Shown: piece after piece, positions 1-32,000 of the stretch
Position numbering within the stretch: position 1 is the first letter of the stretch
Layout of the letters: each line of letters opens with the position of its first letter
From: Phycisphaera mikurensis NBRC 102666
GTDB lineage: Bacteria; Planctomycetota; Phycisphaerae; Phycisphaerales; Phycisphaeraceae
Length of the DNA stretch: 32,000 nt
Reading direction: 5' to 3'
Assembly: GCF_000284115.1 (NCBI RefSeq)
Contig: NC_017081.1
Coordinates: 1-32,000 of the forward strand
Notes under the pieces: generated by a model
What the model saw: the letters and a program-made list of their open reading frames with translations, nothing else
Database searches by the model: none
Told to the model about the DNA's origin: nothing
Made by a program: the position numbers and the translations under genes

Positions 1-939
1 TCAGCGACCGCCTCGCCCTCGATCGCGGAGCACGTTCAGCACCGCCTCCACCTTCCCAACCGCCTGACGCCATCGTTCGGCGTCGTCCTTGCGGAGCCGT
101 TCCAGGTTCACACGCTTCCACCTCACGGCCGGCAACTCCATCACCTCCGCCAAGGGGGGCGACCCCGCCTCCGCCCTGAGTCGCACGAACCCAAGTAGCG
201 CCGCCCGCTCACGGTTCCTCAGCAGATCGGGCAGCGTGTCCCGCAGGTTCTCCAGCGTCCGGGCGTGATCCTTCACCGAGAACGGGTCCCGCGCCATCCC
301 GGCGAAGGCGCGCTCGAAGGCGGGGCCGGGGTCCTGTATCCGCGGATCCAAGATCTCGTCCGGCGGCCGGCTCGAGCTGAGCACGGCCGCCAGGAACGCC
401 ACCCGCAGCTCATCGCCCGCACCCTCGGCCGCGAGCCGGTCGAGGATGAAACGGGTATCGAAGAGGTCGCGCGGGTGCTGACGATCCAGCGCCGCCACCA
501 GCTTCCCGGCGAAGACCTCCGCCTCGTTCACCACTGGCATCGCCACGAAGCGCCCGAAGCGCTCTTGGGCTGAAGCGCAGAGCACCCGCTCCTCCGGCGG
601 GAAGAGCGATCCCCGCATCATCTTGCTCACTTCAACCTTCACCACCGCGTCCCGGGTCCGGGCCAGCAGCTTGCACTCCGCTCGTTGCACGGTCGCCCGG
701 ATGCCCAGCGGATCGAGCCTGCCCGCCACGCGGTGAAGCGCCCCCACAATCTCCGCGAGGGCCGCCTCCCGCGGCTTGCGTGGGAGATAGGTGAGGTCCA
801 GGTCGATCGACAGCCGCGGCATGTCGCGCCGGAACAGGTTGATCGCCGTCCCGCCCTTGAGGGCGAAGCAGGCCTCGGCTGCCACGGTTGGGGCCACCCG
901 CAGCAGCAGGTCCACCTGACGCTCATACGCCGCCTTCAA
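1..939 (-). CDS. abiEii: AbiEii/AbiGii-family nucleotidyltransferase toxin (type IV toxin-antitoxin / abortive infection)
   Basis: ORF track 1..1068(-). FALKGGTAINLF and SIDLDLTY match the hGG...DxD nucleotidyltransferase core of AbiEii (DUF1814). TTG at 939-937 overlaps the TGA (938-936) of the upstream ORF (TTGA junction), so I place the start there. ATG 1068 would add a Gly/Arg-rich extension overlapping abiEi. Confidence 0.8.
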   Translation of the reverse strand: MKAAYERQVDLLLRVAPTVAAEACFALKGGTAINLFRRDMPRLSIDLDLTYLPRKPREAALAEIVGALHRVAGRLDPLGIRATVQRAECKLLARTRDAVVKVEVSKMMRGSLFPPEERVLCASAQERFGRFVAMPVVNEAEVFAGKLVAALDRQHPRDLFDTRFILDRLAAEGAGDELRVAFLAAVLSSSRPPDEILDPRIQDPGPAFERAFAGMARDPFSVKDHARTLENLRDTLPDLLRNRERAALLGFVRLRAEAGSPPLAEVMELPAVRWKRVNLERLRKDDAERWRQAVGKVEAVLNVLRDRGRGGR

Positions 940-1739
940 GGCTGGTCCTCCCCCAGCAGTTTCGCCGGCACCGAGACCCGCTGCGCCGGCACGTACACCC
1001 CGCCGCCGGCGACCTGCACCTTCCCCGGCCCCGGCCCCAGGCCGGTGAGGTCCAGGTGCCGAAACCACGGGTGCCTGGCCCGCTCCGCGAGCACCAGGAA
1101 CACCCGCACCACCCGCTGCAGCCGGCAGGCCCGCAGCAGCTCCGCGAGCCGCCTTGGGCGGAGGTCAACCAAGCCCTCGATGAGGTGCCGCAGCGTCTCG
1201 GCGTCCACTGCTTCGGGGAAACGGAGCACCGCCTCGAGGATCGCCCGCTCGGCCGACGACACCGCGAGGTCGAAGCCCTCCACCGCGAGCGTCTCCACCC
1301 CCGCCGCGTCTGCGTCGGTCCCGCCCGCGGGCAGGCTGGAACTCCGCACGACCTCCAGGCTCGCCGCCGCATGCAGGCGGCCAAGCCACGCCGGCACCCC
1401 CACACCCGGTGGCCCGAAGAGCGTCACGCCTCCCGCCGCGCCCTCGCCGAGCGTCAGCGTGTGCGTCCGCCCACGGAGCATCAACGCCGCCACCGACCCG
1501 ATGTGCACGGGGAGGTGCAGCTGCCGCTGCAGTACCTGCACCACCCCAGGCCACCGAACCTCCTGCCCCGGCCGCACGAACAGCCCGCGGTCGACGCGCT
1601 CCAGCCACCCGGAGCGGGCATAGTGCTGCTGCAGGTCCGCGGAAATGCCCAGCGACCGCAGGTGGCTCGCCGCCAGCGGCTCTCCGCGGGCCCCAGCCTG
1701 CTGGAGCAGTTGGAGATGGGTTGCTTCTCGCGTAGCCAC
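936..1739 (-). CDS. abiEi: AbiEi-family antitoxin / transcriptional regulator
   Basis: 267-aa ORF with GTG start at 1739. It has an N-terminal wHTH-like segment (LAASHLRSLGISADLQQHYARSGWLERVDRGLF) and the size and position (immediately upstream of and overlapping AbiEii) typical of AbiEi_4-type antitoxins. Confidence 0.7.
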   Translation of the reverse strand: MATREATHLQLLQQAGARGEPLAASHLRSLGISADLQQHYARSGWLERVDRGLFVRPGQEVRWPGVVQVLQRQLHLPVHIGSVAALMLRGRTHTLTLGEGAAGGVTLFGPPGVGVPAWLGRLHAAASLEVVRSSSLPAGGTDADAAGVETLAVEGFDLAVSSAERAILEAVLRFPEAVDAETLRHLIEGLVDLRPRRLAELLRACRLQRVVRVFLVLAERARHPWFRHLDLTGLGPGPGKVQVAGGGVYVPAQRVSVPAKLLGEDQP

Positions 1740-2137
1740 GCTACGAAAGTAACATCAATTTGCAACTCACCCGTGTTCTGGCATAGCCGCCTCGTCGCTC
1801 GATGCCGAGGCGGCCGGAGTCGCCGGCCACTTTCTGCTCGTTTCCCTCTGCGGCATCGAAACCCACTCGCGCGAAATCCCTGCCGGCGGCGGACTCGTCG
1901 GCTATCGCTTCGAGCGGGCGCGGCGTCCTGGCTTCTCGCGAGCGGGACCTCAGGAGGGGGCGGCGGATCCGGCCGGACCTGCAGGCCAGCGCCTTCAGCT
2001 GTCTGGCAGGAAAAGCAGCTGTTGCAAGACCACCGACTGGGTCGAGGGCAGGCGATGCTGGTTGCTCGACGATCCCAGGGTGCGGTCGAAGTCATCCAAG
2101 TTGCTGCCCGCGCCGCGGCGGACCGAAGCGGCTCTTC

Positions 2138-2620
2138 ATGAAACATCGCAAGACACGATCGAAGGCCGTCGTCGGCCAGATGCCTCTTCCTTGGGACCTC
2201 GCGAGCCCCGCAACTGCCGCACCCCAGGATTCACCCGGGCCCCCGCCGGAAGCGCCGCTCCCGGCGCCTCCTTCATCGCCTCAGAAGCGATGGCGGATGG
2301 ACTGGCACTTCAGCAGTTCTGTCGAGGTACCTGCGATTCGGGTCCGTGAGGCAGGACAGTGGATCCGGTACACCCTCCAGATCCTGCTGCTCCTCGCCGC
2401 CAGTGGGTGCCCGAGCGAGAGCCGCTCTGCGATGGTGTCTTCAGAGCGACCTCACAGCTCGACCTCATTGCTCGCCTGCGGCGTCGTTCAAAGCTGCCCG
2501 GAGGAACTCGGCATGGCTCGAGCACTTGTTGGTCGTCCCGCTGACCAGCACCCGCCCAACTGGGCTTCAGCCAGCTCGCGCCTGTTCGAGCAGAATCGGT
2601 GGACTCCGAGGAGACGATGA
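2138..2620 (+). CDS. Hypothetical protein (weak call)
   Basis: ATG at 2138 within track ORF 1802..2620(+), in a locally lower-GC region. The end overlaps the start of the next ORF. No recognisable motif or RBS. Confidence 0.25.
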   Translation: MKHRKTRSKAVVGQMPLPWDLASPATAAPQDSPGPPPEAPLPAPPSSPQKRWRMDWHFSSSVEVPAIRVREAGQWIRYTLQILLLLAASGCPSESRSAMVSSERPHSSTSLLACGVVQSCPEELGMARALVGRPADQHPPNWASASSRLFEQNRWTPRRR

Positions 2621-3510
2621 TGATGAAGCCGAAACAAGAGAAGGAGAAGCCGTCCGCGGGAGACGAACTCGGGTTGCGCGAGAATCCGTCGCACACCTCC
2701 GACTGGGCGTTCCGACCCGAAGCGGTGGTGTGGGTGCATGGTGAGCCGGTCCGAGCCAACCTCCACCCAGTGGCGTCGCAGCTCTACAGCTGGCTGCGGA
2801 GGAAAGGCGATGTGACGTACTTCACAGAGAAGATGAAGTCAGACCCCGGGATGTACACCAATCCCTATGCATTCGACGCCTCGACGCTCGCTCGCGTGTT
2901 CCTCGACGTGGTGAACGAGACCCATGCGGCGGGCGAGAGCCACGAAGACATCGAGCCTCACGACATGGAGGTGGTGCGGATTCGCCTGACCGGGGAGTTG
3001 ACGCTGCTCTCCGCTCGCCTCTTGGAGGCGGTGTTGCGGCAGATGCTTTTCTGCACCGCGTTCCCGAAGAAGAGCTACGAGAACGCCTCGCTCGGCCAGC
3101 TCATGTCGACGGAGTGCCGGGCGTGCAAGGGCGGGGATGGCCCTGCCCACCACATCTCACTTGTCGCGTCCCTGGGCTGCCGGTATGGGATGTGCCGGCA
3201 GATCGACGCCTGCGTGGTGAGCTTCCTGAAGCTCCTGAACAAGCAGCGAGCGCAGGCCGGCGCGCACGCAAGCACTCCGTCCATCGTGGACCGCCCCGTA
3301 GCGGAGTCGCGGAAGATGCTCGCGGAAGACTGCTTCTCTCTCGGTGAGGGGCTCTGCCATGCGCTTCAACATGTGTCCGAGGTGGAAGAAGCGATGATTC
3401 TGGAGATCGAGCGCCACGCGGCAGACAGTCAGCGGCGGTCTCTGGTGATTTTGCCGAGCAAGTCTTCGCCCGCCTCCACCGAAATGCCGGACCCGCCCGC
3501 GACTTCATGA
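2617..3510 (+). CDS. Hypothetical protein, about 297 aa, no recognised domain
   Basis: Track ORF 2599..3510(+). GAGGAG at 2608-2613 is followed by three consecutive ATGs (2617/2620/2623), so the exact start is ambiguous. Amino-acid composition is diverse and non-shadow-like, and local GC is lower. Confidence 0.6.
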   Translation: MMMKPKQEKEKPSAGDELGLRENPSHTSDWAFRPEAVVWVHGEPVRANLHPVASQLYSWLRRKGDVTYFTEKMKSDPGMYTNPYAFDASTLARVFLDVVNETHAAGESHEDIEPHDMEVVRIRLTGELTLLSARLLEAVLRQMLFCTAFPKKSYENASLGQLMSTECRACKGGDGPAHHISLVASLGCRYGMCRQIDACVVSFLKLLNKQRAQAGAHASTPSIVDRPVAESRKMLAEDCFSLGEGLCHALQHVSEVEEAMILEIERHAADSQRRSLVILPSKSSPASTEMPDPPATS

Positions 3511-3570
3511 TGGTTCGAAGACGCGCGCCCGATCGCTACCCAGAAGACGCGTCCCCTCTCGACTCCACCC

Positions 3571-4161
3571 GTGAACCTCTTCTTCGCCACCATCAACGCT
3601 CTTCTTTTCCTCGCCACGCTTTCCATGGCGGTGACCGCCTCTCGACAGCGGAAGTCGACCGAAGCCGCGGGCGTCGCCGCCGTTGCCGCCGCGGAGCGAG
3701 CCAACGAGGCCGCCGAGAAGGCCGCCAACGCTCTTGAACGAGCCGCCGAAACCGCGGGTCAGTCCGCCGATGCGGCAGCCAGGTCAGCCGACGCGACGGA
3801 GCGGGTGGCCAGCGTCAAGACCGCTCAGGAGCAGCGGGAGGTGGCGGCGCAGAAGCTCGCGAAGCTGGACGCCTCCCTCGGAACCTCCGGCAACACGAAG
3901 CAGCTCATCATCACCAACCACGGCAAAGCCGTGGCGACGGACGTGCTGGTACTGGTGGCGGGCCGCTCCTTCAATGATCATGAGGGCGTGACTGATCCGT
4001 TCCCTGAGCCGAAGGCCACCCGGGTTGGCCCGGGTGGGCAACTGATCGGTGGCTTCGTCGTGTTCCGGAACCCAGGTCGAGTGAAGCTGCCGGCCCAGGT
4101 TCGTCTGGAGTGGCGAGATGAGAGTGGGGCACCAAGGGACTGGGAAGGACAAGTGGGCTGA
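3571..4161 (+). CDS. Membrane-anchored hypothetical protein (N-terminal TM helix, Ala/Glu-rich helical region, C-terminal beta-rich domain)
   Basis: 196-aa ORF with GTG start. NLFFATINALLFLATLSMAVTA looks like a TM/signal anchor, followed by a repetitive AAERANEAAEKAANALERAAETAG helical segment and then a distinct C-terminal domain. Confidence 0.55.
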   Translation: MNLFFATINALLFLATLSMAVTASRQRKSTEAAGVAAVAAAERANEAAEKAANALERAAETAGQSADAAARSADATERVASVKTAQEQREVAAQKLAKLDASLGTSGNTKQLIITNHGKAVATDVLVLVAGRSFNDHEGVTDPFPEPKATRVGPGGQLIGGFVVFRNPGRVKLPAQVRLEWRDESGAPRDWEGQVG

Positions 4162-4350
4162 AACTTGGATCCTCGACTGACCACTGGAGAGACAGGTAAA
4201 GCATCCCGGAGCCGGCGTTCCCGCCAACTCGTCGGCGGCCACCATGGATCCGTCTTCCCGGCACCCGTAGCGGTGGAGGATCACGCTTGAGCTTTTTCTG
4301 TCGAGGCCGAACGTCCTGATGGATGAAGAAGCTCTCCATGAACATTTGCG

Positions 4351-5319
4351 TCAGAACCGGTCGGCGTCGAGCAGCGTGAGTCTGAGGAGGTTCGCTTCCC
4401 GATCGATCACCACCTCCGTGGGCTCGTAGCTCAACACCCGGGTGGTCCCATCCCCGTCGATGTCGAGCTGGAACAGGCAATCCTCGCTCCCCTGCGGGGA
4501 GACGACGACGCGGTGCCCGCCGAGCCGGTCGCGGCGGAGCACATCCAACGCCCGCGGCACCCGGTGCCACTGCGCGATCGGCTCCCGCCCACGGAGCGGC
4601 ATCACGATCCGGCCGAGAACGTCGAGGTCGTCCATGCTTTGTCGGGCGACTTCTTGGAGCTGTTCCTCGCTCCAGACCGTGAGTGCCTCGGGGCCGGCGT
4701 CGGCGTTCAGCACCGCCAGCGTCCGCTCACGGATGGCCTCGATCTGATCCTCCGGCACGGCGGGGGGCCGCCAGCTGAAGTAGTCGTCGCCGATGCTCAT
4801 CCGTTCGTGGCGCTCCGCGGCCTCCTCCGGCGAGAGCTTGTCGAAAGCCTCCCCCATCGCGTAGTCGGAGTCCCACATGAAGCGTTCCGCCAGCTCGATG
4901 AGAAACCGTGTCCACTGGTCGGTGTCCAACTCGGCGTCGTCCTCCGGCACCCAGCCCAGGTCCACCTCCCGCGCGACCCGGCGGAGGTCCGCGAGGATGT
5001 CGTCCTGCGTGGGGTCTTCTTCATCAGGGTCTTCGAGCGGGACCATGATTTGATCCCGGTATCCGAGGAAGCAGGCAACGAAGGCCGCCTCCACCGCGGC
5101 GTGCAGCTCTGGCGGCTCTTCTTCTGTCAGCAACGCCGCTCGGACCACCCGCTCCAGCAGAACGACCTGCGGACCACGCTCGAGCACGTCGAACGCCCGC
5201 ACGCCCAGCTCCAAAGGCCCCCCGTGCTTCAGGCTCCAGCAGAGCGACGCGGCTCCCTCGCGAAAGACCTTTCGCGTGGTGCCGGTGAGGGTGATGTTTC
5301 CGTTCTCGCTTCGCCACAT
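4351..5319 (-). CDS. Strongly acidic hypothetical protein (322 aa)
   Basis: ATG-started ORF that is visibly Asp/Glu-rich (DPDEEDPTQDD, WVPEDDAELDTDQW, SPEEAAERHE). No known motif recognised. Divergent from the SprT-like gene. Confidence 0.65.
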   Translation of the reverse strand: MWRSENGNITLTGTTRKVFREGAASLCWSLKHGGPLELGVRAFDVLERGPQVVLLERVVRAALLTEEEPPELHAAVEAAFVACFLGYRDQIMVPLEDPDEEDPTQDDILADLRRVAREVDLGWVPEDDAELDTDQWTRFLIELAERFMWDSDYAMGEAFDKLSPEEAAERHERMSIGDDYFSWRPPAVPEDQIEAIRERTLAVLNADAGPEALTVWSEEQLQEVARQSMDDLDVLGRIVMPLRGREPIAQWHRVPRALDVLRRDRLGGHRVVVSPQGSEDCLFQLDIDGDGTTRVLSYEPTEVVIDREANLLRLTLLDADRF

Positions 5320-5401
5320 GATTTGACTCTTTGAAGACCAGCTCGACCTGTCAACGTGCGGCGGTCGGCTCGATGTGGGGAAGAAGCACCGCTCGGTGGA
5401 A

Positions 5402-5415
5402 GTATCGTACGATAC
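5402..5415. promoter_or_regulatory. Perfect 14-bp palindrome GTATCGTACGATAC, 6 nt upstream of the SprT-like start codon
   Basis: Read directly: GTATCGT/ACGATAC at 5402-5415, in the divergent 5320-5420 intergenic region. Operator-like; there is no room for a hairpin loop. Confidence 0.35.
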
Positions 5416-5420
5416 AAAGT

Positions 5421-6116
5421 ATGGAGAAGCCCACGGCCGAGACCTATGGCGCTCTCCAGCGCGCGTTCGACCACTTCAACACGGAGCTGTTCGGCGGCCG
5501 GCTGGCGCCCGTCGTGTTCGTCTTCCTTCGAAAGCCGGGCATGCGGGGGGCCTTCCGGTCCGCGGCGTGGAAGCGGCGGGGGAAGGGCGGTGCTGCTGGA
5601 AGTGGCGGGGCGGTGGACACCGCGGACGAGATCGCTCTGAACCCGGATTACCTCCTCGACCACGACGCGGTCGAGGTGCTCGGCACGCTCGTGCACGAGC
5701 AGGTCCACCAGTTCCAAGTACTGACGGGCACGCCGTCGCGACCGACGTACCACAACGCCGAGTGGGCCGACATGGCCGAGGCGGTCGGGCTCCGCCCGAC
5801 GGCGACGGGCGCGGTCGGCGGGGCCCGGGTGGGTCAGAAGATGGAGCACCTCGTCGAGCCGGGGGGGCGCTTCGAGGCGTCCGCCGAGCGGCTGCTCGCT
5901 GCCGGCTGGGACCTCTGCTGGGAGGCGCGGGCGACCGGATCTGGAGCCGCTGCCCCGGAGGGCGAAAACGCTGGGGCGGAGCCGGCAGTCGAGCCGCCGG
6001 TCTCCAGCAAGCTCGCCTACTTCTGCCCCGCGTGTGGACTGCGGGCGTGGGCGAAGCCCAAGACGAACCTCATGTGCGGTGACTGCCTCCGTCACCTCAA
6101 GGTCGACATCGACTGA
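5421..6116 (+). CDS. SprT-like zinc metalloprotease domain protein with C-terminal zinc ribbon
   Basis: Start taken at ATG 5421 (MEKPTAETYGALQRAFDHFN...). It has the SprT-like N-terminus, the HExxH motif (LVHEQVHQF) and a C-terminal CPACG...CGDC pair. Confidence 0.75.
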   Translation: MEKPTAETYGALQRAFDHFNTELFGGRLAPVVFVFLRKPGMRGAFRSAAWKRRGKGGAAGSGGAVDTADEIALNPDYLLDHDAVEVLGTLVHEQVHQFQVLTGTPSRPTYHNAEWADMAEAVGLRPTATGAVGGARVGQKMEHLVEPGGRFEASAERLLAAGWDLCWEARATGSGAAAPEGENAGAEPAVEPPVSSKLAYFCPACGLRAWAKPKTNLMCGDCLRHLKVDID

Positions 6117-6130
6117 GCGGACGGCTTGGC

Positions 6131-7345
6131 TCAGCCGCGGAGGCAAGCGTTGCACTTGCAGGTCCCGGTGGCCGGGTCGTGCATCCACCAGTCGTTGGTC
6201 ATCCGACCGCACAGGAGGCACTTCGCAACGCGTTCCTTCCGCGTCGGCTCGCGCCGCACAGGCGCTGCCGGCGGCGGGGCGGTGAGTCCCACGCGACGCT
6301 GCAACGATGCTCGGCGTGCCGCTTCCATCGCCGCCTCGCGTTTCTGCACCTCCTGCAGGTGCGCCTCGATCTCCACGGCCATCCGCTCCCGCCACGCCCG
6401 GTAGCGGGAGTGCTCGCCGGGGTGGAGCGGGCGACCGTCCGAGGGCCGCATCTCCATCTCCACCAGCGGGTTCACCAAGACGAAGGCGCGGGCGTCTCGC
6501 TCCCACGGCCGGAGCGGCCGCCTGAAGCGCAGCGAGACGACGCTCCAATCAGATGGGTGGCCGCTGGGTTTGTCCACCGACGGGATCAGGTAGCTCGATC
6601 CCGCCCCGGCCGTCCCGCGAGGCGACGCGGGGTCGTCGTACGCGGCCTCCTCTTCGGTGCGCAGGAACAAGGGCTGGGCCTCGACGTGGGGCTCGACCAT
6701 CCAGACCTCCTGCGGGGAGAGCTGAACATTGACCTCTTCGCCGTCGATCAGGGGATCTTCGGGTTCCACGCGGACGCCGTCTCGGAGTGGGCGGAAGCGG
6801 CGGTCGATGCCCATGCGAACAAGCCGGCGGCCGCCACGCTGGAACGCGTCCCAAGCGTCGCGGAGTTCCCAGTCGAGACGCTTCCGTATCAGCAGGTGGT
6901 GGTGGGATCGCCGCCCATCGGGATCTTGCAACCGGACATCGACCGGCAGCGGTCCGGCGGTGGTTTCTACTTCCACGTGCACCTGGTCCCGCCAGCCGGC
7001 AAACTTCCCGCCGGACGCTTTGACCTTGCCCTTAAGCCACCAGCACAGGGCGGTCTGCGCCGCGGCGAGAACGGCGTTGTCCTTTCGTGCGTACCGGCAG
7101 GTCAGTTCTCCGGGCGGGTGGGCGAAGTGGGCGCAGACTCTTCGCCCTCGCTTGAAGCGGAGCGCGACGCCGCACCCCTCGTCTGGGCAGACAATCTCGT
7201 CGGCGGCACACGCTCGACGTAGCTCCAGCTCGACGGGGTCGTGGCCCCGTTCGCCCGGCTCGCCGTGCCCGACCGGCACGCTCTGGGGGTGGATGTCCAC
7301 CGTTTGAACCCGTTCGCCGGTCGAGGCTCGGATGGCGAACAGCAC
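6131..7345 (-). CDS. CoiA-like (competence protein CoiA family) putative nuclease with extended C-terminus and terminal zinc ribbon
   Basis: GTG start at 7345 with GAGGT about 10 nt upstream. The N-terminus (MLFAI...CPDEGCGVALRFKRGRRVCAHFAH) matches the CoiA N-terminal CxxC...HFAH pattern. The C-terminal CLLCG...CKCNAC is zinc-ribbon-like. Confidence 0.55.
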   Translation of the reverse strand: MLFAIRASTGERVQTVDIHPQSVPVGHGEPGERGHDPVELELRRACAADEIVCPDEGCGVALRFKRGRRVCAHFAHPPGELTCRYARKDNAVLAAAQTALCWWLKGKVKASGGKFAGWRDQVHVEVETTAGPLPVDVRLQDPDGRRSHHHLLIRKRLDWELRDAWDAFQRGGRRLVRMGIDRRFRPLRDGVRVEPEDPLIDGEEVNVQLSPQEVWMVEPHVEAQPLFLRTEEEAAYDDPASPRGTAGAGSSYLIPSVDKPSGHPSDWSVVSLRFRRPLRPWERDARAFVLVNPLVEMEMRPSDGRPLHPGEHSRYRAWRERMAVEIEAHLQEVQKREAAMEAARRASLQRRVGLTAPPPAAPVRREPTRKERVAKCLLCGRMTNDWWMHDPATGTCKCNACLRG

Positions 7346-7385
7346 GTCAGACGCTACCTCTTCTTGGTCCGGCTGCCGAACCAGC

Positions 7386-7445
7386 GGGGTGTCGGGGCAG
7401 AGCCCTGACCGCGCGGCGGAGCGTCAGCGACGCCGCGCGCGGCCG
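7386..7445. repeat. Double-hairpin repeat, copy 1 (just after the radC stop)
   Basis: GGGGTGTCGGGGCAGAGCCCTGACCGCGCGGCG...CGCCGCGCGCGGCCG. Hairpin a is GTCGGGGC/GCCCTGAC (one G-T pair on the + strand). Hairpin b is CCGCGCGGCG/CGCCGCGCG(CG)G. It is near-identical to copy 2 at 8936-8994. Confidence 0.6.
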
Positions 7446-7481
7446 CGGAAAGCGGACCGGACCCTGGCCTGCGGTCCCGCC

Positions 7482-8219
7482 TCACCCCGCCGCCCGGATG
7501 CTCACGCTCCCCTGCGAGGCGACGACGATGTGGTCGAGTACCTCCACCCCCAGCGTCCGGCCCGCCGCTTCCAGGCGTCGCGTCACGGCGTGGTCTTCGG
7601 GGCTCGGGCTCGGGTCTCCGCTTGGGTGGTTGTGCACGAGCAGGACCGCCGCGGCCGCGTCTCTGAGCGTCGGCCGGAAGACCTCCCGCGGGTGCACAAG
7701 GCTCGCGTCCAGCGTGCCCACCGTCACCCGGTGCGTGCCGATGACATGGTGCCGCGTGTCCAGCGTGACAACGTGAAACTCCTCCTGCACGCCGTCGGTG
7801 GCGAGGCGTGCGAAGCGACGCCGGCAGAACGCGAGGGCTGACGCGGTGCCGGTGATCGTTGCCTCGGGCGGGGCCTCCGCCGCGGCCGCCACCCGACGGC
7901 CCAGTTCCACCGCGGCGAGCACCCGGCCCAGCGTCCGCCGCTTCAGGCCCGGGACCGCCTCGCCCAGCTCCGCGTCGCCCACCGAGAGCAGCCGCCGCAC
8001 GTCCCCACCGCACAGGCCCATGATCCGCCGGCCGGCCTCCTCGGCGTCGGCCTTGGTCCGTGTGTCCGCGTCCACCACCACGGCCACCAGTTCCGCGTCG
8101 GTCATGCCGGCCGCGCCGTCACGCCGGATGCGCTCACGGGCGACGTCAACGCCCACCGCGGAACGCCGGGGGTAGAGGCCGGCGGAGGGGTTCGGGTGGC
8201 TGGAAGGCTGAAAGGTCAT
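7482..8219 (-). CDS. radC: RadC-like JAB-domain protein
   Basis: ATG at 8219 preceded by GGAG 7 nt upstream. It carries the JAMM/RadC signature VHNHPSGDPSPSPED and helix-hairpin-helix-like N-terminal half. The longer track ORF (to 8324) would run through the conserved upstream hairpin. Confidence 0.9.
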   Translation of the reverse strand: MTFQPSSHPNPSAGLYPRRSAVGVDVARERIRRDGAAGMTDAELVAVVVDADTRTKADAEEAGRRIMGLCGGDVRRLLSVGDAELGEAVPGLKRRTLGRVLAAVELGRRVAAAAEAPPEATITGTASALAFCRRRFARLATDGVQEEFHVVTLDTRHHVIGTHRVTVGTLDASLVHPREVFRPTLRDAAAAVLLVHNHPSGDPSPSPEDHAVTRRLEAAGRTLGVEVLDHIVVASQGSVSIRAAG

Positions 8220-8505
8220 CGCATCGCTCCAAGGGGCACCGCTCGGGCGCCGGGTGTCGGGATGCAGGGGTCGCGCGAATCTCACGCTCTCGGGCCAACA
8301 CGTTTTTGGCCCCTCCCTGCACAAGCAGGGAGGGAGGGGTCAAAACACGCAGCTCTCACCGGGCTGCCGCCCGGAGCGACCGCAGCGCGGGCACGCCATA
8401 ACGGAGGCGAGGAGGGCGGGAGGATCTGATCGCAGCGCAGCGGAGAACTCCACGCGGAGCGAGGAGGCGGGTCAGATCCGAGTGGCCGACGAGCCGACGG
8501 CGGGG
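8220..8505. promoter_or_regulatory. Structured leader element R1 upstream of radC
   Basis: Contains bulged hairpin H1 (8307-8342), the conserved AGCGACCG block, long-range stem GGATCTGA (8422-8429)/TCAGATCC (8472-8479), and distal block CGACGGCGGGG. Paralogous to R2 and R3. Confidence 0.65.
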
Positions 8506-8580
8506 CGTGACGGCGCGGAGGAAGAGGAGGGCGGTGGCCCGGTGCGGCCAGCCGGTCCCCTCGGGGGCCGGCGTTCCTTC
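8490..8580. repeat. About 90-nt repeat at the distal edge of R1 (partner of 14996-15083)
   Basis: CGAGCCGACGGCGGGGCGTGACGGCGCGGAGGAAGAGGAGGGCGGTGGCCCGGTGCGGCCAGCCGG...GGCGTTCCTT aligns by eye, with few mismatches and one small indel, to 14996-15083. Confidence 0.6.
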
Positions 8581-8613
8581 GCCCGCCTGATGGCTCGTTG
8601 CGGCCGCCTGCGG

Positions 8614-8838
8614 CTACGGCCTGTCAAGATAGGGCATCGCTGCCCGCATTGCATCGTGTTCGTGCCCGTAGGCGGGGCGGGCGGTGCCCTCGCGGAGCAG
8701 CTTCCCGATGGTGAGGCGTGGAACGCCCCGGGCCACTCGAACCTTCGCGTCGTCCGGGAAGTCGGTCCGCTCCAGGCTGGCCGCGGCGACGCCGCCGTCG
8801 TCGCTGACCAAGAGGTAGAGGGGTGGGGGGATGCTCAA
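8614..8838 (-). CDS. Small hypothetical protein (74 aa), possibly excisionase/AlpA-like HTH (weak)
   Basis: TTG start, no clear RBS. The sequence is non-shadow-like (LYLLVSDDGGVAAASLERTDFPDDAKVRVARGVPRLTIGKLLREG). The FP..vrv..g..R..l pattern is only loosely HTH_17-like. Confidence 0.3.
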   Translation of the reverse strand: MSIPPPLYLLVSDDGGVAAASLERTDFPDDAKVRVARGVPRLTIGKLLREGTARPAYGHEHDAMRAAMPYLDRP

Positions 8839-8935
8839 GGGACCGCCGGTTTACAACGCGGGGCGTCAATGTGCGTGCGCTTGTGGCTGCGCCGCCTGGC
8901 GTTGAGCCTGCTCAAGCGGACGCCGGGAAGGCAAC

Positions 8936-8994
8936 GGGGTGTCGGGGCAGGGCCCCGACCGCGCGGCGACCCGGAGGGGAGCCGCGCGCGGCCG
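8936..8994. repeat. Double-hairpin repeat, copy 2 (just after the ardC stop)
   Basis: GGGGTGTCGGGGCAGGGCCCCGACCGCGCGGCG...GCCGCGCGCGGCCG. Hairpin a is a perfect GTCGGGGC/GCCCCGAC here. Confidence 0.6.
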
Positions 8995-9049
8995 AGACCC
9001 GGCCACGGCGAAGCGTTCGCACGACCGCTCCAGGCCCCCAGCCCCGGGC

Positions 9050-10030
9050 TCACTCGGGGCCGGTCTTTCGGTCCTCCGCCGCCGGGCGGATCAGGTCAAC
9101 CGCCTTCTGCGCAGCGCCCGCCGCCTTCAGGAAGAAGCCGCTGTCGGTCTGCATCCGGTCCAGCCAGCCAGCGACGTACGCGGCGCTCATCTCCTCGGTG
9201 ACCGGGGCAATCCCGCAGTGAGCACAGAGCAGGGACGCCGCCAGCTCCGCGACCATCTCCTCCTCGGCGTAAGGATCCAGCAGTCCGGAGCCCGCCTCGG
9301 TGATGCCCCTGCGGCCCAGCCGCGACGCGTGCCCGGTGCTGTGCGCGATCTCGTGGAAGAGCGTTGAGAAGTAGGCCTCGGGCGTTTCGTAGCTCGCCAG
9401 CGGCGGCGTCACCACCACGTCGGTGCGGCAGTTGTAGTGCGGGGTGACCTCCATCTCCACGCACCCCGGGGCCCCGGGCGACCGCAGGAAGCCGGTCGCC
9501 ACCTCGGCGCAGGCCCGCAGCTCGGGCGGGCAGGCGTCGGGCTCCAGCGGGACCTCCCCCGGCGCGGCCTCGGTGTCCAGCCCGTCGACGTCCTCGACGT
9601 TGAAGACGTTGTATGTCTTGAGGAAGGCCACCCGCTTCTTCTCCCCGCTGGGGTTCTTCTTGTCCTCCTTCTCCATGAAGTTCCAGAAAACGATGGGCAC
9701 GCTCTTGGATCCGGCCCGCACCTGCCCCCCGGCTTGAGCCGCCTGGCGGTAGGTCATCCACAGCGGCCGGGTGAAGCCGCGCTTCCGCTCGGCGAGCCAG
9801 AGCAGGAAGACGTTCACGCCCCGGTACTTCTTCCCGGTGACGAGGTTGGCCGGCAGGAATCCCGACTCGGTGCCGGTGTGCTGGGGCCGCCACGGGACGG
9901 TTCCCGCCGTCAAGGCCTCCACGATTCGGTCGGTGACCTCTTGGGCGATGTCCCGGCGGGGCTTGGGGGCGTCCTTGCGGGCGGGCTTGCGGGTGCGGGT
10001 GCTGGACGATCGGGAAACGGAAGCGGACAC
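9050..10030 (-). CDS. ardC: ArdC antirestriction protein (N-terminal ssDNA-binding DUF1738 domain plus C-terminal zincin metalloprotease)
   Basis: EVTDRIVEALTAGTVPWRPQ, KKYRGVNVFLLWL, PIVFWNF and LFHEIAHSTGH are characteristic of ArdC. I place the start at GTG 10030, preceded by AGGAG with a 6-nt spacer. The ATG at 10156 would translate through conserved hairpin H1. Confidence 0.9.
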   Translation of the reverse strand: MSASVSRSSSTRTRKPARKDAPKPRRDIAQEVTDRIVEALTAGTVPWRPQHTGTESGFLPANLVTGKKYRGVNVFLLWLAERKRGFTRPLWMTYRQAAQAGGQVRAGSKSVPIVFWNFMEKEDKKNPSGEKKRVAFLKTYNVFNVEDVDGLDTEAAPGEVPLEPDACPPELRACAEVATGFLRSPGAPGCVEMEVTPHYNCRTDVVVTPPLASYETPEAYFSTLFHEIAHSTGHASRLGRRGITEAGSGLLDPYAEEEMVAELAASLLCAHCGIAPVTEEMSAAYVAGWLDRMQTDSGFFLKAAGAAQKAVDLIRPAAEDRKTGPE

Positions 10031-10335
10031 GGCGAACTCCTGGAGCCCACAAGGGGCGGGATGAATCGCAGGGGCTACGCGTGTCGCTGCACGCTCCGGG
10101 CCAAGCCATTGCTTTTGGCCCTCCCTGCGCAGGCAGGGAGGGAGGGCCAACAGCAACCAACACAGGGGGCTCTCCCGGGGCGAAGCGACCGAGAGGCGGG
10201 AACGGCATGACGGAGCGGGACGGGGCCTCTGGGATCTGATCGCCCCAGCCGACGCAGTCGGCTCGGGCGACCGCGAAGCGGCGGGTCAGATCACGAGCCC
10301 CTCGCCCCGCGACGGCGGGACGTTCAGGCCGTCAG
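10031..10335. promoter_or_regulatory. Structured leader element R2 upstream of ardC
   Basis: H1 at 10115-10150 (14 bp with a 4-nt AGGG bulge), AGCGACCG block, stem GATCTGA (10233-10239)/TCAGATC (10286-10292) enclosing the perfect inner hairpin AGCCGAC-gca-GTCGGCT, and distal block CGACGGCGGGACG. Collinear with R1 almost throughout. Confidence 0.65.
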
Positions 10336-10923
10336 GGAGTGCAGCCACGGGTGGGCCCCGGCTTGCCGGCTCCGCCGGCGGACCTCAGAAGGCGGGCGAA
10401 GCCCGCCCCGACGGCTGCCCGGCCGCGCCGGGTGTCCTCTGCTTGCGGCCCGGAAGCGGGAGCAACCGGGACTGGACGCCGCGCGGGGCCCAGAGGGGCC
10501 TCCGGGGGCGGGAAGCCCAGCCGGGAACCGGCTCGGCGGCCTGCGGAAGCAGGGCCCGCCCACGAGTCCCCCGCGCCGCCCCCGTGGCGGACGGCCCGGG
10601 GGCCGAGCGAGCAAACCCGCACCGGAACCCGCCCGGCGGCCACGCCGCCGGTCCGCTCCCCGGCCGGGCGACGGCCGCGGGGCTGGCCGTCCCCGGCGAG
10701 CCCCGCGGCCCCAAGCCGGGCCGCTTCCGCCCCCCAAGATCAACCGCCGCCCGGGCGGCCGGGCGATGTGCCTGCGCAGCGGGGACACGGCCCGGTCGCT
10801 CGGGCTTCCGAGGGCGGGCCACGTTGCCCGCACGCCTCCGGTGGGCGCTCCTCCGTGCCACTCCAGTCAAGACCCATCCGGAACCACCAGGCGGGATCCC
10901 GCCACCCCGCCCGGCCGCTGTCG
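10336..10923. other. About 590-bp extremely GC-rich region without a credible ORF
   Basis: All overlapping track ORFs on both strands are Arg/Pro/Gly/Ala shadows. The region is dense in short GC hairpins (GGCGGGC-gaa-GCCCGCC, AGCCGG-gaa-CCGGCT, palindrome GGCGGGATCCCGCC). Confidence 0.5.
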
Positions 10924-11196
10924 TCAGTACTCGTCCGGGAACAGGATCGTCGTTGAGCTGCGGTCCGCTTCGGTGATGACGTAAACCTCGCCGTGGGGGG
11001 TGTCGAAGCGGCTGAGGACGCGGCCCCCGTGCTTCACCGCGAGGCGGTTGGCCTCGGCGTCATTGGGGCACAGAAGTCCAATGTCCCCCCGGAGGTGTCG
11101 CCGGAGGAGCCCGGCGAGATCTCTGATGGTGAAGATCTGCACCACACTGACGGTGGCGACAGTGCGGCCGAGCGGGAAGGCGCGGGTGGGGTTCAT
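10924..11196 (-). CDS. Small conserved plasmid/ICE-associated protein (90 aa), function unknown
   Basis: ATG at 11196. The pattern LGRTVAT...RRHLRGDIG...NDAEANRLAVKHGGRVLSRF...VYVITEADRSSTTILFPDEY matches, from memory, a small protein family recurrent on plasmids/ICEs that ends in ITEADRSxTT(I/V)LxPxEY. Confidence 0.7.
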   Translation of the reverse strand: MNPTRAFPLGRTVATVSVVQIFTIRDLAGLLRRHLRGDIGLLCPNDAEANRLAVKHGGRVLSRFDTPHGEVYVITEADRSSTTILFPDEY

Positions 11197-11203
11197 GGTC
11201 TGG

Positions 11204-11246
11204 GGTCTTCGGGTGGGGTGGGTGAGGAACACCCACGCGGAAGACC
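11204..11246. promoter_or_regulatory. Two-tier hairpin abutting the start of the 90-aa gene
   Basis: Outer stem GGTCTTC (11204-11210)/GAAGACC (11240-11246), inner stem GTGGGTG (11218-11224)/CACCCAC (11230-11236), loop AGGAA. Located 8 nt from ATG 11196. Confidence 0.45.
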
Positions 11247-11338
11247 GCCCCGCGGGAGCGGGGCGATCGACCTCGGCGGAACGAAGAGAAACCGCGTGCC
11301 GGTGCCGCCGGCAGCGGATCCGGCCTGGGGCGGTGGGG

Positions 11339-11596
11339 TCAGTCCCCGCCGCCGGCTTCTTCTTGAGCCTCGTGGATCCAGTCGAAGGCCAGCGAGGCGA
11401 CCTTCTCGAGGATGGGCAGGTCCTGCAGCCCGAAGCTGGTGGAGTCCTTCCACTCCCCGTCGACCTGGTAGCCGCGGGAGAAGGTGGCTTGGTGCCGGAC
11501 GCCGCTCTGAGTCTCGTTGGCCCAGATGGCCGCCTTGATGGTGCCCACGCGGACGGTGTGGGCGGGACGGGTGGTGTTGCTGTGGTGCTTCGCCAT
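11339..11596 (-). CDS. Small conserved plasmid/ICE-associated protein (85 aa), function unknown (possibly a small ssDNA-binding fold)
   Basis: ATG at 11596 with AGGAA about 9 nt upstream. VRVGTIKAAIWANETQSGVRHQATFSRGYQVDGEWKDSTSFGLQDLPILEKVASLAFDWI resembles, from memory, a recurrent small mobile-element family (IKAxIWxN...R.Y..dgeWk.S.sF). The fold guess is inference only. Confidence 0.7.
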   Translation of the reverse strand: MAKHHSNTTRPAHTVRVGTIKAAIWANETQSGVRHQATFSRGYQVDGEWKDSTSFGLQDLPILEKVASLAFDWIHEAQEEAGGGD

Positions 11597-11850
11597 GAGA
11601 GGGTTTCCTTTCGGAGGGGGGTGAGGGGGTCCGTACGCAAGAACGGCGGGCCCCCTCACCCCCCGGGAGGAAACCGCCGGCGGGTCCGCCGCGGGCGAGA
11701 CCGGCGCAGCGACCGGAGGCGGGAGCGGCGTGCCGGAGGCGAGGGTGTGCCGGGAATCTGATCGCCCCCAGTCATGGGGAGCGACCCGAGCGCAGAGAGG
11801 GCGGGTCCGATTCCGGGTGCTCCCGCAGCCGACGGCGGGACGCTCAGGCC
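11597..11850. promoter_or_regulatory. Structured leader element R3 upstream of the 85-aa gene
   Basis: 14-bp perfect GC hairpin GGGGGGTGAGGGGG (11616-11629)/CCCCCTCACCCCCC (11651-11664). Shares with R1/R2 the AGCGACCGGAGGCGGGA block, stem GGAATC (11753-11758)/GATTCC (11809-11814), and distal CGACGGCGGGACGCTCAGGCC. Confidence 0.6.
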
Positions 11851-12269
11851 GGATGGGAAGCGCAGCGGGCTCGACCGTGGAGGCCACGCCGGCACAGGCG
11901 AAGCACGACGTCGCCCCCGCACGTCCTGCCACATCCTCGTGGTGCTCTCTCACCCGGCCGGCTCGTGCAACGCGACCCGGCGGTCGACTTCAAAACGCTC
12001 TCGCGTGGTGACGTGACGGGGGCAAAGGCTCCGCCCGCTCGCGCTCCTCACCGCCCATCCAGAAGATGGCCCGGCCTTCACGATCCACGCGTCGTGGGCT
12101 TTGACGGTGGGGCGGTCCTGCAGGCCGCACGGCCGGGGTTGCAGTTGGTGGCCTTTGCCCGGCGCCCCTCTCCATCGGGTGGTCGATCGTCCCGCTCTCG
12201 CGGGGCGGCGCAGCCTCTTCTTCGCCCATCCCGCTCGGAGCAGCCGGGTCAGATTCAACCCGCGTCGAC

Positions 12270-12511
12270 CGATCATTCGTCCGCCACCTTGTTGTTTCGA
12301 GAGCGACCCTCCACGAAGTTTGCTGGTCGCCGCGCTCGGGTTCGTGCCCATGTCGATCGCCACCGTCAGCGGAGCCGAGGTGCAGAAGTCGCTGGCCGCC
12401 GTCGTCATCGGCGGGGCCGTCAGCACCACCCTGCTGATGCTGGTCGTGCTTCCGGCGATCTGCCGGATCTGGCTTCCGATCGACCCAAGGGTTCCGCGGG
12501 GACCCAGTTGA
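12270..12511 (+). pseudogene. Truncated 3' remnant of a CzcA/CusA-family RND efflux pump gene
   Basis: The C-terminal part of track ORF 12101..12511 reads AALGFVPMSIATVSGAEVQKSLAAVVIGGAVSTTLLMLVVLPAICRIW, the conserved last TM region of heavy-metal RND pumps. No upstream pump sequence is present, and homology fades near 12270-12320. Confidence 0.7.
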
Positions 12512-12536
12512 GCGACCGCGAGCCAACGATGAGGCA

Positions 12537-14258
12537 ATGCCACGGCTCCAGCACCTCTCCAGCGGCGACCGCAACTGCCGGTTCATGCCCGTCGACCGGC
12601 GGGTGCCTTTCCGACTCAGTGCGTTCTGGCGGCACCTCGACGACCTCGGGCTGACCCATCCAGACCGGCTGGATCCGGAGCGTCTGATCCGGCGTGGTTG
12701 GCTCCGCCCTCTGTTCACCCTCTCCGCGGAGAAGGCTGGCTCTGAGGACGCCCCCAGCCGGGTCGATCTCTGGCTCGGCACCCGCCTCGGCGACCGCTTC
12801 GACTCCTTTGCAGGCGACTGGTGGTCGGCTGACCTGGACCGGGTCGAAGACCCCGACACCGACGCGATCCTGGCGGCCGGCCGGGAGCCGACCGCCCCCC
12901 AAGCGGGCGAAGAAGACGATTGGCACGCGGACCGGATCGAGGTCTACCGGTACCACCAGGCCTTCCTGGTTGCCGATTTGCAGGAGCGCTGCACGTCCCG
13001 GAGCGACCCCCTCGCGTGCGATCTCGACGGGGCGCACGCGGCGCTGCAAAGCAACCAGCAGCGTCAAGCCCGCGAAGCCGCTGCCGTTCGAAAGCAGTGG
13101 GCAGACATCGCACCCGTCCTCGACCGCGTCTCGCTCTGGCGGACCGCCGTGAGCACCCACGCATTCCCGGGCCTGACGCCGGCGGACGGATCCGACGCCT
13201 GGGTCTGGGCCGACGCGGAAGCCGACCTGCTCGCTCGCGACGCCGAGACCGGCGCGGCGTGGGAGGAGGACATCCGCGCCGCGTACCTGACGACCTGGGA
13301 GCGGTGGCGGAGGATGCTCCCCGGGGGGCCGCTCGCCTCCCCCAAGCTCGTCGGCCTGTTCCGCCAGGACGTGCAGCACGCGATCGCGGCTGCAGAGACC
13401 ACCACCGGGCAAAGCGTCGACTTCCTCGACGAAACTTGGGACTACGGGCGCCCCTGGCACGCGGACGCGAGCAGGGGTCGCCGCTCCTGGGCGAGGCTGC
13501 TGGAGGTGCTGCCCTTCGAAGAAGACGTCGCGATGGTGGAGTTTCCCGTGCGGGCCCGCATCTACCTCCGCGGCCTCCAGCACATGGCGTGTCGAACGCT
13601 CGACGAGACCGACCTCTTCCAGGCCGTCTCGCCGGTCCGGCACCGGCCACTCGTCAACCGCATCCTCCTGAGCTTCCGCCGCACGCACGAGGACCTCGAT
13701 GTGAGTCTCAGCAGCGACCCGAGAGCCGTCCTCCCAGCGAAGGAGCGGATCACCAGCATCCACCAGACCCTCCTTGACCTCGAGAAGGCGCTCATCGCCT
13801 GGAGCATCCGGGTCACGAACCCGGCGAAGGAGCCAGACCTCAGAAAGTGCATGAAGCAACTGCTCGGATTCATGCTGGACCAGCAGGGCTGGTCTGGTGG
13901 GGAGATCGCCACCCGGAAGGGACAGCTCGAGAAGCTCTGCGAGGGACGCAGTGGGAGCAAGGCGCACATCACAGGCGAGCTTCCGCTCATCGACATGGCC
14001 GATGTTCCGCAGGCGCCGCCGGCGTTGCAGGAGTTCTTCATCGCCGCGGTCAACTTCCTCGTGGGCCGGAACCACGCCGCGCACAGCTCCAGCGTCGATC
14101 GATCCATCATCTATGTGCAAAAGGACGAGGAGCGGGACGAGCACGTCGGCGGGCGGATCCTCACCGGCGCTCTCGTGGTGTTCATGGAGCTGACGGCCGC
14201 CCTCGCTGAGGAGGCGGGAACGGCTGCTACCGGCACCGGTGGTGAAGCCTGCTCCTGA
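12537..14258 (+). CDS. Hypothetical 573-aa protein with C-terminal HEPN-like RNxxAH motif
   Basis: Long ATG ORF of diverse composition that starts 25 nt after the RND remnant stop. About 60 residues from the C-terminus, FLVGRNHAAHSS fits the Rx4-6H (RNxxAH) HEPN signature in a helical context. No other domain recognised. Confidence 0.7.
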   Translation: MPRLQHLSSGDRNCRFMPVDRRVPFRLSAFWRHLDDLGLTHPDRLDPERLIRRGWLRPLFTLSAEKAGSEDAPSRVDLWLGTRLGDRFDSFAGDWWSADLDRVEDPDTDAILAAGREPTAPQAGEEDDWHADRIEVYRYHQAFLVADLQERCTSRSDPLACDLDGAHAALQSNQQRQAREAAAVRKQWADIAPVLDRVSLWRTAVSTHAFPGLTPADGSDAWVWADAEADLLARDAETGAAWEEDIRAAYLTTWERWRRMLPGGPLASPKLVGLFRQDVQHAIAAAETTTGQSVDFLDETWDYGRPWHADASRGRRSWARLLEVLPFEEDVAMVEFPVRARIYLRGLQHMACRTLDETDLFQAVSPVRHRPLVNRILLSFRRTHEDLDVSLSSDPRAVLPAKERITSIHQTLLDLEKALIAWSIRVTNPAKEPDLRKCMKQLLGFMLDQQGWSGGEIATRKGQLEKLCEGRSGSKAHITGELPLIDMADVPQAPPALQEFFIAAVNFLVGRNHAAHSSSVDRSIIYVQKDEERDEHVGGRILTGALVVFMELTAALAEEAGTAATGTGGEACS

Positions 14259-14312
14259 CGGCCTCTCGGACCGCGATCGCTGCCCCTCATTCGCCGGAGT
14301 ACCTTCGGAAGG

Positions 14313-14738
14313 ATGCCGAAGAGGACGACCCTGCTTGCTCCGAGGCTGCTGCTCGCCGTGCCGCTCGCGCTGGCGATCGCGGGTGTTCTCCTCTCCCCGT
14401 GGTTCGACGAGCCCACCATCTCAACGGTGACCAGCGCGGGCTTCGTCGTACACGCTTCGGAAGCCTCCTCCGGTGTGGCCGGGCGGCTGGAAGACGCTCC
14501 GGCCGCGGCGCCGCGTCCGGGGTGGCTGGCCGCACACCACGCGGTCGTCGCTTCGAACGATCCCGGCGCGACCCGAGACGCGAAGCGTGTCCTCCTGCTC
14601 TTCGGCCTGGCCGCGGCGCTGGTGATCGTCCTCGTCGCGCCGGTGTCCCGCGGGTCTCCGTCGCTGGGGCCTTGGCTCCCGCCATCCCCTCACGGCCGGG
14701 TCGTGGAGGCACCGCCCGCACCGAACTTCCATCCGTGA
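14313..14738 (+). CDS. Small putative membrane protein (141 aa, two predicted TM helices)
   Basis: ATG at 14313 preceded by GGAAGG. Hydrophobic stretches are LLLAVPLALAIAGVLLSPWF and VLLLFGLAAALVIVLVAPV. No homology recognised. Confidence 0.45.
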   Translation: MPKRTTLLAPRLLLAVPLALAIAGVLLSPWFDEPTISTVTSAGFVVHASEASSGVAGRLEDAPAAAPRPGWLAAHHAVVASNDPGATRDAKRVLLLFGLAAALVIVLVAPVSRGSPSLGPWLPPSPHGRVVEAPPAPNFHP

Positions 14739-14995
14739 GGCCTGAGCCCCTCGCACCGGGCCGAAGCCCGGCGCGTCGAGACACCTTCATCGTCCGGACC
14801 GCACGACATCCTCTGAATTTGCTTCTTGGCTTCACGGGCGACCTTGGGATCCGAGCGGCGGCATCGAGCTTGATCGCCACCGATCTGCCCGGCTGCGCGG
14901 GGAGGCCGTACGTCGACACCGTCGACCTGAAGATGGAGGTCCGGGCGGAAGCACGAGCGGCCCGAGCCGCTCCCGACGGAGCGGCGAGCAACAGA

Positions 14996-15083
14996 CGAGC
15001 CGACGGCGAGGCATGACGGCGCGCCAGAAGAGAAGGGCGGTGGACCGGTGCAGCCAGCCGGACCCCGGAGGCGGCGTTCCTTT
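14996..15083. repeat. Partial (distal-half only) copy of the R1-type element
   Basis: CGAGCCGACGGCGAGGCATGACGGCGCGCCAGAAGAGAAGGGCGGTGGACCGGTGCAGCCAGCCGGACCCCGGAGGCGGCGTTCCTT aligns to 8490-8580. The H1 hairpin and GATCTGA stem are absent. Confidence 0.55.
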
Positions 15084-15199
15084 CCTCTCTGCACAATGGA
15101 TTAGAGACTTGACCTCCGTTCCCGGCCCAGGAAGCGAGGCCTCACGCGGCTCAATCCATAAACGCCTGCGCGTGACCGGCGTCCTTGGCTTCCACTGCA

Positions 15200-17038
15200 A
15201 TGATCGGCCGCATGGAGTACACCATCGAGCGGTTCATGTGGAGCTATCAGGCACACTTCCGCATGGCCGCGGAGTTTGCGGCCGAAGGCGTGGCGAAGCA
15301 ACTGGGTCTGGAGCTTGAGCCAGAGGTCTTCCTGGTGGGTCTGCGGGTCGAGGAGCCCGCGGCGGTTGTTCATGCGGCTTGCGTGGAGCCAGAGGATCAC
15401 CACTGGGCCGATTCGGCAAGCATGGATCACCTCGCCGAGGAGATCGAAGCGGAGGTCAAGCGGGACCCGGCTGCGGAGATGTTCATCAGCCACCCCGTTG
15501 GGGCACGGCGTTACGCGGAGGGGCTGCGTGCCGCCGCCGTGCGGCGCCTCATCCTCGGACACCTCGAAGCCTGCGACCACCGGCCGCCCGGCCGACGCAT
15601 CCTCGTGTCCGGGGCGGTCCGCCGCGACGACCACTGGATCTGCATGGTGTTGACCGTGGACGAGCGGGTGTGGGAGGCCGTGCCCTCCATCGAGATGACC
15701 GGGCGGGAGGACCACCGCGGCAGCGTGTACCACGTCCCCGCGAGCCTCGCCGAAGCGGCGGTGAGGGAACTCTTCGCCGAAGTCTCGCGTGCTTTGACGA
15801 TGCCCGATGCCGGATCGGATCTGCACTTCCTCGACGCCTACGACGAACTCCTTCGAAGGGCTGGCGCGCGGTTCTTCTTCGGGCTGATCTCCCGGGGAGG
15901 CTTCGGGCAGCGGGGTGACACGCGGCAGTTTGCCGCTCTCGACGGTCTCTCGCTCGCGGCCTATGAGAAGCAGGAGGCCCGGGGGCGCATCGTCTTGCTC
16001 GGGCCCCTCGCGGCCGCGTCCGACGACGCATGGGCACCGCCTCTTTCGATCCGGTTCCGGGAGCCCCTCTCGATCCACAACCTCCGCGGCCTGCGGAAGG
16101 TGCTTTCCCTCACCAATGATTCCACCGCCGCGGTCTGCACGCCGGACGGTGTGATCGGCACCGCGTCCGGAGTGGGGAGCGCCGAGCCCGTTGCCGGCCG
16201 GCCGGTTCTGGCGTGCTTTGAGGGCCGAGCGGCGTGGAGCGTCCACGCGGAGGGCCGGGAGCTGATGCGGATTGAAGACGGCCGCCCCGGGCTTCCCGCT
16301 CAGCCTCTTGAACCCGTCGACTTCGCCTTCGAGCTCCGCCGGCGGGTGCCGGGGCTCGGGCGGCAAGACGCGGACGCTCTTGCCGGCCTTGCCACGACGC
16401 TCGCTGGCGCCGACCACGGGGCCGTGCTGGTGGTGACACCCGACGCGGCGGCGGAAGCGGGGCGGCTGCAGGCGACCTCATTGCCCATCGAGCCTGTCAC
16501 GTTGACCGAGCCACTGGCGCTGACCTTCGCCGGCATCGACGGGGCCACCCTCTGCGACGCCCGGATGCAGGTGCACGCCATCGGTGTGATCCTCGACGGG
16601 CTCGCCACCGAGAAGGGCGATCCCGCCCGCGGCGCCCGCCTCAACGCGACTCTGCGGTACGTCGAGTCGAGCCCGGGGCGTCGCTGCGCCATGGTGGTTT
16701 CGGAGGACGGAGGGATCGAACTGCTCCCGAAGCTCAAGCCAGCCGTCCACCCCGAGGAACGCCGTGCGGCTCTTGCCGAGCTGGCGCGGCTAGCCGACGA
16801 TGACCCCGAGCGTCACGCCCGCAAAGATGAGCTGGCGGCCATTGAGCGCGTCCGGCGTTGCGCTCACACGCTCGAAGATGATCACTGCGCAGCCGCAAAC
16901 CGGGACCTCGCGTCCATCGAGAGCCGATTCTACAAGGACGCCGAGTTCAAGATCACGACGCCGCCTTGGCGGGTGGACCCGTCTTTTGCGCCGGAGCGAG
17001 ACCTGCGAGAAGACGCGCCGCGAACCACGCAAGACTGA
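15200..17038 (+). CDS. Hypothetical protein with C-terminal diadenylate-cyclase-like (DisA_N/DAC fold) domain, RHR motif degenerate
   Basis: Track ORF 15185..17038; ATG candidates at 15200 and 15212. The C-terminal region HGAVLVV...IDGATLCD...VHAIGVIL...GARLNATLRY...AMVVSEDGGIELL is collinear with the CdaA/DisA motifs GALIVI...HDGAVII...AAAGCYL...GTRHRAA...IVVSEETGGISL. The N-terminal two-thirds is unrecognised. Confidence 0.7.
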   Translation: MIGRMEYTIERFMWSYQAHFRMAAEFAAEGVAKQLGLELEPEVFLVGLRVEEPAAVVHAACVEPEDHHWADSASMDHLAEEIEAEVKRDPAAEMFISHPVGARRYAEGLRAAAVRRLILGHLEACDHRPPGRRILVSGAVRRDDHWICMVLTVDERVWEAVPSIEMTGREDHRGSVYHVPASLAEAAVRELFAEVSRALTMPDAGSDLHFLDAYDELLRRAGARFFFGLISRGGFGQRGDTRQFAALDGLSLAAYEKQEARGRIVLLGPLAAASDDAWAPPLSIRFREPLSIHNLRGLRKVLSLTNDSTAAVCTPDGVIGTASGVGSAEPVAGRPVLACFEGRAAWSVHAEGRELMRIEDGRPGLPAQPLEPVDFAFELRRRVPGLGRQDADALAGLATTLAGADHGAVLVVTPDAAAEAGRLQATSLPIEPVTLTEPLALTFAGIDGATLCDARMQVHAIGVILDGLATEKGDPARGARLNATLRYVESSPGRRCAMVVSEDGGIELLPKLKPAVHPEERRAALAELARLADDDPERHARKDELAAIERVRRCAHTLEDDHCAAANRDLASIESRFYKDAEFKITTPPWRVDPSFAPERDLREDAPRTTQD

Positions 17039-17077
17039 AGAGCGACCTCGCCGGACCCAGGGCCAAGCACCGGTCGC

Positions 17078-17239
17078 TCAAGCCCACGCCGACTCCGCCC
17101 GCTTCATCGCGATCCGCTTCGCGGTGTAGAACAGCACCGGGTAGAGCAGAAGCTCCGCGACGAAGCTGGTGGTCAGCCCGCCGGGCGTGGGCGCGGCGAG
17201 CCGCTGCACCGTGCTGGCGCTGACGCGGGTGGCGATCGC
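17078..17239 (-). pseudogene. Truncated 3' remnant of a second cusA-like gene (direct repeat of the cusA 3' end)
   Basis: The minus-strand frame reads IATRVSASTVQRLAAPTPGGLTTSFVAELLLYPVLFYTAKRIAMKRAESAWA*, versus the intact CusA C-terminus FATGAGSDTMQRLAAPMIGGLATSFVAELLLYPVLFYSAKRIAMKRDAS*. Nucleotide similarity to 20066-20230 is obvious. The fragment starts right at the copB stop. Confidence 0.8.
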
Positions 17240-17251
17240 CTCGGGTGCGTC

Positions 17252-18187
17252 TCAGAAGCTCAGCCGCACGCCTGCGACCACTTCGAAGCGGTCGGCGGAG
17301 CCGCCCTCGGCCGCGATGATGTCGGCGGTGTTGCCGCTGGCGAAGCTGTAGCGGAGTCCTGCGTAGGGCGCCACCTCCCGGCGGGACTCGTAACGCAGAC
17401 GCAGCCCGAGGCTGGTGTTGGAGAGACCGGCACCCAGCCCGCGCTCGCGGTTGTCCTGCGCCTCCAGCCGCACCTCCGCCCGCGGCTGAAGCACAAGACG
17501 CTGGGTGATCCGCACGTCATAGGACGTCGTCAGCCGGAAGGAGACATCGGCGTCCTCGGAGAGAAACGCGCTGGCGTCGACCTCGAAGAGCCCGGGCGCA
17601 AGCCCCTGCACCGCGAGGGCGAGCGAGTACGTGTCGTCGTACACGCCGGGTGCCCAGGCGTTGGCGTACTGAAGCCCGGCCTGCGCGGACCAGAACGGCG
17701 TGACCAGGTAGGAGTACAGCACGTCGGTCTCGCTCTCGCCCTCGTCGGGACCTTCGAAGCCAGCCCCGCCCTCGGCCTTGACCACCAGCTTGTGGTAGTC
17801 GCCGCCGACCCAGTAGAGCGCGTCCCAGCCGAGCGTGTCGGGGCCGCCGTCGTCGATCCGCCACTCGAGTTGCTCGACGAGGAGCAGGTCGTAGATCTGG
17901 CTGTCCATCACCGGGAGGTGGTACTCGGTGGGCGGGTCGCCCGCGGCGGCGTCGAGTACCTCGTCAAGGGTCAGGCCTGTAGGCAGCGGCGGGTCGAGCC
18001 ACTCGCCGGCGGTGGCCGGTGCGGGCGGGGACGTGGTCTCCGCCGATGGCGCCCCGGGCGTCTCTAACATCGGCATGCTCATCGTGTGCTCCGGCTCGGG
18101 TTGTGCCCGAAGAACGGGCGCCAGGAGAAGGAGCAGCGCCGCGGCGAGGGCGTGACGCGCGGTGAAGCGGGGATCAGGACTTCGCAT
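17252..18187 (-). CDS. copB: Copper resistance protein B (CopB/PcoB outer-membrane protein)
   Basis: Signal peptide, Met-rich N-terminus (HTMSMPMLE), and the LEWRIDDGGPDTLGWDALYWVGGDYHKLVVKAEGG core typical of CopB. The start overlaps the copA stop by 14 nt. Confidence 0.85.
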   Translation of the reverse strand: MRSPDPRFTARHALAAALLLLLAPVLRAQPEPEHTMSMPMLETPGAPSAETTSPPAPATAGEWLDPPLPTGLTLDEVLDAAAGDPPTEYHLPVMDSQIYDLLLVEQLEWRIDDGGPDTLGWDALYWVGGDYHKLVVKAEGGAGFEGPDEGESETDVLYSYLVTPFWSAQAGLQYANAWAPGVYDDTYSLALAVQGLAPGLFEVDASAFLSEDADVSFRLTTSYDVRITQRLVLQPRAEVRLEAQDNRERGLGAGLSNTSLGLRLRYESRREVAPYAGLRYSFASGNTADIIAAEGGSADRFEVVAGVRLSF

Positions 18188-20045
18188 CTTGCGCCTCCCC
18201 TTCCAGGCTGCGGACGACGGCGACGGTGCGGAACATGCCGACCTCCATGTGGTAGAGCAGGTGGCAGTGGAAGGCCCAGTGGCCCGGGGCGTCGGCGGTT
18301 ACGTCGATGCTGAGCAGCTCGGCGGGCTGCACGATCGTGGTGTGCTTCCGCGGGATCTTGTCGTAGGGCTGGCCGTTGTGCAGGTCGCTCCACATCCCAT
18401 GCAGGTGCATGGGGTGAGGCATCATCGTGTCGTTCACGTAGTTGATGCGGAGCCGCTCCCCGTAGACGAAGCGGATCATCTCGCTCTGGGACCACTTCTT
18501 CCCGTCGATGCCCCAGATGTACCGGCCCATGTTGCCGGTGAGGTGCAGCGTCATCTCCCGCGTGGGCGGCCGCCGGTCGGCGGGGGTTTCCACGCACCGC
18601 AGGTCGGCGTAGGTGAGCACCCGCCAGCCATCGGAGCCCAGCCCGGTGCCCGGTTCGGCGGAGCGGCGGTAGGCGACCATCGCGACCGTCGAGTTCCCGG
18701 CCCCGTGCTCGTCGGGCCCGTGCATCACTTCGTCCGGGAGGTTCTCGACCGGGAGCGTGCCCCCGCCCCCGCCCCCGCCCCCGGGCATCTCCATCCCGCT
18801 CATGTCGCCGCCCCCGCCCCCGGGCATGTCCATCCCCGCCATGCCTCCGGGCCCGTCCATGCCCTTCATGCCCATGTCCGCCATGGTCAGCATGGCCCGC
18901 TCCCGCCGCGCGGGCAGCGGCCCAGCCCGGCCGGGGTCGGTGCCAATCGTCGCCCGGGCGAAGCCGCTGCGGTCGGCGCTCTCGCAGAAGAGCGTGAGCG
19001 GCCCCGCGCCCGCCGAGGCCGGGGGCACGGTGAAGAGCACGTCATAGGTCTCGGCCACGCCGATGCGGAACTCGGATACCTCCACCGGCTCGACGCCGTG
19101 GCCGTCGGCCCCGACGACCGTGAGCGGGAGCGGAAGCAGCGCACCGTCCGCGGACCCGACCACCCGGACGTCGAAAAAGGTCATCGCCGAGGCATTCGCC
19201 ACCCGCAGCCGGACCCGCTGGCCAGGCCGCACCCGGAGGAAGCCCCCGTCGTCGGGTCCGCGTCCGTTGACCAGGTACGTGTAGATCGAGCCGGTGACGT
19301 CGGCGAGGTCCGTGGGGTCCATCCGCATCTTCTGGAAGGACCAGCGGACCCCGAGCACCTCCGGGATCGACCGATCCTCGCGGCGGGCCTGGTTGCTCAG
19401 GTTCGCCAGCGTCGGCTTCTGGAAGTTGTAGTACCCCTCCTTGGTCTTGAGGTTGTCGAGCACGCGGTGGGGGTCTTCGAAGGTCCAGTCCGAGAGAACG
19501 ACAGGGTGCTCCACGTCGGCGGGCTCCGAGGCGTCCGGCCCCTCGGGCTCGACGACGATCATCCCGTAGTGGCCCACCTGCTCCTGCAGCTCGGTGTGGC
19601 TGTGGTACCAGTAGGTCCCGGCCTGGCGGACCGGGAAGCGGACCTCGAAGGTCGTGCCCGGGTCGATCCCCGCGTAGCTGATGCCCGGCACGCCGTCCAT
19701 CGTGTAGGGGACGATGAGCCCGTGCCAGTGGACCGAGGTCAATTCCTCCAGCCCGTTGTGAACCCGGATGAGCGCCTCGGCCCCCTGCTTCATGCGGACG
19801 ATGGGCCCGGGAACGGCCCCGTTGAGCGAGATCGCTTCGGTCTGGGCGCCGGCGATCCTCAGGTGTTGCCGCGCGACGTAAAGGTCCGCCCCGCCGGGGG
19901 CGGAGGCGTCGATGGAGGGCAGCGCCGCGGAGGGTCGTGGAGCCGGAGCGGCGAAGAGCCGCGAGGGCGCGAAAGCCGCGACGCCGGCGAGGCCGACCGC
20001 GGATGTCACGAAGCGGCGGCGGCCGATGGGTGGGGGTTGAAGCAT
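18174..20045 (-). CDS. copA: Multicopper oxidase CopA/PcoA (Tat-exported)
   Basis: ATG at 20045 with twin-arginine signal IGRRRFVTSAVGLAG. Copper-binding motifs HWHG, YHSH, HPMHLHG and HCHLLYHMEVGM, plus a Met/Gly-rich insert (MADMGMKGMDGPGGMAGMDMPGG...). The 1266-aa track ORF is an artefactual upstream extension. Confidence 0.9.
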   Translation of the reverse strand: MLQPPPIGRRRFVTSAVGLAGVAAFAPSRLFAAPAPRPSAALPSIDASAPGGADLYVARQHLRIAGAQTEAISLNGAVPGPIVRMKQGAEALIRVHNGLEELTSVHWHGLIVPYTMDGVPGISYAGIDPGTTFEVRFPVRQAGTYWYHSHTELQEQVGHYGMIVVEPEGPDASEPADVEHPVVLSDWTFEDPHRVLDNLKTKEGYYNFQKPTLANLSNQARREDRSIPEVLGVRWSFQKMRMDPTDLADVTGSIYTYLVNGRGPDDGGFLRVRPGQRVRLRVANASAMTFFDVRVVGSADGALLPLPLTVVGADGHGVEPVEVSEFRIGVAETYDVLFTVPPASAGAGPLTLFCESADRSGFARATIGTDPGRAGPLPARRERAMLTMADMGMKGMDGPGGMAGMDMPGGGGGDMSGMEMPGGGGGGGGTLPVENLPDEVMHGPDEHGAGNSTVAMVAYRRSAEPGTGLGSDGWRVLTYADLRCVETPADRRPPTREMTLHLTGNMGRYIWGIDGKKWSQSEMIRFVYGERLRINYVNDTMMPHPMHLHGMWSDLHNGQPYDKIPRKHTTIVQPAELLSIDVTADAPGHWAFHCHLLYHMEVGMFRTVAVVRSLEGEAQDAKS

Positions 20046-20065
20046 CGCTGTTTTCAGGTGAAGGG

Positions 20066-23000
20066 TCAGGAGGCGTCTCGCTTCATCGCGATCCGCTTGG
20101 CGGAGTAGAAGAGCACCGGGTAGAGCAGCAGCTCGGCGACGAAGCTGGTGGCGAGACCGCCGATCATCGGGGCGGCGAGGCGCTGCATCGTGTCGGAGCC
20201 GGCGCCGGTCGCGAAGAGCAGCGGCATCAGGCCGATGAAGGTGGTCATCACCGTCATCGTCTTGGGTCGGATCCGCTGGACGGCGCCGTCGTGGACGGCG
20301 TGCATCAGGTCGTCGGTCGTGTTCAGCCGGCCCTCGCGCTTGAAGCGCTCGTGGCTGTCGTCGAGGTAGAGCAGCATCACCAGGCCGGTCTCGGCGTCGA
20401 GCCCGGCGAGTGCGATGACGCCCACCCACACGGCCAGCGACATGTCGTAGCCGAGGAACCAGGTGAACCACGCGGCGCCGATCAGCGAGAAGGGCACGGC
20501 GAGCAGCACGATGCCCACCCGCAGCCAGCTCCGCGTGGCGACGAAGAGCAGGAGCAGGATCACCACCGCGGCCAGCGGGATCGCGAGTTGCAGCCGCTCC
20601 CGGGCGTCCTGCATGTACTCGTACTGGCCCGACCAGCGGACGGTGTAGCCCGGCGGCAGCTCCAGCCGCTCGGCCACGACGGCCTGCGCCGCCTCGACGA
20701 AGGTGCCGATGTCGGTGTCCTTGATGTCGACGTACACCCAGCTGGTCGGCCGGGCGTCCTCGCTCTTGATCATCGGCGGCCCACGCCGGATGACGACCTT
20801 GGCGAGCTGGCCCAGCGGGACCTGAGCGCCGCCGGGCGTGGCGACGAGCACCTTCTCCAGCGACTCGGGGTCGTCGCGCAGCTCCCGCGGGTAGCGGAGG
20901 CTCACCGGGTAGCGCTCCAGCCCCTCCACCGTGGAGGTGACGTTCATGCCGCCCACCGCGGTCATCACCACGTCCGCCAGGTCGCCCGAGGAGAGCCCGT
21001 AGCGGGCGATCGCCTCGCGGTCCACGTCCAGGTCGAGGTAGTTGCCCCCGACGGTCTTGTCCGGGAAGGCGCTGGCGAGCGTGGTGCGGGTCCGCTCGTC
21101 GGTCTTCAGGAGGTCGGCGACCTCGCCGGCCAGGTCCGAGAGCACGGTGAGGTCCGGGCCCATGATCTTCACGCCCACCGGCGTGCGGATGCCGGTGGAG
21201 AGCATGTCGATCCGGGTGCGGATCGGCATCGTCCAGGCGTTGGAGAGCCCGGGGATCTGCAGGGCGTCGTTCATGCCCGGGATGCGGAAGCCCCTGCCGC
21301 CCCGGTCGACGCCGAGCTGCGCGTCGGTGAGTTCGTACCCGTAGATCAGCTCGTCGGGGGTGATCGTCCGCGTGGGCGGCAGCAGCTTCGAGGGCGCCCA
21401 CGCCAGCCAGCCGGGCCAGCCGGAGTAGAAGCGCTCCACCGGCCGCTTCCGCCACGCCACCTCGTCGCGGTGGAGCGTGATCGTCGTCTCGAGCATCGAC
21501 ACCGGCGCCGGGTCGGTCGCGGTCTCGGCCCGGCCGATCTTCCCGAAGACGTGCTCGACCTCGGGGAAGGCGGCGATCAGCGCGTCGGTCTGCGCCAGCA
21601 GCTCGGTCGCCTTGGAGACGCTGATCCCCGGATCGGTGGTGGGCATGTACAGGAGGTCGCCCTCCTCCAGCGGCGGCATGAACTCCGAGCCCAGCTTCGA
21701 CCAGGGGTAGAGCGTGCTGCTCATCAGGAGCGCCGCGATCAGGATCGTCAGCGCCCGGTGCTTCATCGTGAAGCGGAAGAAGGGCTCGTAGGCGGCGCGG
21801 ATCACCCGGCTGATCGGGTTGTCGTCCTCGTTGGAGATCCGCTGCCGCGGGACGAGCAGGAGCACGGCCAGGGCGCCGCCGACCGCAACGAGCCAGCGGC
21901 TGTCCTCCAGCGCCCCCAGCGGGAGGAAGGCGAAGAGACCGAAGGTTCCCACCGCGCAGAGCGCCGCGACCCACTTCCGGGGGCCGCCCTCGCGGAGCGT
22001 GTACACCATCACCACCGGGATCAGCGTGACGGCCACGCCCGCGGCGGCGGCCATGGCGAAGGTCTTGGTGTACGCCAGCGGCTTGAAGAGCCGGCCGCTC
22101 TGGCCGTCGAGCACGAAGATCGGCAGGAAGCTGACCATGATGATCAGCAGCGAGAAGAACAGCGTGGGGCCGACCTCCGCCGAGGCGTCGGCGATCACCG
22201 ACGCGTGGCTGCGCGGCGGCTCGCCCGCCTCGCGCTGGTGGTGCTCTCGCTCCAGGTGCTTGTGCGCGTTCTCGACCATCACGATCGAGCTGTCCACCAT
22301 CACGCCGATCGAGATCGCGATGCCGCCCAGGCTCATGATGTTCGCGTTCAGGCCCAGCGCGTACATGACGCCCAGCGTGAGCAGCACCCCCGCGGGCAGC
22401 ACCAGCGCGGCGACCAGGGCGCTGCGGGCGTGCAGCAGGAAGATCAGGATGACGCAGCCGACCACGAGGATCTCCTCGGTCAGCGTCCCGGTGACGGTGT
22501 GGATCGCCCGCTCGATGAGGTCGCTACGGTCGTAGGCGACCTCGACCGCCACGCCGGGCGGCAGGCCCTCCTCCAGCTCGAAGAGCCGATCGCGGACGCG
22601 GCCGATCGTCGCCTGGGCGTTCTCGCCGAAGCGCATGATGACCACGCCGCCGGCGGTCTCGCCCTCCCCGTCCCACTCGGCGACGCCGCGGCGGATCTCC
22701 GGGCCGATGGCGACCTCGGCGACGTCGCGGAGGTAGATCGGAGCGCCGTCTTCGTTCGCCCCCAGCGAGATCGAGCGGAGGTCTTCGAGCACCCGGTCGG
22801 TCTGTTCCCGCCCCAGGGCGTCTTCCGCGGACCCCTCCGTGGGGTCTCCCGTGCCGAGGTAGCCGCGGCCGCGGACCATGAACTCGGTCTCGCCGCGCTC
22901 CACCACGCGGCCGCCTACATCGCGGTTGCTCCGCTGAATGGCCGCACGGACCTTGCCCAGCGGGAGCCCATACGCCAGCAGCCGGTTGGGGTCGACCGTC

Positions 23001-23758
23001 ACCTGGTACTGCTTCACGAAGCCGCCGATGGCGGCGACCTCGCTCACGCCCTGCACCGTCGTCAACTCGTAGCGGAGGTACCAGTCTTGGAGGCTCCGCA
23101 GCTCGGCGAGGCTCACGTCCGGCTTCGCCAGCGGCGAGCCGTCCAGCGGACAAACCTCCGCGTCGTGGTCGAAGACGCGAACCCGTTTGGTTTCGATCCC
23201 ATCGGGCTTCTCCGCAAACCACTCCGCCTCGCCCCCGTGAGCACCGTCCGCTCTCCAGAGGCCATCGGGGTGGTCCGGGCACCAGGGCCCGGTGGTGAGC
23301 ACGTACTGGTAGACCCAGCCCACGGCGGTCGCGTCGGGACCGAGCTGGGGCGACACCCCCTCGGGCAGCCGGGCGTTCACCACCGAGAGCTGCTCGAGCA
23401 CGCGGCTGCGGGCCCAGTACAGGTCCGTCCCGTCGGCGAAGATGATGTAGACGAAGCTCGTGCCGAACATCGAGTACCCGCGCACGACCTGGGCGTCGGG
23501 CACCGCGAGCATCGCGGTCGTCAGGGGGTAGGTCACCTGGTCCTGCACGATCCCCGGGGCCTGTCCCGGGAACTCGGTCCGCACGACCACCTGCACGTCG
23601 GAGAGGTCCGGCAGCGCATCGACGGTGATGTGCCGCGCGGCGTACACGCCGCCCACGGCGGTGATCGCGGCGAGCAGCAACACGAGCAGGCGGTTGGCCA
23701 CGCAGGCGCGGATCAGCTTCGCGGTGAAGCCTTCCCTGGCGTTGGGGTCAGCGAGCAT
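20066..23758 (-). CDS. cusA: CusA/CzcA-family heavy-metal RND efflux permease
   Basis: 1230-aa ORF with full-length RND architecture. The N-terminus FTAKLIRACVANRLLVLLLA and C-terminus are typical of CusA. The start overlaps the cusB end. Confidence 0.95.
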   Translation of the reverse strand: MLADPNAREGFTAKLIRACVANRLLVLLLAAITAVGGVYAARHITVDALPDLSDVQVVVRTEFPGQAPGIVQDQVTYPLTTAMLAVPDAQVVRGYSMFGTSFVYIIFADGTDLYWARSRVLEQLSVVNARLPEGVSPQLGPDATAVGWVYQYVLTTGPWCPDHPDGLWRADGAHGGEAEWFAEKPDGIETKRVRVFDHDAEVCPLDGSPLAKPDVSLAELRSLQDWYLRYELTTVQGVSEVAAIGGFVKQYQVTVDPNRLLAYGLPLGKVRAAIQRSNRDVGGRVVERGETEFMVRGRGYLGTGDPTEGSAEDALGREQTDRVLEDLRSISLGANEDGAPIYLRDVAEVAIGPEIRRGVAEWDGEGETAGGVVIMRFGENAQATIGRVRDRLFELEEGLPPGVAVEVAYDRSDLIERAIHTVTGTLTEEILVVGCVILIFLLHARSALVAALVLPAGVLLTLGVMYALGLNANIMSLGGIAISIGVMVDSSIVMVENAHKHLEREHHQREAGEPPRSHASVIADASAEVGPTLFFSLLIIMVSFLPIFVLDGQSGRLFKPLAYTKTFAMAAAAGVAVTLIPVVMVYTLREGGPRKWVAALCAVGTFGLFAFLPLGALEDSRWLVAVGGALAVLLLVPRQRISNEDDNPISRVIRAAYEPFFRFTMKHRALTILIAALLMSSTLYPWSKLGSEFMPPLEEGDLLYMPTTDPGISVSKATELLAQTDALIAAFPEVEHVFGKIGRAETATDPAPVSMLETTITLHRDEVAWRKRPVERFYSGWPGWLAWAPSKLLPPTRTITPDELIYGYELTDAQLGVDRGGRGFRIPGMNDALQIPGLSNAWTMPIRTRIDMLSTGIRTPVGVKIMGPDLTVLSDLAGEVADLLKTDERTRTTLASAFPDKTVGGNYLDLDVDREAIARYGLSSGDLADVVMTAVGGMNVTSTVEGLERYPVSLRYPRELRDDPESLEKVLVATPGGAQVPLGQLAKVVIRRGPPMIKSEDARPTSWVYVDIKDTDIGTFVEAAQAVVAERLELPPGYTVRWSGQYEYMQDARERLQLAIPLAAVVILLLLFVATRSWLRVGIVLLAVPFSLIGAAWFTWFLGYDMSLAVWVGVIALAGLDAETGLVMLLYLDDSHERFKREGRLNTTDDLMHAVHDGAVQRIRPKTMTVMTTFIGLMPLLFATGAGSDTMQRLAAPMIGGLATSFVAELLLYPVLFYSAKRIAMKRDAS

Positions 23759-25967
23759 CGGCGGCTCCTTCGGGGAGGGTGCGGAGCACGGTGCCGCAGG
23801 TGAGCATGGAGGGGTCGTACGGGTTGCGAATGGCGGAGCCGGCCTGCAGCCAGTCCTTGTCGACCATCGGGCAGTGGGCGACCGCGAGCGGGCCGATGCC
23901 CGCGGGCGCGGCCGCCTCGAAGAGCGCGACGGCGGCCAGCGACAGCTCCTCGAAGGCGCCGCGGACCGTGGCCGGATCCGCGTCCGCGGGCACGCGGTCC
24001 GCGGGCACGCGGTCCGCGGCTTCGGCCACGGCGGCGGCCAGCTCGGCGGTGCGGCCGCCCGCCTCCGCGGCGAGCGAGCGGGCGGCGTCCGCGACGGCAG
24101 CGGCGCCCGCGGGTTCGTTGCGGGTGAGGTTCTCCTGGAGGCGGAGGAAGGCCTCCGCCACCGGCCGCACGGCCTCGCCGGCCGCCGGAGCGGACGCGGC
24201 GCCGGCCCCCGGGGCCGCGGGCGCCGGGAGCGTCCGCAGCACCGAACCGCAGGTGAGCATCGACGGGTCGTAAGGGTTCCGGATCGCCTCGCCGACCTGC
24301 AGCCAGTTCTTCTCGACCATTGGGCAGTAAGACACGGCGTACGGCCCCTCGCCCGAGGGGGTCGGAGGCGCGGCCTCGAAGAGGTCCACCACCGTCAGCG
24401 AGAGCGCGTCGAAGCCGCCGCGGACCGCGGCGAGGTCCGCGCCCGCGGGTACGCGGTCCGCGGCTCCGCGGACGGCGGCGGCGAGGCCCGCCACCGGTGC
24501 GTCCGCGGCGTCGGCCACCGCACCGGCGGCCTCGGCGATTGGTCCCAACCCCGAAGCCTCCCCGCGGATGAGGCCGGCCTGCACAGTGAGGTACGCCCCG
24601 GCCAGCCGGTCGAGCTCCGCCTGCACCGCGGCGGAGACGGTGTTCGGTGCCCGGGCGTCCATCGAACCCATCGCGGGGGAGGCCGGCGCCGCCGACGCGG
24701 ACGTGCCGCCGCCGGGGTCGACCATGCGTGCGAGCGACGAGCGGACGCTCGCCTCGCTGTCGAGCAGGAACTGCCCGCTGGTCACCACGTCCTCGCCGGG
24801 CTCGAGGCCAGACGAGACCACCACCCGGCCCTCGGCCACGCCGGCGGCGGTTTCCACCTCGCGGGGCTCGAAGCGTCCCCCGCCCTTGGCGACGAAGACC
24901 AGCTCGCGGGTGCCGGTCTTAACCACCGCCTCCCGCGGCGCGAGCACCGCCTCCTCCTGCGCGGTGTGGCGGATCGTCACGTCCGCGAACATCCCCGGCT
25001 TGATCCGGTTCTGCGGGTTCTCGAAGGCCACGCGGGCCCGCACGGCCCGGGTCCGCGGGTCGAGCGTCGGGTCGATGAAGGACAGCTCGCCCTCGAAGGT
25101 CTCGCCGGGCAGACCGGTGACCGTCATGATGGCGGGCTGGCCGACCTCCACGCTGCCCAGCTGCGACTCGTAGAGCGTGACCTGCACCCACACGGTGGAG
25201 AGGTCGACGATGCGGAAGACCCGCATCCCCGGCTCGACGTTCATCCCCTCGTTGGCGTTCTTCTGGGTGACGGTCCCGGTGGCGGGGCTGACGATGGGCA
25301 CGTTCCGCTCTGTGACGCCCGCTTCCTGCAACGCCTCGATCTGGGATTCTGTGAGCCCCAGGTTCAGCAGCCGGTCGCGGGCGGAGCCCAGCAGCGGGTC
25401 GTCGGCGGGGGCGGAGCCGCCGTCCACCGCCAGCAGGAACTCCTCCGCCGCCGCGTACAGCTGCGGCGAGTAGAGCGTGAACAGCTCGTCGCCGGCCTCG
25501 ACCTCCGCCCCCTCGTAGTCGACGAAGAGGTCGACGATCCAGCCCGAGACACGCAGGTTGACGTCGTGCACGTTGGGCTCGGCGACTCCCACCGTGCCGA
25601 CGGTGCGGAGGGTCTGCACGGCGGGCCCACGCACCACAGGAGTTGTGCGGACGCCGATGTTCTGCACGACCACCGGGTCGATCGCAATCTCACCGGCGAG
25701 CTTCGCGGGGTCGATGGGCTCGAGCTTCATCCCGCAGATCGGGCAGTTGCCCGGCTCGGTGGTGATGATCCAGGGGTGCATGCCCGACTGGTAGAGCGTC
25801 ACGCCGCCGGCGGAACCCCCGGCCTCGCCGGCGTCCCCGGCTTTGGGTTGTCCGTCTGGCGACACCGCGTCGCCGGCGGCGGAGAAGGCGCCGCGGATCG
25901 GGCCGGCGGCGAAGACGCCGACGAGCACCAGCGCCGCGGCGGCGAGCAGGAGGAGGAAGGTCTTCAT
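23748..25967 (-). CDS. cusB: CusB-type periplasmic adaptor with N-terminal CxxC metal-binding domain and two tandem C-terminal DUF3347-like domains
   Basis: ATG at 25967 (ATGA overlap with the OMF stop). Signal peptide, then MHPWIITTEPGNCPICGMKLEPI (heavy-metal-binding domain), then an HlyD/MFP core. Two repeats follow, ending YCPMVEKNWLQVGEAIRNPYDPSMLTCGSVLRTLP and HCPMVDKDWLQAGSAIRNPYDPSMLTCGTVLRTLP. Confidence 0.85.
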   Translation of the reverse strand: MKTFLLLLAAAALVLVGVFAAGPIRGAFSAAGDAVSPDGQPKAGDAGEAGGSAGGVTLYQSGMHPWIITTEPGNCPICGMKLEPIDPAKLAGEIAIDPVVVQNIGVRTTPVVRGPAVQTLRTVGTVGVAEPNVHDVNLRVSGWIVDLFVDYEGAEVEAGDELFTLYSPQLYAAAEEFLLAVDGGSAPADDPLLGSARDRLLNLGLTESQIEALQEAGVTERNVPIVSPATGTVTQKNANEGMNVEPGMRVFRIVDLSTVWVQVTLYESQLGSVEVGQPAIMTVTGLPGETFEGELSFIDPTLDPRTRAVRARVAFENPQNRIKPGMFADVTIRHTAQEEAVLAPREAVVKTGTRELVFVAKGGGRFEPREVETAAGVAEGRVVVSSGLEPGEDVVTSGQFLLDSEASVRSSLARMVDPGGGTSASAAPASPAMGSMDARAPNTVSAAVQAELDRLAGAYLTVQAGLIRGEASGLGPIAEAAGAVADAADAPVAGLAAAVRGAADRVPAGADLAAVRGGFDALSLTVVDLFEAAPPTPSGEGPYAVSYCPMVEKNWLQVGEAIRNPYDPSMLTCGSVLRTLPAPAAPGAGAASAPAAGEAVRPVAEAFLRLQENLTRNEPAGAAAVADAARSLAAEAGGRTAELAAAVAEAADRVPADRVPADADPATVRGAFEELSLAAVALFEAAAPAGIGPLAVAHCPMVDKDWLQAGSAIRNPYDPSMLTCGTVLRTLPEGAADAR
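23751..24680 (-). repeat. Intragenic tandem duplication (two DUF3347-like modules, about 450 nt period) in cusB
   Basis: The DNA at about 23790-23900 and 24235-24345 is clearly homologous, and the protein repeats align over about 150 aa each. Confidence 0.7.
23986..24015. repeat. Perfect 15-bp tandem duplication GCGGGCACGCGGTCC x2 inside cusB
   Basis: Read directly at 23986-24000 and 24001-24015. It is in frame and gives RVPADRVPAD in the protein. Confidence 0.85.
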
Positions 25968-27343
25968 GGGTCGTTGCGTTCGGAGGGAGCGTCGGGCTCG
26001 CCGACAGCCTCGCGGAGGTCCGCGAGGTCCTGCTGGAGCTGGGTGACCGCCCGCAGCCGCATCAGCTTCAGCGTCGTGAGGCGGCGGGCGTTGTCGATGA
26101 GGGCGATGAAGTCGTTCTGGCCCGAGCGGTAGCCCGCGGCCGAGGAGGCGACGGCCTCCTCGGCCGCGGGCACCATGTCGGCGTCGTAGAGGGCGACGGC
26201 GTCGCGGCGCTGGGCGACCCGGGCGAGCGCGTCGGCAACCGCGAAGGCCAGCCGGTTCTGCTCGTCGGTGTACATCGCCGCGGCCTCGCCCAGTCCGGCG
26301 AGCGCCTCGGCCTCGGCCGCGTCGCGGCGGTCCTGCCACAGGGGCAGGTTGATCCCCAGGTTGAGGTAAAGCTGGTCGTCGCCGGTCGCGGCGGGGGCGA
26401 GGCCCTCGTCGTCGACGTCCGCGAAGGTGACGCCCACCGTGAGGTCGGGCCAGCGGTCGAGCTTCGCCAGCCGGAGCCGGTCCCGCGCGGCGGCGATGCC
26501 CTGCTTGAGTGAAGCCAGCCGCGGGTGGTCCGCGGCGGCGGCGAGCAGCCCGTCCAGCGTGCCCGCGGCGTCCGTGAGCGTCGCCGCCGGCGGATCCGGC
26601 AGCGACGCGTCCGCCGGCCGATCGAGCAGCCGGTTGAGGCTCGCCGCCGCCGTCTGGTCCTGCTGGCGGAGTTCGAGCAGGTCCTGCCGGAGCGCATCGA
26701 CCTCCACGCCAGCCCGCAGCACGTCGGCCCGCTCGGCCGCACCGGCCCGGTACCGGGCCGCCGCCGAGTCGCGCAGCCGCTCACGCAGCTGAACGTCTTC
26801 GTTCACCACACCCACCGCCTGGCGGGCGTAGGCCAGCGACCACCACGCCCGCCGCACCGCGGCGGCGACCTGCAGCCGCCGGTCCGCGAGGTCCGCCAGC
26901 GCCGCCGCCGCCGCCCGATCCGCGGCGTCGCCGCGGGCTTCAAGCTTGCCGGGGAAGGGGAACTTCTGCGAGAGCCCCGCCATCAGGCCGACCTCGCCCG
27001 CCGCGGTCTGAGCCATGTCGCCCACGGGCGAGACGGTCAGCATCGGGTCTTCGAGGGACTCGACCTGCGGCCGACGCGTCCGCAGCCGTTCGACCCGGCG
27101 CTCGGCCGCGGCGATCGCCGGGTTGCGGCGGAGCGCCAGCTCCACGAGCCGCTCCACGTCGGCTGGCACCGCCTCGGCGGGCTCCTCCGGGCGGAGGTCG
27201 TCGAGCCGGTGCGTCGTCGATGAGCCGGGCGCAGACCATGCGTTGGGGTCGGCCTCAACCCAGGCGTCGAACCCGCCGTCCCGCAGCGGAGATGAGCAGC
27301 CGGCGAGCAGGAGCGCCGCAACGGTCACGATCGATGCCCTCAC
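25964..27343 (-). CDS. cusC: TolC/CusC-family outer-membrane efflux factor (lipoprotein)
   Basis: GTG at 27343 overlaps the upstream TGA (GTGA). Lipobox LLLAGCSS, followed by the two-repeat OEP architecture (for example LADLADRRLQVAAAVRRAWWSLAY). The stop overlaps the cusB ATG. Confidence 0.85.
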   Translation of the reverse strand: MRASIVTVAALLLAGCSSPLRDGGFDAWVEADPNAWSAPGSSTTHRLDDLRPEEPAEAVPADVERLVELALRRNPAIAAAERRVERLRTRRPQVESLEDPMLTVSPVGDMAQTAAGEVGLMAGLSQKFPFPGKLEARGDAADRAAAAALADLADRRLQVAAAVRRAWWSLAYARQAVGVVNEDVQLRERLRDSAAARYRAGAAERADVLRAGVEVDALRQDLLELRQQDQTAAASLNRLLDRPADASLPDPPAATLTDAAGTLDGLLAAAADHPRLASLKQGIAAARDRLRLAKLDRWPDLTVGVTFADVDDEGLAPAATGDDQLYLNLGINLPLWQDRRDAAEAEALAGLGEAAAMYTDEQNRLAFAVADALARVAQRRDAVALYDADMVPAAEEAVASSAAGYRSGQNDFIALIDNARRLTTLKLMRLRAVTQLQQDLADLREAVGEPDAPSERNDP

Positions 27344-27975
27344 GAGGCGGCCTCTTCGAGCTTCTGGAGGTACTCCGCGGGGTTGGCGAGGAATTTGGAG
27401 GTGCAGCCGCCGCAGCAGAAGCGGACCAGCTCGCCGGCAAAGACGAAGTCCACCGGCTCGCCCATGCTGCCCAGCTCCATCTCCGTCACCGGGCACGTCT
27501 CCGCGGCGTGGCCGGGGCCCTGCTCGGCGACCACGGCGGCGTCGAGCTTCTCGATCGAGGCCTCGGGGTCGGCCATGGCCTGACCCTTGCAGCCGCCGCA
27601 GCAGAGCTTCACCAGGCGGTGGCCCAGCAGCACGTCGACCGGCTCGCCCATGGAGTCCAGCGGCTCGCCGGTGACCGGGCAGGTGTCCATCGGGTAGTTC
27701 TCCGACTGCGTGGCGATCAACTCCTCGTCCACGGCCGGGACGAAGTCGCCGGGGGCGGCGGCGAAGGCCTCCGCCGATTCCTCGGTGGCGAAGTGGAAGC
27801 GGCGGCCCTCGTGCGTGCGGTAGACGGGTTGATCGACCCCGGCGAGCGGCTCGCCGCTCACCGGGTCGTTGGGCAGCGGGTAGACGTTCCGCGGCTCGGG
27901 TGTTTCCTCGGCCGCCGAAGGCAGCGCCGGGGCGGCGAGGAGGAGGGCGAGGACGGGGAGGAGGAAGAGTTTCAT
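27340..27975 (-). CDS. Secreted YHS/TRASH-like repeat protein (putative periplasmic metal-binding)
   Basis: ATG at 27975 with AGGAA upstream, and a signal peptide. Three repeats of YP(L/M)..(C)PV(S/T)GEPL...GEPV...; the last two carry C-x25-CCGGC (TRASH-like Cys pattern) followed by (F)..(N/D)P..(Y/I). Confidence 0.7.
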   Translation of the reverse strand: MKLFLLPVLALLLAAPALPSAAEETPEPRNVYPLPNDPVSGEPLAGVDQPVYRTHEGRRFHFATEESAEAFAAAPGDFVPAVDEELIATQSENYPMDTCPVTGEPLDSMGEPVDVLLGHRLVKLCCGGCKGQAMADPEASIEKLDAAVVAEQGPGHAAETCPVTEMELGSMGEPVDFVFAGELVRFCCGGCTSKFLANPAEYLQKLEEAAS

Positions 27976-27988
27976 GAGGTTCCTGTTT

Positions 27989-28050
27989 GAGGGAGCAAGA
28001 GGGGACGCACACACCGTGTGCCACACCCCGTGCGGGAGAGGGAGCAAGAG
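27989..28050. promoter_or_regulatory. 13-nt direct repeat GAGGGAGCAAGAG (x2) flanking palindrome GCACAC-acc-GTGTGC upstream of the YHS/TRASH gene
   Basis: Read directly: repeats at 27989-28001 and 28038-28050, palindrome at 28007-28021. The whole lies 14-75 nt upstream of ATG 27975. Confidence 0.35.
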
Positions 28051-28166
28051 CGGCGCGGAGGAGCGACGCGCCCGACGCCGCGGGGGCGAGGGCACGCGGC
28101 CACCGCGCTGGCAGGCCTCACCGAAACCCGCGGACGTGCGCGGACTCCGGGGAGGGGCAGGTTTTT

Positions 28167-28586
28167 TCAGACCAGCAGCAGCGTGTGCAGGGCGCGCAGC
28201 GTCTGCGCTGGAGCTTGCTCGGGCCGCAACGCCGGCCACGCCTCACGCCCGGCGGCCACCGGCGGTTCGAGGGCCCATCCGGTGACACCGAGCAGCACCG
28301 GCGGCAGGGGGAACGATCCCGCCGACACCAGCCGCTCTGCCGCTTGGTCGCTGGCGGCCAGCCGCAACGGCGTGTCCGAGGGGGCGCAGTGGCTGCAGCC
28401 GTCGTCGGGCGGCGCCGGTGCTGAGGGCGCCTCACCGGATTCGCAGCACTCGTGCGAATCTGCCGCAGCCGCCGGCGTCGACGCGGGTGCCGGGCAAGGG
28501 CACAACCCCAGGCTCGCGAACGCCACCGCCGCGGCCAGGAGCCATCGGGCGGCGTGGGCGGGCGTGTCGGAGAGCGTGAAGAGCAT
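28167..28586 (-). CDS. Small secreted Cys/His-rich hypothetical protein (139 aa)
   Basis: ATG ORF with a signal-like N-terminus (ARWLLAAAVAFASLG) and the HECCESGE...CSHC cluster. Located in a metal-resistance context; no family assigned. Confidence 0.45.
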   Translation of the reverse strand: MLFTLSDTPAHAARWLLAAAVAFASLGLCPCPAPASTPAAAADSHECCESGEAPSAPAPPDDGCSHCAPSDTPLRLAASDQAAERLVSAGSFPLPPVLLGVTGWALEPPVAAGREAWPALRPEQAPAQTLRALHTLLLV

Positions 28587-28650
28587 GCGTGGCGTCTGAC
28601 GTTACGCGGCGGGCTTGCCGGCGGTTCCGAGGCGGATCCAGCTCTCGCCT

Positions 28651-28665
28651 TACCCCCTGGGGGTA
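28651..28665. promoter_or_regulatory. CsoR/RcnR-type operator-like palindrome TACCCCCTGGGGGTA
   Basis: Perfect 7-1-7 palindrome at 28651-28665, 65-79 nt upstream of the small Cys/His ORF. On the minus strand it is immediately preceded by TATGCT. C-tract/G-tract TACCCC-N3-GGGGTA dyads are the known style of CsoR-family copper repressor sites. Confidence 0.5.
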
Positions 28666-28679
28666 GCATAGACGGAGGC

Positions 28680-29705
28680 TCAAGCGTCGCCTGCCCACCG
28701 ACGACGGTCGCGCCCGCTCCCGCCCAGCCGCCGCTCGATCCCGGCGAAGGCGGCGACGTCGATGCGACGGCGGTCGGTGGACCGCAGCGGCGGCGGCGTG
28801 CCGCGGACCGGGCCGGCGGCAGGGCCGGCGGCGGCGACCGCGTGGAGCACGGGCAGCGGGTCGCGGCAGAACGCCTCGTACGCGACGCGGACCAAGCGGG
28901 CCGGGTCCAGGGCATCCGCTTGCCGGCCAATCTCCCGTTGGAAGGCGCGGACCTGGTTGCACACCGCCTCGACCGGGCCCTCGGCGGAGGCGGGATCGGC
29001 TTCCTCGCAAAGCAGCCCCCAGCCGTGGCGGGCGTCTCCCTGCACCATCGCCCGCGCCTCCAGCAGCGACTGCGCGACGTACACCGGGTCGCGTTCAACG
29101 ACGACGAAGGTCGCACCGGGCAGGGCTTCGGCCAGGGAGGTGATCGCCAGCGCGTTGCGGTTGTTCTTGTTGAGCAGCGGGCGGCCGAAGGCGGCGTTCC
29201 AGGCGGACACGAAGGCGCGGACCTCCGCGGCGGACTCCGGGGAGAGCGGCCCGGGCTTCCCGCGGACCTCTCCGAACCACCGATCCCACACAGCGAACGC
29301 GTCGTTGGGGCCTCCGGGACCGGCGACGCTGCCGAAGAAGTTCCGCGTCGAAGCCTTCGGCTCACGGACCCAGCGCGGCCGGAGCTTCCCGGCGCTGATG
29401 GGCGAACGCGGGAAGGCTCCGGTCCAATTGCTCGTGTAGCTGACGTGGAGGTGCTGCGCGAGCAGCTGGTAGACGAGCGTGGTTCCGCTCCGAGGGCCGC
29501 CGACAACAAGAACGCAGGGCGTTGGACCGGGCTCGTGGTCAGCGGCACGCAGACGCCGCTCTTCTCGGTTCGCGAGCAGCGCGTCCAGCGGCCGGGTTGC
29601 CAGGCCCAGCCCCTCGCGGAGGAGCACCGACCGGGCGGTCGCGTCGCCGGAACGGATCATCCGCCAGGCCAGGCCGAGGGGGTCGCGGAAGTTGGCATCA
29701 GGCAT
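28680..29705 (-). CDS. Sulfotransferase-family protein
   Basis: 341-aa ORF. VLVVGGPRSGTTLVYQLL matches the 5'-PSB (PAPS-binding) loop of sulfotransferases, and a later LLNKNNRNAL region is consistent with this. The ATG at 29705 overlaps the Rieske gene end by 8 nt. Confidence 0.65.
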   Translation of the reverse strand: MPDANFRDPLGLAWRMIRSGDATARSVLLREGLGLATRPLDALLANREERRLRAADHEPGPTPCVLVVGGPRSGTTLVYQLLAQHLHVSYTSNWTGAFPRSPISAGKLRPRWVREPKASTRNFFGSVAGPGGPNDAFAVWDRWFGEVRGKPGPLSPESAAEVRAFVSAWNAAFGRPLLNKNNRNALAITSLAEALPGATFVVVERDPVYVAQSLLEARAMVQGDARHGWGLLCEEADPASAEGPVEAVCNQVRAFQREIGRQADALDPARLVRVAYEAFCRDPLPVLHAVAAAGPAAGPVRGTPPPLRSTDRRRIDVAAFAGIERRLGGSGRDRRRWAGDA

Positions 29706-30258
29706 GTTCGTTTTCCTCCGGCATGGACCACTCGTTGTGTGGGATGCTCACGCGCTGGGTCTTGTCGACCAGCAGGTGGCCCCGGAGATCGACCCGCACC
29801 GCGAGCCGGGGCAGGTCTTCGGTGGCCGGTCCGTTCTGCACCACGCCCTCCGGAGAAAATCGCGAGCCGTGGCAGAAGCACTTGAAGGAGGCATCGGGTT
29901 GTGCGTTCACCAGGCAGCCCCTGTGCGTGCAGACCGCCGAGAGTGCGCACACCTCGTCGCCGTTGCGGATCACGAAGAAGCCGTCGTCGCGGAGCGAGTC
30001 GTCGGGGCCCTGCTGTTGGTAGTCCGCGAGCGGGCCCGCATCGAAGACGCCTTCGGGCAGAAGGGCGTTCGCATTGGGCGTGCCCCGTGCCGCCGGGCCC
30101 GTTCCACCGTCGGGATCCGCGGCGACCGGCGGGGACGACTCTCTTCGACAGCCAACGGCGGCGGCGGCGGCGCTCGCCGTCGCGAAGACAAGCAGCCGGC
30201 GGCGGTTGACGCGGTCGGCCTCCGTCGGAGCGGTCGGAGCGGTCGGATCAGTGCCCAT
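29698..30258 (-). CDS. Rieske [2Fe-2S] domain protein with Tat-like signal
   Basis: ATG at 30258 preceded by GGAAGGAGG. NRRRLLVFATASAAAAAVG is Tat-like, and the Rieske ligand motifs CTHRGC...CFCHGS are present. Confidence 0.85.
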   Translation of the reverse strand: MGTDPTAPTAPTEADRVNRRRLLVFATASAAAAAVGCRRESSPPVAADPDGGTGPAARGTPNANALLPEGVFDAGPLADYQQQGPDDSLRDDGFFVIRNGDEVCALSAVCTHRGCLVNAQPDASFKCFCHGSRFSPEGVVQNGPATEDLPRLAVRVDLRGHLLVDKTQRVSIPHNEWSMPEENEHA

Positions 30259-30910
30259 GCTCGTGACCTCCTTCCTCGGTTGCGTCGGCCGCGGGGACGG
30301 AGGCCTTCCAGCCCTCGTCGGGCGCGGCCGCCCCTTCCGCGTGCCCGCCGCCCCCGCCGTGGCCACCGCCGGAGCCGAAGCTCAACATCCCGCCGATGTG
30401 GCCCTGGGCGACCAGGAACACGACGAACACGGCGCCCGCCGCGATGTAGGCCGGCCGGGCGCCGACCCGCGCGTCCGGCTGCGTCTCGCGGCGACGCTCC
30501 CGCCAGCGCCACAACGCGAGCCCGATCACCAGCACGGCCAGCGAGGTGCCCAGCCACTTGTGCACGAGCATCGGGTCTCCGTGGCCGCCCATCTCGTCGA
30601 GCCAGAGCCAGCCGGCCAGCGCGGTGAAGGGCGTGACGACCGCCGCGAGCACGGTCATCCACCAGCCCGCCGAAGAGAGCGAGGCCCGGCGGTTGAAGCG
30701 GCCGGCGCTGTCGAAGAACACCGCGGCGGGGATGAGCCCTGCGGTCATGTTCACGAGGATCGGGTGCAGCGGCGGCGGCTGGAGGAGCAGCCGGAGCACG
30801 TCGGCGGCGTCGGCGAGGGAGAGCGGGAGCATGGGGTCGATCCGAGGATGCGGAGGGAAAGCCCCGCCGCCGCGGTCAGCGGCGACGGAGCCGGGGAAGC
30901 GGACAGGCAT
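30248..30910 (-). CDS. DUF2231-like integral membrane protein with Gly/His-rich C-terminus
   Basis: ATG at 30910 shares a base with the upstream TGA (TGATG coupling); the alternative ATG is at 30832. LHPILVNMTAGLIPAAVFFD resembles the DUF2231 N-terminal motif, with 4 hydrophobic segments and the tail GGGHGGGGGHAEG...EEGGHEHGH. Confidence 0.6.
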   Translation of the reverse strand: MPVRFPGSVAADRGGGAFPPHPRIDPMLPLSLADAADVLRLLLQPPPLHPILVNMTAGLIPAAVFFDSAGRFNRRASLSSAGWWMTVLAAVVTPFTALAGWLWLDEMGGHGDPMLVHKWLGTSLAVLVIGLALWRWRERRRETQPDARVGARPAYIAAGAVFVVFLVAQGHIGGMLSFGSGGGHGGGGGHAEGAAAPDEGWKASVPAADATEEGGHEHGH

Positions 30911-31395
30911 CAGTGCGAGTGAGCCCCGTGCCCGTGGTCTTCCTCTTTCGTGTCGCCACCCGTCATGTTGTGGTGGTTGTCGTCGAGCGTGACCTCCTTG
31001 AAGCCGCCGTCCTCCTGCTGGACGTAGAGGTGCTTGACGTCGAAGGACTGCATGCCCTCGTGGGCGACGCCCTCGACCTTGATGGTCTGCGCCGCGTACT
31101 CAGCGAGCGGCACCGGGTTGGTGAGCAGGAAGAGCAGGTCGCCGGTGTCACCGCCCTCGGGCAGGATCCCGGCGGGGATGCCAGTGGCCAAGCAGGTGCT
31201 GGCGCACTCGGCGTGGCCCTCGCCCTTGGCGCCGCCGTCGCTGGCGACGAAGCAGGCGGTGTCGATGAGTTCACCCGTCAAGGTGGTCATCTCGCCCTCG
31301 CCCCCCGCGTGCCCACCCTCGTGGTCACCGGCGGCAGTGGCGAAGGGTGCGGCGGCCAGCAGGGCGGCGAGAGCGGCACAGGAGGAACGGTGCAT
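30910..31395 (-). CDS. Secreted His-rich putative metal-binding protein (161 aa)
   Basis: Signal peptide, then DHEGGHAGGEGE, a conserved-looking Cys set (IDTACF...HAECASTCL), and the C-terminal tail EEDHGHGAHSH. Confidence 0.65.
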   Translation of the reverse strand: MHRSSCAALAALLAAAPFATAAGDHEGGHAGGEGEMTTLTGELIDTACFVASDGGAKGEGHAECASTCLATGIPAGILPEGGDTGDLLFLLTNPVPLAEYAAQTIKVEGVAHEGMQSFDVKHLYVQQEDGGFKEVTLDDNHHNMTGGDTKEEDHGHGAHSH

Positions 31396-31414
31396 GGTGA
31401 AATCCTTCAGAAAC

Positions 31415-31427
31415 GGGGGGGGGGGGG
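31415..31427. repeat. Homopolymeric G13 tract (C13 on the coding strand) in the 5' leader of the His-rich protein gene
   Basis: Counted directly: G at 31415-31427, 19 nt upstream of ATG 31395. On the coding strand it is preceded by hairpin GCTCGCG-ctcc-CGCGAGC (31430-31447). Confidence 0.9.
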
Positions 31428-31488
31428 AAGCTCGCGGGAGCGCGAGCGGAGAGAGAGCGACCGGCGAACGCCGTCGGACGCGACCAAA

Positions 31489-31992
31489 TCAGTCCTTCGG
31501 GATGAAGGTCATGCCGCACTCGGTGCTGTTGCCCGGCACGCCGGTCGCCGCCTCGGGATGCATCACGCGGACCCACGCCCCGGTCGCTTCGAGAGCAGTC
31601 GGCGGACCAGCCGCGGCGGCTTCTTCCGGGGCAGAAGCTTCCGCGCTGGCCGTGCCCGGATTGCTTTGCTCGTCGTGCTGCATCCCGGCCATGCCCGCCA
31701 TCCCGTCGTGGTCGCCGGACAAGGGCGCCGGCTCGCCCGGGAGCCGGACGAGTGGGGCGGCTCCGCCGGGGCTGGCATCGGTGTGTGCGACCCCGGACCG
31801 GCCCGCGTCGCCGGGCGCGGGGTCGGCGCGCTTCACGGCCGGCGTGTCGGTCCGCGGCGGCAGCGGGGCCACCGCGGCGTCCGGGTTGCCAACTTGGCTC
31901 CCGGCGATGGCGGAGTCCTCAGGAAGTCTGTTTGCGCAGCCGGGCAGCAGGAGCGCGACCGTCAGCGCGGCCGCGGAGAAAGAGCGGGCCAT
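31489..31992 (-). CDS. Lipoprotein with Met/His-rich region and degenerate C-terminal heavy-metal-binding motif
   Basis: Lipobox LLLPGCAN, the Met/His-rich DHDGMAGMAGMQHDE, and a C-terminal VMHPEAATGVPGNSTECGMTFIPKD that resembles the MHP...CPxCGM.L.P domain seen at the CusB N-terminus, with the first Cys lost. Confidence 0.6.
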   Translation of the reverse strand: MARSFSAAALTVALLLPGCANRLPEDSAIAGSQVGNPDAAVAPLPPRTDTPAVKRADPAPGDAGRSGVAHTDASPGGAAPLVRLPGEPAPLSGDHDGMAGMAGMQHDEQSNPGTASAEASAPEEAAAAGPPTALEATGAWVRVMHPEAATGVPGNSTECGMTFIPKD

Positions 31993-32000
31993 TGGAAACG

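Follow-up and report, generated by a model that had tools for sequence, protein, structure and literature searches.

A predicted establishment region built of hairpin-headed cassettes on an 81-kb conjugative plasmid of Phycisphaera mikurensis

Does the co-oriented gene array at positions 6131-11596 of the window, which is the whole stretch of DNA analysed here (the first 32 kb of the 81,157-bp second replicon, C2), form part of a region that serves conjugative entry, and what are the long structured spacers between its genes? A first-pass annotation had read it as the anti-defence island of a conjugative leading region. Taken as a whole, this interpretation is partly supported: the array is confirmed as a real establishment/anti-restriction island on a conjugative plasmid. 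The explanation that we favour, with a probability of about one half, is that it is the establishment region (anti-restriction and DNA handling) of a Trb/RlxS-type plasmid whose hairpins are Frpo/ssi-like.

The array and its replicon

All six annotated genes are found on the minus strand, with coding-type GC3 values of 0.83-0.88. In the direction of transcription they are g85 (11339-11596, 85 aa, called from GC3 and the ORF), g90 (10924-11196, 90 aa), ardC (9050-10030), g74 (8614-8838, 74 aa), radC (7482-8219, with a start perhaps as far up as 8324) and a CoiA_N gene (6131-7345, 404 aa), separated by 142, about 890, 211, about 390 and 136 bp. The last gene converges, across a 14-bp gap, with a plus-strand gene for a SprT-like zinc metalloprotease (5331-6116), beyond which the minus strand encodes an acidic 322-aa protein (4351-5319), placed in the island by position only. 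Part of the longest spacer (10381-10923, about 76% GC) is confined to C2: it has no blastn counterpart in the relatives L023-L026 or in the related chromosomal element G028, and contains no convincing ORF, its translations being Arg/Pro/Gly-rich junk.

The conjugation machinery expected outside the array is indeed present on C2, as a complete set: TrbB/E/L/F/G/I of a Trb-type T4SS, the TraG coupling protein, an RlxS-type relaxase and TraF. ParA, iterons and a tyrosine recombinase gene are also present. The relaxase matches NCBIfam relax_RlxS at 8.5e-46, its 157 bits being far under the equivalog cut-off of 850 bits. The array has the orientation of rlxS-traG-trb, so that the same strand templates all of them. 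The RlxS system characterised in ICEMlSymR7A has its oriT between traF-msi107 and rlxS (PMC11963761), and by synteny the candidate oriT of C2 would lie between traF and rlxS, where a 169-bp, AT-rich spacer carries a perfect 11-bp inverted repeat. If C2 is circular, this candidate oriT and the machinery are at lower coordinates than the array, as had been anticipated; the array lies about 13-19 kb from it, with replication/partition and AbiE genes between. As a general rule the relaxase gene is the last to enter the recipient, and the template strand of the array is therefore the predicted transferred strand; both this polarity and the nick site are putative. In G028, the order is traF-ardC-...-hairpin-g85-g90-rlxS-traG-trb in one orientation throughout, the hairpin-g85-g90 unit being immediately 5' of rlxS, and rlxS is preceded by a canonical TTGACG-N17-TATAAT.

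Proteins encoded by the array

The identities of ArdC and RadC hold, with intact catalytic motifs. ArdC (Pfam ArdcN, 5.9e-39; MPTase-PolyVal, 2e-25) consists of an N-terminal ssDNA-binding domain and a zincin metallopeptidase with HEIAH (HExxH). Translation from GTG 10030, which has a GGAG ribosome-binding site, gives 326 aa, the length of the L026 orthologue, to which it is 61% identical. A start at TTG 10156 is probably false, as this reading would cross the conserved hairpin. RadC (Pfam RadC, 7.3e-39) has a JAB/MPN+ metalloprotease fold with the motif HNHPSGDPSPSPED (HxHPSG...S..D), and the host chromosome has its own radC paralogue. The label CoiA-like stands at the family level only: CoiA_N is found in 38 of 40 family members, DUF7830 in 23 and CoiA_nuc in one. 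The 404-aa protein itself, which has 130 representative relatives, matches CoiA_N at E = 0.003, under the gathering score; it has Cys clusters at its N- and C-terminal ends, and the CoiA nuclease domain is not recognisable in it. The neighbouring SprT-like protein (Pfam SprT-like, 7.1e-07; PHROG 6361, 1.1e-16) has HEQVH and a C-terminal zinc ribbon.

The products of g85, g90 and g74 are real conserved proteins outside any known family. AF2 models of g85 (pLDDT 85.9; four beta strands and a C-terminal helix) and of g90 (pLDDT 94.4; alpha/beta) were obtained as proposed, neither with a significant PDB match; the g90 model resembles two phage proteins at TM 0.79. None of the homologue clusters has a Pfam family, be it the 16 of g85 (213 genomic loci, chiefly Planctomycetota) or the 194 of g90. 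On plasmids and ICEs, the g90 family also occurs in fusions, as the C-terminal domain of methyltransferase-like proteins (DUF6094 and 'type I R-M subunit M'). Since g90 itself is found on 182 plasmid records and g85 relatives adjoin tyrosine integrases at 29 of 80 loci, the homologues of these two small ORFs are not mainly non-mobile, in line with the mobile context proposed for them. g74 is 82% identical (tblastn, E = 2e-35) to a 75-aa ORF of L026 that is directly 5' of a CoiA_N gene, and matches no family in Pfam, NCBIfam or PHROGs. The 322-aa protein, without a family in the same three collections or a PDB relative, is a near-orphan with one partial plasmid match, in Granulicella. By their position, these four proteins are candidates for an anti-defence role.

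A repeated hairpin module heads the cassettes

Between the genes, one module of about 350-400 nt recurs as paralogous copies, which are the spacers already noted as long and structured. Their structure is significant; the ardC spacer, for instance, has a z-score of -5.1 as RNA and -6.0 as DNA. On the minus strand, modules precede the g85-g90 unit (11597-11936), ardC (10031-10380, also delimited from folds and alignments) and radC (8220-8582), matching the covariance model R1 with 133, 133 and 98 bits, respectively. Each contains a conserved hairpin of about 150 nt, hairpin 1 (11712-11855, 10189-10335 and 8380-8520, respectively). It is followed in the g85-g90 module by a second GC-rich hairpin and then the ribosome-binding site, in the radC module by hairpin 2, and in the ardC module by a hairpin 2 at about 10105-10150, CCCTCCCTGC...GCAGGGAGGG, with T and A runs either side. 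Sixteen copies of hairpin 1 are found, on C2, G028 and four metagenomic contigs, and all 16 are co-oriented with a gene (ardC, radC, g85 or other small ORFs), about 115-300 nt 5' of its start codon. The hairpin has no Rfam match at E <= 1 (cmscan). It is no genome-wide repeat, since the host chromosome lacks it, as do 149 of 150 relatives.

Another, 'family B' hairpin lies on the minus strand 3' of ardC (8932-8994, GGCCGCGCGCGGC...GCCGCGCGG) and, 83% identical, between radC and the CoiA_N gene (7382-7445); in relatives it follows ardC in L026 and radC in L025. The full cassette design, a 5' module and one or two genes, with a 3' GC-rich hairpin in two cases, is displayed by four units: g85-g90, ardC, radC and g164. 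Hairpin 1 is absent from g74 and the CoiA_N gene, which have in common with the other units only the sequence of the downstream leader and of the 3' hairpin. The module with g85 and g90 has about 80% DNA identity to L023, L024 and L025, and the radC module, radC and its 3' hairpin are 81% identical to L025 as a single 1.2-kb block. The g164 unit, with the fourth C2 copy of the hairpin, is at 53.4-54.2 kb of C2, about 61 kb from the candidate oriT, probably because some 41 kb of metal-resistance cargo split the array. A shortened module copy is present at 14994-15082. In relatives, the neighbours are genes typical of leading regions: UmuD/UmuC, a methyltransferase, an HTH and M78 peptidase pair, and Fic.

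Covariation, strand preference and rival explanations

In a de novo alignment of the hairpin copies, which are paralogues and orthologues and not independent samples, 95.5% of the cells are paired (26-37% when slid), the covariation score is 0.267 against 0.114, with none of 500 shuffles reaching 0.267, and double changes occur at 9 pairs. Compensatory changes are seen even among copies of the same replicon (GAACG/CGTTC, GAGCG/CGCTC, CACG/CGTG), and the apex, which is free to change in sequence and in length, retains its own stems. The fold is better on the template strand. The difference is clear: the RNAalifold consensus reaches -28.0 kcal/mol (25 pairs) there, whereas the sense strand attains -11.8 kcal/mol (17 pairs), and the outer helix is recovered on the template strand only. 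One-sided changes in this helix (C-G to T.G in 5 copies, G-C to G.T in 2) are likewise compatible with the template strand only. In each of 15 copies that strand is the more stable (z = -3.05 vs -2.24), with its G-richness accounting for about 60% of the energy asymmetry. The model-fitted alignment, with 18 G.U against 10 A.C cells, favours neither strand clearly.

The hairpin is likeliest, by analogy, to be a single-strand initiation element of the Frpo/ssi kind and of a new sequence type. The hairpins would fold on the incoming single strand in the new host and could serve as initiation signals for transcription and/or priming, as do Frpo/ssi of F-like plasmids, so that ArdC, RadC, g85-g90 and their neighbours might be produced before or during complementary-strand synthesis. 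Frpo and the anti-defence islands oriented by the T-strand are a precedent (PMC11541004), and ardC of R388 sits within a leading-region establishment module (PMC7213743). Also in favour of this reading, no ordinary sigma-70 promoter was found in 6000-12600, whereas rlxS of G028 has a canonical one. Counting against the Frpo-like reading, promoter scan and inspection revealed no recognisable -35/-10 hexamers, the defining feature of Frpo, in the hairpin arms.

A serious rival, if on balance an improbable one, is that an unrecognised duplex promoter drives transcription of the modules, which would be structured 5' untranslated leaders. The hairpin would then act as a cis-regulatory RNA, like the radC RNA motif, co-ordinating the translation of an establishment regulon or the stability of its transcripts. 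Every module precedes a start codon, and the second hairpin and the ribosome-binding site follow downstream. The sense strand of the ardC copy also beats its shuffles (z = -5.1), the unpaired blocks CCCGCCGTCG and CATGCCGT are highly conserved and resemble ligand- or protein-binding internal loops, the model-fitted alignment has G.U cells in its middle helix, and RF01754 is a precedent of a known RNA class. However, the sense-strand consensus is weak and loses the outer helix, whose one-sided changes would be A.C mismatches in RNA; sense z-scores of the g85-type copies are near zero (-0.2 to -1.6), Rfam holds no matching family at the above threshold, and no sigma-70 promoter was found in 6000-12600.

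Considerably less probable are duplex-DNA control regions of a repressor regulon (CUP/Reg576-like) or antisense RNA templates, the hairpin potential being a by-product of palindromic operators or of an antisense transcript. Repeated co-regulating upstream regions are known for establishment genes (PMC6294495), the direct repeat CCGTC is in both hairpin arms, and an antisense RNA is equally compatible with the template-strand fold. The changes between same-replicon copies nevertheless preserve pairing and not a fixed operator sequence, the variable apex keeps its stems, no repressor candidate was identified, and the plus strand has no promoter-like site. Least probable of all is an accessory segment of cassettes shuffled by integron- or MITE-like recombination at the repeats and unconnected with conjugative entry: the order of the cassettes (module, gene and 3' hairpin) does differ among C2, L023-L026 and G028, and a tyrosine recombinase, the shortened module copy and the distance from the candidate oriT would suit it, but the elements are 5' of genes with none after the last gene, attC-type core sites are lacking, every hairpin copy is in a conjugative-element context and none is chromosomal in the host, and the ArdC, UmuDC and methyltransferase neighbours suit establishment functions.

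Comparison with known systems

The order traF, rlxS, traG, trbB...trbI, the RlxS-like relaxase and RadC-like genes among the accessory ORFs are shared with ICEMlSymR7A and the Tn4371 family, which are arranged rdfS-traF-msi107-oriT-rlxS-traG-trb (PMC11963761, PMC2789088). Unlike them, C2 is a plasmid with ParA and iterons in a planctomycete host and has no identified rdfS, and hairpin-headed cassettes are absent from the descriptions of those elements.

In mobile elements, the radC RNA motif stands before radC and before anti-restriction and DNA-binding genes, and the C2 element is likewise a structured one 5' of such genes. The C2 element differs from that motif (Rfam RF01754; Weinberg et al., 2010, PMC2864571), which was not matched in our cmscan search and is from another lineage, in that it folds better on the other, template strand.

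Repeats of >400 bp precede seven transcription units, with putative ArdK/ArdR binding, and Reg576 operators define a regulon of p576 (PMC6294495). As in these systems, one conserved upstream sequence stands before each of several establishment units, ard genes included, and the repeats probably also drive cassette shuffling. The >400-bp repeats are, we assume, the CUP repeats of IncN pKM101. The C2 repeat differs in being kept by base-pair covariation, and would thus work as a folded single strand and not as a fixed operator; for the array, no repressor of the ArdK, ArdR or Reg576 kind was identified.

A likeness is also seen to the Frpo/ssi leading-region islands of F and ColIb-P9, surveyed by Samuel et al. 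(2024, PMC11541004). The C2 hairpin differs from Frpo in that its stem is without sigma-70 hexamers, it shows no detectable sequence relation, as judged indirectly, and its 150 nt or so sit within a longer module that has another hairpin as well; further differences are the RlxS/Trb backbone, the high-GC planctomycete host and the distance of about 13 kb between the candidate oriT and the start of the array. As in those islands, however, co-oriented genes are templated by the (here predicted) transferred strand, a known anti-restriction gene is included (ArdC, with UmuDC and methyltransferases in relatives of the array), the array lies on the side of the candidate oriT opposite the relaxase gene, and a long imperfect hairpin is repeated before several units.

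A repeated hairpin module in the spacers of the array

The array consists of six minus-strand genes at 6131-11596 (g85, g90, ardC, g74, radC and a 404-aa gene, the small ones being named after the length of their products). When each of its spacers is compared by blastn with the whole genome, the spacers match each other and a site at 54 kb of C2, the replicon to which the window belongs, in the same orientation throughout. The structured spacers that the first-pass annotation had noted between the genes are real, and they are copies of one module. Four blocks are common to the copies (in gene sense, CGTCCCGCCGTCG, ATCTGACCCGCC, GGCGATCAGAT and CATGCCGTTCCCGCC); they pair to form an outer and an inner helix enclosing a variable apex. 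Further downstream the copies have another hairpin (TTTTGGCCCCTCCCT...AGGGAGGGGCCAAAA), and after it come a ribosome-binding site and then the start codon.

In this genome, a covariance model of the first hairpin finds nothing on the chromosome and exactly four copies on C2, and these precede g85, ardC, radC and g164, a 164-aa ORF (C2 53444-53938). In 150 relatives, the model finds one copy only, upstream of g85 in G028, a genome with a chromosomal RlxS/Trb element; ten copies are found in three metagenomic g85 loci, and the sixteenth lies before ardC in the metagenomic contig L026. All 16 copies are co-oriented with a start codon, which they precede by ~115-300 nt. No hairpin is found by the model in 80 distant g85 loci, and the exact three-block signature has zero matches in two large public collections, one of genome contigs and one of metagenome contigs. 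As the signature is absent from these collections and the model finds no copy in the distant loci or in 149 of the 150 relatives, the hairpin element is restricted to a narrow lineage. A cmscan of positions 4000-16000 against Rfam (E <= 1) gives no match to any family, the radC motif RF01754 included. A truncated 5' part of a radC-type module is also present at 14994-15082 (minus strand), 85% identical to 8488-8579; it lies just upstream of a plus-strand DACNG/DACNH gene and has no evident gene of its own.

Strand preference of the hairpin

In the model-fitted alignment, 86.8% of cells are paired, versus 32-45% when the partners are slid, and the covariation score is above all 500 shuffles. 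Because such an alignment leans to its own model, the 16 copies were realigned de novo, separately for each strand. The consensus of the gene-sense strand reaches -11.8 kcal/mol, with 17 pairs, 3 of them compensatory, and its outer helix is missing; that of the template strand reaches -28.0 kcal/mol, with 25 pairs, 9 of them compensatory, and comprises outer, middle and inner helices. On the template strand, 95.5% of cells are paired, versus 26-37% when slid, and the score is 0.267 versus 0.114, a value reached by none of 500 shuffles. Counting G.U versus A.C in the model-fitted alignment did not separate the strands, and the de novo alignments of each strand were used instead. One-sided changes in the outer helix read on the template as C-G to T.G in five copies and as G-C to G.T in two; on the sense strand, the same changes are A.C mismatches.

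Minimum free energy favours the template strand in 15/15 copies. The difference between strands is 5.85 kcal/mol, of which 3.45 is explained by composition-matched shuffles (residual z = -3.05 versus -2.24); the raw asymmetry is largely compositional. Taken together, these results favour folding of the hairpin on the template strand, by a moderate margin and among copies that are related to each other. The place of the module, ahead of a start codon and in gene orientation, would also suit an RNA leader; set beside the strand preference, this reading is somewhat unlikely, but it is the strongest alternative.

Genes and cassettes of the array

Genes were called by third-position GC, since the GC content is 70%, and by this measure all six minus-strand genes claimed by the first-pass annotation are real. 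ArdC, proposed as the known anti-defence gene of the array, does carry both ArdC-N (PF08401, 5.9e-39) and the zincin metallopeptidase domain (PF18818, 2e-25), with its HExxH motif present as HEIAH at residue 228. The function of ArdC is known from R388, in which ardC lies within a leading-region establishment module (PMC7213743). The identity of RadC also holds, with a JAB domain (PF04002, 7.3e-39) and the metal-binding motif H-x-H-P-x6-S-x2-D intact as HNHPSGDPSPSPED. The starts of both ardC and radC need correcting: the annotated TTG start of ardC at 10156 passes through a conserved hairpin, and from the GTG at 10030, with GGAG upstream, ArdC has 326 aa, the length of its L026 orthologue. 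A chromosomal radC paralogue (C1 3372956-3373601) shares 62% protein identity with the plasmid gene, and 80% DNA identity over the 3' part of the latter; so close a likeness is unusual for such a pair and suggests a recent exchange.

The label "CoiA-like" stands in part. The 404-aa protein matches CoiA_N at E = 0.003, under the cut-off, and an exhaustive search retrieves 130 representative relatives; among 40 aligned members of this family, CoiA_N is found in 38 (best 9.7e-15), DUF7830 in 23 and CoiA_nuc in one. The nuclease domain has no match in the protein of the window itself, and a PDB sequence search gives nothing at E < 0.05 with the protein, nor anything with the family profile. With CoiA_N matched across its family, and DUF7830 there in place of the nuclease domain, it is best described, at the level of the family, as a CoiA_N-domain protein rather than a demonstrable CoiA. 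g74 has a TTG start and shares 82% identity with a 75-aa ORF of L026, directly preceding the sole close homologue of the 404-aa gene; on this conservation g74 can be taken as a real gene despite its start and absent family. The 322-aa acidic protein left of the array is a near-orphan whose one link to the array is its position, and a SprT-like metalloprotease gene (HEQVH) is convergent to the array. g74, g85, g90 and the 322-aa protein have no Pfam, NCBIfam or PHROGs match.

The module is shared together with its genes. Module, g85 and g90 are ~80% identical in DNA over 1.0 kb to three metagenomic contigs (L023-L025), module, radC and a 3' hairpin 81% identical over 1.2 kb to L025, and module, ardC and a 3' hairpin of the same type 71% identical over 1.5 kb to L026; this 3' hairpin is what recurs at 7382-7445 and 8932-8994 as the "family B" repeat. 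On these comparisons, the units of the array move as blocks. In L026, g74 adjoins the CoiA_N gene, and on C2 the radC cassette lies between them. In L025, the orthologue of g164 with its module lies upstream of g85 at a distance of 3.3 kb; on C2, cargo of ~41 kb (copper, Cus and other genes) separates g85 from the g164 cassette. The island is bounded on the right by the truncated C-terminal part of an RND pump (12017-12511, plus strand), which matches C2 49006-49157, being 81% identical to the end of a 1206-aa pump gene (C2 45581-49198). The proximity of g164 and g85 in L025 and this truncated fragment at the edge of the cargo indicate that the array was probably contiguous before the cargo inserted.

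Integron gene cassettes were considered and rejected: the long element lies upstream of the genes, with none after the last gene, attC-like core sites are not seen and, in place of an IntI-type integrase, the sole recombinase is a generic gene of the phage-integrase family ~46 kb away. Two AbiE-type toxin-antitoxin/abortive-infection pairs lie at either end of the array-plus-cargo region, one formed by AbiEii (1-1068) and AbiEi_3 (936-1739), both on the minus strand of the window, the other by AbiEii (C2 54307-55275, plus strand) and a weak AbiEi-like gene (C2 55284-56321, minus strand). The stretch 12537-17038, which separates the island from the copper genes, encodes a 573-aa protein without family and a DACNG/DACNH (CdaG-type) protein.

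A conjugative replicon and its predicted polarity

C2 has 81,157 bp at 70.0% GC, and the window is its initial 32 kb. The assembly (completeness score 99.97%) has two contigs, the other being the 3.80-Mb chromosome (73.3% GC). C2 begins exactly with a gene's stop codon, and terminal overlap is absent; these ends fit a finished circular plasmid record, circularity being predicted. The conjugation machinery that was expected near the array is present. On the minus strand, C2 encodes TrbI, TrbG, TrbF/VirB8, TrbL, TrbE/VirB4 and TrbB/VirB11 (60558-69924), the coupling protein TraG (70315-72255), an RlxS-like relaxase (72252-74162; NCBIfam relax_RlxS 8.5e-46, far under the equivalog cut-off) and a TraF peptidase (74332-74928); on the plus strand, it encodes a tyrosine recombinase (58083-59180) and ParA (78154-79191), preceded by iteron-like repeats. 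If C2 is drawn as a circle, the machinery comes to lie towards lower coordinates than the array, where the first-pass annotation had placed it. A lack of conjugation machinery, which that annotation had named as arguing against its interpretation, is therefore not what C2 displays. A DNA-level search of plasmids retrieves no close relative of the island.

Upstream of parA, C2 77507-78092 (L003 16350-16935 in the corresponding locus) is of low GC (52-60%) and contains a 17-nt direct repeat in four copies, a 12-nt repeat in three and one 17-bp palindrome; it is probably a partition site and/or replication origin. Beside it, a 548-aa ORF (C2 75449-77095, minus strand) matches no Pfam family and could be a candidate Rep protein.

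In ICEMlSymR7A, a characterised RlxS element, oriT is flanked by rlxS on one side and by the rdfS-traF-msi107 operon on the other (PMC11963761). The traF-rlxS spacer of C2 (74163-74331) has 169 bp, is AT-rich, contains a perfect 11-bp inverted repeat and is, by synteny with this element, a candidate oriT; the array would begin ~13 kb past it. All six array genes are co-oriented with rlxS-traG-trb. In studied systems, the relaxase gene is the last to enter the recipient; if this rule holds here, the co-orientation implies that the transferred strand (T-strand) is the template of the array genes. The plus strand would then be transferred from near 74.2 kb, the replication/partition region entering ahead of the AbiE pair and the further part of the window, and would be the template of every array gene.

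The gene order of G028 offers independent support for the proposed polarity, traF, ardC, the hairpin, g85 and g90 all having the same orientation and lying directly upstream of rlxS. In this genome, g90 ends in front of a clear terminator, and rlxS has a canonical promoter (TTGACG-N17-TATAAT) before it. The regions upstream of rlxS in C2 and G028 share no nick-like motif. The integrated RlxS/Trb element of G028 (C1 2480868-2504559, loci L020-L021) has two g85 paralogues, one directly after trbI and the other heading the g85-g90 pair upstream of rlxS.

The conserved pair g85-g90

The pair g85-g90 is conserved: the two genes are neighbours on the G028 chromosome and, with ~70% protein identity, on three metagenomic contigs. 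In public genomes, g85 has 213 relatives, almost all from Planctomycetota and often in several copies per genome, and a tyrosine integrase lies <=6 kb from g85 in 29/80 loci; the family appears to be carried by an element multiplied within planctomycete genomes. g90 is found in 182 plasmid records, its family occurring either standalone or as a domain at the C-terminus of methyltransferase-like proteins (DUF6094 and "type I R-M subunit M") of PAPI-1-like elements and Vibrio plasmids. Orphan methyltransferases on conjugative elements may have the g90 domain in common as an adaptor.

A PDB sequence search with g85, g90 or the 322-aa protein gives nothing at E < 0.05, and the predicted folds of g85 and g90 have no significant match among solved structures. 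g85 is predicted as four strands and one helix (beta4-alpha; pLDDT 85.9). A PC4/Whirly/PUR-type fold was considered and is not supported, as Foldseek gives no PDB match at E <= 0.001 and Pur-alpha is reached only at E ~0.5 and TM 0.3-0.4. The prediction for g90 (pLDDT 94.4) is matched by two unnamed phage proteins at TM 0.79. As to individual genomes, a single Pirellulaceae MAG has the g85 family in at least seven contigs (L061, L071, L082, L083, L085, L099, L103), and another MAG in at least four. In a Pseudomonas aeruginosa plasmid (NZ_CP124633.1; L005 7825-9270), the g90 fold forms the final ~90 residues of a 482-aa DUF6094 protein, followed by a DEAD-box helicase within a PAPI-1/pKLC102-like element.

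Possible function of the module and comparison with known systems

A promoter scan of 6000-12600 on both strands finds 0 sites. By inspection, the best sigma-70 hexamer matches in the hairpin arms are 3-4/6 with wrong spacing, and a visual search in and around the hairpin for motifs of sigma-54, sigma-70 or the ECF type (GGAAC...CGTC) yields nothing convincing. Canonical promoters are used elsewhere in this lineage, as before rlxS of G028.

Many plasmids, F and ColIb-P9 among them, express genes early after entry from Frpo/ssi hairpins that lie on the strand being received (PMC11541004, PMC6294495). The hairpin of the array resembles them in being a ~150-nt structure, present in 16 copies, favoured on the template strand and located upstream of genes. 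It differs in that -35/-10 hexamers inside the stem, the defining feature of Frpo, are missing, so that it falls outside the Frpo family as this is defined. Our main reading, with a probability of about one half, is that the module works in a Frpo-like manner through another mode of recognition.

A bolder and rather doubtful extension is that the modules are an undescribed class of single-strand initiation elements without sigma-70 hexamers, which a dedicated factor would recognise on the entering T-strand and which would define portable establishment cassettes of Planctomycetota conjugative elements. g85-g90 would be the candidate factor, because the pair always comes first, the modelled topology of g85 is ssDNA-binder-like and the g90 fold occurs on plasmids, in ICE methyltransferases and in phages. 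That the module is the template of an antisense RNA or a protein-bound control region we hold improbable. That the array is not an establishment region at all is unlikely.

The interpretation as a leading-region anti-defence island is supported as far as sequence analysis reaches: the conjugative replicon and ArdC are present, the order of entry and the template role of the T-strand are predicted from synteny and a general rule, and the small ORFs are candidates for anti-defence roles. Sequence comparison adds two things, the organisation into cassettes and a hairpin family favoured on the template strand; the latter had been flagged separately by the first-pass annotation and is confirmed and extended independently here.

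To our knowledge, the experiments that establish early anti-defence expression driven from single-stranded DNA concern F-like plasmids of enterobacteria and a few others alone, and in all of these the sigma-70 hexamers can be recognised; conjugation has hardly been studied in Planctomycetota. Here, a covarying, template-favouring hairpin heads ardC, radC and uncharacterised genes on a planctomycete RlxS/Trb plasmid. If it is active on single-stranded DNA, the strategy would be far wider and more varied in sequence than searches by Frpo homology reveal, and the 16 aligned copies would offer a concrete model to find further such elements. g85, g90, g74, g164 and the CoiA_N/DUF7830 family are conserved, mobile-element-restricted candidates for establishment or anti-defence functions.

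Compared with other systems, the hairpin has no covariance-model match to the radC RNA motif RF01754, and the traF-msi107/oriT/rlxS arrangement of ICEMlSymR7A is the model for the placement of oriT on C2. The array resembles known leading regions in several respects: (i) no ordinary promoter is found in the 6.6 kb scanned across it, (ii) UmuDC, methyltransferase and HTH/M78 genes are neighbours in its relatives, and (iii) repeated hairpins on the predicted T-strand precede ardC, radC and small uncharacterised genes.

What the first reader, a model, noticed from the sequence alone, without database searches (positions are those of the whole stretch)
8220..11850. Three paralogous, covarying 250-300 nt structured elements precede radC, ardC and a small ORF: candidate single-strand (Frpo-like) promoters or a radC-type leader motif
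R1 (8220-8505), R2 (10031-10335) and R3 (11597-11850) fill the space directly upstream of three co-oriented minus-strand genes and are collinear.

Module order, moving away from each gene:
- a strong GC hairpin (H1)
- the block AGCGACCG-N-GGCGGGA
- a long-range stem GGATCTGA...TCAGATCC
- a distal block CGACGGCGGG

The helices are supported by compensatory changes:
- In H1, pair G8308:C8341 (R1) becomes T10116:A10149 (R2).
- In H1, pair C8310:G8339 (R1) becomes G10118:C10147 (R2).
- Both H1 copies keep the same 4-nt AGGG bulge.
- In the long-range stem, R3 carries GGAATC/GATTCC where R1 and R2 have GGATC/GATCC, a paired insertion.

The non-Watson-Crick pairs I can see are G-T on the + strand: G8309-T8340, T8430-G8471, and G-T in the 7386-7445 hairpin. 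On the mRNA-sense (-) strand these would be C-A mismatches. That favours folding of the + strand, which is the template for these genes.

This geometry is what is known for the F-plasmid Frpo and ColIb ssi single-strand promoters. Those drive early expression of leading-region genes (ssb, psiB, ardA) from the incoming T-strand. The alternative is an RNA leader analogous to the Rfam radC motif, which is also found upstream of radC, antirestriction and other DNA-related genes.

The elements are G-tract-rich on the + strand and each carries several GATC sites. I could not identify convincing -35/-10 boxes by eye.
Basis: partly seen in the sequence, partly recalled or inferred. Interest (0 to 1): 0.85.

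Follow-up and report, generated by a model that had tools for sequence, protein, structure and literature searches.

The report
Structured DNA elements before plasmid establishment genes
Three related 300-350-base folded elements sit directly in front of the radC, ardC and a small gene on a Phycisphaera mikurensis conjugative plasmid; the folding signal lies on the template DNA strand, as in the single-stranded-DNA promoters that switch on plasmid genes just after transfer, which would be the first such case outside the well-studied bacteria.

Summary
R1, R2 and R3 are collinear paralogs, each about 345, 345 and 300 nt. They belong to a family of 20 distinct copies found here and on related metagenomic contigs. 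Every copy lies directly upstream of, and is co-oriented with, a gene (ardC, radC, an 84-aa ORF or another small ORF).

The fold is supported by covariation. It has a long-range closing helix (P0), a variable stem (P1), GATCTGA/TCAGATC (P2), two apical hairpins (Pa, Pb) and a gene-proximal hairpin (H1).

Four tests favour the template (+) strand:
- A·C-in-sense mismatches outnumber G·T 25 to 8.
- GNA triloops number 18 versus 2.
- H1 is continuous only on the + strand.
- The + strand is more stable in 20 of 20 copies.

Known Frpo/ssi promoters give the same signature in two of these tests, the stability and mismatch ones.

The window is an 81-kb conjugative plasmid, and the genes point the same way as its relaxase gene.

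The element matches no Rfam family, including radC and STAXI. It has no similarity to Frpo and no canonical -35/-10.

Best reading: single-stranded-DNA promoters working like Frpo, at about 0.5. RNA leader, antisense RNA and priming-site readings remain open.

The parts
8220..8580 (+). Element R1, upstream of radC. Coordinates run on the + (template) strand, from the gene start outward.
   Evidence: nhmmer E 1.6e-48. Covariance model 82.8 bits.
10037..10380 (+). Element R2, upstream of ardC.
   Evidence: nhmmer E 1.9e-58. Covariance model 104.6 bits. Orthologous copies lie upstream of ardC in L084, L109, L110 and L112.
11597..11893 (+). Element R3, upstream of the 85-aa ORF. It has a different, longer H1.
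   Evidence: nhmmer E 4.2e-35. Covariance model 95.6 bits. Orthologs are in L084, L111, L112, L116 and L117.
8303..8345 (+). H1 hairpin of R1. It contains the G8309·T8340 wobble and a 4-nt purine bulge. The R2 equivalent is 10112-10153.
   Evidence: The bulge is conserved across the R1/R2-type copies.
11602..11675 (+). H1 of R3. It forms a helix of about 33 bp that is near-continuous only on the + strand and ends 5 nt from the ATG, covering the complement of the ribosome-binding site.
   Evidence: with RNA parameters the energy is -61.7 (template) against -52.1 (sense). The template strand is more stable in all 6 R3-type copies with both RNA and DNA parameters.
8373..8406 (+). Conserved boxes B6 and B5 (GGAGCGACCG...GGGCACGCCATAACGGAG). 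The R2 equivalent is 10182-10215 and the R3 equivalent is 11706-11738. They contain the weak -35-like ATGACG/ATGCCG.
8423..8478 (+). P2 helix (8423-8431 with 8470-8478), which encloses the apical hairpins Pb and Pa. In R2 the arms are 10233-10241 and 10284-10292. In R3 they are 11755-11763 and 11804-11812.
   Evidence: Covariation occurs at three P2 positions. Pa and Pb vary in length and sequence but stay paired.
8495..8513 (+). Distal conserved box B1 (CGACGGCGGGGCGTGACGG). The R2 equivalent is 10310-10328 and the R3 equivalent is 11830-11848.
8352..8548 (+). Long-range helix P0 of R1 (8352-8372 pairs with 8529-8548), which closes the core domain. In R3 it is 11676-11707 with 11862-11893.
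   Evidence: A helix of 16-34 aligned positions (14-25 Watson-Crick pairs) is found in all 20 copies, with differing sequences. Cognate arms score 27.3 against 19.3 for non-cognate arms.
8552..8580 (+). H0, a GC hairpin followed by GTTCCTTC at the distal end. The R2 equivalent is 10361-10380.
14985..15066 (+). Truncated fourth copy, holding only the distal part (B1, P0 arm and H0 region). No minus-strand gene is attached to it.
   Evidence: 84% identity to 8479-8560.
7482..8219 (-). radC (JAB/MPN domain), the gene served by R1.
   Evidence: Pfam RadC E 5.3e-39. 100% identical to a P. mikurensis protein.
9050..10036 (-). ardC (ArdC-N plus zincin peptidase), the gene served by R2.
   Evidence: Pfam. 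100% identical to P. mikurensis ArdC.
11339..11596 (-). 85-aa ORF served by R3, of unknown function.
   Evidence: 16 homologs. AlphaFold pLDDT 86, with four strands and a helix. No PDB or Pfam match.

Best explanation
R1-R3 belong to a new family of elements, about 300-430 nt long, carried by conjugative plasmids and integrative elements of Phycisphaerae (Planctomycetota).

The functional form is the single-stranded + strand of the window, which is the template strand of the downstream genes and is inferred to be the transferred T-strand.

**Proposed mechanism.**
1. The strand enters a recipient cell and folds into a closed multi-helix domain (P0, P1, P2, Pa, Pb) plus a gene-proximal hairpin H1.
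2. The folded DNA recruits RNA polymerase.
3. radC, ardC and the small ORFs are transcribed from the incoming strand before the complementary strand is made.
4. The promoter disappears once the DNA is double-stranded.

The same RNA could also prime complementary-strand synthesis, as Frpo does.

**Shown:** the family, its fixed position and orientation, covariation, and the template-strand folding signature shared with real Frpo/ssi.

**Inferred:** that the + strand is the transferred strand, that RNA polymerase is what binds, and where transcription starts.
For: **Family and position.** There are 20 distinct copies. All lie immediately upstream of and are co-oriented with a gene, and each is orthologous with its gene type.

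**Covariation.**
- Core: 57 double-change cells against 23 in shuffles, with 0 of 500 shuffles reaching the observed value.
- P2 covaries at 3 positions.
- P0 is present in 20 of 20 copies.

**Strand signature.**
- 1x1 mismatches inside Watson-Crick-only folds: A·C in the sense strand 25, G·T 8. Shuffles give 8.1 and 6.9.
- GNA triloops, including d(GCGAAGC) and d(GCGCAGC): 18 on the template strand against 2 on the sense strand, of 55 triloops. The window background is about 4-7% per strand.
- H1 of the six R3-type copies is near-continuous only on the template strand. The sense strand has up to 7 A·C mismatches.
- With DNA parameters the template strand is more stable in 20 of 20 copies. Mean z-score is -4.96 against -3.53.

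**Positive control.** ColIb Frpo1-3, F ssiD and two Frpo' candidates were put through the same tests.
- The T-strand is more stable in 6 of 6.
- G·T on the T-strand occurs 7 times and A·C 0 times.
- The sequences are 326-400 nt, similar in length to the elements here.
- Several paralogous copies occur on one plasmid (three Frpo on ColIb-P9; sequence list).

**Context.**
- The window is an 81-kb plasmid with an RlxS-like relaxase and a TraF peptidase. The genes are co-oriented with the relaxase gene, 14-17 kb upstream of it.
- T4SS genes lie next to the copies in L084, and umuDC-like genes lie in L116.
- A chromosomal radC homolog (69% identity) has no element.
Against: - No canonical -35/-10 occurs on either strand. 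On the template strand there is only a weak ATGACG/ATGCCG, 16-18 nt, nnGRAT, and the key A at position 2 is present in only 5 of 18 copies.
- The nick site and the transferred strand are unknown. In the pLS20 family, similar upstream elements lie on the non-template strand relative to the T-strand.
- Heavy use of G·T pairs in H1 would suit an RNA at least as well as DNA.
- In the variable core helices, G·T and A·C are balanced, 10 against 8. The asymmetry therefore rests on H1, P0 and a few conserved positions that are shared by descent among orthologs.
- One copy (L111, upstream of ardC) lacks the whole P1-P2-Pa-Pb core.
Confidence: 0.5

Rival explanations
1. The element is a sense-strand 5'-UTR leader RNA, a cis-regulatory RNA analogous to the Rfam radC motif. 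It is transcribed with the gene, folds in the mRNA, and controls translation or stability. In the R3-type copies, H1 would sequester the ribosome-binding site.
For: - The position is fixed just upstream of start codons.
- The H1 3' arm can pair alternatively with a conserved downstream TTGGCC repeat. That pairing covaries in L116b and L117b, which looks like a switch.
- The radC motif has the same gene associations.
- All Watson-Crick helices exist equally in the sense RNA.
Against: - All four strand tests favour the opposite strand.
- The sense version of H1 in L116c and L117c carries 7 A·C mismatches.
- There are almost no G·U pairs in the variable helices, and no GNRA or UUCG tetraloops.
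- Rfam gives no match.
- No promoter-like site is seen upstream.
Confidence: 0.15
2. The + strand is transcribed into a structured cis-antisense RNA. It covers the 5' UTR and ribosome-binding site of each gene and represses it, in the manner of FinP or Sok but much larger.
For: - The + strand is the folding strand.
- The abundant G·T pairs would be ordinary G·U pairs in RNA.
- The distal hairpin H0 is followed by GTTCCTTC on the + strand, a weak terminator-like end.
Against: - No conserved promoter is seen at the gene-start side.
- The hairpin tips are DNA-type GNA triloops rather than RNA-type tetraloops.
- A closed multi-helix domain of 300-400 nt is unlike known kissing-loop antisense RNAs (my knowledge).
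- The model would need a separate antisense gene for every establishment gene.
Confidence: 0.12
3. The element acts as single-stranded DNA on the transferred strand, but as a priming signal for complementary-strand synthesis (ssi or sso type) or as a protein landing pad, not as a promoter for the adjacent gene.
For: - It shares the template-strand folding evidence above.
- Frpo also makes primer RNA (citing Masai and Arai 1997).
- GNA minihairpins are typical of single-strand origins (my knowledge).
Against: - The tight positional coupling to start codons, and orthology of each element type with its gene, are not needed for priming.
- Three copies within 3.7 kb would be redundant for priming.
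Confidence: 0.13
4. The element is a double-stranded regulatory region, like the CUP repeats of pKM101 or the repressor-controlled establishment promoters of p576. It would hold an ordinary promoter plus operators, and the inverted repeats would be protein-binding palindromes.
For: - Conserved regions longer than 400 bp upstream of establishment genes are known in pKM101.
- GGCGGG occurs three times and GCGACC twice per element.
Against: - Arms that covary while changing sequence, hairpins of variable length, and a helix whose arms lie about 170 nt apart are not properties of operators.
- Strand asymmetry has no meaning for duplex DNA.
Confidence: 0.08

Closest known systems
Frpo / ssi single-stranded DNA promoters of F and ColIb-P9
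   Same: - Similar length, about 330 nt.
- A multi-hairpin fold on the template (transferred) strand, with one end abutting the gene start.
- Several paralogous copies on one plasmid, each upstream of a leading-region gene such as an anti-restriction gene.
- The same strand signature in my tests.
- d(GCGAAGC)/d(GCGAAAGC)-type hairpin tips.
   Different: - No sequence similarity.
- No canonical TTGACA/TATAAT or A+T-rich UP element.
- 71-79% G+C.
- A long-range closing helix and a three-way apical junction instead of one long promoter-mimicking stem.
- Found in Planctomycetota rather than Enterobacteria.
- Activity and the identity of the transferred strand are untested.
EGeRS1 establishment-gene regulatory sequences of the pLS20 plasmid family (Bacillus)
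   Same: - Conserved regions of 400-600 bp with multiple inverted repeats and complex predicted folds.
- They precede ardC and several other establishment operons.
- No strong ordinary promoter.
- Mechanism unknown.
   Different: - No sequence similarity to anything in PLSDB.
- In pLS20 the transferred strand is the non-template strand, so the authors rejected a single-stranded-DNA promoter.
- Here the folding strand is the template strand.
Rfam radC RNA motif (RF01754) and STAXI motif (RF01728)
   Same: Both are structured motifs in the apparent 5' UTRs of radC, anti-restriction, integrase and other DNA-handling genes. A single-stranded-DNA role was considered for STAXI.
   Different: - No covariance-model match even at E<=10.
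- Those motifs are Proteobacterial and were judged to be RNA, partly from tetraloops.
- Here the opposite strand folds better and the tips are GNA triloops.
CUP (conserved upstream) repeats of IncN plasmid pKM101
   Same: Conserved sequences of more than 400 bp precede each of seven establishment transcription units in the leading region.
   Different: CUP is thought to act as duplex DNA bound by ArdK and ArdR. No covariation or strand asymmetry has been reported for it. It was not compared by sequence here.

Membership tests
Frpo/ssi single-stranded DNA promoters | Stable imperfect multi-hairpin fold specific to the template (transferred) strand | tested here: met
   The template strand is more stable in 20 of 20 copies, with a lower mean z-score. 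The mismatch asymmetry is 25 against 8. The same result is obtained for known Frpo/ssi.
Frpo/ssi single-stranded DNA promoters | Located directly upstream of, and co-oriented with, leading-region or establishment genes, often in several copies | tested here: met
   All 20 copies meet this. The genes include ardC and radC.
Frpo/ssi single-stranded DNA promoters | Canonical sigma-70 -35 and -10 hexamers (and a UP element) displayed in a stem | tested here: not met
   The consensus scan finds none. Only a weak ATGACG-N16-18-nnGRAT is present.
Frpo/ssi single-stranded DNA promoters | Sequence homology to known Frpo/ssi | tested here: not met
   nhmmer and blastn against ColIb Frpo1 and Frpo2 and F ssiD and ssiE give no hit.
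Frpo/ssi single-stranded DNA promoters | The folding strand is the transferred strand | tested here: inconclusive
   The genes are co-oriented with the relaxase gene 14-17 kb downstream. This fits the usual arrangement in which the relaxase enters last. However, the nick site was not found, and pLS20 shows that exceptions exist.
Frpo/ssi single-stranded DNA promoters | Transcription by RNA polymerase that depends on single-stranded DNA | not testable with these tools
   Needs in vitro transcription or mating experiments.
Rfam radC RNA motif (RF01754) | Match to the family covariance model | tested here: not met
   cmscan gives no match at the gathering threshold or at E<=10 over 7300-12100.
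Rfam radC RNA motif (RF01754) | Fold on the mRNA-sense strand | tested here: not met
   The sense strand folds less well by every test.
EGeRS1 (pLS20 family) | Sequence similarity to EGeRS1 regions | tested here: not met
   No blastn match of R2, or of 8000-12000, in 72,556 plasmids.
EGeRS1 (pLS20 family) | Long conserved multi-inverted-repeat region upstream of ardC and other establishment operons | tested here: met
   compared with the published description.
Integron attC sites | A site of 57-141 nt with R''/R' core sites that follows each cassette gene, with an integrase nearby | tested here: not met
   - The elements are 300-430 nt long.
- They keep a fixed distance to the downstream start codon but a variable distance to the upstream gene.
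- Only GAACG/CGTTC pairs, not RYYYAAC/GTTRRRY.
- No integrase is present in the window.

The most novel reading that the evidence does not exclude
These are the first single-stranded-DNA promoters known outside Proteobacteria. They use a different architecture: a closed multi-helix DNA fold with GNA minihairpins and conserved GGCGGG boxes, and no sigma-70 hexamers. Recognition would then be by something other than promoter mimicry, such as a different sigma factor, a transferred plasmid protein, or a primase-like polymerase. The fold would mark leading regions and unknown anti-defence genes in Planctomycetota.
Probability: 0.3. Interest if true: 0.85.

Novelty: new variant of a known kind. Interest (0 to 1): 0.7.

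Why it matters
How incoming plasmids express anti-defence and establishment genes before their DNA is double-stranded is understood only for a few enterobacterial plasmids. For the pLS20 family the equivalent upstream elements remain unexplained.

This finding offers three things:
- A sequence family, supported by covariation, from a distant phylum. It carries the same template-strand folding signature as real single-stranded promoters but lacks the canonical promoter boxes. It therefore tests whether promoter mimicry is the only solution.
- A strand test that treats both strands alike (A·C against G·T inside Watson-Crick-only folds, plus GNA triloops). It is validated here on Frpo and can be applied to other unexplained upstream repeats.
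- A marker for establishment genes. The unknown small ORFs behind the elements become candidate anti-defence genes.

Tried and rejected
- **Rfam.** Both the gathering-threshold scan and the E<=10 scan gave only chance miRNA-like hairpin hits.
- **Single-sequence folding.** Folding R1-R3 on both strands was inconclusive, as was alifold on three sequences.
- **ArdC-based scan of 185,579 genomes.** Relatives were at most 42% identical. nhmmer found no element in any of those loci. The covariance model was run on 11 of them and found none.
- **H1 pattern scan of metagenome and viral contigs.** It returned 24 loci, all unrelated hairpins.
- **PLSDB plasmids.** No match in near or distant mode.
- **Sigma-70 scans.** Nothing canonical.
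- **IncP-type nick consensus YATCCTGY.** Absent from the plasmid segment.
- **Leader-peptide idea.** A GTG in the H0 loop runs to the TGA in CCTGAAC in 3-4 copies, but it is not conserved, so I rejected it.
- **attC and Rhodopirellula-1 motif.** A different architecture.
- **Chromosomal P. mikurensis radC.** Not on record. Another chromosomal-type radC locus was used instead.
- **G·T against A·C in the MAFFT-aligned core helices.** Balanced at 10 against 8, so the core alone does not decide the strand.

Full report
**What is in the window**

The window has 70.7% G+C. ArdC, RadC and the 85-aa protein are each 100% identical to Phycisphaera mikurensis proteins, all carried on an 81,240-bp contig.

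On the minus strand lie three genes:
- radC, 7482-8219
- ardC, 9050-10036
- an 85-aa ORF, 11339-11596

The three elements R1, R2 and R3 fill the space upstream of these genes. They align collinearly with 70% mean column identity. The motif ATCTGATCGC occurs only in them. A truncated fourth copy, holding only the gene-distal part, lies at 14985-15066 and is 84% identical to 8479-8560.

**Building a family**

The genome scan with ArdC found relatives of at most 42% identity, and no element was found in those loci (nhmmer on all; covariance model on 11 of them). Closer relatives of ArdC, RadC and the small ORF exist only in metagenome assemblies. I fetched their contigs and searched them with an HMM made from the copies.

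This gave 20 distinct copies:
- 3 in the window
- 4 in L084
- 1 each in L109 and L110
- 2 each in L111 and L112
- 3 in L116
- 4 in L117

Several properties hold across the family:
- Every copy is immediately upstream of a gene and has the same orientation as that gene. The genes are ardC, radC, the 84-aa 'MAK...' ORF, or other small ORFs without Pfam matches.
- The element upstream of ardC in other contigs resembles R2, the one upstream of radC resembles R1, and the one upstream of the small ORF resembles R3. The elements have therefore evolved together with their genes and are not recent insertions.
- A covariance model of the core finds only these copies.
- A chromosomal-type radC (69% identity, among housekeeping genes) has no element.
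- No plasmid in PLSDB has anything similar.

**Anatomy**

The features below are listed in mRNA sense, moving towards the gene.

| Feature | Description |
|---|---|
| Far-upstream box | Optional; present in 7 copies, none of them in the window |
| H0 | GC hairpin in the context GAAGGAAC-GCCGGC...GCCGGC-TGGCT |
| P0, 5' arm | One arm of the long-range closing helix |
| B0 and B1 | Conserved boxes (GCTGCGCTCCC, CCTGAACGTCCCGCCGTCG) |
| P1 | Variable stem |
| P2 | GATCTGA/TCAGATC |
| Pa and Pb | Two apical hairpins that vary in length and sequence but stay paired |
| P1 (return strand) | Second strand of P1 |
| B5 and B6 | Conserved boxes (CTCCGTCATGCCGTTCCCGCC, GGTCGCT) |
| P0, 3' arm | Second arm of the closing helix |
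| T-rich linker | Joins the core to H1 |
| H1 | Gene-proximal hairpin |
| Ribosome-binding site | Follows H1 |

The elements therefore reach about 8580, 10380 and 11893.

**Evidence for structure**

- P2 covaries at three positions. The first pair is G-C in 10 copies and A-T in 9. The fifth is T-A in 13 and C-G in 3. The sixth is G-C, but C-G in L110.
- On the 19-sequence core alignment, 85.6% of cells are paired against 77.3% in shuffles. There are 57 cells with changes on both sides against 23. None of 500 shuffles reached the observed value, and sliding the partners by 1-3 columns destroys the signal.
- P0 exists in all 20 copies as a helix of 16-34 aligned positions (14-25 Watson-Crick pairs) with differing sequence. 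Cognate arms score 27.3 on average against 19.3 for non-cognate arms.
- One natural variant (L111, upstream of ardC) lacks the whole P1-P2-Pa-Pb core but keeps B1/B5, P0 and H1.

**Which strand folds**

Helices made only of Watson-Crick pairs are the same on both strands, so I used tests that treat the strands equally.

1. *Mismatch types.* In folds computed with G·U forbidden, single mismatches enclosed by pairs are A·C (read on the sense strand) 25 times and G·T 8 times. Dinucleotide shuffles give 8.1 and 6.9, and no shuffle set exceeded 11 A·C. An A·C on the sense strand is a G·T wobble on the + strand.
2. *Triloops.* Of 55 triloops on stems of at least 4 bp, 18 are GNA on the + strand and 2 are GNA on the sense strand. 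Most of the 18 are GCA or GAA in the contexts GCGCAGC and GCGAAGC. In the rest of the window, GNA triloops make up about 4-7% per strand. To my knowledge, d(GCGNAGC) hairpins are unusually stable in DNA (work of Hirao and Yoshizawa in the 1990s; not read here). Neither strand has GNRA or UUCG tetraloops.
3. *H1 of the R3-type copies.* On the + strand this is a near-continuous helix of about 33 bp. The sense strand carries up to 7 A·C mismatches. The + strand is more stable in 6 of 6 copies with both RNA and DNA parameters.
4. *Whole elements, DNA parameters.* The + strand is more stable in 20 of 20 copies. After correcting for composition, its z-score is lower in 14 of 20, with means of -4.96 against -3.53.
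5. *P2 extension.* P2 is extended on the + strand by a conserved T·G and then a C-G pair in 18 of 19 copies.

Coding regions of the same strand show no purine skew, whereas the elements do. A general mutational bias is therefore unlikely to explain the asymmetry.

There are two caveats. In the variable core helices, G·T and A·C are balanced at 10 against 8. Many of the asymmetric positions are also shared by orthologs, so the number of independent events is smaller, roughly 14 against 8 by my count.

**Positive control**

I took the known Frpo/ssi sequences from the supplement of Samuel et al. 2024 and ran the same tests.
- They are 326-400 nt long and are listed in template-strand orientation, starting at the gene start.
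- The T-strand is more stable in 6 of 6, by 10-17 kcal/mol, and has the lower z-score in 6 of 6.
- The enclosed mismatches are G·T on the T-strand 7 times and A·C 0 times.
- ColIb Frpo1-3 begin with GCGAAGC or GCGAAAGC hairpins.

The Phycisphaera elements thus share the size, the copy number, the position and the strand signature of real single-stranded promoters. They share no sequence with them.

**Plasmid context**

The contig continues beyond the left edge of the window (L124). It carries ParA, an iteron-like AT-richer region, a 501-aa protein, a TraF-type peptidase and an RlxS/MobP-like relaxase.

The relaxase gene is preceded by a 200-bp AT-rich region with a perfect 12-bp inverted repeat, which is a candidate oriT. 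ardC and radC point the same way as the relaxase gene and lie 14-17 kb upstream of it.

If the relaxase gene enters last, as in F, RP4 and R388 (my knowledge), then the transferred strand is the template for all these genes, the region is the leading region, and the + strand of the window is the T-strand. This is an inference: the IncP nick consensus is absent, and pLS20 shows the opposite arrangement. T4SS genes lie next to the copies in L084, and umuDC-like genes lie in L116.

**Promoter boxes**

No canonical sigma-70 promoter is found on either strand.

On the + strand, the conserved box CATGAC/CATGCC is followed after 16-18 nt by nnGAT or nnAAT at the P1/P2 junction. Examples are ATGACG-N17-GAGGAT and ATGACA-N19-GAATCT. 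This has the right geometry for a promoter displayed in a stem, but the key A at position 2 is present in only 5 of 18 copies. I treat it as a lead, not as evidence.

A start near the H1 loop would give an mRNA with a free ribosome-binding site. A start at P2 would leave H1 in the 5' UTR. The data do not decide between these.

**Comparison with known systems**

- *Frpo/ssi.* The element works like these but is not a member: the hexamers and the homology were both tested and not met.
- *EGeRS1 of the pLS20 family.* This is the closest in description: 400-600 bp, multiple inverted repeats, upstream of ardC and other establishment operons, mechanism unknown. There the T-strand is the non-template strand.
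- *CUP repeats of pKM101.* Another analogue.
- *Rfam radC and STAXI motifs.* They have the same gene associations but do not match.

**Verdict**

The structured, covarying, gene-linked family is established. Folding of the template strand is well supported (I put it near 0.75-0.8). The reading as single-stranded-DNA promoters of establishment genes is the best explanation at about 0.5.

The alternatives, with my estimates, are:
- a priming or other single-stranded-DNA role, 0.13
- a sense leader RNA, 0.15
- an antisense RNA, 0.12
- a purely duplex regulatory region, 0.08

This is a new variant of a known kind, in a phylum where nothing of the sort has been described.

Noticed in passing
window 7386-7445 and 8935-8995: A second repeat family. 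Two adjacent GC hairpins (GGGGTGTCGGGGCAGRGCCCYGAC and CCGCGCGGCG...CGCCGCGCGCGG) lie just 3' of radC and of ardC, with 79% identity overall. The copy after radC has a G·T on the + strand (A·C in the sense strand), and the + strand has the better z-score for both copies (-2.4 and -1.9 against -0.5 and -0.8). They may be terminators or further + strand structures.
   Followed up: partly
window 14985-15066: A truncated fourth copy of the element, holding only the gene-distal part. It is 84% identical to 8479-8560 and has no minus-strand gene attached. The neighbouring genes are on the + strand, which suggests a rearrangement breakpoint.
   Followed up: partly
L111 1030-1241: A natural deletion variant upstream of an ardC homolog. 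Boxes B1 and B5 are joined directly, and the whole P1-P2-Pa-Pb core is missing. P0, H1 and the ribosome-binding-site region are intact.
   Followed up: partly
window 11339-11596 (and homologs P0121-P0136): The 85-aa ORF behind R3 forms a small family of 16 clusters. It is predicted with pLDDT 86 to fold as four beta-strands plus a C-terminal helix. It has no Pfam, NCBIfam or PDB match. In every fetched locus that holds the element family, its homolog follows an R3-type element; the 51%-identity homolog in L118-L123 does not.
   Followed up: partly
L081, L082, L083 position 1: Three independent Logan contigs carrying an ardC homolog all end inside the H1 hairpin of the upstream element. This suggests that the repeated or palindromic element breaks assemblies, so the family may be under-sampled.
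   Followed up: no
window 10391-10407: A perfect GGCGGGC-GAA-GCCCGCC hairpin, of the d(GCGAAGC) type on the + strand, lies just beyond the distal end of R2. It sits inside a non-coding stretch of about 540 nt (10381-10923) of unexplained function.
   Followed up: no
L124 14660-15500 and 18566-18767: These lie on the same plasmid, left of the window. Next to parA is an AT-richer region with repeated GTCCCC/ACATGT-type motifs, which looks like iterons of an oriV. Directly upstream of the relaxase gene is a 200-bp AT-rich region with a perfect 12-bp inverted repeat (CATTTCGTCGCC/GGCGACGAAATC), which is a candidate oriT.
   Followed up: partly
L084 9190-9300 and 15130-15230; also L109, L111, L117: A further conserved box (CGCCTGCGCGGCGAGCGRCCGGTGCGTTCCGCCCCGGCACCCC) lies distal to H0 in 7 copies. 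It is not present in the three window copies, so the fullest elements reach about 430 nt.
   Followed up: partly
window 12280-12512: Read by eye, the + strand here looks like the C-terminal end of an RND-type transporter with no upstream part. It may be a gene fragment next to the 573-aa ORF of unknown function (12537-14258).
   Followed up: no
window 1-1739 and 17252-28239: Cargo of the plasmid: an AbiEi/AbiEii toxin-antitoxin pair at the left end, and copper/metal resistance genes (CopB, an RND pump, a CusB-like fusion protein, a YHS-domain protein) on the right.
   Followed up: no

Follow-up and report, generated by a model that had tools for sequence, protein, structure and literature searches.

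An all-alpha protein of Phycisphaera mikurensis from an unannotated family as a candidate HEPN-like defence RNase

Our results suggest that P0001, a 573-residue protein of Phycisphaera mikurensis, is a predicted all-alpha member of a previously unannotated family of proteins of about 570 residues, and that, as judged from its sequence and its predicted models, it is a candidate HEPN-like defence RNase. The gene lies in a window of 32,000 nucleotides (the whole stretch of DNA analysed), where it stands alone on a small second replicon, within a short accessory cassette. This cassette brings together two or three unrelated accessory genes side by side, and is not a cyclase-to-RNase signalling system.

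Results

P0001 belongs to a small family absent from the reference libraries

The sequence-only reading of this DNA had proposed that two consecutive genes, with products of 573 and 141 residues (here P0001 and P0002), might form an RNase-type abortive-infection module, perhaps together with a DAC-like gene further on, whose product has 617 residues (here P0003). The three ORFs were all found where it had sited them (Table 1), with measured gaps of 54 nt and 446 nt. P0001 is a real gene under purifying selection, with a coding-type GC pattern (0.71/0.49/0.86 at codon positions 1/2/3) and a dN/dS of 0.26 against its 91% homologue; its product contains 56 arginines and 17 histidines.

Table 1. 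Features of the P0001 cassette (coordinates are those of the window)
Feature	Coordinates	Strand	Basis
RND efflux pump 3'-end remnant, left cassette border	12322..12473	+	blastn against the ACR_tran gene of L001: 80% identity to its 3' end across 152 nt
P0001 ORF, 573 aa	12537..14258	+	ORF and translation
Proposed HEPN-like domain, residues ~368-565	13638..14231	+	DSSP of AF2 models, invariant residues and topology; borders inferred
E416 codon, invariant acidic residue, proposed helix 2	13782..13784	+	39/39 conserved; coordinates verified by translation
N506 codon, flanks RNHAAH	14052-14054	+	
RNHAAH (R511-H516), conserved Rx4H motif	14067..14084	+	Translation; 39/39 conservation of R511 and H516
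D521 codon, flanks RNHAAH	14097-14099	+	
P0002, 141-aa ORF, doubtful gene	14313..14738	+	Hydropathy; dN/dS; homologue search
Divergence breakpoint, approximate	14445..14470	.	Alignment of the window with L002, substitution positions and densities
P0003, 617 aa, TTG start, DACNG and DACNH protein	15185..17038	+	Pfam DACNG 6e-54, DACNH 2e-16
cusA 3'-end remnant, right cassette border	17090..17245	-	tblastn with the window's own CusA: residues 1179-1230, 71% identity

The P0001 family is small and unnamed and, by sequence searches, previously unannotated. It comprises about 39 clusters or representatives of about 570 aa, nearly all between 500 and 585 aa, which were found in Planctomycetota, Acidobacteriota and Thiocapsa. 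P0001 itself had no match in Pfam, NCBIfam, PADLOC or PHROGs, and 40 family members searched against Pfam, PADLOC and NCBIfam produced no credible match, only weak ones to single members. Searching PDB by sequence and by profile, with P0001, A2 and A5 as queries, returned no match, as was a megablast search of a plasmid collection. One family member matched PADLOC JetA at E 1.4e-4; this was treated as noise, because the JetA model matched neither the window's gene nor the family genes of five other genomes. The family loci were located with a 26-sequence sub-alignment, and a 568-aa protein encoded upstream of the family gene in two of them (L013 and L015) proved not to be a paralogue.

An Rx4H motif is invariant in the family

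The RNxxAH motif that had been noticed near the C-terminus of P0001 is real and goes beyond chance. It lies in FLVGRNHAAHSS (residues 507-518, nt 14055-14090 by translation), with R511 placed 62 residues from the C-terminus. Conservation was counted in a 40-sequence family alignment (20-26% identity), taking as denominator the sequences that cover each residue. R511 and H516, the residues that were to be followed through the homologues, are kept in 39/39 sequences, as are A515, D521 and E416, while N512 and N506 are each kept in 38/39. The only strongly conserved block of the family, N-x4-R-N-(Y/H)-A-A-H-(H)-(D)-x-x-D, is joined by E416, R375 and R382, the last two being, like R202, invariant arginines. 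Most members carry H-H-D after the motif; the window's clade has S-S or S-T in place of H517 and D518, with R511, N512 and H516 invariant.

P0001 contains seven Rx4-6H matches, and RNHAAH alone is conserved in the family alignment. The caution that RQDVQH (residues 276-281) should not be over-read was sound: this match was dropped as a second motif because it is not conserved, H281 being kept in 2/38 sequences and R276 in 23/38.

Predicted topology fits the HEPN description, and profile and fold searches find no relative

The AF2 model of P0001 (pLDDT 85.6, pTM 0.85) is nearly all helix, with three short strands. DSSP of the AF2 models divides the proposed domain into helices 371-387 (which carries R375 and R382) and 401-427 (E416), an insert at 435-494, and helices 495-516 and 537-565. 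In these models, which are confident (pLDDT 85.6 and 89.0), R511-H516 terminate helix 495-516, a loop and a short helix then lead to the last helix, and the helical insert separates helix 401-427 from helix 495-516. Taking section 7 of PMC3710099 as the standard for HEPN topology, a motif at the end of the helix before the last one, with an acidic residue two core helices upstream, fits the HEPN description in these predicted models.

Statistical searches did not add to this. The Pfam HEPN models matched none of the 40 family members, except for one HEPN_Apea match at E 0.086 that was accompanied by unrelated matches just as weak. Foldseek searches, with the whole P0001 model against PDB and BFVD and with the model of residues 396-573 against PDB, recovered no structure of a HEPN protein and no match of any kind below E 0.5. 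In hhalign comparisons with two Abi_2 profiles (2 and 34 sequences) and a HepT-like profile (28 sequences), the probability was 0.3-3.5% over 16-22 aligned columns that covered the motif only. The best local alignment of the C-terminal-domain profile put motif on motif for both Abi_2 and HepT-like, and that of the full-length profile did so for Abi_2 only. Note that in the same set-up Abi_2 and HepT-like did not detect each other (probability 0.6%), and consequently the negative hhalign result carries little weight. What stands of the HEPN-like reading is thus the invariant motif, its position in the predicted helices and the defence company of the relatives; statistical homology, sought with Pfam, hhalign and Foldseek, does not. 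From motif, topology and genomic context we infer the HEPN assignment.

Several relatives of P0001 are embedded in restriction-modification operons

In six loci, representing two independent lineages, the family gene sits inside a type I restriction-modification (R-M) operon. The order is hsdR-hsdS-family gene-(cargo)-hsdM in L009, L011, L024, L025 and L038, with 4-nt start/stop overlaps where seen, and Fic-family gene-hsdM-hsdR in L005, with an unrelated R-M lineage. The family gene of these relatives is therefore translationally coupled within R-M operons wherever the overlaps are seen, and the tree of the family contains at least three independent R-M linkages. In other loci an MmeI-type enzyme is encoded 9 nt upstream of the family gene (L032), or the gene is adjoined by a Schlafen/AAA ATPase (L006), by SNF2 and RNase T (L008), by an HNH gene (L015), by a serine recombinase (L021) or by an integrase (L030). 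At least 16 HEPN clades have been linked to R-M systems (PMC3710099). These R-M operons, other defence genes and mobile elements fit an abortive-infection or defence effector, and are consistent with the role first suggested. Since the RNase-type motif is invariant and relatives often reside in R-M operons, P0001 would probably be a stand-alone anti-phage RNase.

A long branch (2.39) sets the window's clade apart from the R-M-linked clades, and its two contexts are metal-resistance islands, not R-M loci. The window's gene has no adjacent R-M system and no N6_Mtase match on its contig; genome-wide, the single strong hsdM-type (N6_Mtase) match falls on the other contig. In L001, which carries a 47% homologue, a SieB-family gene (PF14163, E 6e-13) starts within the stop codon of the homologue (TGATG).

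No support for P0002 and P0003 as partners of P0001

The RND remnant lies directly upstream of P0001, in the same coding direction as the ACR_tran gene of L001. Scanning 11800-17400 for promoters and terminators gave no hit. Compared with L002, the window differs by 6-10% from 11598 to ~14457 and by 0.4-1.6% over ~14460-20500, and the breakpoint falls inside P0002. L002 and L003 contain the same element (96.4% nt identity), and are therefore not independent recurrences.

P0003, encoded by a neighbouring defence-type gene, is homologous by sequence to the DS-2C / CdaG diadenylate cyclase along its full length. It scores 395 bits against NCBIfam DS2_3_antiphage, below the cut-off of 630, with model positions 1-572 of 576 aligned; the DAC domain proper gave no Pfam match in it. 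Its dN/dS is 0.20. Queried with P0003, a tblastn search of L001-L017 matched just L017, which is the window's own copy, and the near-identical element present in L002/L003; no DAC domain was found among the neighbours of the later family loci scanned, and the 22 other family loci examined all lack the DAC gene. Moreover, against the same relative P0003 diverges by 1.2% and P0001 by 6.8%, which indicates that they were exchanged separately. The DAC gene is consequently not retained as a member of a module with P0001, and the co-occurrence of the three genes comes down to the layout shared with L002/L003, one element.

P0002 does have the two hydrophobic segments attributed to it, at about 7-30 and 90-113 by hydropathy. 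It had no match in Pfam, NCBIfam, PADLOC or PHROGs, nor to the SieB model (PF14163), and its comparison with the SieB protein of L001 produced low-complexity Arg/Pro matches but no similarity. A single homologue, 89% identical, was found among 5.8 billion clusters. GC by codon position is coding-like (0.75/0.58/0.82), and dN/dS is 0.91, against 0.84-0.86 in the other two frames. P0002 is not supported as a gene, being an orphan without sign of purifying selection, and neither is the suggestion that it is the partner of P0001, with its dN/dS of about 0.9 in every frame and the breakpoint inside it.

Discussion

Weighing the alternatives

In the most elaborate alternative, the DS-2C-type cyclase would make c-di-AMP and so activate the HEPN-like protein, as cOA does with Csm6/Csx1. 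The genes are close together on the same strand, the genome has no SMODS match, and hence no CD-NTase of this type to partner the DAC, and DS-2C homologues are known to make c-di-AMP, the DAC being required for DS-2 defence (10.64898/2026.08.10.743927, PMC13092281). The scheme is nonetheless very improbable in our judgement: the layout recurs in a single element, the DAC gene occurs in no other family locus, including that of the 47% homologue with its 10 kb flanks, the two genes diverge unequally from the same relative, and a 446-nt spacer precedes the DAC gene. In addition, P0001 has no recognisable CARF, SAVED or other nucleotide-sensor domain, as the sequence-only reading had remarked and as Pfam, PADLOC, NCBIfam and Foldseek bore out. 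In a simpler arrangement, limited to this clade, the gene just downstream would supply a small membrane protein that serves the HEPN-like protein as co-effector, anchor or antitoxin-like regulator; this partner would be the product of the 2-TM ORF in the window and the SieB-family protein in the 47% homologue. The coupling of that SieB-family gene to the homologue's stop codon argues for such a pair, as do the same-strand position of the window's ORF 54 nt downstream, its coding-like GC pattern, and the lack of a terminator-like site between P0001 and P0002. Against these points, P0002 and the SieB protein are dissimilar, the dN/dS of P0002 equals that of its out-of-frame controls, the breakpoint lies within it, it has just the one homologue, and a conserved small TM gene lies downstream in 0/21 more distant family loci; we regard the pair as quite unlikely. 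Members of this clade may still have a membrane partner, since the 47% homologue is translationally coupled to an unrelated SieB-family 2-TM gene.

The more serious contender, although still an unlikely one, concerns the chemistry. Within a novel all-alpha fold, the RN(Y/H)AAH(H)D block could bind, for instance, a ligand, a metal or DNA, or could form an interaction surface. The protein could then assist or regulate R-M and mobile-element functions, or act as a toxin of different chemistry. In favour of this reading, the family has no statistical tie to HEPN families or HEPN structures, Foldseek yields no neighbour of the fold, the H-H-D that follows the motif in most members could bind metal, and the invariant R202, R375 and R382 could bind nucleic acid. 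However, the window's clade has lost H517 and D518 and kept R511, N512 and H516, the pattern expected for Rx4H catalysis and not for an HHD metal site. The motif at the helix end and the acidic residue in helix 2 fit HEPN, and the search that failed to find a relative also misses an accepted HEPN pair, so this negative weighs little. The reading that we prefer, to which sequence and predicted models together lend about an even chance, is that P0001 is a solitary, single-gene HEPN-like abortive-infection or defence RNase.

Proposed mechanism and meaning

For this solitary candidate RNase we infer the HEPN fold, the RNase chemistry, dimerisation, the N-terminal sensor role and the trigger as follows. 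The all-alpha N-terminal region of ~365 residues would act as sensor or regulator of the C-terminal HEPN-like domain (~368-565), in which R511 and H516, aided by N512, E416 and D521, would form a metal-independent endoribonuclease site, completed by dimerisation as in other HEPN enzymes. Phage infection, or the failure of a first-line system, would release the RNase, which would then cut cellular and/or phage RNA, and phage growth would stop. Several relatives have the gene integrated into a type I R-M operon, as is known for PrrC.

A bolder version, which we put forward tentatively and consider possible but not probable, is that the family represents an undescribed type of defence effector: a new all-alpha fold, without structural neighbours in PDB or BFVD, that carries an RNxxAH HEPN-like catalytic centre, extremely diverged or convergent. 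Its large N-terminal region would be a sensor of a new kind and would, in the R-M-embedded members, guard the integrity of the type I R-M complex in a PrrC-like manner without an ATPase. If the RNase reading is true, the HEPN effectors that serve as back-up to restriction-modification would gain a new family. Pfam, NCBIfam, PADLOC and PHROGs lack this family, which occurs mainly in poorly studied phyla (Planctomycetota, Acidobacteriota). The N-terminal region of ~365 residues, which has no known relative, could be a new infection sensor, and with the R-M-embedded members the idea of a guard of the R-M complex could be put directly to the test in a protein without the PrrC ATPase.

Comparison with known systems

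DS-2 is a CBASS variant composed of a phospholipase, a cGAS-type CD-NTase and the DS-2C / CdaG diadenylate cyclase (PMC13092281, 10.64898/2026.08.10.743927). The cassette resembles it through P0003, by sequence a full-length DS-2C homologue, and differs from it in having neither a phospholipase nor a CD-NTase alongside, in the absence of NCBIfam matches for P0001 and P0002, and in the score of P0003, which falls below the NCBIfam equivalog cut-off. The proposed logic of a cyclase plus a HEPN effector recalls Csm6/Csx1 (CARF) and SAVED-HEPN; unlike these, P0001 has no detectable CARF or SAVED domain, and its family does not co-occur with the cyclase. The 2-TM ORF occupies the same position as the coupled SieB-family gene of L001, and it differs from the SieB-type superinfection-exclusion proteins (PF14163) by having no SieB match or similarity and no sign of conservation as a gene.

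Among toxins, the HepT-like proteins (DUF86, PF01934) share with P0001 an R-N/D-x3-H motif and, within a few positions after it, an acidic residue. They are proteins of ~120-150 aa with an MNT antitoxin, whereas P0001 has 573 aa and no MNT neighbour, and there is no significant profile similarity between them. Similarly, P0001 does not match the ~184-position model of Abi_2 (AbiD/AbiF, PF07751), the hhalign likeness being restricted to 16-22 columns around RNxxAHH.

P0001 also resembles the R-M-linked HEPN effectors (PrrC, Abi2/AbiD/AbiF and further HEPN clades found within R-M operons; Anantharaman et al. 2013, PMC3710099). The P0001 family differs from them in that its N-terminal ~365 residues and its whole fold have no detectable relative, and from PrrC/RloC in particular in the lack of an ABC-ATPase domain (no library match); also, the window's copy is not in an R-M operon, whereas the relatives in L005, L009, L011, L024, L025 and L038 are. 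As in these effectors, P0001 carries a C-terminal Rx4H of the RNxxAH(H) type at a predicted helix end, a conserved acidic residue upstream and a large N-terminal non-catalytic region, and, as in the PrrC/RloC-type loci, type I R-M operons carry its relatives between hsdS and hsdM, in some cases together with Fic/DOC.

An invariant motif defines an unannotated family

All three ORFs proved to be located as the sequence-only reading had described. The codon-position G+C content of P0001, the 573-aa gene (GC1/GC2/GC3 = 0.71/0.49/0.86), is typical of a real gene, and its RNHAAH motif lies within FLVGRNHAAHSS (residues 507-518), R511 being 62 residues before the C-terminal end. Only two homologues (91% and 47% identity) surfaced when 5.8 billion clusters were searched by word index, and HMMER, run exhaustively over 1.84 billion representatives, yielded 39 family proteins (E < 1e-3), nearly all of 500-585 aa and aligning over almost their full length.

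In the 40-sequence family alignment, where identity to P0001 is 20-26%, R511, A515, H516, D521, E416, R375 and R382 are present in 39/39 covering sequences, and N506 and N512 in 38 of the 39. The family consensus is N-x4-R-N-Y-A-A-H-H-D-x-L-D, and the version in the window's clade RNHAAHS(S/T)SVD. P0001 contains seven Rx4-6H matches, of which only RNHAAH is conserved. The original motif observation is thus confirmed and strengthened, its R and H passing the conservation check, and the caution against a second match, RQDVQH, was justified (its His is kept in just 2/38 sequences). The motif is the core of an existing protein family.

The predicted helix topology fits HEPN

AlphaFold2 gave models of good confidence: it modelled the whole P0001 with a pLDDT of 85.6 and a pTM of 0.85, and residues 396-573 with a pLDDT of 89.0 and a pTM of 0.84. 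In the model, R511-H516 close helix 495-516, after which come a loop and the final helix (537-565). The invariant E416 belongs to helix 401-427; between this helix and 495-516 there is a helical insert (435-494). By definition, the conserved acidic HEPN residue, when present, sits in helix-2 (PMC3710099). Helix-1 would correspond to 371-387, a helix that holds two invariant arginines, and the predicted helices fit the published definition.

Pfam HEPN models gave no credible match in the family, the single HEPN_Apea match (E 0.086) being accompanied by unrelated matches of equal weakness, and nothing credible came from NCBIfam, PADLOC or PHROGs. A PADLOC JetA (DUF3375) identity, seen in 1/40 aligned members (E 1.4e-4), was rejected as probably chance; since this model matched neither P0001 nor the family's genes from the five genomes inspected, we consider it noise. 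PDB sequence and profile searches were empty, and Foldseek found no significant neighbour in the PDB for either model, or in BFVD for the whole one. We also used hhalign against Abi_2 (34 sequences) and HepT-like (28 sequences) profiles. The best local alignment of the C-terminal-domain profile fell on the RNxxAHH / R(N/D)xxxH motifs of both, and the full-length profile gave motif-on-motif alignment for Abi_2 only; these alignments span 16-22 columns with probabilities of 0.3-3.5%. Since Abi_2 and HepT-like, both accepted HEPN families, were equally undetected against each other, this negative result says little. Therefore, the proposed HEPN identity stands in part: motif, topology and acidic residue fit, but homology was not demonstrated by Pfam, PDB, Foldseek or hhalign. 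P0001 most likely works like a HEPN protein, without being filed as an established member.

The cassette and its borders

The genome (3.88 Mb) comprises two contigs, and the window, with ~70% G+C, spans the initial 32 kb of the smaller one. Two convergent RND-pump 3'-end remnants bracket the cassette. The left one matches, at 80% nucleotide identity, the 3' terminus of the RND gene of L001, the locus of the 47% homologue, so P0001 and this homologue both lie beside related metal-efflux genes.

Features of the window and of the loci of P0001 relatives
Sequence	Feature	Coordinates	Strand	Remark
Window	ArdC, RadC, SprT-like genes			left of cassette
Window	~2 kb region	10200-12300		no frame with clear codon-position GC signal
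Window	204-aa ORF	11339-11953	-	no Pfam match
Window	RND-pump 3' remnant	12322-12473	+	left border
Window	P0001	12537-14258	+	573 aa
Window	P0002	14313-14738	+	141 aa, 2-TM
Window	P0003	15185-17038	+	617 aa, DS-2C/CdaG-type DAC, solitary
Window	cusA 3' remnant	17090-17245	-	right border
Window	CopB, RND pump (CusA-like), CusB-like fusion protein			right of cassette
L001	SieB-family ORF	11722-12354		Pfam match restricted to residues 20-142
L006	Schlafen/AlbA_2, AAA_21/23 ATPase			neighbours
L008	SNF2, RNase T			neighbours
L013	~567-aa protein	4255-5961		directly upstream of family gene
L015	~567-aa protein	54-1754		directly upstream of family gene
L015	HNH			neighbour
L021	serine recombinase, DUF2924			neighbours
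L024	HipA_C-like kinase	7697-8701		cargo before hsdM
L030	integrase			neighbour
L038	90-aa ORF; HTH_3 + Peptidase_M78 (ImmA/IrrE-type) protein	7674-9120		cargo before hsdM

Window positions 11598-20500 align at 96.4% with metagenome contig L002 (1-8882), which carries the 91% homologue. Divergence changes sharply at ~14457, inside P0002: left of this point the upstream spacer, P0001 and the first third of P0002 differ by 6-10%, and right of it the remainder of P0002, the DAC gene, copB and copA-like differ by 0.4-1.6%. The step resembles what a recombination tract would leave, or a local acceleration in the evolution of the defence-type gene. dN/dS was 0.26 for P0001, 0.20 for P0003 and 0.91 for P0002.

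Several relatives are linked to restriction-modification systems

The family loci recovered numbered 12 in species genomes, 19 in metagenomes and 1 in IMG/VR, to which those of the two close homologues were added. Five (L009, L011, L024, L025, L038) have the order hsdR-hsdS-family gene-(cargo)-hsdM, and wherever an overlap was seen the family gene shares 4 nt with hsdS or with the gene that follows; the stretch between hsdS and hsdM is apparently a hotspot of defence cargo. In L005 the order is Fic-family gene-hsdM-hsdR, and its R-M system is only ~30% identical to that of the five, while in L032 an MmeI-type enzyme precedes the start of the family gene by 9 nt. On the maximum-likelihood tree the type I-embedded loci fall into two distinct clades and the MmeI case belongs to another, which makes at least three independent R-M linkages.

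A long branch (2.39) leads to the window's clade (window, L002 and L001), whose contexts are metal-resistance islands, with czc-type genes and a P-type ATPase in L001 and cop/cus genes in the window. The sole strong hsdM-type match of the genome is on the other contig.

The ~567-aa proteins of two Acidobacteriota loci (L013 and L015) are 55% identical, lack a Pfam match and are not paralogues of the family gene; they may be its partner in that clade.

Candidate partners and alternative readings

The sequence-only reading had tentatively joined P0001 and the 2-TM protein in one abortive-infection module. P0002 has two hydrophobic segments, no match in Pfam, NCBIfam, PADLOC or PHROGs models, and only one homologue (89% identity). 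Its dN/dS equals that of its two out-of-frame controls, and since the divergence step falls within the ORF, its substitutions are confined to the first ~50 codons. P0002 is therefore unsupported as a conserved gene, and likewise as a partner of P0001. A two-gene module of a P0001-type protein and a membrane partner is suggested by L001, where the 47% homologue and a SieB-family 2-TM gene (PF14163, E 6e-13) overlap at the stop codon of the former (TGATG); however, this SieB-family gene is unrelated to P0002, and we hold such a module to be improbable. Note that the last ~70 residues of the SieB-family ORF are Arg/Pro-rich and of low complexity, perhaps frameshifted or mis-called.

A cyclase signalling to the HEPN-like protein had also been raised as a possibility. 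P0003 carries DACNG and DACNH domains and aligns along its whole length with NCBIfam DS2_3_antiphage (395 bits, under the cut-off of 630). However, among the family loci examined, outside the near-identical element of L002 and L003 no DAC gene adjoins another family member, P0003 and P0001 fall in the low- and high-divergence blocks, respectively, and P0001 has no CARF/SAVED-type domain, which together make this coupling very unlikely. DS-2 is a CBASS variant comprising a phospholipase, a cGAS-type enzyme and a DAC; DS-2C homologues make c-di-AMP, and 15/30 DS-2 DAC homologues adjoin a CBASS (PMC13092281; 10.64898/2026.08.10.743927). P0003 differs in having no CBASS at its locus, and no SMODS-type CD-NTase was matched in the whole genome.

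A function other than RNase, in a novel fold, is conceivable for P0001, though rather unlikely. The most likely reading, to which we give even chances, is that P0001 is a stand-alone HEPN-like abortive-infection RNase and represents a new family, so far unannotated, with relatives integrated into R-M operons. These relatives occupy the classic neighbourhood of the R-M-linked HEPN effectors (PMC3710099).

Follow-up and report, generated by a model that had tools for sequence, protein, structure and literature searches.

The window, a 32,000-nt stretch of the ~81-kb plasmid of Phycisphaera mikurensis, carries the gene PSMK_p00220 (protein BAM05384.1). The open reading frame at 15200–17038 on the + strand, recognised earlier in a sequence-only reading of this DNA, is present in the ORF listing, and its GC content by codon position (0.75/0.50/0.82) has a coding signature. 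The length of 617 aa given in that reading was not confirmed for these coordinates, which yield 612 aa, the length also called for the twin locus on a metagenome contig (L001); a product of 617 aa fits an alternative upstream start, the TTG at 15185. The UniRef name of the protein is 'DAC domain-containing protein'. The features of the locus are as follows.

14985–15066, no strand assigned: intergenic repeat of 82 nt, 5′ of the gene, sharing 84% identity with 8479–8560
15200–17038, + strand: coding sequence of the CdaG-family diadenylate cyclase PSMK_p00220, 612 aa from ATG
15236–15874, + strand: DACNG, putative sensor module, aa 13–225 (Pfam PF21752)
15926–16249, + strand: DACNH, aa 243–350 (Pfam PF21750)
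16307–16735, + strand: predicted DAC catalytic domain, aa ~370–512, with a DAC fold and a score under the Pfam sequence threshold
16538–16546, + strand: DGA motif, D447-G448-A449, from the translation; D and G invariant (79/79)
16628–16645, + strand: RGARLN, aa 477–482, corresponding in this family to canonical GTRHR
16700–16708, + strand: S501-E502-D503 of the VVSEDGG block, counterpart of CdaA VVSEETG; S and D invariant
16751–17002, + strand: C-terminal helical bundle, aa 518–601, from DSSP on the AF2 model

Plasmid setting of the gene

The plasmid location agrees with the earlier assignment of the gene to mobile accessory DNA. Genes for AbiEi/AbiEii, ArdC, RadC, an SprT-like protein, and ParA are among those on the plasmid. 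PSMK_p00220 lies between a conjugation/anti-restriction region and a copper-resistance island, with mobile-element genes upstream and the copper island downstream, as had been described. The fragment of a mobile-element repeat noted nearby is the copy at 14985–15066. Its counterpart at 8479–8560 sits upstream of RadC, and the repeat, which belongs to no Rfam family, ties the 5′ region of PSMK_p00220 to the mobile-element part of the plasmid. On the other side, the copper island is convergent to the gene with a cusA relic between them, and the GC3 of PSMK_p00220 is 0.82 compared with 0.94–0.96 in the adjoining copper genes. This border looks like a junction of unrelated segments.

A scan for promoters and terminators around the gene found nothing, an Rfam scan of the window gave no family and no riboswitch, and a megablast search of the window against the PLSDB plasmids gave no match. 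In the metagenome twin, the ORF is intact and about 99–100% conserved. The DAC gene is conserved there alongside the copper genes, whereas a 573-aa gene upstream has diverged.

Domain architecture and the catalytic domain

The N-terminal region, previously described as ~400 aa of unrecognised sequence, proved to consist of two Pfam domains within ~365 aa. DACNG matched PF21752 over profile positions 1–207 of 208 (E = 6.1e-54; 183.6 bits, cutoff 27), and DACNH matched PF21750 (E = 1.8e-16; 60.4 bits, cutoff 27) and keeps all of the family-invariant residues E256, R299, K300, and W346. Matches of this strength are far above those expected by chance. The AF2 model of the whole protein has a pLDDT of 87.9 and a pTM of 0.85, with pLDDT >90 in the DACNG region, and a separate model of DACNG and DACNH has a pLDDT of 91.4. 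No TM segment was predicted, in agreement with the earlier reading. Foldseek found no significant relative of the two-domain model in the PDB (best E = 0.12) or of the full-length model among viral structures (best E = 0.015). Weak but recurrent matches to the parvoviral NS1/Rep HUH nuclease were rejected; the HSHP consensus is ~55–60% conserved and reads ISHP in PSMK_p00220. Galperin suggested that DACNH is a degenerate DAC, a likeness that Foldseek did not recover.

The DAC domain had been placed at the C-terminus. It is indeed in the C-terminal half, but spans aa ~370–512 and is followed by a helical bundle of ~90 aa. This bundle is not present in the 483-aa Hymenobacter forms, and its family FY motif is HT in PSMK_p00220. 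When the AF2 model was compared with the PDB by Foldseek, 59 matches were obtained at E ≤ 1e-3, and the best 50 of the 59 were all diadenylate cyclases (DisA, CdaA, DacA, or CdaM), so that the proposal of a divergent DAC-like domain holds. The top matches were DisA and CdaA, with E values from 5e-6 to 3e-4. The CdaA structure 6huw_A superimposes on the model with an rmsd of 2.4 Å over 123 columns (TMt 0.66), and the CdaA structures overall with rmsd values of 2.4–2.9 Å over 122–133 columns (TMt 0.57–0.67).

In contrast to the fold comparison, a search of the isolated C-terminal region against the Pfam DAC profile (PF02457, DisA_N) gave no match at a threshold as loose as E ≤ 10. Nothing relevant was obtained from the PDB by sequence, whether the query was the whole protein, the DAC region, or a profile of the family. 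Among homologues column-aligned to PSMK_p00220, however, 6 of the 9 tested exceed the Pfam DAC threshold (36–48 bits against a cutoff of 27). One homologue alone (P0008) reached PDB 2fb5 by sequence (E = 0.019), which we take to be the DAC domain of a Bacillus cereus CdaA-type protein. The blocks of P0008 and 2fb5 correspond as HGtmlVV/HGALIVV, DGAVL/DGAVL, GaRfNsA/GTRHRAA, and VVSEdgG/VVSEETG, and the residues of PSMK_p00220 fall in the same alignment columns. The DAC motif blocks listed earlier are thus real and were correctly aligned to the canonical ones. Because DisA and CdaA are the top fold matches and column-aligned homologues surpass the Pfam threshold, the region is a true, sequence-divergent DAC domain.

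Of the catalytic motifs, DGA is present and RHR is replaced by RLN. Within RGARLN, R477, G478, R480, and N482 are invariant, whereas L481 takes the place of the usual Tyr or Phe. The change from T-RHR to A-RLN was formerly read as a possible mark of an altered-specificity cyclase or of a nucleotide-binding or sensing module. This interpretation is not supported, as the R and N of the R-x-N motif that replaces RHR occur in all 79 members of one alignment and in 91 of the 92 members of a larger set. The motif reads RGSRYNS in the DAC of Flagellimonas okinawensis (L034) and RYN in all Hymenobacter homologues inspected. The DS-2C enzymes of F. okinawensis, H. elongatus, and H. wooponensis show robust in vitro synthesis of a nucleotide signal, and the product of both Hymenobacter enzymes was identified by LC-MS as c-di-AMP (10.64898/2026.08.10.743927). 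DS-2C works with Mg2+/Mn2+ at pH 7.5–9. Because R-x-N is common to relatives from species with enzymes reported to be active, we interpret the replacement, on alignment and analogy, as a family hallmark that is compatible with activity and no sign of inactivation. Leu at the middle position is found in 5 of the 92 family members, and a CBASS-linked protein from Streptomyces likewise has Leu at the site of Leu481.

Among the 52 positions conserved in at least 90% of 91 relatives, 47 are kept by PSMK_p00220, including D447, G448, R477, G478, R480, N482, R486, S501, and D503, and every invariant residue of the DAC domain is retained. In contrast, a decayed copy (L078) deviates at 22 positions. 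The lineage-specific changes of PSMK_p00220 are C458V (Cys in 89/91), F556H/Y557T, and Leu for Tyr/Phe at position 481. The protein is on a long branch, and its nearest relative, apart from the twin, shares 40% identity. In a neighbor-joining tree, it belongs with L014 and L078 to a clade that is separate from all CD-NTase-linked members and that comprises, so far as source organisms are known, mostly Planctomycetota. PSMK_p00220 is therefore a divergent but intact member of the CdaG (DS-2C) family.

Comparison with known cyclases and their neighbourhoods

According to papers that cite Galperin (2023, J Bacteriol 205:e0002323), CdaG is defined by the architecture DACNG (PF21752), DACNH (PF21750), and DAC (PF02457), and the protein also goes under the names DS-2C and CBASS-DAC cyclase. 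PSMK_p00220 has the same domain order over its full length, including a C-terminal helix bundle of the kind described for CdaG. The family motif R-G-[AS]-R-[YFL]-N-S is present, and each of the three domains keeps its invariant residues. PSMK_p00220 differs in that its DAC domain is too divergent for the Pfam threshold, in its isolated lineage, and in its substitutions of Leu481 for Tyr/Phe, Val458 for Cys, and HT556-557 for FY. It is a member of an already named three-domain diadenylate cyclase family and not a new kind of protein, and its present annotation, 'hypothetical protein', can give way to 'CdaG-family diadenylate cyclase (DACNG/DACNH/DAC)'.

The order DACNG, DACNH, DAC, and helical bundle is unlike the layouts of DisA, CdaA, CdaS, and DacZ, as the sequence-only reading had it. 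With CdaA/DacA and DisA (PDB 6huw, 4rv7, 3c1y, and 9y4s), the predicted model shares the catalytic fold, the DGA and VVSE-x-G blocks, and the Gly-x-Arg that opens the RHR block. However, PSMK_p00220 lacks the TM helices of CdaA and the HhH DNA-binding domain of DisA, has IDGA for HDGA besides R-L-N for RHR, and alone carries the DACNG/DACNH module. PanS of the Panoptoo/PanDA systems (10.64898/2026.08.10.743927, 10.64898/2026.08.10.743972) is likewise a non-housekeeping DAC associated with defence islands and mobile elements. The PanS proteins are minimal DACs of ~150 aa that are paired with a 2TM-beta effector and constitutively make a decoy signal, whereas PSMK_p00220 is four times their size, with sensor-like domains at its N-terminus and no such effector beside it.

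The DS-2C component of DS-2/CBASS-DAC (Liu-DS2; DefensePredictor, Science 2026, PMC13092281; NAR 2026, PMC13069673) is homologous to PSMK_p00220 from end to end. The NCBIfam model NF053872 (DS2_3_antiphage) matched with 395.2 bits (E = 4.1e-118) over model positions 1–572 of 576, a score below the equivalog cutoff of 630 bits. Carriage on mobile DNA is another likeness, as copies of the family are found on conjugative plasmids of Citrobacter and Gluconobacter. In contrast, the CD-NTase and patatin phospholipase that define the DS-2 system do not adjoin PSMK_p00220. Neither phmmer nor an HMM derived from 18 NTases linked to DAC genes detected a CD-NTase in the window, L001–L003, L014, or L078, and the window and the 10 kb to its left contain no CD-NTase, patatin, or other CBASS effector. 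Pfam searches of the neighbouring ORFs revealed no CBASS partner, PADLOC (2023 release, older than DS-2) matched neither the DAC protein nor those ORFs, and no c-di-AMP receptor, riboswitch, or phosphodiesterase was found near the gene.

Among the relatives, a CD-NTase or patatin effector is nearby in at least 16 of 80 genome loci and in 2 plasmid loci, and at least 64 of the 80 have no adjacent CD-NTase detectable by the probe. The linked loci, about a fifth of those sampled from genomes, group in particular clades. Some relatives adjoin TraG, SNF2 with DUF4391, transposases, or integrases. The nearest genome relative (L014) is situated among housekeeping genes, between dxs/polyprenyl synthetase and murG-like/purE, and one Hymenobacter copy is beside the ion-channel genes MscS, ClC-CBS, and a Na+/H+ exchanger. 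Because of these two settings, the family is not uniformly defensive. In the closest clade, an all-against-all comparison of flanking ORFs revealed no conserved partner.

Papers of 2026 explicitly describe the biological role of CdaG/DS-2C as a question still to be answered. To this, our survey adds the family-wide R-x-N (91/92), the linkage to a CD-NTase in about a fifth of the sampled genome loci and in particular clades, and a distinct, mostly Planctomycetota clade (PSMK_p00220, L014, and L078) that has no conserved partner and ranges from a plasmid to a housekeeping chromosomal setting. The rarity of the linkage and the varied settings of the partnerless clade argue against every CdaG being a CBASS accessory.

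Possible roles of a solitary plasmid-borne cyclase

Judging from the sequence, the model, and the characterised relatives, we consider it fairly probable that PSMK_p00220, a solitary cargo gene of the plasmid, encodes an active c-di-AMP synthase that is regulated by a sensor and has no effector in cis. The DAC domains of two protomers would meet face to face, and two ATP molecules would be condensed into 3′3′-c-di-AMP. We infer this step from the fold, the intact set of catalytic residues, and the activity reported for relatives. The DACNG/DACNH module may gate the cyclase on a cue, by extension from the CBASS-DAC literature, where the DAC is a proposed infection sensor. Because no cognate effector is encoded beside the gene, the signal would act on receptors encoded elsewhere, speculatively an effector in trans or the c-di-AMP-responsive machinery of the host. 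Counted against this explanation are the missing cis effector, the scores under the Pfam DAC and NF053872 thresholds, the long branch, and the lineage-specific substitutions, as well as the non-defence settings of L014 and the Hymenobacter copy.

A more specific version of the same explanation is an orphaned or stand-alone anti-phage or anti-plasmid sensor-cyclase, in which infection would be sensed through DACNG/DACNH and a rise in c-di-AMP would trigger an effector encoded elsewhere on the plasmid or chromosome, or would itself be toxic at high level, with abortive infection as the outcome. We hold this tentatively, as a possible rather than a probable role. The DS-2/CBASS-DAC relatives are validated defence components that need DAC activity. 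Defence by DS-2 is lost in DAC catalytic mutants (PMC13092281), and the CBASS-DAC study puts forward the DAC as the component that senses infection and then activates the patatin effector, the cGAS being dispensable against two phages (PMC13069673). Dependence of phage protection on DAC catalytic residues was shown for the E. coli systems only (PMC13092281, PMC13069673). Since relatives are essential in a validated anti-phage system, the conflict role suggested in the earlier reading is plausible. An enrichment of antiphage and MGE neighbours is reported for branches of CdaG (10.64898/2026.08.10.743972). PSMK_p00220 itself is on a plasmid near the AbiE pair and ArdC, and mobile-element genes adjoin several relatives. 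An orphan TIR-SAVED effector of Haloferax is able to respond to the c-di-AMP of its host (10.1101/2025.06.19.660554), a precedent for action in trans. However, an effector is absent in cis, the unannotated ORFs beside the gene gave no PADLOC hit, no neighbour is conserved in the clade, the closest genome relative has a housekeeping setting, and the NCBIfam equivalog score is not reached. An anti-phage label for PSMK_p00220 is not warranted.

A physiological, non-immune role, in which the plasmid would supply an additional or alternative DAC for adjusting ion, osmotic, or envelope homeostasis, perhaps to advantage alongside the metal-resistance island, seems to us unlikely. It would suit the predominance of loci without a detectable CD-NTase, the ion-channel neighbours in Hymenobacter (all species of which carry a conserved copy of the family), the setting of L014, and the ~100% conservation of the DAC gene with the copper genes in the twin while the 573-aa gene diverged. 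Nevertheless, the plasmid location, the long branch, and the GC3 unlike that of the copper genes speak against a core role, as does the lack of a nearby c-di-AMP receptor, riboswitch, or phosphodiesterase, and the convergent border with its cusA relic resembles a junction of segments that do not belong together.

Quite improbable is a catalytically dead relic or a pure nucleotide-binding sensor, the alternative raised in the earlier reading. The long branch, the failure of the Pfam DAC search, Leu at the His-equivalent position, C458V, and the change of FY to HT would be compatible with decay, but R-x-N is shared with relatives from species whose enzymes are reported to be active, Leu481 recurs in the CBASS-linked Streptomyces member, the DAC invariant residues are all kept along with 47/52 near-invariant positions overall, and the intact ORF is 99% conserved in an independent metagenome contig.

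The proposed cassette, in which a 573-aa HEPN-like protein, a 141-aa membrane protein, and the DAC would act as one system, is largely refuted and very improbable: the three genes are consecutive on one strand and recur in L001, the 573-aa protein has a conserved Rx4H motif, and the 141-aa ORF has two TM-like segments, but L001 is the same element and not independent evidence, the 573-aa protein has two homologues in 5.8 billion proteins, of which the sole independent one (L010, 47% identity) has no DAC gene nearby and precedes the gene of a SieB-domain protein, the closest DAC relatives have other, unrelated genes upstream and no adjoining counterpart of the 141-aa ORF, a 461-bp gap with the dispersed repeat separates that ORF from the DAC gene, and a recombination breakpoint lies inside it. 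The HEPN-like label itself derives solely from the conserved RNHAAH motif and is supported by no profile. Neither the small proteins encoded upstream in L002 and in L003 nor the SieB-like protein of L010 is related to the 141-aa ORF.

Solitary proteins make up most of the CdaG family, as at least 64 of the 80 sampled genome loci have no linked CD-NTase. It is conceivable, although we think it doubtful, that they are self-sufficient single-gene modules, which would sense an invader or stress through DACNG/DACNH and, by a c-di-AMP surge acting through host receptors, arrest the cell or exclude competitors with no dedicated effector. If this were true, the copy on the P. mikurensis plasmid would be well suited to a test, since it comes from a phylum with few known defence systems.

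The diadenylate-cyclase domain of PSMK_p00220

15200–17038 (+), intact ORF of the DAC protein: 612 aa from the ATG at 15200, 617 aa from the TTG at 15185

An exact-sequence look-up identified the DAC protein as BAM05384.1 (PSMK_p00220), a "hypothetical protein" of the ~81-kb plasmid of P. mikurensis NBRC 102666; its UniRef name is already "DAC domain-containing protein". The GC contents by codon position (0.75/0.50/0.82) give a clear coding signature, and the GC3 of 0.82 is lower than that of the adjoining copper-resistance genes (0.94–0.96).

Three independent lines of evidence establish that the C-terminal third of PSMK_p00220 is a diadenylate-cyclase (DAC) domain. The protein itself gave no match to Pfam DAC, even at E ≤ 10, or in sequence searches of the PDB. 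First, an AF2 model of the full protein, built with 79 family sequences as input, was confident (mean pLDDT 87.9, pTM 0.85), and Foldseek returned 59 PDB matches at E ≤ 1e-3; all 50 matches listed are DisA, CdaA, DacA or CdaM. Superimposition of Bacillus subtilis CdaA (6huw_A) gave an rmsd of 2.4 Å over 123 columns and a target TM-score of 0.66. Second, six of the nine homologues tested pass the Pfam DAC gathering threshold (27 bits) with 36–48 bits, and their matches lie in the columns aligned with residues ~395–505 of PSMK_p00220. Third, a direct alignment was obtained between the DAC region of the homologue P0008 and PDB 2fb5, the DAC domain of a CdaA-type protein from Bacillus cereus. The corresponding blocks are HGtmlVV/HGALIVV, DGAVL/DGAVL, GaRfNsA/GTRHRAA and VVSEdgG/VVSEETG.

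The sequence-only reading was thus correct in recognizing this cryptic DAC domain, and the P0008–2fb5 alignment reproduces its block correspondences. It had also described the domain as C-terminal. The domain is real but occupies residues ~370–512, and it is not strictly C-terminal because a helical bundle of ~90 aa comes after it. As had been noted, PSMK_p00220 has no TM-like segment.

Family membership and the RLN motif

The N-terminal region, formerly called unrecognised, is covered by Pfam DACNG (residues 13–225, E = 6e-54) and DACNH (residues 243–350, E = 2e-16). The DACNG–DACNH–DAC architecture is that of the CdaG family, which later papers credit to Galperin (2023); the layout taken as unlike known DACs is therefore the defining one of this family. 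The whole protein aligned with NCBIfam NF053872 "DS2_3_antiphage" (E = 4e-118, model positions 1–572 of 576), and its score of 395 bits is below the 630-bit equivalog cutoff. A separate model of residues 1–365 was very confident (pLDDT 91.4, pTM 0.91), but no PDB structure matched it significantly (best E = 0.12), and no viral protein matched the full-length model significantly. A weak, recurrent likeness to parvoviral NS1/Rep nuclease domains was rejected, since conservation of the HSHP consensus is poor and PSMK_p00220 lacks it.

RHR was found in no member of the 79-member family alignment. The family motif is R-G-[AS]-R-[YF]-N-S, with both Arg residues, Gly and Asn invariant throughout. Another set, of 92 genome-derived sequences, agrees (R in 91/92, N in 91/92). 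The DAC of Flagellimonas okinawensis (locus L034) has RGSRYNS and also DGG instead of DGA. Leu occupies the middle position in 5 of the 92 members, including the CD-NTase-linked protein of Streptomyces turgidiscabies (RGSRLNN). The change from RHR to RLN had been read as a possible sign of altered specificity or lost catalysis, but R-x-N is a family trait (79/79; 91/92). Because it is family-wide, the motif would, judged from the alignments, give no ground for suspecting altered specificity or dead catalysis in PSMK_p00220 particularly. The protein also retains 47 of the 52 positions conserved at ≥90% among 91 relatives, the departures being V147I, L192F, C458V, F556H and Y557T. A dead enzyme, which the replaced motif had brought to mind, is unlikely.

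The N-terminus, altered RHR and layout, all taken as novel, are defining traits of a family that was described in 2023 and has been the subject of experiments in 2025–2026. What is specific to this locus is a divergent, isolated lineage, a solitary gene without CBASS partners, and its location on a planctomycete plasmid.

Relatives, partners and predicted function

A CdaG-type DAC is the third gene of DS-2, which combines a patatin phospholipase, a cGAS-like CD-NTase and the DAC; experiments in E. coli validated DS-2, its defence was abolished by two DAC catalytic mutations, and CBASS adjoins 15 of 30 DAC homologues (PMC13092281). An independent study named the same system CBASS-DAC and proposed that the DAC is an infection sensor whose signal activates the phospholipase. 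Two phages were still resisted without cGAS, and immunity was blocked by Acb1, an effect that the authors explained by signal degradation (PMC13069673). DS-2C proteins, the DACs of this system, from F. okinawensis, Hymenobacter elongatus and H. wooponensis showed robust nucleotide-signal synthesis in vitro, with c-di-AMP identified by LC-MS for both Hymenobacter enzymes; their immune role is still to be defined, according to the authors (preprint 10.64898/2026.08.10.743927). The function of PSMK_p00220 is predicted to be, most probably, sensor-gated synthesis of c-di-AMP.

For such an active enzyme, defence and physiology are both tentative readings, with defence slightly ahead but the two not separable on the present data. 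Plasmid relatives from Citrobacter (IncC/IncP) and Gluconobacter, with 30–32% identity, have the canonical arrangement of patatin, nucleotidyltransferase and DAC. With the patatins and nucleotidyltransferases of both as probes (phmmer first, profiles next), a CD-NTase was found immediately upstream of the DAC gene at no fewer than 16 of the 80 loci sampled in species-representative genomes, some with patatin too; this is a lower bound, as divergent CD-NTases could elude the probe. The same probes found no match in the window, in its metagenome twin (L001) or in the relatives' loci L002, L003, L014 and L078. In a neighbour-joining tree, CD-NTase-linked members fall mainly in one actinobacterial and one proteobacterial clade, and PSMK_p00220 has a long branch and belongs to a different clade, together with L002, L003, L014 (Phycisphaeraceae) and L078 (Isosphaeraceae).

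The DAC copy of L014 is located between dxs, polyprenyl synthetase, a murG-like gene and purE; no neighbour gene is conserved in this clade, the decayed copy of L078 adjoins RelA/SpoT-like, S1/P1 nuclease and IS21 IstB genes, and other sampled relatives adjoin transposases, an integrase, TraG, or SNF2 with DUF4391.

Exhaustive phmmer against 1.84 billion cluster representatives gave 1,847 clusters at E ≤ 1e-3, of which 378 reached E ≤ 1e-30, with nothing between 99% and 40% identity to PSMK_p00220. The 99%-identical copy is on the L001 contig, whose arrangement is the same as that of the window. A genome scan gave at least 582 loci in many phyla, one methanogen included.

Several relatives deserve separate mention. 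The CdaG copy of L078 (Isosphaeraceae MAG, 8001–9780) has a fragmented ORF with 22 near-invariant positions altered, and appears to be a pseudogene. On the chromosome of Hymenobacter sp. DG01 (L006, 2466–9273), a CdaG copy adjoins MscS, ClC-CBS and Na+/H+ exchanger genes, an osmoregulatory neighbourhood that recalls classical c-di-AMP physiology. A 483-aa form without the C-terminal helical bundle is conserved in many Hymenobacter species. A plasmid match in Bacillus toyonensis (H10, NZ_CP103779.1, 100639–100968) is a short "diadenylate cyclase" with the DAC core only; it matches query residues 410–512 at 40% identity, a higher value than for most CdaG relatives of full length. It could be a minimal DAC of the PanS kind with kinship to the catalytic domain of CdaG.

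The plasmid neighbourhood and the proposed cassette

936–1739 (−), AbiEi antitoxin at the left end of the window
10801–11739 of L094 (plasmid DNA left of the window), cognate AbiEii toxin, just outside the window
8479–8560 and 14985–15066, 82-nt intergenic repeat upstream of RadC and of the DAC gene, 84% identity
12537–14258 (+), gene of the 573-aa protein
14313–14738, 141-aa ORF with two TM-like segments
17100–17235, 136 nt separating the DAC gene from copB, a relic of the cusA 3′ end (counterpart 20079–20214, 84% identity)

The DAC gene was grouped earlier with its two upstream neighbours as a three-gene cassette, and the homologues contradict this. The 573-aa protein has no match in Pfam, NCBIfam or PADLOC and is a near-orphan: 5.8 billion proteins include just two homologues. 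One, in L001, belongs to the same element as the window. The other (47% identity; L010, 10001–12354) is in a different metal-resistance island, where no DAC gene is nearby and a protein with a SieB domain (superinfection exclusion) follows directly; the two genes may form a separate, undescribed exclusion module. The motif RNHAAH (Rx4H), within the C-terminal VNFxVGRNHAAHSxSVD, is conserved in all three proteins and is the sole support for the label "HEPN-like". The 141-aa ORF, separated from the DAC gene by 461 bp, has no counterpart beside the nearest DAC relatives, which have upstream a 2TM/zinc-ribbon protein or, by appearance, an IS200/REP-type transposase. The window and L001 are ~100% identical to the right of about 14460, through the DAC gene and copB and beyond, whereas to the left the proteins encoded by the 573-aa gene share only ~91% identity; this drop suggests a recombination breakpoint within the 141-aa ORF.

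Upstream of the DAC gene (1–11 kb) are AbiEi, an SprT-like protein, RadC and ArdC, and directly left of the window are AbiEii, ParA, an S26 peptidase and a DUF3363 protein. Therefore, the plasmid has a complete AbiE abortive-infection/toxin–antitoxin pair. Downstream, on the opposite strand, are CopB, a multicopper oxidase, CusA and CusB. These flanking genes, the 82-nt repeat and the cusA relic place the DAC gene at the junction of plasmid backbone/accessory DNA with the metal island, in agreement with the location first proposed. Between the genes of the mobile-element half there are several more recurring short repeats and GC-rich hairpins (e.g. 8305–8338 and 10113–10146), and none of these elements, the 82-nt repeat included, matched an Rfam family. 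With the relic and the cusA 3′ end, the multicopper-oxidase/copB pair is bracketed by direct repeats, which are the scar of an insertion or duplication in the copper island.

The CusA-like RND pump (20066–23758, −) is unusually long (1,230 aa, compared with ~1,045 aa for a typical CusA). Its Pfam ACR_tran match is in four separate stretches, which suggests insertions relative to typical CusA, and its public annotations differ in length (1,230 aa, 1,211 aa and a 700-aa partial).
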